Below, piece by piece: positions 1-26,816 of a stretch of DNA of 26,816 nucleotides (the first letter of the stretch is position 1; every line of letters starts with the position of its first letter). This stretch comes from Candidatus Eiseniibacteriota bacterium. Its GTDB lineage: Bacteria; Eisenbacteria; RBG-16-71-46; JABDJR01. The notes below the pieces were generated by a model, which searched no databases, was not told where the DNA came from, and saw only the letters and a program-made list of their open reading frames with translations. The position numbers and the translations under genes were made by a program. Where the stretch lies: the NCBI GenBank assembly GCA_963783375.1, contig CAWANH010000013.1, positions 1-26,816 of the forward strand. Direction: 5' to 3'.

Positions 1-1
1 C

Positions 2-460
2 TCACGGGGTTCCACGGTGATGGAGTACCTGCACGCCATCTTCCGGCGGTTCGGCCTGTACGTGAGCTCCCAGAGGAGCATCACCCTCCCCGGTTCGGAG
101 GGGAGCCGCGCGATCGCCGGCATCATGGACGCGTTCCGGTCGGATCCGCCCCGGGCCCTGGCCGGGGTCACGGTGGCGTCCCGAAGCGATCTCGAAGCCG
201 GTGAGACCGTATCGACGGCAGGGGGGGAGATCTCCATCCTGGATCTTCCCCGGAGCAACGTCCTGGTCTACCAGCTCGAGGACGCGTCCCGGGTGCTGCT
301 CCGGCCGAGCGGCACCGAGCCCAAGATCAAGTACTACTTCGAGGTGGTGGAACCCTTCCCGGAAGGGGATGCGTACACCGAGGTCGAGGCCCGGGCCGCC
401 GGGCGTCTGCGGCGGTTGGAGAGCGGATTCCTCGAGGAGGCGGAGCGCCGCCGGTCCTGA
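2..460 (+). CDS. Phosphoglucomutase/phosphomannomutase family protein, C-terminal part (truncated by window start)
   Basis: Open frame from base 2 to TGA at 458-460. Contains the alpha-D-phosphohexomutase domain IV motif VLLRPSGTEPKIKYYFE. Confidence 0.9.
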   Translation, partial: SRGSTVMEYLHAIFRRFGLYVSSQRSITLPGSEGSRAIAGIMDAFRSDPPRALAGVTVASRSDLEAGETVSTAGGEISILDLPRSNVLVYQLEDASRVLLRPSGTEPKIKYYFEVVEPFPEGDAYTEVEARAAGRLRRLESGFLEEAERRRS

Positions 461-482
461 CCGCGCTCCGCCTCCCCCCGCG

Positions 483-1607
483 TCAGCGGGTCCCGAACCC
501 CGACGCCTTCGAGTAGGTCCTCCCGTCGTCGTGACATCCGTCACAAGAGGCCTTGCCGTTCCCGGGGCCGTTGACGTGGCACGCGTCGCAGTCCAGCTCC
601 CCGTGTACCTCGTTCAGCTTCACCCCGGTCGTCGCATGCTTGAACCCGCCCCCCGACCAGCCGTCGGTGTGACATGTTCGGCACTTGGGGTCCGGCTTCT
701 GGAAAGCCCCCTGCTTGCCGTGACAGGCGGTGCAGGAGAGCGAGGCGTGGTACGCCTTGAGGGGCCATCCGGTGTCGGAGTGCTGGAAGAGATCCTCGGG
801 GTCCCGGCCATGGCATTCGGTGCAATTCTGTTCTCCATGGCACTTGAAGCAGGTGTCGTGGAGATTGACCTTGCTCAGGTCGCCCATGGGGTGGGAGTTT
901 CCGCCCTGAATGTGACAACGGGTGCAACTCTGTTGCATGTGGCATTCGGTGCAGTCGCGCTCGTACTTCTCGCTATGATTCTTGTGGTGGAACGGAACCT
1001 TGTCGCCGACCGCGAAATCGGTCGAGAAGGTGATCAGGTCCAGGAGCGGAACCGGGTCGTAGTGGCTGTGGTCGCAGACCTCGGTGGCCGTTCCCTGCAG
1101 CCTCCCTCCCGCCTTCTTCTCGTGGCAGATCTCACACTTGGTATCCTGGTCCCATTCGGAGTGGCAGCCCAGACACTGCCGGTGGTAGGCGCCCTTGAGC
1201 CCGGGTTGGGCGATGTCCTCGTGGACGATCCCCACCGGATGACAATCCTTGCACGCCGGGTGGGGGGAGTCGGGAGGCGTGTAGTGGTGGCAGGCGTCGC
1301 AGCCCTTGGACATGCCGGCCATGGTGGCGTGCACCTTGTGGTTGAACCGGACCGGAACGTACAGATCCTCCAGCTTGTCCAGGATGACCACGTCGGGGCC
1401 GAGGGACGGAGATAGGCCCACCGCTTCCTTGTGACGCGGGCAGGCGGTCAGGCAGGGATCCGCCTGGGTCGGGTTGTCGCAGGTGTGGCATTGGCGGCAG
1501 TCCAGTCCCTTGGCGTGGGGCTTCGGGGCCGGGGCGGCGGCGCTCACCGCCAGGTATGCGATCAGGAGCGCGGCACCGGCCAGCGCGGCGCCCAGGGTCT
1601 TCGTCAT
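483..1607 (-). CDS. Periplasmic multiheme cytochrome c, 13 CxxCH motifs (cytochrome c3/HmcA-like modules)
   Basis: ATG preceded by GGGAGG. Sec-type signal peptide (MTKTLGAALAGAALLIAYLAVSA). 13 CxxCH counted by hand. c3-type motifs VRFNHKVH, PFHHKNH and GAYHRQCLGCH. Confidence 0.93.
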   Translation of the reverse strand: MTKTLGAALAGAALLIAYLAVSAAAPAPKPHAKGLDCRQCHTCDNPTQADPCLTACPRHKEAVGLSPSLGPDVVILDKLEDLYVPVRFNHKVHATMAGMSKGCDACHHYTPPDSPHPACKDCHPVGIVHEDIAQPGLKGAYHRQCLGCHSEWDQDTKCEICHEKKAGGRLQGTATEVCDHSHYDPVPLLDLITFSTDFAVGDKVPFHHKNHSEKYERDCTECHMQQSCTRCHIQGGNSHPMGDLSKVNLHDTCFKCHGEQNCTECHGRDPEDLFQHSDTGWPLKAYHASLSCTACHGKQGAFQKPDPKCRTCHTDGWSGGGFKHATTGVKLNEVHGELDCDACHVNGPGNGKASCDGCHDDGRTYSKASGFGTR

Positions 1608-1635
1608 CGTCCACCTCCCTTGCTCGTCCCGGTCA

Positions 1636-2874
1636 TCATTCCTCCTCCTCGGCAGGCAGGATGGGAAAGATGGTGACGAGCACCCGGTACACGAACATCA
1701 GGGCGGCGATCAACCCCACCGTCACCGCGATCTCCCCGATGCTCGGGAAGTACTGCTGCGCCTTGTACACCGGGTGGTAGGCGGTGATGAACACGTTGAT
1801 CCGGTTGAACATCACGCCCAGAACCACCAGGAGGGCGGCGGTGAAGAGGAGCGGGGGGGAGCGCCGGGCCCGGGGAGAGGAGAACAGGAGGAACGGGAGG
1901 ATCACTCCCAGACCCAGCTCGGCCAGGAACATCAGCGAGGGCACGCTGCCGTCGGTGAGATACCGCGCGGTGCCCCGGAGCGACATGTCCCCGAGCTTGA
2001 AGGCCAGATAGACGAACAGCAACGCGGAGACGATCTTCCCCAGCGGGGCGAGGATCTTCATCTCGGGTTTCCGGCCGAACACCTTGGACGCGATCATCGA
2101 CTCGACGATCACCATCGGGTATCCCACCGAGATCGCGGATAGGAGGAAGAGCAGGGGGAGGATCGGCGTCCACCAGAGCGGGTGCTCCTTGTAGGGGGCG
2201 ATCACCATGAGCCCTCCGAGGGAGGACTGATGAAGGCAGGAGAGGACGACCCCCATGATGATGAACACGAACATGATCTTGTTCACCGTATTGTCCAGGA
2301 GCCGGAGGAGCCCCTCGAAGAACCCGTTCAACGCCGCCATGCCTCCGGGGAGATCGACCCGGCCCTTGAACCGCTCGATGACGATCGGCACGAACTCGAG
2401 GTAGAGCACGGTGAGATAGATCATCACGCAAATGCCGACCTCGAACAGGACCGAGTGCCCGGACCACATGAAGGGGATCATGGGGTGCCAGACGTTGTAG
2501 TAGCGCCCCAGATCGACCAGGAGGCCCAACACCACGAAGGTGTAGCCGAGCATGGCGGTGAGGAGCGCGGGCCGGGTGACCGCCTCGTAGTGGTGGCGAT
2601 GGAAGATGTGGGCCAGGGCCGCGGTGGTGAACCCGCCGGCAGCCAGCGCCACTCCCGAGGCCACGTCCACCGCGATCCAGATGCCCCAGGGGTACTGATC
2701 GTTCAGGTTGGTCATGGACCCGATTCCGAAGATGAACCGGTAGAGGGCGAAGGAGAATCCCACGGCCATGATCCCCAGGAGGACGAACACCCCCCGGGTG
2801 AAGATCGGCTTGGTCATCGGAACCGCGCCGGCGTGGACATTGTGGACGGGTTGAGCAAGGGCTGGGCTACTCAT
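1636..2874 (-). CDS. NrfD/PsrC-family quinone-interacting membrane subunit (HybB/HmcC-like)
   Basis: Polytopic hydrophobic protein with NLNDQYPWGIWIAVDVASGVALAAGG, DLGRY, SVLFEV, SCLHQSSLG and HPLW motifs of HybB/HmcC. Its start overlaps the end of the upstream gene. Confidence 0.92.
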   Translation of the reverse strand: MSSPALAQPVHNVHAGAVPMTKPIFTRGVFVLLGIMAVGFSFALYRFIFGIGSMTNLNDQYPWGIWIAVDVASGVALAAGGFTTAALAHIFHRHHYEAVTRPALLTAMLGYTFVVLGLLVDLGRYYNVWHPMIPFMWSGHSVLFEVGICVMIYLTVLYLEFVPIVIERFKGRVDLPGGMAALNGFFEGLLRLLDNTVNKIMFVFIIMGVVLSCLHQSSLGGLMVIAPYKEHPLWWTPILPLLFLLSAISVGYPMVIVESMIASKVFGRKPEMKILAPLGKIVSALLFVYLAFKLGDMSLRGTARYLTDGSVPSLMFLAELGLGVILPFLLFSSPRARRSPPLLFTAALLVVLGVMFNRINVFITAYHPVYKAQQYFPSIGEIAVTVGLIAALMFVYRVLVTIFPILPAEEEE

Positions 2875-3769
2875 GGTCCTTGCCCTCCTTTCCCTCGTCG
2901 TCCTCGCGGTTGAAGAACTTCATGATCCCTCCCAGGAATGCGAAGAGAGCGATGGGGGGGAGGAAGTTCTTGAAAATGCCGTGCTGGATGGTCTCGGTGA
3001 TCTGGGGCGGCGCCTTCTCGCCCAACTCGGGAAAACCGAGGTCCGTGAAAGGCCGGCTCGAGATGTAGAGCCAGGAGGTGCCGCCGACCTCGTGCTCCCC
3101 GTAGACGTGGTCCACGTACTGGCCGGGATGACCCTGGATCGTATCGTGGGCCAGGGCCAGGAGCTTCTCTCGCTTGCCGTAGGTCAGGCACTGGGGCGGG
3201 CAGATCTCCACGCAGGCCGGCACTCCGCCTTCCTTGCTGATGCGTTCGAAGCAGAACGTGCACTTCCGCACCTCGGGGGTGAACGCGTTGTCGTACTCAT
3301 AGGCGGGGATCTGGAAGGGACAGGCCACCATGCAATACCGGCAACCCATGCAACGCCAGGGATCGTAGGTGACCGCCCCGTTTTCCTTCTTCTGGAAGGC
3401 GGTCACGATGCAGGCAGAGGAGCAGGCCGGGTCGTTGCAGTGCATGCACTGGACCTTGGCCCACAGAGGCCGTTCCGAGCCCTCGGGTCCCGGGAACTGG
3501 TTGACCACCGTGTAGTGTCCGGCGTCGGGCCGTCGGTAGTCCTTGAAGATCGACTTGTCCTCGAACGTCTCCAACGGCTGAACGGGCAGATTGTTGGCCT
3601 GATTGCAGGCCCATTCGCACTTCCGGCAGCCGATACACTTGGAGATGTCCACGAGGACGCCGTACGCGTTCTCGGGGGCCTCCGCCACCCGGGAGGCTTC
3701 CGCCTTGCCGGCCACGACGCTGGCGGCGCAAATCCCCCCGGCCGTCTTGAGAAATTCCCTGCGTTTCAT
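2867..3769 (-). CDS. TAT-exported 4Fe-4S ferredoxin subunit (HybA/HmcB/NrfC-like) with C-terminal membrane anchor
   Basis: Start placed at ATG 3769, giving the twin-arginine signal MKRREFLK. Cys groups CIGCRKCEWAC, CMHCNDPACSSAC, CMGCRYCMVACP and KCTFC...PACVEICP. HybA-like YGEHEVGGTSWLY and a hydrophobic C-terminal helix. Confidence 0.93.
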   Translation of the reverse strand: MKRREFLKTAGGICAASVVAGKAEASRVAEAPENAYGVLVDISKCIGCRKCEWACNQANNLPVQPLETFEDKSIFKDYRRPDAGHYTVVNQFPGPEGSERPLWAKVQCMHCNDPACSSACIVTAFQKKENGAVTYDPWRCMGCRYCMVACPFQIPAYEYDNAFTPEVRKCTFCFERISKEGGVPACVEICPPQCLTYGKREKLLALAHDTIQGHPGQYVDHVYGEHEVGGTSWLYISSRPFTDLGFPELGEKAPPQITETIQHGIFKNFLPPIALFAFLGGIMKFFNREDDEGKEGKDHE

Positions 3770-4217
3770 CTCGTACCCCACCTTCAACCGCCCGAAGAGA
3801 GGGGTTTTCCCCGTCCCATCGGGGGTGCCAAATGGCCCCGGCGCGGCGGGGTCGGTGGTCCGAACCTCCGGTTGACCGGGGTTCGGCCACGGCGCGGTCT
3901 GCGCGTCCGCCACGCTCTCCCTGGGCGGAAACGGCCATATTCGCTTCCGACCCGAGGATACGCCCGGACCGAAAGGGTCACATGATTCCAATTGTGGATA
4001 TTGCTATTCCATACCGTTACAACTCCAGGAAATGATTAGACTTACCGCCGTTCTGAGGTAACGCCGGCTGCGGCTGGCCTGGTCGCGGAAGTTGTGGATT
4101 GAAGGGAAGCAAATGGAGCCGGTCTTATCGAGCGCACGGGTCCGGGGCATGGAACGCGGAGAAGAGCCTCGAATTTCGCGAATGAGAAACAAGGTTGTTC
4201 ACGGGAGGGGATCGGTC

Positions 4218-6992
4218 GTGAAACAAGTTGTGGCGATCGCCGCTCTCCTGCTCGTGGCCGCGCCGGGCTTGGCCCGCGCAACGGTCAACGAAACCTGCTT
4301 CGAGTGCCACTCCGATCCCGCCTTCAGCACCCGACGCGGAAACGTCACCGTCCCCTTGTTCGTGAGCCCGGAGGTTTTCGGGAAGTCGGTGCACAAGGGC
4401 CTCGACTGCACCGATTGCCATGCCGATGTCGATCCCGACGACCTGCCCCACGGCGAGGATCTGGAGCAGGTGCAGTGCGGGGCCTGCCACGACGACGCCC
4501 AGGCGCAGTACGAGGGAAGCATCCACGGCCAGGCCTGGGCCCGGGGGGCTCCGTACGCTCCGTCCTGCAAGGACTGTCACGGCACCCACGACATTCTTCC
4601 GCCCAGCGATCCCACCGCTCCGACCTACAAGATGAACGTCCCGTACCTGTGCGGAAGCTGCCACCGGGAAGGGGCGCCGGTGGCCAGGGCCTACAAGATC
4701 AACGAGCACAACATCGTTGAGAACTACAGCCAGAGCATCCACGGCGAGGCGCTGTTCAAGAAGGGTCTCACCGTCGCCGCCACCTGCATCGATTGTCACG
4801 GTAGCCACCATATTCTTCCTCACACCGACCCGAACGCCTCGATCTCGCCCAAGCACATCGCCGCCACCTGCATGCAATGCCACTCGCGCATCGAGCAGGT
4901 CCACGTGAAGGTGATCCGCGGGGAACTCTGGGAGGATAGACCGGGAGCCATTCCCGCCTGCACCGACTGCCACATACCCCACAAGGTCCGGAAGGAGATC
5001 GTGTCCCTCACGATGTCCGATCGCGACTGCCTGAAGTGCCACGAGCGGACCGATCTCCGGCATTCCGCGGCAGGCGACACCCTCTCGTTGACCGTGCGAA
5101 AGGACGACCTGGCCGCCTCCGTCCACCAGAACATCCCCTGCGTGAAGTGCCACTCGGACGTGGATCCCCGGCTCAAGCGACCCTGCGAGACCGCGGGTCG
5201 GGTGGACTGCTCGGCCTGTCACGCCAAGGTGTCGGAGGAGTACTTCGCGAGCGGCCACGGGCAGGCCTTCGTTTCCGGGAAGCCCCAGGCCCCCTACTGC
5301 ACCACCTGTCACGGCGATCACAAGGTCAAGGCGGTCAAGGAGGAGGACGCGAGGACCTATCGGGCCAACGTCCCCAAGCTCTGCGGGAGCTGCCACCGCC
5401 AGAACGGGAAGGCGCCGGAGGCCACGGATCTGGCCGAAGTGAACGCCTACTCGGACTACTCCAAGAGCGTGCACGGACGGGGATTGACCGAGAAGGGACT
5501 TCTCCCCAGCGCCATCTGCACCGACTGCCACACCGCCCACTTCGTGCTCAAGCACTCGGATCCGCGATCGTCGGTCTCCAAGAAGAACATTCCCGCCACC
5601 TGCGCCTCCTGCCATCGCGGGATCTACAACCAGTTCACCCAGAGCGTGCACTTTCCGGCCAACGGCCGGAACACGGAGAAGCTGCCCACCTGCACCGACT
5701 GCCATACCGCGCACACGATCTCGGACGTCGAAAAGGACCAGTTCATGACCGAGGTCACCCAGCAGTGCGGGTCCTGCCACACCGAGCTGGCCAAGACCTA
5801 TCTGGAGACCATGCACGGCAAGGCCTACCGGTTGGGCTACCTCAAGGCGGCCAAGTGCTCGGACTGCCACGGCGCCCACTCCATCGCCGCCATCAACGAC
5901 CCCAGATCGACGGTCAGCTTCCGTAACATCGTGGGCACGTGTCAGAAGTGCCACTCGGACGCCAACGTCCGGTTTACCGGCTACCTCACCCACGCCACCC
6001 ACCACGACCCGGTCAAGTATCCGATCCTCTACTACACGTACTGGGCCATGACCCTGCTGCTCTTCGGGGTGTTCGGCTTCTTCGGGGTGCACACCCTGAT
6101 GTGGCTGCCCCGGTCCTTCAAGGCCATGAAGGAAAGGCGGCGCCACAGCTGGGAGGAGGAAGGCAAGTACTTCGTCCGCCGCTTCTCGACCGGCCAGCGG
6201 GTGACCCACATCTTCGTGATCGTGAGCTTCCTGTCCCTCGCCCTGACCGGCATGATGCTCAAGTTCTCCTCCATGCCCTGGGCGGAGTTCTTGGCCGGGC
6301 TCCTGGGGGGGGTCCGCGTGGCCGGGGTCATCCACCGGATCGCCGCCACCATCACCTTCGGCTACTTCGCGTTCCACATCGGGAGCCTCATCCAGATGAA
6401 ACGCCGGCGGAGGATGAGCTGGAAGGAACTGGCCTTCGGCAGGAACTCCCTCATGTTCAACCTGAAGGACTTGAAGGACTTCCTGGGCACGCTGAAGTGG
6501 TTCTTCGGCCGGGGTCCGCGGCCGTCCTACGGGCGTTGGACCTATTGGGAGAAATTCGACTACCTGGCGGTGTTCTGGGGGGTGGCGGTGATCGGGGCCT
6601 CGGGGCTCATGCTTTGGTTCCCGGAGATCGCGACGAAGGTCCTCCCCGGCTGGCTCATCAACGTGGCCACCATCATCCACAGCGACGAGGCCCTCCTGGC
6701 CGTGGGCTTCATCTTCACCATCCACTTCTTCAACACCCACCTCCGGCCGGAGGCCTTCCCGATGGACACGGTGATCTTCACCGGCGTCACCCCGCTCAAG
6801 ACCTACAAGGAAGAGCGTCCGCAGGAATTCGACGAGCTCAGGAAGAGCGGCGACCTGGGAAAACGGGTGGTCATGCGGACCCGGGAGCAGAACCGCCAGG
6901 TCATGGTCCGGATCTTCGGGAGCCTGGCCCTGGCGGTGGGGGTGATCATGATCGGGCTCATCCTCTACTCGGTGATCTTCGGGTACAAGTAG
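4218..6992 (+). CDS. Multiheme cytochrome c (19 CxxCH) fused to a C-terminal cytochrome b membrane domain (CbcL-like quinol oxidoreductase)
   Basis: Likely GTG start at 4218 after GGGAGGGG, then signal peptide VKQVVAIAALLLVAAPGLARA. 19 CxxCH counted. The C-terminal FdnI/HydC-type cytochrome b domain has RFSTGQRVTH, IHRIAA, YWEKFDYLAVFWG and IHSDEALLA...IHFF. Confidence 0.92.
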   Translation: MKQVVAIAALLLVAAPGLARATVNETCFECHSDPAFSTRRGNVTVPLFVSPEVFGKSVHKGLDCTDCHADVDPDDLPHGEDLEQVQCGACHDDAQAQYEGSIHGQAWARGAPYAPSCKDCHGTHDILPPSDPTAPTYKMNVPYLCGSCHREGAPVARAYKINEHNIVENYSQSIHGEALFKKGLTVAATCIDCHGSHHILPHTDPNASISPKHIAATCMQCHSRIEQVHVKVIRGELWEDRPGAIPACTDCHIPHKVRKEIVSLTMSDRDCLKCHERTDLRHSAAGDTLSLTVRKDDLAASVHQNIPCVKCHSDVDPRLKRPCETAGRVDCSACHAKVSEEYFASGHGQAFVSGKPQAPYCTTCHGDHKVKAVKEEDARTYRANVPKLCGSCHRQNGKAPEATDLAEVNAYSDYSKSVHGRGLTEKGLLPSAICTDCHTAHFVLKHSDPRSSVSKKNIPATCASCHRGIYNQFTQSVHFPANGRNTEKLPTCTDCHTAHTISDVEKDQFMTEVTQQCGSCHTELAKTYLETMHGKAYRLGYLKAAKCSDCHGAHSIAAINDPRSTVSFRNIVGTCQKCHSDANVRFTGYLTHATHHDPVKYPILYYTYWAMTLLLFGVFGFFGVHTLMWLPRSFKAMKERRRHSWEEEGKYFVRRFSTGQRVTHIFVIVSFLSLALTGMMLKFSSMPWAEFLAGLLGGVRVAGVIHRIAATITFGYFAFHIGSLIQMKRRRRMSWKELAFGRNSLMFNLKDLKDFLGTLKWFFGRGPRPSYGRWTYWEKFDYLAVFWGVAVIGASGLMLWFPEIATKVLPGWLINVATIIHSDEALLAVGFIFTIHFFNTHLRPEAFPMDTVIFTGVTPLKTYKEERPQEFDELRKSGDLGKRVVMRTREQNRQVMVRIFGSLALAVGVIMIGLILYSVIFGYK

Positions 6993-7009
6993 GGAACGGC
7001 GGATCCGGG

Positions 7010-7042
7010 AAGGGGAGGCCGGGCGACCGGCCTCCCCTTTTC
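7010..7042 (+). terminator. Rho-independent terminator of the 19-heme cytochrome gene
   Basis: Perfect stem AAGGGGAGGCCGG / CCGGCCTCCCCTT with a GCGA tetraloop, ending in a T run, about 17 nt after the TAG. Confidence 0.85.
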
Positions 7043-7158
7043 ATTGTCGAGCGATTCCCCCCGGGTCGTCTCCCGGGCCCGGGCGCACGGCCTGCGGGTT
7101 CCCGTGGGCCGCTCCGATCTCTCGCCGTACCAAGGCAACGGACTCCCGGGACGGGACG

Positions 7159-7431
7159 CCAGGGCCGATAGGTGAGCTTGACCTCGCCCCACGAGCGCGG
7201 CTGGGTGGCAACGGCGTCGGGAATCAGGACGAAGGAGTCCTCGACGGTGCTTCCGTCGTCGCTCTCGTCGAGGGTGCTGCTGCACCAGGCGGCGCCCTGA
7301 GGACCCACCTGCACGGGTCGGGCGTAGGTGAACACGTAGGTGCGGACCCCCCTGAGGGTTGGGCGGTCCGGCCCTCCGAGACGGAAAGCCCGGCGGACGG
7401 GACCTGCCGGTTGATGGCGCAGGATCGCATC
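7159..7431 (-). pseudogene. Probable remnant of a secreted-protein gene ending in a VAT...SWGEVKLTYR tail
   Basis: The frame reads ...TYVFTYARPVQ...DSFVLIPDAVATQPRSWGEVKLTYRP. There is an upstream in-frame TGA at 7432-7434, no signal peptide, and no stop right after the tail (TGG where a stop would be expected). Confidence 0.45.
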
Positions 7432-7480
7432 TCAAGCCCGGGTCCAAGAACATGCAAGGTTGGTCGCCCCGATCGCCGGA

Positions 7481-7525
7481 AGACAAGATGTGCAAGACAA
7501 ACCTTGTATAATGAGCCTTGTGCCA
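7481..7525 (+). promoter_or_regulatory. AT-rich putative promoter/operator with a perfect TATAAT and CAAG/CTTG repeats
   Basis: TATAAT at 7507-7512 in an otherwise very GC-rich region, flanked by ACAAG, GCAAG and two CCTTGT. No good -35 at canonical spacing. Confidence 0.35.
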
Positions 7526-8110
7526 TGCGACCTCGCCGGGCCCGGCCAAGTCCGCCCGCAAGGTCGGCGGGATCTTCGGCGCCGACCCGGAAACGGCGGG
7601 ATAGCCACGGCCATCGGTGAGGCGGTCACCCGCGTACGGCTTGTGTCCGCCGGCGTCGTCGATCTCTGCCTGGATTGGATCGTCCACCGCCGCGACCTTA
7701 CGGTCCGGGGCGGGGATGCTCGCGACGGTCCGGAACGGGACGAACGAATCCGGGCGGCGGGGGAGGGCCGAGGTGCGCTCTGCCCGGCGGGAACGGCGAT
7801 CGCCGGCTGAACGGCAAGGTGACGGCCATTCGTCAAGGGCGGGGGTTTCGGTGGTGCGCAGTCCGATCGCATGAGCTTCGGCGATGGAGAAGAGGACGCG
7901 GCGCGGGGCTCACCCCAACTGGCTCTCCTCCGCCGATTCCCGTACACTGGGCGGGATGATCGGTATCCGGGGCTCGGCTCGAGCCCCGGGACCGGTCAGG
8001 AAATCCCAGTCGTCATCGTGATCGGCCGGAATGCCGCTCGTGTTTCGTGTGCTCTTCCCCCGATCCCCTGGACGGACGTTTCACGCCCGCGACCGAGGGA
8101 GCCAGGCTCT

Positions 8111-9724
8111 GTGTCCATAGAGAAGGTCGGTCATCGCTCGCCGCGCGTCTTTGAAAAGGCCTACATTCCGCCCGAGGAAGGCACGGGCATTCCCGGCACC
8201 GGCCGCTCGGCGTTGTTCTACCAGAATCGCAGCCGCCTCCCCACCGTCAGCCACGGACGGGGGATCTACATCTACGACACCGAGGGAAAACGCTACCTGG
8301 ACGGGTGCAGCGGCGCGGTATCGGCCAACCTGGGGCACGGCAACCCCCGGATCCTGCAAGCGGCCCGGGCACAGATGGAGAAGATCGCCTTCGCCTACCG
8401 CCTCCAGTTCGAGAACGAACCGGCCAACGACCTCGCCGAGCTTCTCGTTCGGCTCTCCGTCCCCGAGCTGAACCGGGTGTTCTTCGTCAACTCCGGGTCC
8501 GAGGCGGTGGAGAGCGCGGTCAAGCTGGCCCGGCAGTTCTGGTGGGCCACCGGCCGCCAGGGGAAGACCCGCTTCATCTCCCGCCGGCCGTCCTTCCACG
8601 GGGCCACTCTCGGCGCGCTGGCCCTGACCAGCTATGCCCCCCTGAACATCCCCTTCAGCCCCAATACGGTGGAGTCTCCCAAGATCGCAGCGCCGTTCTG
8701 TTACCACTGTCCCCTGGGCAAGGAGTATCCCGGGTGCGGGGTCGCCTGCGCGTGGGAGCTGGAGGAAACCCTGGACACCCTGGGACCGGAGAACGTGGCC
8801 GGGTTCATCGCCGAACCGATCGGTGGCTCCACCACCGCGGCCGCGGTCCCCCCGGACGAGTACTTCACGATCGTGGAGGGGATCTGTCACGACCGCGAGG
8901 TGCTCCTGATCATCGACGACGTGATGACCGGCTGCGGGCGTACGGGAACCTTCTACGGCTACGAGCACTGGGACATCACCCCGGACATCGTGGCCACGAG
9001 CAAAGGGCTGTCCGCGGGCTACGCCCCCATCGGGGCCATCGTGGCCAGCGATGCGGTGGTGGAGCCGGTGCTGGAGAGCGGCGGCTTCATGCACGGCCAT
9101 ACCTATGCCGGAAATCCCCTGTCCACCGCCATCGCCCTGGAGGCGGTGCGCATCATCCTCGACGACAACCTGATGGAAAACGCGCGGGAAACCGGGACCT
9201 ACCTGCACGAACGTCTCCACGAGCTCAAGGCCCGGCATCCCGTGGTCGGGGACGTCCGCGGCCGGGGCCTCATGGCGGGGGTGGAGTTCGTCCGGGACCG
9301 GGTGGCCCGGGTGCCCTTCCCCGCCGGCTGGTTCGTGGCCCTGGAGGCCACCGAGATCGCTCGTGGACACGGCCTCCTGGTCTATCCCCGCCGCTCCCTC
9401 AACGGGCTCTCCGGGGATCACGTGCTCATCGCCCCTCCGCTCATCATGGACCGGGAAGGGGTGGACGAACTCATCGAGCGATTCGACCGCACGCTCTCCG
9501 ACCTCATGAAACTGCTCCACCGCTACCTGGAGGCCGAGGCTCCCGCCTTCCGCGACACCACGGTGCGGCGCTATCACCAGGCCGAACAGCTTCCCGACTA
9601 TGCCATCGGCAACCTGGAAGCAATCGAACCCGCCGCCGACGCCAACGTGACCGGCGCCATGGAGCAGGGCGATTTCGGCCGGCTGGACCCCTCCGAGGAC
9701 GGGGAACGGGACGGCGACAAGTGA
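8111..9724 (+). CDS. Class III PLP-dependent aminotransferase, YodT-like
   Basis: Motifs YLDGCSGAVSANLGHG, AFAYRLQF, FFVNSGSEAVE, SFHGATLGAL, FIAEPIGG, DDVMTGCGRTG, the PLP lysine in SKGLSAGY, HGHTYAGNP and IAPPLI. Start at GTG 8111 after GAGGGA is tentative; the ORF track extends it to 7871. Confidence 0.9.
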   Translation: MSIEKVGHRSPRVFEKAYIPPEEGTGIPGTGRSALFYQNRSRLPTVSHGRGIYIYDTEGKRYLDGCSGAVSANLGHGNPRILQAARAQMEKIAFAYRLQFENEPANDLAELLVRLSVPELNRVFFVNSGSEAVESAVKLARQFWWATGRQGKTRFISRRPSFHGATLGALALTSYAPLNIPFSPNTVESPKIAAPFCYHCPLGKEYPGCGVACAWELEETLDTLGPENVAGFIAEPIGGSTTAAAVPPDEYFTIVEGICHDREVLLIIDDVMTGCGRTGTFYGYEHWDITPDIVATSKGLSAGYAPIGAIVASDAVVEPVLESGGFMHGHTYAGNPLSTAIALEAVRIILDDNLMENARETGTYLHERLHELKARHPVVGDVRGRGLMAGVEFVRDRVARVPFPAGWFVALEATEIARGHGLLVYPRRSLNGLSGDHVLIAPPLIMDREGVDELIERFDRTLSDLMKLLHRYLEAEAPAFRDTTVRRYHQAEQLPDYAIGNLEAIEPAADANVTGAMEQGDFGRLDPSEDGERDGDK

Positions 9725-10413
9725 TCGACCGGGTTACCGAGGCCCCGGAGGCGGTTCGGCGCCATCTCGCTCCCGGACAAGCGGTGATGGTGGGGGGCTT
9801 CGGCCGGGGCGGGGTTCCGTTCACCCTGGTCGAGATCCTGGCCGGACAACCCGATCGCTACCGCGATCTCACCCTGATCAAGAACGACGCCAGCGAACCC
9901 GGCCTCGGGATCGACCTGCTCCTGAGGGCGGGGATGGTGACCAGGCTCGTTTCCACCCACATCGGACTCAACCCGGAGTTCATCGGGCAGATGAACCGCG
10001 GCGAGGTGGTGTGCGAGCTGGTCCCCCAGGGCATCTTTGCCGAGCGCATCCGGGCCGGGGGGGCGGGGATCCCCGGTTTCCTCACCGACATCGGGCTCGG
10101 AACCGAGGTCGCGGGCGGAAAGCCCACCGTGGTCCTCGACGGCCGCACCTACCTCCTGGAACGGGCCCTCAGGGGGGACGTGGCCCTGATCGGGGCCGAC
10201 GTGGCCGACCGGGCCGGAAACGCCTGGTGGCGGGGCTCCAACCGCAACATGAACCCCCTCATGGCCACCGCCTGCGACCGGGTGGTGGTGGAGGCCCGGC
10301 GGATCGTCCCGGTGGGGGAGTTGGAGCCGGAAAACGTCCACCTGCCCGCGGTGTTCGTGGACGCAGTGGTGCAGGCGGAAACGCCCCCCCATCTCCGGAG
10401 GGCGACGTCTTGA
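9721..10413 (+). CDS. 3-oxoacid CoA-transferase subunit A (family I; YodS/AtoD/ScoA-like)
   Basis: GTG overlaps the upstream stop (GTGA). Motifs VMVGGFG, STHIGLNP, ELVPQGIFAERIRAGGAGIPGF, DVALI, ADRAGN, NMNPLMA and VHLPAVFVD. Confidence 0.93.
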   Translation: MIDRVTEAPEAVRRHLAPGQAVMVGGFGRGGVPFTLVEILAGQPDRYRDLTLIKNDASEPGLGIDLLLRAGMVTRLVSTHIGLNPEFIGQMNRGEVVCELVPQGIFAERIRAGGAGIPGFLTDIGLGTEVAGGKPTVVLDGRTYLLERALRGDVALIGADVADRAGNAWWRGSNRNMNPLMATACDRVVVEARRIVPVGELEPENVHLPAVFVDAVVQAETPPHLRRATS

Positions 10414-11081
10414 GCTTCGACCGGGCCCTCTCTCCCGCCGACGAGGTCATCGTGCGACGCGCGGTGCGCGAGCTCGAGAGCGGCATGACCGTGAACCTGG
10501 GGATCGGTATGCCCACCTATCTTCCCCGCTTCCTCCCCCCGGAGGTGGACGTGGTGTTCCACTCCGAAAACGGGTTCGTGGGGATGGGCCCGCCCCTCGA
10601 GGCCGGGACGCCCGACCACGATGTCATCGACGCCGGGGGGCGGGCCTGTACCCTGCTTCCGGGCGCGGCCTGCTTCGACAGCCTGCTCTCCTTCGCCATC
10701 GTGCGGGGGGGAAACCTGGATCTGGCCGTCCTCGGCGCCTTCGAGGTGAGCGTGACCGGCGATCTGGCCAACTGGAAGATCCCGGGGAAACTTACTCCCG
10801 GAATGGGAGGAGGGATGGAGCTGGCCCAGAAAGCCAACCACCTGCTCGTGGTCTCCCGTCACCTGGACAAGCAGGGGCGGGCGAAGCTCAGGGCCCGATG
10901 TGACCTTCCTCTCACCGCCCCCGCGTGCGTGGGCACCCTGATCACCGAGCGCGCCGTTTTCCGACGGCGCGACGGCCGGCTGCGGTTGGCGAGCCTCCAC
11001 CCCGACCACACCCTCGCATCCGCCCTGGAGGCGGTGGACGTCGAGGTGGAGACGGACGGCCCGCTCGTCCCCTGGGCCTGA
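10410..11081 (+). CDS. 3-oxoacid CoA-transferase subunit B (YodR/AtoA/ScoB-like)
   Basis: TTG start overlaps the upstream TGA, after GGAGG. Motifs VNLGIGMPT, catalytic HSENG, SFAIVRGGNLD, GDLANW, GMGGGMELA, CDLPLT and ITERAVF. Confidence 0.93.
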   Translation: MSFDRALSPADEVIVRRAVRELESGMTVNLGIGMPTYLPRFLPPEVDVVFHSENGFVGMGPPLEAGTPDHDVIDAGGRACTLLPGAACFDSLLSFAIVRGGNLDLAVLGAFEVSVTGDLANWKIPGKLTPGMGGGMELAQKANHLLVVSRHLDKQGRAKLRARCDLPLTAPACVGTLITERAVFRRRDGRLRLASLHPDHTLASALEAVDVEVETDGPLVPWA

Positions 11082-11118
11082 CCCGCCGGGGGATCCCGCC
11101 GGCCGGAAAGGAGCGGAC

Positions 11119-12423
11119 ATGACACGACCGTCTGAACTCGATCTCGCCGGAGCGGTGGCCGCCCGCCGGGAGTGGGCGCTGGACGTCCTTCGCACCCTGG
11201 TCCGCGAGCCGACCGTGCTCGGACACGAGCGCACCGGCCAGGACCGCGTGGCCGCGATCTACGAGGAGCTCGGCTTCGAGCCCCGGTTCGAGCCGATCGA
11301 CGAGGCCCGGCTGCGCGGGCTTCCCGGCTTCGGGGCCACGGACTGGGAGCTGGATGGAAAGATGAACCTGGTCGCGGTGCATGAGCCGCCGAACCCCCAG
11401 GGGCGGAGCCTCATCCTGAACGGCCACATCGACGTGGTTAGCCCCGAGCCCACCGTGCTCTGGTCCACGCCTCCCTTCGAGCCGGTGCTCCTGGAGGACG
11501 ACGAGGACGGCGAGACCTGGCTCCGGGGACGTGGGGCCGGCGACATGAAGGGGGGCACGGTGAGCTTCCTCTGGGCCCTGGCCGCTCTCGGCGATCTGGG
11601 ACACGCCCCCGGCTCCCGCCTGGTTCTCCAGTCCCCGGTGGAGGAGGAGTGCACCGGAAACGGGACCCTGGCTCTGCTCGCCGCCGGCCACACCGCCGAC
11701 GCCGCGGTGATCCCCGAGCCCTTCGCGGAAACCCTCCTCGTCCACCAGGTGGGGGTGATGTGGTTCGACGTCCGGGTGCTCGGACGCACCACCCACGTGC
11801 TGGGGGCGAGCCGGGGGGTGAACGCGATCGAGAAGTCCTGGGTGATCCTCCGGGCGCTCCGGGCCCTGGAAGAGGAGCTGAACCGCCCCGAGGTGATTCC
11901 CGAGGGTTACCGCGCCGTGGAGCATCCCCTGAACCTCAACGTGGGGGTGATCCGCGGCGGCGACTGGGCCAGCACCGTGGCCGGGGAGTGTACGATCCGC
12001 TACCGGATCGGGCTCTTTCCCGGCCAGCGCCTGGACGAGCTCAAGCGAAGGATCGAGAGCCGGGTGGCCGAAGCCGCCGCCGGCGACGACTGGCTCCGGA
12101 CGTCGCCCCCCCGGGTCTCCTACGTGGGCTTCCAGGCCGAAGGGGCGAGCTTCGATCCGGAATGCGACGCGGGTCGGGCCCTGACCGCCGCCCACCGGGC
12201 CTGGCGCGGGGGCGCCCCCGAGGCGCTCGCCGCCACCGCCACCACCGACGCCCGGTTCATGAATCTCTACCACGACATCCCCGCCACCTGCTACGGGCCC
12301 AAGGCGGTGGCCATTCACGGGGTGGACGAGAAGGTGAGCGTGGACTCCATGCAGCGGGTGGCCGAGGTGCTCTCCACCTTCGTGACCGACTGGTGCGGCC
12401 TGGCCCCGAGGAGGCGTCGATGA
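11119..12423 (+). CDS. ArgE/DapE-family (M20) deacylase, YodQ-like
   Basis: RBS AAGGAG. Metal-binding motifs GRSLILNGHIDVV, GRGAGDMKGG, EEECTGNG, IPEP and IHGVDE. Confidence 0.92.
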   Translation: MTRPSELDLAGAVAARREWALDVLRTLVREPTVLGHERTGQDRVAAIYEELGFEPRFEPIDEARLRGLPGFGATDWELDGKMNLVAVHEPPNPQGRSLILNGHIDVVSPEPTVLWSTPPFEPVLLEDDEDGETWLRGRGAGDMKGGTVSFLWALAALGDLGHAPGSRLVLQSPVEEECTGNGTLALLAAGHTADAAVIPEPFAETLLVHQVGVMWFDVRVLGRTTHVLGASRGVNAIEKSWVILRALRALEEELNRPEVIPEGYRAVEHPLNLNVGVIRGGDWASTVAGECTIRYRIGLFPGQRLDELKRRIESRVAEAAAGDDWLRTSPPRVSYVGFQAEGASFDPECDAGRALTAAHRAWRGGAPEALAATATTDARFMNLYHDIPATCYGPKAVAIHGVDEKVSVDSMQRVAEVLSTFVTDWCGLAPRRRR

Positions 12424-13589
12424 AGTTCCGTGAAGCGGTGGGGATCGCCGCGCCGATCCGCACCCCCATGGGCAGGCTGGCCGGGGCTCTGGCCCCGGTG
12501 GAGCCGTTCCAGCTCCTGGCCCACGTCCTTCGCGCGGCAAGCGAACGCACCGGCTCCCACCGTCCCGACGAGGTGATCGCGGGGAACGTCAGGAACTCCA
12601 TCGGCAACATCGCCCGGGTGGCCGCCCTGGAGGCGGGCCTGGGGGTGGACGTTCCCGCCGTCACCGTGGATCGCCAGTGCGCCTCCAGCCTGGAAGCCCT
12701 GGTCTCCGCCGCCGCGCGCATCCAGGCCGGGATGGCCGAGCGGATCCTGGTGGGCGGGGTGGAGAGCGCCAGCCGCTGTCCGTGGCTCTTCGAGAAGACC
12801 GCGCGTCCCTACGCGTATTTCGAGCCCCGCCCCTACCCGATCCACCTGGCTCCGGAGTCGGTGGGGGACCCCTCCATGGGGGAGACCGCGGAGATCCTGA
12901 GCGACGAGTTCGGGATCGAGCGCGAGGCCATGGACCGCTTCGCGGTGGAGAGCCACCGTCGGGCCGCCGCGGCCTACGACCGGGGGGACTTCGCCGATGA
13001 GGTGGTGCCGGTCCCCGTTCCCGGCCGGAAGGGAGCGGCGAACCAGGTGGACCGTGACGAGACCGTCCGCCCCGACACGTCCTTCGAGGCCCTGGCCGGG
13101 CTCCCCCCCGCCTTTCGCCGGGACGGGCGGGTCACCGCGGGCAACAGCTCACCGCTCTCCGACGGGGCTTCGGCCTGCTGGGCGGCCTCCCCCCGGGCCC
13201 TGGAGGCGGATGGGATCGCCCCCGCGGCCTGGCTCACCGGGGCGGTCACCGTGGCCCTGGAGCCCCGCCGGATGGGCATGGGGCCCGCCCTGGCCGTTCC
13301 CCGGCTCCTTCGGGAGCACGGTTTGACCGACGACGACATCGATCTCTACGAGATCAACGAGGCGTTCGCCGCCCAGGTCCTGGCGGTGAACCGGGAGCTT
13401 CACATTCCGCCCGGGAAGCTCAACGTGAACGGGGGAGCGGTGGCCCTCGGACATCCCTTCGGGGCCACCGGAGTGCGTCTGGTGGCCACCCTGGTTCACG
13501 CTCTTCGCCGTCGAGGCCTCCGCCGGGGAGTGGCCTCGCTCTGCATCGGGGGAGGCCAGGGCATGGCCGTTCTCCTGGAGATTCCATAG
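12420..13589 (+). CDS. Acetyl-CoA C-acyltransferase (thiolase)
   Basis: ATGA overlap with the upstream stop. Motifs RTPMG, catalytic RQCASSL, GGVES, MGETAE, TAGNSSPLSDGA, EINEAFA, NVNGGAVALGHPFGATG and LCIGGGQG. Confidence 0.95.
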   Translation: MKFREAVGIAAPIRTPMGRLAGALAPVEPFQLLAHVLRAASERTGSHRPDEVIAGNVRNSIGNIARVAALEAGLGVDVPAVTVDRQCASSLEALVSAAARIQAGMAERILVGGVESASRCPWLFEKTARPYAYFEPRPYPIHLAPESVGDPSMGETAEILSDEFGIEREAMDRFAVESHRRAAAAYDRGDFADEVVPVPVPGRKGAANQVDRDETVRPDTSFEALAGLPPAFRRDGRVTAGNSSPLSDGASACWAASPRALEADGIAPAAWLTGAVTVALEPRRMGMGPALAVPRLLREHGLTDDDIDLYEINEAFAAQVLAVNRELHIPPGKLNVNGGAVALGHPFGATGVRLVATLVHALRRRGLRRGVASLCIGGGQGMAVLLEIP

Positions 13590-13701
13590 CCCGACCTCGT
13601 TCATGAATCCGCCGCACCGGGTTCGTGAATCGGCCGGGCCGGCTTCGCGCCGGGGCCTCGGCGGCCGTGAACCCGAGGCCCCGTCCGGAAAGGACACCGT
13701 C

Positions 13702-15003
13702 ATGAGCATGCCGAACCGCGTCAGCCGCGAACTTCTGGAGCGCCGGGCCGCCGCGGTCCCACGGGGACCGTTCAACGCCTTTCCCGTCTTCGTCGATCGT
13801 GCCCTGGGGGCCCGGCTCTGGGACGTGGACGGCCGGGAGTACCTGGACTTCGCCGGCGGGATCGGCACCATGAACGTGGGGCACAATCATCCACGGGTCG
13901 TGGAGGCGATCCGCGTCCAGAGCGGGCGGTTCCTGCACACCTGCTGGCACGTTGCCATGTACGAGGGGTACGTGCGGCTGGCCGAGCGGCTGAACGCCCT
14001 GGCCCCGATGACCGGCGCGCGGAAGACCGCGTTCTTCAACAGCGGGGCCGAAGCGGGGGAGAACGCGGTCAAGATCGCCCGCGTGTTCACCGGACGGAAG
14101 GCGGTGGTGGGCTTCGAGCGCGGCTTTCATGGCCGCACTCTCCTCGGCATGACCCTGACCGGGAAGGTCCGTCCCTACACCGCCGGCTTCGGGCCCTTCG
14201 CCCCCGAGATCTACCGGCTTCCCTACCGGCCTTTCTTCGCCCCCGGCCGGGAGGCCTCCGACGATGCGGTGCGGGCGGGGGCCAGGGCCGCCCTGGACCG
14301 GTTGTTCCACTACCACGTGGAGCCGGAGGAGATCGCGCTCCTCATCCTGGAGCCCGTGCTCGGAGAGGGTGGGTTCTTCCCGGTTCACCCGGCCGCCCTG
14401 GACGTGCTCGGGGAAGCCTGCCGGGAGCACGGAATCCTCCTGGCCGCCGATGAGGTGCAGACCGGAATGGGCCGGGCCGGGGCGATGTTCGCGATCGAAC
14501 GCTACGGCGTGACCCCGGACCTGGTGCTCACCGCCAAGTCCCTGGGCGGAGGGCTGCCGCTCTCCGCGGTGACCGGCCCCGCGGAGATCATGGACGCCCC
14601 GCCGGTGGGCGGGATCGGCGGAACCTTCGGGGGGAATCCGGTGGCCTGTGCGGCCGGGAACGCGGTGCTGGACGTGCTGGAGGAGGAAAAGCTCCCGGAA
14701 CGGGCGAGGTCGATCGGGGACCGGGTCATGGCGCGGTTCGAGGGGCTCCGGGAATCGCTGCCCCACGTGGCCGACGCCCGTGGGCTGGGGGCGATGTGCG
14801 CCCTGGAGATCGTGGACCCCGGGAGCGGTTCTCCCGATCCCGGAAGGACGGCGAGGATCCTGGATGGGGCCCGGGAGCGCGGCCTCCTCGTCATGTCGGC
14901 GAGCGGAAACGTGATCCGCACCCTGATGCCGTTGGTCATCACCGATCCGGAGCTGGAGCGGGGACTGGCGATCCTGGTCGAGGCGACGGAGCAGGCGGCC
15001 TGA
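13702..15003 (+). CDS. gabT: 4-aminobutyrate--2-oxoglutarate transaminase (GABA/5-aminovalerate transaminase)
   Basis: RBS GAAAGGA. GabT motifs DFAGGIGTMNVGHNHP, FLHTC, FFNSGAEAGENAVKIAR, FHGRT, LTGKVRPY..GFGPF, EPVLGEGGF, DEVQTG, AKSLGGGLPLS and GGTFGGNPVAC. Confidence 0.9.
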   Translation: MSMPNRVSRELLERRAAAVPRGPFNAFPVFVDRALGARLWDVDGREYLDFAGGIGTMNVGHNHPRVVEAIRVQSGRFLHTCWHVAMYEGYVRLAERLNALAPMTGARKTAFFNSGAEAGENAVKIARVFTGRKAVVGFERGFHGRTLLGMTLTGKVRPYTAGFGPFAPEIYRLPYRPFFAPGREASDDAVRAGARAALDRLFHYHVEPEEIALLILEPVLGEGGFFPVHPAALDVLGEACREHGILLAADEVQTGMGRAGAMFAIERYGVTPDLVLTAKSLGGGLPLSAVTGPAEIMDAPPVGGIGGTFGGNPVACAAGNAVLDVLEEEKLPERARSIGDRVMARFEGLRESLPHVADARGLGAMCALEIVDPGSGSPDPGRTARILDGARERGLLVMSASGNVIRTLMPLVITDPELERGLAILVEATEQAA

Positions 15004-15111
15004 TTCCCGCGGGGTAGCGGAGCATCGCGCGTTGACCGGCGCGGGCCGGACCGGGGTCAGCCGGGCCGCACCCCCGATCGACCGCCGGTCTCAGGAACCG
15101 GGTCACTCACC

Positions 15112-16917
15112 CTATTGCGTTGCCACGGGCAGACGCAGCTCGACGGTGCGGCGAAGCTGAGCAAGGTCGTCCAGGAACCGCTTCCGGCCCTCCTCGATGA
15201 ACCCGTCGGTCAGGCGGCGATAGTACTCCATCCCGCTCAACAGGTTGTCCCTGAACTCCCGGAGATCCTCCATTGCGCGTGCGGATGGCCTGAGCGAACA
15301 CCTGTCGATTTCCTTCCGGAAGTGGTCGACGTAGAGTCCGAGCTCCCGGATGAACATGTGTGGGCGATCGGCCGGGGTGTCGAGCGACTTGCGTCCGTAG
15401 ATGTGATCGACCATCTCCTGCAGGGTGGCAAGCTTGGACAGGTTCACGATCCCCGGGCCGCAACACATCGCGGGGGTGGCGTCCGGATCGATGCCGCACT
15501 TGACCAGGGCCCCGCCGGCCAGGTCCCGGCAGAGGCAGACCTTGGCGAGAACGGTTTCCATCGCGTCGGAAAGACGGTCGGCCGGGAGGTTCGCGGCCCG
15601 AAGCTGTTTGATCTTCCGTCCCTGGTAGTTCTGCGAGGCGGGACAGATCGGAACGTCGGTGAATTCGGTGTTGGATACGAGAAACCCCATCAGACAGGGG
15701 CTCCCGGGACGACCCTGCTGGATGCGCCGCCGCCGGCGCTCCTCGCTGGCCGATGAGCGAAGGTTCCAGAACGGGACGCCGAGCGGGGAACTGTCGCTCA
15801 GATACACGTCCCGGTCCGTGGCCCCGGCCAGCTTGTCCAGGTGCGCCTCGTCGACGTTCGTCACCTCCGGCACGAGCAAAAAGGGCGTACCCCAGCCCGT
15901 GCCGTCGACGTTGTAGTACTTCAGGAGGAGCTCGTTCTCGGTGGCGGTTCCGATTCCCCCTTGCGCCGTGATGCGCAGTTCGTGGGGCGTGTCGACCCGC
16001 GGCCGGCCCAGGGCGGCCAGGGCCCGGTTGTAGATATCGTGGAACATCTCGACCAGTTCCCGCCGGTTCTGCTTGAACTCCTCCAGGATCGGCCCCATCA
16101 GGTACCCGTTGGTGGCGAAGGTGTGGCCGCCGCAGTTGAGCCCCGATTCGATGCGGTATTCGGAAACCCACAGACCGCGCTTCGCCAGGTACTTGCCCTG
16201 GATCATCGCGGAGCGGAAGTCGCTCACCTTGAGGATGATCTGTTTCCGGAGTTGGCCGCTTCCGTCCGGGAAGAAATCGGCGAACCGGGAGAGATAGGCG
16301 TAGAGGTGGGGATTCATGCCCGCGGAGAAGATGATCGAGGATCCGAGGGTACTGTTGGCGTAGCCCCGCAACGCCGAAATCGCGGCGCCCGATTCGGGCG
16401 GGAGCTTCCGGCCGGGGCGGTACCGGTCGCCGTCGATCCGGGACATGATGTTCACGTCGATCTTGCCCGGCACCGCGCGACGCCGAAGCTCATCCTGCAT
16501 CCGGGTCTTCTCGACCGGGTCGTCGGTGGTCAACATGTCGCGGTAGGCCCGCTTCAGCGGGGTTTCCGGCAGCAGTTCGTAGTAGCGGGTGATCTCCGCG
16601 CCTTCCTCGAAGGGGGAGCCCTGGAGCTCCTTCGACTGGCGCCCGACCAGGCGATCGATGAGGTTCAGGTAGGCGGTGATCCTCCTGGCCCGCGCATCCT
16701 CGTCCCGGTCGGAGATCTCCTCGTAGGGTTCATCCTGCCCGTCGCAGTGGAACATCCGCATCTTCTCGACGAGGGTGTCGTCCATGAGCGAGATCACGGA
16801 TGAAATGCCGTACTTGGCCACCCGCAGGGGGGTGTCGACGGTGAACCCGGTGCCCATCACCGGGACATGGAAGGTGTGTGCGCTTCGCAAGGTCGAGCCA
16901 GTCATTCTGAACTCCAT
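15112..16917 (-). CDS. Conserved hypothetical protein with nitronate-monooxygenase/FabK-like FMN-barrel motifs and a Cys-rich C-terminal part
   Basis: 601-aa ORF with globular composition. Motifs HVPVMG, IIFSAG, IESGLNCGGH, ITAQGGIGT and GWGTPFL. Cys residues in SPCLMG, PICPAS, KVCLC and MCCGP. Start may be 16917 or 16905. Confidence 0.8.
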   Translation of the reverse strand: MEFRMTGSTLRSAHTFHVPVMGTGFTVDTPLRVAKYGISSVISLMDDTLVEKMRMFHCDGQDEPYEEISDRDEDARARRITAYLNLIDRLVGRQSKELQGSPFEEGAEITRYYELLPETPLKRAYRDMLTTDDPVEKTRMQDELRRRAVPGKIDVNIMSRIDGDRYRPGRKLPPESGAAISALRGYANSTLGSSIIFSAGMNPHLYAYLSRFADFFPDGSGQLRKQIILKVSDFRSAMIQGKYLAKRGLWVSEYRIESGLNCGGHTFATNGYLMGPILEEFKQNRRELVEMFHDIYNRALAALGRPRVDTPHELRITAQGGIGTATENELLLKYYNVDGTGWGTPFLLVPEVTNVDEAHLDKLAGATDRDVYLSDSSPLGVPFWNLRSSASEERRRRRIQQGRPGSPCLMGFLVSNTEFTDVPICPASQNYQGRKIKQLRAANLPADRLSDAMETVLAKVCLCRDLAGGALVKCGIDPDATPAMCCGPGIVNLSKLATLQEMVDHIYGRKSLDTPADRPHMFIRELGLYVDHFRKEIDRCSLRPSARAMEDLREFRDNLLSGMEYYRRLTDGFIEEGRKRFLDDLAQLRRTVELRLPVATQ

Positions 16918-17187
16918 GTGTTCCGGTTACCGCGAAGGCGACGTGCCCGGGATGCGATTACGCTCGGAACGCGAACGAAACGAGCGTTGGCGGCCTCGTA
17001 CCGCCTGAACCGGATTCCAGGGAGGATCAATCGACTTGGCCAGCACAATGCCGGATCGAAGACAAACTCAAAGCTAGCAGCCAATACGGCCCGGGGCAAC
17101 CACGAAACCCGCGGTGGCCGGGCGGGCGGCGTCCGCTCCGACGTGGTTACGCTCCACCTCGCGATGCGGCCCGGATGATGATCCGGC

Positions 17188-17233
17188 CTAGGAATCCCGG
17201 TCGGAGACGCCCCGTGACTTCTCCTCGGTCTTG
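17188..17233 (+). repeat. Left copy of a perfect 46-bp direct repeat flanking the IS630 element
   Basis: CTAGGAATCCCGGTCGGAGACGCCCCGTGACTTCTCCTCGGTCTTG is identical to 18392-18437. Confidence 0.97.
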
Positions 17234-18395
17234 CTAGTGTCTTGCGCCAGAAATAACTATACATCCGGAGTCCCATGCGGCATGCTCCTCCAAAAGGAGG
17301 GTTGCCATGTCACGTGGACGCACGCTCGAGTCGCTCAGGCTTTCTACCGAAGAACGTCAGGTACTCCAGGGTTGGGCACGCCGCCCCAAGACGGCGCAAG
17401 GACTTGCCACCCGTGCCCGCATCGTGCTTCTCGCGGACGAGGGGTGGACCAATTCCGCGGTGGCCGAGCACCTTCACATCACCCGGGTCACGGTCGGCAA
17501 GTGGCGCTCGAACTTTCTTGAGCGCCGACTCGACGGGCTCACCGATGAGCCTCGCCCCGGAGCTCCTCGCAAGGTCTCCGATGCAGAGGTTGAACGCGTC
17601 ATCGCAAAAACCCTCGACTCGACACCCAGGGGAGCCACCCACTGGAGTACCCGCTCCATGGCGGAGGTCTCGGGAATGAGCGCCACCACCGTGCGACGCA
17701 TCTGGCACACCTTTGCGCTCCAGCCTCACCGGGCCGATACCTTCAAGCTTTCCAATGATCCCCTGTTCATCGACAAGGTACGCGATGTCGTGGGGCTGTA
17801 CATGGATCCACCGGAGCGGGCGCTCGTGCTGTGCGTGGACGAGAAGTCCCAGATCCAAGCTCTCGACCGCACACAGCCTCTCCTGCCGTTACGACCAGGG
17901 CAGTGCGAACGGCACACGCACGACTACGTTCGCCACGGCACCACGACCCTGTTCGCTGCGCTGGACGTGAAGTCCGGGCGAGTCATTGGAAGTCTTCACA
18001 AACACCATCGAGCGAAAGAGTTTCTCGGCTTCCTGAAAACGATCGACGCCGAGGTCCCCGATGACCTCGACGTTCACCTCATCCTCGACAACTACCAGAC
18101 CCACAAGGTGCCCGCGGTGAAGCGGTGGCTCGTTCGAAACCCGCGCTTCCACCTCCACTTCACGCCGACCTACTCCTCCTGGATGAACCTCGTCGAGCGG
18201 TGGTTTGCCGCACTGACCGACAAGGCGCTACGTCGAGCCACTCATCGGAGCGTCAAACGGCTCAATCAGGCTATCAAGCTCTACATCGAGGTTACCAACC
18301 AGAGCCCCAAGCCCCTCGTGTGGACAAAATCTGCAGATGAGATCCTTGCCTCAATTGCTAGATTCTGTAAACGTACTTCCGACGCATGACACTAG
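17234..18395 (+). mobile_element. IS630-family insertion sequence (about 1.16 kb)
   Basis: CTAG at both ends. Terminal inverted repeats CTAGTGTCTTGCGCCAGAAATA versus CTAGTGTCATGCGTCGGAAGTA (reverse complement of the right end), 18 of 22 identical. Encloses one transposase and looks less GC-rich than the flanks. Confidence 0.95.
17307..18389 (+). CDS. IS630-family DDE transposase
   Basis: RBS AAGGAGG. HTH region (RARIVLL...TVGKWR...LTDEPRPGAP, THWSTRSMA). Catalytic D (CVDEKSQIQAL), D (LILDNY) and E (WMNLVERWF), plus YVRHGT and FTPTYSSW. Confidence 0.97.
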   Translation: MSRGRTLESLRLSTEERQVLQGWARRPKTAQGLATRARIVLLADEGWTNSAVAEHLHITRVTVGKWRSNFLERRLDGLTDEPRPGAPRKVSDAEVERVIAKTLDSTPRGATHWSTRSMAEVSGMSATTVRRIWHTFALQPHRADTFKLSNDPLFIDKVRDVVGLYMDPPERALVLCVDEKSQIQALDRTQPLLPLRPGQCERHTHDYVRHGTTTLFAALDVKSGRVIGSLHKHHRAKEFLGFLKTIDAEVPDDLDVHLILDNYQTHKVPAVKRWLVRNPRFHLHFTPTYSSWMNLVERWFAALTDKALRRATHRSVKRLNQAIKLYIEVTNQSPKPLVWTKSADEILASIARFCKRTSDA

Positions 18396-18437
18396 GAATC
18401 CCGGTCGGAGACGCCCCGTGACTTCTCCTCGGTCTTG
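18392..18437 (+). repeat. Right copy of the 46-bp direct repeat (3' end of the 11-heme cytochrome gene)
   Basis: Identical to 17188-17233. On the minus strand it encodes KTEEKSRGVSDRDS-stop. Confidence 0.97.
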
Positions 18438-20371
18438 TGAGGCCGCCGGCGTCCCTCGTCGTCGCCCTCGTAGATGATGTCCGCCTCGGTGGGCATGTCC
18501 GCCGGGTGCTCCTCTTCGTAGAGCTCGGCCGGCATCTTCCCGGTGACCCACGCGGGGTTCCCCGGATAGACCCCCGGCCGGAACACCGTGAAGTAGAAGT
18601 GCCAGATGGCGATGGCCAGGGTGGCCAGGACGGCCTCGTAGAAGTGGATCACCAACATGACGTCCAGGAAACCCTTGTGGAGGATCTTCACCGCGGCGTT
18701 GTCGAACCAGAGGGAGAGGCCGGTCAGGGTCATGACCACCGTGCCCCAGACCAGGGCCCAGTATTCGGCCTTCTCGATGAAGCTGAACCGTCCGAAGCGA
18801 GGGGGGGACTTGCGCCTCCCCAGGTTGAAGAAGACCATGTGGAGGAACTCGAAGACGTCCTTCATCGAGGGGAGCATGCCCTTGCCGAAGCGGGCGCCGT
18901 TCCTGGTCCGGAGATAGAGGAGATGCCAGACCGAGGAGAAGATGAGCACCACGGCGGCGGTGCGATGGATGAGGCCCCGGACCCGGAACCCGCCGTCCCA
19001 ACCGAACAGGCTCCGGAAGACCCATCCCTCGGAGTAGCGCAGGGCAAAGCCGGTGATCACCAGAACGATGAAGGACACGGTGAGGAGGCTGTGCTGGAAG
19101 ATGGCGTTGGCGTCCATTCGCCTCACCATCGGCTTGGACAGCATCTCCCGGTTCTTCTTTCGGATATCCAGGATGACGTAGGCGACCATTCCGCCGATGA
19201 TCAGGACGATGAGCACCAGGTAGAGCTTGGTGAAGAATTCCGCCCAGCCCGTCCGCATTCCCGCGTTGCTGACGTGAATCTTGGTCTGGGCGATCTGGGT
19301 GCTGATCGCCGGGTGGCATTGACCGCAGGTCTTCTGCAGGTTGGCGGGGTTGATGGAAGAGGTGGGGTCGCTGCTGGGCAGGATGCGATGGGCCCCGTGA
19401 CAGCTCGCGCAGTTGGCCACCGTGATGTCGCCGGCCCGGCTCTTGAGTCCGTGGAAGGAGTCGATGAACGTGGCCAACCGACCGGCGGGGATTCCGTACT
19501 TCTCGTTGAGCCGGGCCGACTCGTGGCAGGGAGCGCAGGTGGCCTCGGCCACCTGGGTCGGGCTCACGTTGGACCGCGGATCGGTGGGGGGCAGGATCCC
19601 GTGCTCGCCGTGGCAGTCGGTGCAGACCGGGGTATCGGTTTCGCCCCGGGCGGTGAGCTGGCCGTGGATCCCTTCCCAGTAGTCCTGCTCGATCCCGCGG
19701 TGGCACTGGCCGCAGGTGTTGGGGATGTTGAAGTGATTGATGCTGGACCGGGAGTCCCCGGGGCCCAGGATCTGGTGCGCGGTGCCCTCGGTGGAGTGGC
19801 AGTCGGTGCAGGTCGCGGCCACGTAGACCCCGCCCAGCGCCGCCTTCCCGTGCACGCTGGCTTCGTAGACCTCCACCGGCCTCTTGAGCAGGATGTCGTG
19901 CTTCTTGGCGAGGTCGAGATCCTGGTGGCACCGGCCGCAGGTGGCGGAGAGGTGGGTGGGGTTGGTCGAGGAGTCGCGTTTGCTGGAGGGGAGGATGTCG
20001 TGGGATCCGTGGCAATCGGCGCACTCCGGAATGTCTTCGGTCACCCCGACTACCCCCCGGCCGTGCCGGGTGTACATGTCGGATTCTTCGGTGTGGCAGG
20101 ACCGGCAATCGACCTTGGCCAGGGTGTCGGGATGGGGGATCTCCTCGATGTCGGCGTGGCAATCGATGCAGGCGAAGGTCGCATGGGAGGACTTGCCCAG
20201 CATCTCCGCGGTCACCTTGGGGACGGCGGGATCGTCGCCGTTGTGGCACATGGCGCAGTCGTCGTTGGTGATCTCGGCTGCGGCCGAGAACGATCCCCTT
20301 GCCGCTCCGAACACCGCGACGCCCACCAAAACCGCGGCCGCGATCCAGGCCCTCTGCCGGAAGTTCCTCAT
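18392..20371 (-). CDS. Multiheme cytochrome c (11 CxxCH) fused to a cytochrome b membrane domain (CbcL-like)
   Basis: Signal peptide MRNFRQRAWIAAAVLVGVAVFG. 11 CxxCH counted. Cytochrome b domain with FQHSLL, LIHRTAA, FSFIEKAEYWALVWG and IHFYEAVLA...WHFY. Confidence 0.93.
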   Translation of the reverse strand: MRNFRQRAWIAAAVLVGVAVFGAARGSFSAAAEITNDDCAMCHNGDDPAVPKVTAEMLGKSSHATFACIDCHADIEEIPHPDTLAKVDCRSCHTEESDMYTRHGRGVVGVTEDIPECADCHGSHDILPSSKRDSSTNPTHLSATCGRCHQDLDLAKKHDILLKRPVEVYEASVHGKAALGGVYVAATCTDCHSTEGTAHQILGPGDSRSSINHFNIPNTCGQCHRGIEQDYWEGIHGQLTARGETDTPVCTDCHGEHGILPPTDPRSNVSPTQVAEATCAPCHESARLNEKYGIPAGRLATFIDSFHGLKSRAGDITVANCASCHGAHRILPSSDPTSSINPANLQKTCGQCHPAISTQIAQTKIHVSNAGMRTGWAEFFTKLYLVLIVLIIGGMVAYVILDIRKKNREMLSKPMVRRMDANAIFQHSLLTVSFIVLVITGFALRYSEGWVFRSLFGWDGGFRVRGLIHRTAAVVLIFSSVWHLLYLRTRNGARFGKGMLPSMKDVFEFLHMVFFNLGRRKSPPRFGRFSFIEKAEYWALVWGTVVMTLTGLSLWFDNAAVKILHKGFLDVMLVIHFYEAVLATLAIAIWHFYFTVFRPGVYPGNPAWVTGKMPAELYEEEHPADMPTEADIIYEGDDEGRRRPHKTEEKSRGVSDRDS

Positions 20372-20924
20372 CCCCTCATCTCCTTGCCGCTTCGGTCAGT
20401 CTCGCCGTCCGCGAATCCCGGCGGCCTCGGCGGTACACACCGCGCTCCCGGTCCGCCGCGAACCAAAGCATGAATTTCCGTTCGGCAGGGAGTGTATCGG
20501 CGTTGGAACGGCCTGTTCCCATCCATTCTCAGGATAAACGTGATCTATGACCGTCCGAACCGGCGTGATTCCAAGGCATTGTGGCCGTGGGGGATGTGGG
20601 AGGGCCGGCGGTCGCGGCCTCGACGCGACGAAGGGCGGCAACGTGGGCGGGACGGGAAACCCGTCGATCGATCCCTTCCGGTGAAACGGGTTGTTTCGTC
20701 GCCGGGGCCAGGGCGGCCGCGGCCGGGGCGGAACCCGGCCTCCTCCCGGCCCGGTTTCGGCCGTTCCCCGGAAGCCGGACAACCCGGTGCGGAACCCTCT
20801 GGGCCTGCTAGACTAGGCGCACCCCCTCCGACACGCGCCCACCACCGCCCGTCCGGTCCCTTCGGCCGCGGCGAGGATGGGGGTGCGTTCCCACTGCCAG
20901 GGCTTGCCGGCGAGGACTCCATCC

Positions 20925-23585
20925 ATGCATCCCAGTCACCTACGACCCCGGATCGGCGGCGTGGCCCTGATTCTCGTCGGGCTCCTGTCGTCGTCGGTTC
21001 CTCTCGCGGCCCAGACCTCCTCCTGGGACGATCGCTTCGGTTTTCCGGGGACCGACGGCCCCGTGCTGGCGGTGGCCTATTACCAGGGGGATCTCTACAT
21101 CGGGGGCCAGTTTACCGAGGTGGGAGGGGCCCCCCTTCCCGGGCTCGCCCGCTGGGACGGTCGGAAATGGGCGGCGGTGGGGGGCGGTCTCTCCGCGGGG
21201 GGGACGGTGATTCCGACGGTGGACGCGCTGGCGGTGTTCGGGGACACCCTGGTGGTCGGCGGGTTCTTCACCCATGCCGGTGGGAGGGAGATCCACAACC
21301 TGGCCGCCTGGGACGGGGCCGCCTGGGGGGAGATCGGTGGGGGCACCGGAGACGAGGTCTACACCGTGGCCTCCGCCGGGTCGGCGCTCTACGTGGGCGG
21401 GCGCTTCCGGTCGGTGGGGAACGGGGTCCCGGTGATGCGGGTGGCGCGGTGGGACGGGGCCGCGTGGAGTGCCCTGGGCCCGGGGTTCGGCAATCCCGGC
21501 GACAATTTCTCGGTCTACGCGCTCGCCGCCGTCGGGGACACCCTTTACGCGGGGGGCGATTTCACCGCCGCGGGAGGCGTTCCCCTGCGCCGCCTCGCCC
21601 GCTGGGACGGCGCGGGTTGGGTCGAGGTGGGAGGGGGCGCCGACGCCTCCGTCCGGGCGCTGGCCTTCTATCGGGGCGATCTCTACGTGGGCGGTTATTT
21701 CACCGAGGTGGGGGGAGAAGTCAAACTCTACTTCGCGCGCTACCACGAAGACGCCTGGGTGGGGATCGATCCCGGCCCGGACCGGCCCATCCGCTGCCTG
21801 CTGGCCGACGGAGACCGGCTCTACGTCGGCGGCGAATTCTACAACCTTCCCGCGCCGGGGAGCGCGTACTTCGCCGCCTGGAACGGGTCGGGTTGGGAAT
21901 CCCTCGGGGATGGGGTCTCCGGTTCGGTATTGGCGGCGGCCTCGAACGGCCAGGGGCGGGTGGCGGTGGGAGGCGGAATCACCCAGGCGGGTCCGCGCTT
22001 CGTGCATGGGATCACGGAATGGAGCGGGCTCGAATGGGAAGTGCTCGGACGAGGGGTCGAGGGGACGGTGCGGGCGGTGGTGACGGTGCCCGGGGGAGCC
22101 TATGTCGGCGGCGACTTCGATTACGTGGGCGGGATCGCGGCCCGGCGTGTGGCCTTCTGGGACGGGGAGTCATGGCATGCGATGGGGGAGGGGCTCGGGG
22201 GGATGGTCTTCGCCCTCGCGGTGTCCGACGGGGTGGTCTACGCGGGGGGCGAGTTCGAGTTCTCGGGTTCGATCCGGGTCCGGAACGTGGCCCGCTGGGA
22301 CGGCGCCTACTGGGTGCCCTTGGCCGGCGGCCTGGACGGTCCGTGCCGGGCCCTTCTGGCGGGAAGCGACGGTCTGCTCTACGCCGGCGGATCCTTCAAT
22401 CAGGCGGGAGAGGCCGCGGCCAGCAAGATCGCGGCCTGGGACGGCTACTCCTGGTCGAGCCTCGGGAGCGCGGTGAACACCCCCTACTATGTCGATGCCG
22501 TCGTCGAGTTCAACGGGGACCTGGTGGTCGGAGGGCGGTTCGACGGGATCGGCGGGGTGTCGTCCAAGAACGTCGCGTCCTGGGACGGTTCGGTCTGGCG
22601 GCCGCTCTCGGGCGGGCTCGATGCCGATGTGGCCGGGCTCCTGTCCCTGGGGGACGAACTCTACGCGGTGGGAAAGTTCACCGGCTCCGGATCGATCGGC
22701 AACTCGGGGATCGCCCGCTGGGACGGCAGCTCCTGGTCCGGCCTCGCCCTGGCCGGCGCCGACGTGCTCCCGGTCAACGCGATCGCCGCCTACGGCGACA
22801 GCCTCGTGATCGGGGGGGCGTTCACCCGGGTGGGTGAGAGCCCCGCGAACGGGCTCGCGCTCTGGGACGGGTCGGGATGGCGCGCCTTCGGGTCGGGGAT
22901 CGACGGCACGGTGCTCGCGTTGGCCGGCGCGGGCCGGGACCTGTACGTCGGGGGGGACTTCGCCCAGGTGGCGGGGGTGAGCGCGGCTCACTTCGGACGC
23001 TGGACGGGCGGGGGTCTGGTTCCGGTGCGCCTCCTTTCCTTCTCCGCCCGGTGGGAGGCGGGAGCGGTCGCCCTGGATTGGGAGACCGGGGCGGCGTGGG
23101 GCGGTCACGCCGGCTTCCACGTCTATCGCGAGGATCCCGGCGGAGAGCGCGTGCGGCTCACCCCGGCCCTCCTTTCCGGTCGCCGGTCCTACCACTTCGT
23201 CGATCCGCGGCCGTCCGGCCGTCCCGCCCGCTACTGGCTGACCGAATTGGATCGCTCGGGGAGAGTCTCCTGGCTCGGTCCCCGGGAGGTGGCCGGGATG
23301 GCGCCGTCGTCGCTGGGGCTGGCCCGGAGCCGGCCGAACCCGTTCCGGGAAACCACCGTCATCTCGCTGCGAACCGGGGTCTCCGAGCCGGTCGGCCTGC
23401 GGATCCTCGATGTCCGGGGCAGGGTGGTGCGGACGCTTCTCGACGGCGTCCCCCCTCCGGCGGAATCCCGGGTGACGTGGGACGGACGGGACGACGAGGG
23501 ACGGCCCGTCCCCGCCGGGGTCTATTTCTACCGGTTGGACACGCCCCGGGGAACGACGGCGCGGAGGCTGGTGCGGCTCCGGTGA
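20925..23585 (+). CDS. Secreted beta-propeller repeat protein with a C-terminal FlgD-Ig/T9SS type A-like sorting domain
   Basis: ATG 20925 after GAGGA, then a signal peptide. 14 repeats of about 50 aa (V.ALA...LY.GG.F...ARWDG..W). Then a VPVRLLSFSA...WET...GFHVYRE module and PNPF...ILDVRGRVVRTL...WDGRDDEG..VPAGVYFYRL. Confidence 0.88.
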   Translation: MHPSHLRPRIGGVALILVGLLSSSVPLAAQTSSWDDRFGFPGTDGPVLAVAYYQGDLYIGGQFTEVGGAPLPGLARWDGRKWAAVGGGLSAGGTVIPTVDALAVFGDTLVVGGFFTHAGGREIHNLAAWDGAAWGEIGGGTGDEVYTVASAGSALYVGGRFRSVGNGVPVMRVARWDGAAWSALGPGFGNPGDNFSVYALAAVGDTLYAGGDFTAAGGVPLRRLARWDGAGWVEVGGGADASVRALAFYRGDLYVGGYFTEVGGEVKLYFARYHEDAWVGIDPGPDRPIRCLLADGDRLYVGGEFYNLPAPGSAYFAAWNGSGWESLGDGVSGSVLAAASNGQGRVAVGGGITQAGPRFVHGITEWSGLEWEVLGRGVEGTVRAVVTVPGGAYVGGDFDYVGGIAARRVAFWDGESWHAMGEGLGGMVFALAVSDGVVYAGGEFEFSGSIRVRNVARWDGAYWVPLAGGLDGPCRALLAGSDGLLYAGGSFNQAGEAAASKIAAWDGYSWSSLGSAVNTPYYVDAVVEFNGDLVVGGRFDGIGGVSSKNVASWDGSVWRPLSGGLDADVAGLLSLGDELYAVGKFTGSGSIGNSGIARWDGSSWSGLALAGADVLPVNAIAAYGDSLVIGGAFTRVGESPANGLALWDGSGWRAFGSGIDGTVLALAGAGRDLYVGGDFAQVAGVSAAHFGRWTGGGLVPVRLLSFSARWEAGAVALDWETGAAWGGHAGFHVYREDPGGERVRLTPALLSGRRSYHFVDPRPSGRPARYWLTELDRSGRVSWLGPREVAGMAPSSLGLARSRPNPFRETTVISLRTGVSEPVGLRILDVRGRVVRTLLDGVPPPAESRVTWDGRDDEGRPVPAGVYFYRLDTPRGTTARRLVRLR

Positions 23586-23643
23586 CCGGGGCCCTCCAGG
23601 CACCGCCGCCCGTCGATCCGGGCTCCTCCGGCGCCGGCTTCGA

Positions 23644-24594
23644 TCAGGACGCGGCGGCGGCGCGCCGGAACGCCTGGTAGGCCCGACCGGGCAGGGGGCT
23701 CCCCAGCGCTTCTTCCAGGCAGGCGGACGCCTCGACCAGGGCGGCGAGATCCACTCCGGTGGCCACCCCCAGGCCGTGGAGGAGGTACACCAGGTCCTCG
23801 GTGGCGAGGTTCCCGGCCGCGCCCGGCGCAAACGGGCAGCCGCCCACCCCGCCCGCCGAGGTGTCGAAGGTGGTGATTCCCAGGGTGAGGGCGCGGTAGC
23901 AGTTGGCCAACCCGGCGCCCCGGGTGTCGTGGGCGTGAAGGGCCAGCCGGGAGGCGGGGAAGGTCTTCAGCAGCTGCCCGAAGACCGTCTCGATCTGGCC
24001 GGGATGGGCGACCCCGATGGTGTCCCCGATCGAGAACTCCTCCACCCCGATCCCGTCGAGGCGGTCGACGACCTCGCCCACCTTCTCCGGGTTCACCGGT
24101 CCCTCGTAGGGGCAGCCGAAACAGGTGGAGACGTAGCCCCGCACCCGCAGTCCGCCGGCGCGGGCTCGCTCGGCGACCGGACGGAAGCGATCAATGGACT
24201 CGGCGATTCCCGCGTTGGTGTTCCGCCGGTTGAAGGTCTCCGAGGCGGCGGTGAATACGGCGATCTCCCGCGCTCCCGCGGCCAGCGCCCGCTCCAATCC
24301 CCGGAGATTGGGGACCAGGACCGGGTAGCGCACGCCCTCCCGTCTCTCGATCCGGCGAAGCACCTCCTCGGAGTCGGCCATCTGCGGAACCCACTCCGGG
24401 CTCACGAACGCTCCCGCCTCGATCACCGGCAGCCCGGTTCGGCCGAGGCGGTTCACGAACTCCACCTTCCGCTCCACCGCGATCACCGTGCCCTGGCTCT
24501 GGAGTCCGTCGCGCGGCCCCACCTCCACGACGACCGCGCGTTCGGGGAGCCCGCCGGAGGGGGGGGCGACCACCGGCCACGACGAGGGGTTCAC
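23644..24594 (-). CDS. hmgL: Hydroxymethylglutaryl-CoA lyase
   Basis: Motifs VEVGPRDGLQ, FVSPEWVPQMAD, GYVSTCFGCPYEG, SIGDTIG, HAHDTRG and GGCPFAPGAAGNLATEDL. Confidence 0.95.
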   Translation of the reverse strand: MNPSSWPVVAPPSGGLPERAVVVEVGPRDGLQSQGTVIAVERKVEFVNRLGRTGLPVIEAGAFVSPEWVPQMADSEEVLRRIERREGVRYPVLVPNLRGLERALAAGAREIAVFTAASETFNRRNTNAGIAESIDRFRPVAERARAGGLRVRGYVSTCFGCPYEGPVNPEKVGEVVDRLDGIGVEEFSIGDTIGVAHPGQIETVFGQLLKTFPASRLALHAHDTRGAGLANCYRALTLGITTFDTSAGGVGGCPFAPGAAGNLATEDLVYLLHGLGVATGVDLAALVEASACLEEALGSPLPGRAYQAFRRAAAAS

Positions 24595-25073
24595 GGGGTC
24601 TCCTCCATCTCCACCAGGGGCGCTCCCGCCGCGACCTGGTCCCCCTCGGCGGCGAGCAACCGTTTCACCCGCCCCGCGCGCGGGGCCTTGATCTCGAGCT
24701 GCATCTTCATGGCCTCGACCACCACCAACGGCTGGTGCGTTTCCACCGCGTCTCCCGTCGCGACCAGCACCTTCTGCACCTGCCCCGGCATGGGAGAAGC
24801 CAGGCCTCCACCCAAGTCCCGGGCCCGTCCGCGCCCGCGGTCCATCTGAAAACAGTAGGTGCGCCCCCGCCAGCGGACCCAGATCGTCTCGCCTTCCCGG
24901 GCCGCTTCGGCGTGGTGACGGCCGGTCGGGGTCTCCACCGCATAGCTCCCGTCGGGGAGCCGGAGCACGGTGATCGACCTCGCAGGTTCGTCCGGACCGA
25001 GCACCGTGATCTCGCCGGGCGCGTCGCGGCGTGCCCGGAAGACCTCGCCTTCCCGGTTGAGCTTCACCTCCAC
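24591..25073 (-). CDS. Biotin carboxyl carrier subunit (BT-like region plus BCCP) of an acyl-CoA carboxylase, probably methylcrotonyl-CoA carboxylase
   Basis: SPMPGQV and the biotinylation motif VEAMKMQ. GTG start 1 nt after the upstream stop, preceded by GGGGAGG. Confidence 0.88.
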   Translation of the reverse strand: MEVKLNREGEVFRARRDAPGEITVLGPDEPARSITVLRLPDGSYAVETPTGRHHAEAAREGETIWVRWRGRTYCFQMDRGRGRARDLGGGLASPMPGQVQKVLVATGDAVETHQPLVVVEAMKMQLEIKAPRAGRVKRLLAAEGDQVAAGAPLVEMEETP

Positions 25074-25074
25074 G

Positions 25075-26568
25075 TCATCGCCCTCCCCAGGGGGACCAGC
25101 CCCCGAGCGTGGTCCAGGGGGTGGGGGAGGGGGCGCCGGCGCCGTCTCCCCGGCGCCCTGCGCCCATGACCGAGGCCTCGGCGGCCAGGGCCACGACCTC
25201 CGGCGGGGTCGGCTCCGCGCCCCGCCACCCCGGAAGGTGCTCTCCCAGGAAACCGGTGTGGAGCCGGCCGGCCTTCCAGGCGGGATGGGCGAGGACGTCC
25301 ATGAGGAAGTCCACGTTCGTGGTGACGCCGAGGATCACCGTCTCGCCAAGGGCGTCGTAGAGCCGGTCGACGGCCCGGTCGCGGTCGGATCCCCAGGCGA
25401 TCACCTTGGCCAGGAGGGGGTCGTAGTGAACCCCCACCTCGCGGCCCCCGGCCAGGCCGGAATCCACCCGGACCCCGGGGCGGTGGGGGAGGCGGAGCCG
25501 GAGCACCCGCCCGGTCTGGGGAAGAAATCCCCGGGCGGGGTCCTCGGCGTAGATCCGGGCCTCCACCGCGTGGCCGCGGGGAGCCAGGGCGGCGGGATCG
25601 AAGGCGAGGACGTCCCCCGCCGCGGTTCGCACCTGCGCGGCCACCAGGTCGACCCCGTACACCATCTCGGTCACCGGGTGCTCGACCTGGAGCCGGGTGT
25701 TCATTTCCAGGAAGTAGAACGATCCGTCCTCGTCCAGCAGGAACTCCACCGTGCCCGCGTTCCGATAGCCGACCGCGCGGGCGGCGGCGACCGCCGCCTC
25801 GCCCATGCGCGCCCGGAGGGCCGGATCCATCGCGGGGGAGGGGGCCTCCTCCAGGATCTTCTGGTGCCGGCGCTGCACGCTGCACTCGCGCTCGCCGAGG
25901 TGAAACACGCGACCGTCGCGATCGCCGAACACCTGGATCTCCACGTGACGGGGGCGAAGGAGGAGCCGCTCCAGGTAGACCCGGTCGTCGCCGAAGGCGG
26001 CCCCGGCCTCGCCTCGGGCCATGGCCAGGGCGGAGGTCAACTCCTTCGGCTCGCGCACCGTCCGCATCCCCTTTCCGCCCCCCCCCGCCGAGGCCTTGAC
26101 CAGGATTGGATAGCCCAGACGGTCCGCCGCCGCGGCCAGGGCCCGGTCGTCGGCGCCCGGCTCCTGGAACCCCGGAACCACCGGCACCCCCGCCCGCTCC
26201 ATGGCCACGCGGCTCTCGGTCTTCGAGCCCATGACGCGCATGGCCGCGGGGGGCGGCCCGATGAAGGCGATCCCCGCCCCGGCGCAGGCCTCGGCCAGGG
26301 TGGGGCTCTCGGAGAGGAATCCATAGCCGGGATGCAAGGCGTCGCAACCCGCTTTCCGCGCGGCCCCGATCAGGGCGTCGATCGAGAGGTAGGAGCGGGC
26401 GGCGGGGGCGGGGCCGATGACGTGGGTTTCCGTGGCCGCCAGCGCATGGGGGGCGTCGCGATCGGCTTCCGAGGCCACCGCCACCGACTCGATCCCCATC
26501 TCCTCGAGGGTTCGCATCACGCGAAGCGCGATCTCTCCCCGGTTGGCCACCAGCACCCGGCGGAACAT
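25075..26568 (-). CDS. Biotin carboxylase subunit of an acyl-CoA carboxylase (methylcrotonyl-CoA carboxylase alpha, N-terminal part)
   Basis: Starts MFRRVLVANRGEIA. Motifs HPGYGFLSE, KASAGGGGKGMR, RECSVQRRHQK, FLEMNTRLQVEHPVTE and YDPLLAK. Lies between a hydratase and HMG-CoA lyase. Confidence 0.93.
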   Translation of the reverse strand: MFRRVLVANRGEIALRVMRTLEEMGIESVAVASEADRDAPHALAATETHVIGPAPAARSYLSIDALIGAARKAGCDALHPGYGFLSESPTLAEACAGAGIAFIGPPPAAMRVMGSKTESRVAMERAGVPVVPGFQEPGADDRALAAAADRLGYPILVKASAGGGGKGMRTVREPKELTSALAMARGEAGAAFGDDRVYLERLLLRPRHVEIQVFGDRDGRVFHLGERECSVQRRHQKILEEAPSPAMDPALRARMGEAAVAAARAVGYRNAGTVEFLLDEDGSFYFLEMNTRLQVEHPVTEMVYGVDLVAAQVRTAAGDVLAFDPAALAPRGHAVEARIYAEDPARGFLPQTGRVLRLRLPHRPGVRVDSGLAGGREVGVHYDPLLAKVIAWGSDRDRAVDRLYDALGETVILGVTTNVDFLMDVLAHPAWKAGRLHTGFLGEHLPGWRGAEPTPPEVVALAAEASVMGAGRRGDGAGAPSPTPWTTLGGWSPWGGR

Positions 26569-26569
26569 C

Positions 26570-26816
26570 TCAGCCGTCCTCCCGCCAGCGCGCGGGGCGG
26601 CGTTCCAGAAACGCGCGCATGCCCTCCTGGCCCTCGGCCCCGGCCCGGGCCTCGGCGATGGCTTCGGCGGTCGTCTCCCGGGCGTTCGCGGGAGAGCGCC
26701 CCGCCACCTCCGGGATGAGCCGCTTGATCCGGGCCTGGGCTTCCGGTCCCCCGTGGAGGAGCGAGGCCACGATCCGCTCCACGCCGGCATCGAGGGCCTC
26801 GGGATCGGTTACCCGC
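26570..26816 (-). CDS. Enoyl-CoA hydratase/isomerase family protein, probably methylglutaconyl-CoA hydratase; C-terminal part (truncated by window end)
   Basis: Crotonase C-terminal signature GPEAQARIKRL...IAEARAGAEGQEGMRAFLERRPARW, in liu-type context. Confidence 0.85.
   Translation of the reverse strand, partial: RVTDPEALDAGVERIVASLLHGGPEAQARIKRLIPEVAGRSPANARETTAEAIAEARAGAEGQEGMRAFLERRPARWREDG

Follow-up and report, generated by a model that had tools for sequence, protein, structure and literature searches.

The breakdown of beta-lysine in Pseudomonas B4, attributed to Barker, reportedly proceeds through N6-acetyl-beta-lysine, 6-acetamido-3-oxohexanoate, 4-acetamidobutyryl-CoA and GABA, with one transaminase for the first step and another for the last; EC 2.6.1.65 and EC 3.5.1.51 are said to belong to this pathway. 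A preliminary description of the locus presented here held that no genes had been assigned to these steps. This has to be amended for the cleavage step, as BKACEs are active on 6-acetamido-beta-ketohexanoate in vitro (PMC4922564 S1 table, partial text). A literature search that covered few subscription journals found no genes by which N-epsilon-acetyl-beta-lysine is broken down (Bastard et al. 2014 may treat BKACE contexts). Nothing relevant was present in the available portions of 10.1101/2021.12.09.472016, NetSyn, the PMC5743806 supplement, the PMC10221552 main text or PMC12361552. Methanogens and other anaerobes commonly use the compound itself as an osmolyte, and its turnover in methanogens is low (PMC1224877, partial text).

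Bacillus carries the cluster yodT-yodS-yodR-yodQ-ablB(yodP)-ablA(kamA)-yokU. In B. subtilis, yodT is SigE-dependent (PMC6522883, partial text), and yodT, yodS and yodR are annotated merely as putative enzymes (PMC10221552 and PMC6522883, partial texts). Kat, the 3-aminobutyryl-CoA transaminase of a variant lysine fermentation, resembles HemL and takes CoA esters as substrates (PMC3149608, partial text).

The locus lies in a window of 26,816 nucleotides (the whole stretch of DNA that was analysed). Its six ORFs, all called on the + strand between 8111 and 15003, form a conserved cassette whose likely function is to degrade N-epsilon-acetyl-beta-lysine, a compound that the organism is predicted to make for itself via a separate kamA-like/ablB operon. 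The genes are as follows:

8111-9724, + strand: class III aminotransferase, YodT-like (PF00202; GTG start behind AGGGAG; 537 aa)
9721-10413, + strand: CoA-transferase subunit A, YodS-like (TIGR02429; GTGA overlap)
10410-11081, + strand: CoA-transferase subunit B, YodR-like (TIGR02428 just under cut-off; SENG motif; TTGA overlap)
11119-12423, + strand: M20 ArgE/DapE-family deacylase (PRK06837; metal ligands intact)
12420-13589, + strand: thiolase, acetyl-CoA C-acyltransferase (TIGR01930; Cys/His/Cys motifs)
13702-15003, + strand: GabT, 4-aminobutyrate transaminase (TIGR00700; FHGR and GEGG motifs)

ORF calls and Pfam and NCBIfam searches bear out the six co-directional genes, three overlapping junctions and family names given in the preliminary description. 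The stop/start overlaps are GTGA at 9721-9724, TTGA at 10410-10413 and ATGA at 12420-12423, and the remaining two intergenic gaps are 37 and 112 nt. Close homologues of the aminotransferase are alignable from residue 1 of the GTG start. For gabT, homologue alignments begin at the ATG at 13702 (GGAAAGGA upstream) and not at the longer-ORF start at 13603. No Rfam families were found in the window or in the ablB region; a sigma-70 promoter search returned no candidates and a terminator search none above chance.

Families were assigned by Pfam and NCBIfam profile searches with curated cut-offs, and catalytic motifs are intact across the cassette enzymes. Subunit A (TIGR02429, 199 bits, cut-off 128.5), the M20 deacylase (PRK06837, 453 bits, cut-off 376; nearest solved structure 3PFO), the thiolase (TIGR01930, 422 bits, cut-off 240.55) and GabT (TIGR00700, 520 bits, cut-off 506.65) all exceed their cut-offs, while subunit B, with its catalytic SENG motif, is just under (TIGR02428, 237 bits, cut-off 243.55).

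The first four families and their order (aminotransferase, CoA-transferase A, CoA-transferase B, M20) match yodT-yodS-yodR-yodQ, as had been proposed, with identities to the B. velezensis YodT, YodS, YodR and YodQ proteins of 43%, 48% (47.5%), 48% and 32%, respectively. The suggested test of whether the aminotransferase and deacylase fall in the YodT and YodQ clades showed relatedness at a broader level; strict membership failed for the aminotransferase and is doubtful for the deacylase. The top NCBIfam model of the aminotransferase, PRK06917, is matched below its cut-off (481 bits against 535). In trees made by fast methods with rows above 88% identity collapsed, its own clade and Bacillus YodT are separate starred clades inside one larger starred clade. 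PLP Lys298 and Asp269 are invariant in the alignment, and the enzyme carries a clade-specific C-terminal extension. Arg97, in an F-x-Y-R loop signature that we defined as a criterion within this analysis, is present in 60/60 rows comprising its own clade, Bacillus YodT and the BKACE/CoA-transferase relatives, versus 0/20 sister and outgroup rows. Positions 427-428 are RR in the aminotransferase versus mostly AA in Bacillus YodT. Judged by its sequence, the aminotransferase is YodT-like (common Tyr-Arg signature), yet outside the strict YodT clade. The M20 deacylase scores 262 bits against the YodQ family PRK06915 (cut-off 428), versus 742 bits for B. velezensis YodQ, and stands apart from YodQ in the best tree; an AU test of a clade uniting it with YodQ apart from the other Bacillus M20 paralogues gave p=0.084.

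Other features also separate the cassette from the Bacillus cluster. There, ablB and kamA are joined to the yod genes, whereas here ablB and a kamA-like gene are on another contig (C29), and the host is without the spore-former SigE context. Some Bacillales clusters do hold the additional genes of the cassette: among 16 yodT loci chosen from 60 over the cut-off, CoA-transferase genes are found in 16, M20 in 15, ablB in 14, aldehyde dehydrogenase in nine, gabT in four and thiolase in two, and locus L278 has the order ABC transporter-yodT-S-R-thiolase-M20-gabT-ALDH. Thiolase and gabT are thus occasional in Bacillales and standard in the present cassette. The likeness to Kat is that of a predicted beta-transaminase adjoining a thiolase in lysine-derived catabolism (PMC3149608, partial text). 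Unlike Kat, the cassette aminotransferase is not HemL-like: family models set it apart (its top families are PRK06917/PRK07483, and the 25 best matches listed include none to a HemL model), and BKACE, the swap partner described below, needs a free keto acid.

We infer every substrate and the order of the steps. The aminotransferase, a predicted N6-acetyl-beta-lysine 3-transaminase, would take off the C3 amine to yield 6-acetamido-3-oxohexanoate, whose cyclisation the N6-acetyl group would block. The CoA-transferase would activate this 3-oxo acid, likely with 4-acetamidobutyryl-CoA from the next step as CoA donor, and the thiolase is predicted to cleave 6-acetamido-3-oxohexanoyl-CoA to acetyl-CoA and 4-acetamidobutyryl-CoA. 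The M20 enzyme, a predicted deacetylase of 4-acetamidobutyrate or its CoA ester, would strip the acetyl group from either form to leave GABA, which GabT would convert to succinate semialdehyde for a dehydrogenase. Canonical GabD was not found in the genome (best TIGR01780 match 414 against a cut-off of 646), nor was 4-hydroxybutyryl-CoA dehydratase.

The predicted intermediates and the separate first and last transaminases are as in the Barker pathway, two parts of which are encoded in the genome: a beta-lysine N6-acetyltransferase (AblB; TIGR03827, 212 against a cut-off of 205) and the separate GABA transaminase (TIGR00700, 520). The Barker pathway has a cleavage enzyme, whereas a one-query tblastn search found no BKACE/kce-type cleavage enzyme in this genome, which has CoA-transferase and thiolase instead; the substrate here is also likely made in-house from lysine. 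If the route and the division between producers and importers described below are correct, they would supply genes for the N6-acetyl-beta-lysine transaminase and deacetylase of the Barker pathway, assign a role to B. subtilis YodTSRQ and show where in the environment a major methanogen osmolyte is consumed. Biocatalysis, too, would have an interest in a beta-amino-acid transaminase with a new class of specificity.

The grouping of the cassette genes is not due to chance, because both CoA-transferase subunits and M20 are kept in 11/11 untruncated loci (from 13 with a 61-94% identical aminotransferase). Within these 11 loci of the same aminotransferase clade, gabT is present in ten and thiolase in eight. 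Gene counts were made by tblastn; the gene caller erred at some loci (L005, L011). The cassette recurs in several phyla, and at locus L012 the gene set is kept despite an inversion. Thiolase is missing from L001, L003, L009 and a copy on contig C1, and is dispensable in some relatives. The C1 copy was considered as a true second operon and rejected: it duplicates the entire window in the same gene order and contains numerous indels.

A wider set of 100 related loci contains CoA-transferase in 37 and BKACE (DUF849) in 35, but never both; the 28 loci with neither include many short contigs or remoter homologues. BKACE, absent from the present operon, fills the CoA-transferase slot in these loci, and thiolase lies within 8.5 kb at 13 CoA-transferase loci and at no BKACE locus. 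Since CoA-transferase and BKACE never occur together, the transaminase probably releases its 3-oxo acid in free form, and the suggestion that CoA-transferase plus thiolase replace the cleavage enzyme is upheld. The deacylase slot holds either M20 or an unrelated histone-deacetylase-family (HDAC-type) protein, and the Shinella locus additionally carries a GNAT, which together point to an N-acetyl substrate. The Shinella BKACE is above the cut-off for a 3,5-dioxohexanoate-type family.

This interchange also bears on whether the operon is two merged modules, in which the aminotransferase, M20 and GabT would act on N-acetylputrescine or another omega-amine via 4-acetamidobutyrate and the CoA-transferase and thiolase on acetoacetate. 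The closest solved structures of the aminotransferase are omega-transaminases, putrescine aminotransferases included (31-36% identity); structure prediction and Foldseek returned generic omega-transaminases only, with no substrate information. Thiolase loss in several relatives would also fit, as would the failed reciprocal best match of B. velezensis YodS/YodR, which match a housekeeping pair on contig C17 slightly better. Against this, such a route requires an aldehyde dehydrogenase to act between steps one and two, and none is encoded in the operon. Translation of the CoA-transferase is coupled to that of the aminotransferase, BKACE replaces the CoA-transferase in a clean swap, and contig C17 of the genome carries a separate CoA-transferase/thiolase cluster. 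We regard two merged modules as very improbable.

The statement that the operon has no kamA or yodP is accurate for the operon but not for the genome, in which contig C29 carries a MarR-kamA-like-ablB-ABC transporter operon. The KamA-like protein is far below the AblA cut-off (257 against 525); its CxxxCxxC-R motif is intact, as are the residues that align with D293, D330 and K337 of lysine 2,3-aminomutase 2A5H. The organism is accordingly predicted to make N-epsilon-acetyl-beta-lysine through C29. Contig C28 encodes a second KamA-like protein, without equivalents of D293 and D330, beside a second YodT-like enzyme.

The co-occurrence survey proposed earlier yielded an association with ablB. 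Full-length ablB (E<=1e-55) is present in 12/13 genomes with the cassette's own aminotransferase clade (10 over cut-off), or about 10/11 lineages, and a KamA-family gene lies within about 4 kb of it in 11 of the 12. The background is 0/57 among relatives outside the genus, 11/300 in the phylum of G070 and 2/150 among relatives of G064; genomes with sister-clade aminotransferases have none (0/7). The dependence is one-way: the clade aminotransferase occurs in 0/11 and 0/2 of the ablB-positive background genomes, which rules out ablB as a predictor of the cassette. A Fisher test was set aside as inflated by kinship and habitat. Related genomes are not independent, and a common link to salty habitats may lie behind the joint occurrence of ablB and the cassette. 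Neither ablB nor kamA was found within the flanks of 80 metagenome loci. The proposed chemistry draws support from the association with ablB, the Bacillales gabT, aldehyde dehydrogenase and thiolase genes, the exclusivity of CoA-transferase and BKACE, and the N-acetyl-type deacylases; strict YodT clade membership is the part that was lost, and YodQ clade membership is doubtful.

Class III aminotransferases are promiscuous, and the substrate could be another N-acylated beta-amino acid or a mixture of beta-amino acids (for instance beta-glutamate/beta-glutamine, 3-aminobutyrate or whatever the C28 KamA-like protein makes), the ablB link then reflecting salty habitat. The C28 gene pair would suit such a substrate, as would the sister-clade aminotransferases, which are accompanied by CoA-transferase, thiolase or BKACE yet not by ablB. 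These substrates, however, require neither a deacylase nor GabT, yet the complete loci keep M20 in 11/11 and gabT in 10/11; Arg97 is missing in the sister clades, and the Bacillales gene set is physically linked to ablB. We therefore consider another substrate unlikely.

If the substrate is N-epsilon-acetyl-beta-lysine, the purpose would be draw-down of stored osmolyte or use of lysine as food. The preliminary description instead suggested scavenging of the osmolyte made by methanogens and other anaerobes, by the same chemistry. The operon itself lacks kamA and ablB, proVWX lies divergently upstream in one relative (L007), and pieces about 90-93% alike were found in two salt-marsh runs from two studies. 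As the main role in this genome, scavenging is nonetheless doubtful and was not sustained, given the organism's own kamA-like/ablB operon and the presence of ablB, mostly beside a KamA-family gene, across the clade; moreover, the cassette operon has no transporter gene, and the amino-acid ABC transporter adjoins the biosynthetic operon on C29.

Scavenging fits the alphaproteobacterial relatives better. These bear amino-acid ABC transporters, and ablB is absent in 23/23 alphaproteobacterial genomes with a related aminotransferase. We lean slightly towards a division in which Bacillus and the producers living in sediments reuse what they have made themselves via CoA-transferase and thiolase, while marine and soil Alphaproteobacteria, unable to make the compound, take it up and rely on a cleavage enzyme and an HDAC-type deacetylase. 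Cultured hosts for tests include Bacillus species, Shinella sp. HZN7 (shn_RS25025-25060) and Parasedimentitalea marina W43. The alphaproteobacterial operons, with the composition AT-BKACE-GNAT-HDAC, are closer to the Barker scheme than is the present cassette.

ORF analysis of the window bore out the six ORFs of the operon, their shared strand and their three four-base overlaps, with 13702 as the most likely GabT start. The family assignments were upheld by Pfam and NCBIfam, and the catalytic motifs are preserved: the aminotransferase keeps PLP lysine 298, the CoA-transferase its SENG glutamate, the M20 deacylase its metal ligands, the thiolase its Cys/His/Cys and GabT its FHGR/GEGG motifs. 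The predicted aminotransferase structure (pLDDT 76.5, pTM 0.81) matched generic omega-transaminases only. A C-terminal extension of approximately 65 residues (window 9520-9724), common to the clade of this enzyme and with no Pfam match, has a pLDDT near 80 over residues 471-510. The operon flanks are unrelated in content; genes for multiheme cytochromes lie upstream, and a convergent gene lies downstream:

483-6992 and 18392-20371: multiheme cytochrome cluster (HmcB/HmcC-like, cytochrome c3, two multiheme-cytochrome b fusions), from domain families
8111-15003, + strand: six-gene operon
15112-16857, - strand: convergent ORF of approximately 580-600 aa that matches no Pfam or NCBIfam model and is conserved in L001 (a relative's cassette locus) and in the C1 copy
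17234-18395: IS630 element, with a 100% identical copy on contig C29
20877-26790: beta-propeller protein with a FlgD-Ig tail, then HMGL-like, biotin carrier and biotin carboxylase genes

The whole window (1-26816) has a syntenic duplicate on contig C1 of the same genome (125217-148871), approximately 94% identical in the flanks and 85-88% across the operon; it has numerous indels and lacks both thiolase and IS630. Co-assembly of a related strain, rather than paralogy, is its probable origin.

The window-type aminotransferase occurs in 13 genome loci (61-94% identical) spanning Eisenbacteria, Krumholzibacteriia, Planctomycetota, Acidobacteriota, Geobacteraceae, Polyangia, Sumerlaeota and one alphaproteobacterium; its closest named relative is from Candidatus Eisenbacteria (L002, 88%). 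Two loci end at contig ends, and gene content was counted in the other 11: CoA-transferase A and B and M20 are present in all, GabT in 10 and thiolase in eight, and one locus (L012) retains all six genes despite an inversion. Beyond the genus, flanking genes differ between loci; in one relative, a divergent proVWX osmolyte transporter lies upstream of the cassette (L007:4794-7938, - strand). The aminotransferase was found in 3/4 genus members, 0/57 relatives outside the genus and 0/150 relatives of the planctomycete host, and the cassette appears patchy and probably mobile. Contig pieces approximately 90-93% alike to the window were found in salt-marsh runs (n=2), and identical pieces in two soil runs of one study, which may be the source.

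The preliminary description matched the first four genes to Bacillus yodTSRQ. The window aminotransferase falls in a starred 15-row clade, itself within a clade of 66 rows whose enzymes are linked to CoA-transferase or BKACE; it lies outside the starred Bacillus YodT clade but shares with it one larger starred group, the base of which is not resolved. Arg97, in an F-x-Y-R loop, is common to Bacillus YodT, the window clade and that clade's relatives (60/60 rows) and absent from sister and outgroup rows (0/20), and by alignment with omega-transaminases this loop may shape substrate binding. The M20 deacylase clusters with other cassette M20s, away from YodQ, in the best tree, though a tree forcing the two together was not rejected (p=0.084); the CoA-transferase and YodS/R are not reciprocal best matches. 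These placements suggest that the cassette likely functions like the yod cluster without strict membership.

PRK06917, the YodT model, exceeds its cut-off both in B. subtilis, the control, and in 60/121 genomes sampled from the order, and an annotated B. velezensis record reads yodT-S-R-Q-ablB-ablA-yokU. We chose 16 Bacillales yodT loci from across the range of scores: ablB is present in 14, an aldehyde dehydrogenase (putative GabD at most) in nine, gabT in four (in three of them separating the yod core from ablB) and thiolase in two. One (L278) carries all the gene types of the operon, as well as a transporter and a dehydrogenase. The window-type extension is therefore joined to biosynthetic genes elsewhere too.

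BKACEs act on free 3-oxo acids. In 100 loci (the best 80 of 555 from metagenomes and 20 of 23 high-scoring alphaproteobacterial ones), the aminotransferase is partnered by CoA-transferase in 37, BKACE in 35, both in none and neither in 28; thiolase occurs only at CoA-transferase loci, never at BKACE loci, and either M20 or a member of the histone deacetylase family serves as the deacylase. Shinella has transporter-AT-BKACE-GNAT-HDAC. The loci of the cultured Alphaproteobacteria Shinella and Parasedimentitalea (L311:5985-13851 and L314:4843-14641; ABC transporter-AT-BKACE-(GNAT)-HDAC, plus a LysR regulator) are ready test systems. As its columns read from the PDF layout, the S1 table of PMC4922564 lists some BKACEs active on 6-acetamido-beta-ketohexanoate. 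These swaps and substrates argue for an N-acetylated beta-amino donor, and for a four-carbon remainder ending as GABA. We found no gene-level assignment of such genes to acetyl-beta-lysine breakdown in the literature searched. Neither a canonical succinate-semialdehyde dehydrogenase nor a 4-hydroxybutyryl-CoA dehydratase was found in the window's own genome.

N-epsilon-acetyl-beta-lysine scavenging, proposed earlier for the window genome, is plausible for the alphaproteobacterial relatives, since ablB is absent from 23/23 of their genomes with a related aminotransferase. In the window genome, the cassette, which likely breaks this compound down, is instead probably fed by the organism's own synthesis genes. 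A unidirectional operon on C29 encodes MarR, a radical SAM protein of the KamA family, AblB and an ABC transporter for amino acids. Its AblB scores above the TIGR03827 cut-off; its KamA-like protein, above the general TIGR00238 cut-off and below that for AblA, retains the cysteine motif together with the residues that align with D293, D330 and K337 in a solved lysine 2,3-aminomutase. From these predicted genes, the genome likely makes the substrate, and the identity of the IS630 copies is consistent with both contigs belonging to one organism. Full-length ablB occurs in 12/13 clade genomes (the exception being alphaproteobacterial), or in about 10/11 lineages with close kin counted once; in 11 of the 12, a gene of the KamA family lies within approximately 4 kb of it. 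Background is 0/57 window relatives outside the genus, 11/300 in the phylum of genome G070 and 2/150 relatives of the planctomycete host (G064); genomes with sister-clade aminotransferases have none (0/7). The converse fails (clade aminotransferase in 0/11 ablB-positive background genomes), and shared habitat may contribute to the co-occurrence.

A divergent KamA subfamily (L094:10231-11718, L298, L303-L305, L307 and L308), far below the AblA cut-off, lies beside or close to ablB at most of these loci, keeps the lysine-aminomutase residues and is likely an unrecognised AblA type. In three unrelated genomes, a sodium:solute symporter between kamA and ablB (L297:7163-8632, L298:3752-5203, L301:12740-14176) is a candidate lysine or acetyl-beta-lysine transporter. 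A second YodT-like aminotransferase (42%, not of the Arg97 clade), present in 4/4 genus members, is encoded at L092:9576-14052 (C28 of the window genome, ~820.6-825.1 kb) alongside a cupin, a carbon-nitrogen hydrolase and a radical SAM protein that is KamA-like but lacks the D293/D330 equivalents; this operon is a candidate for an aminomutase pathway acting on a different beta-amino acid.
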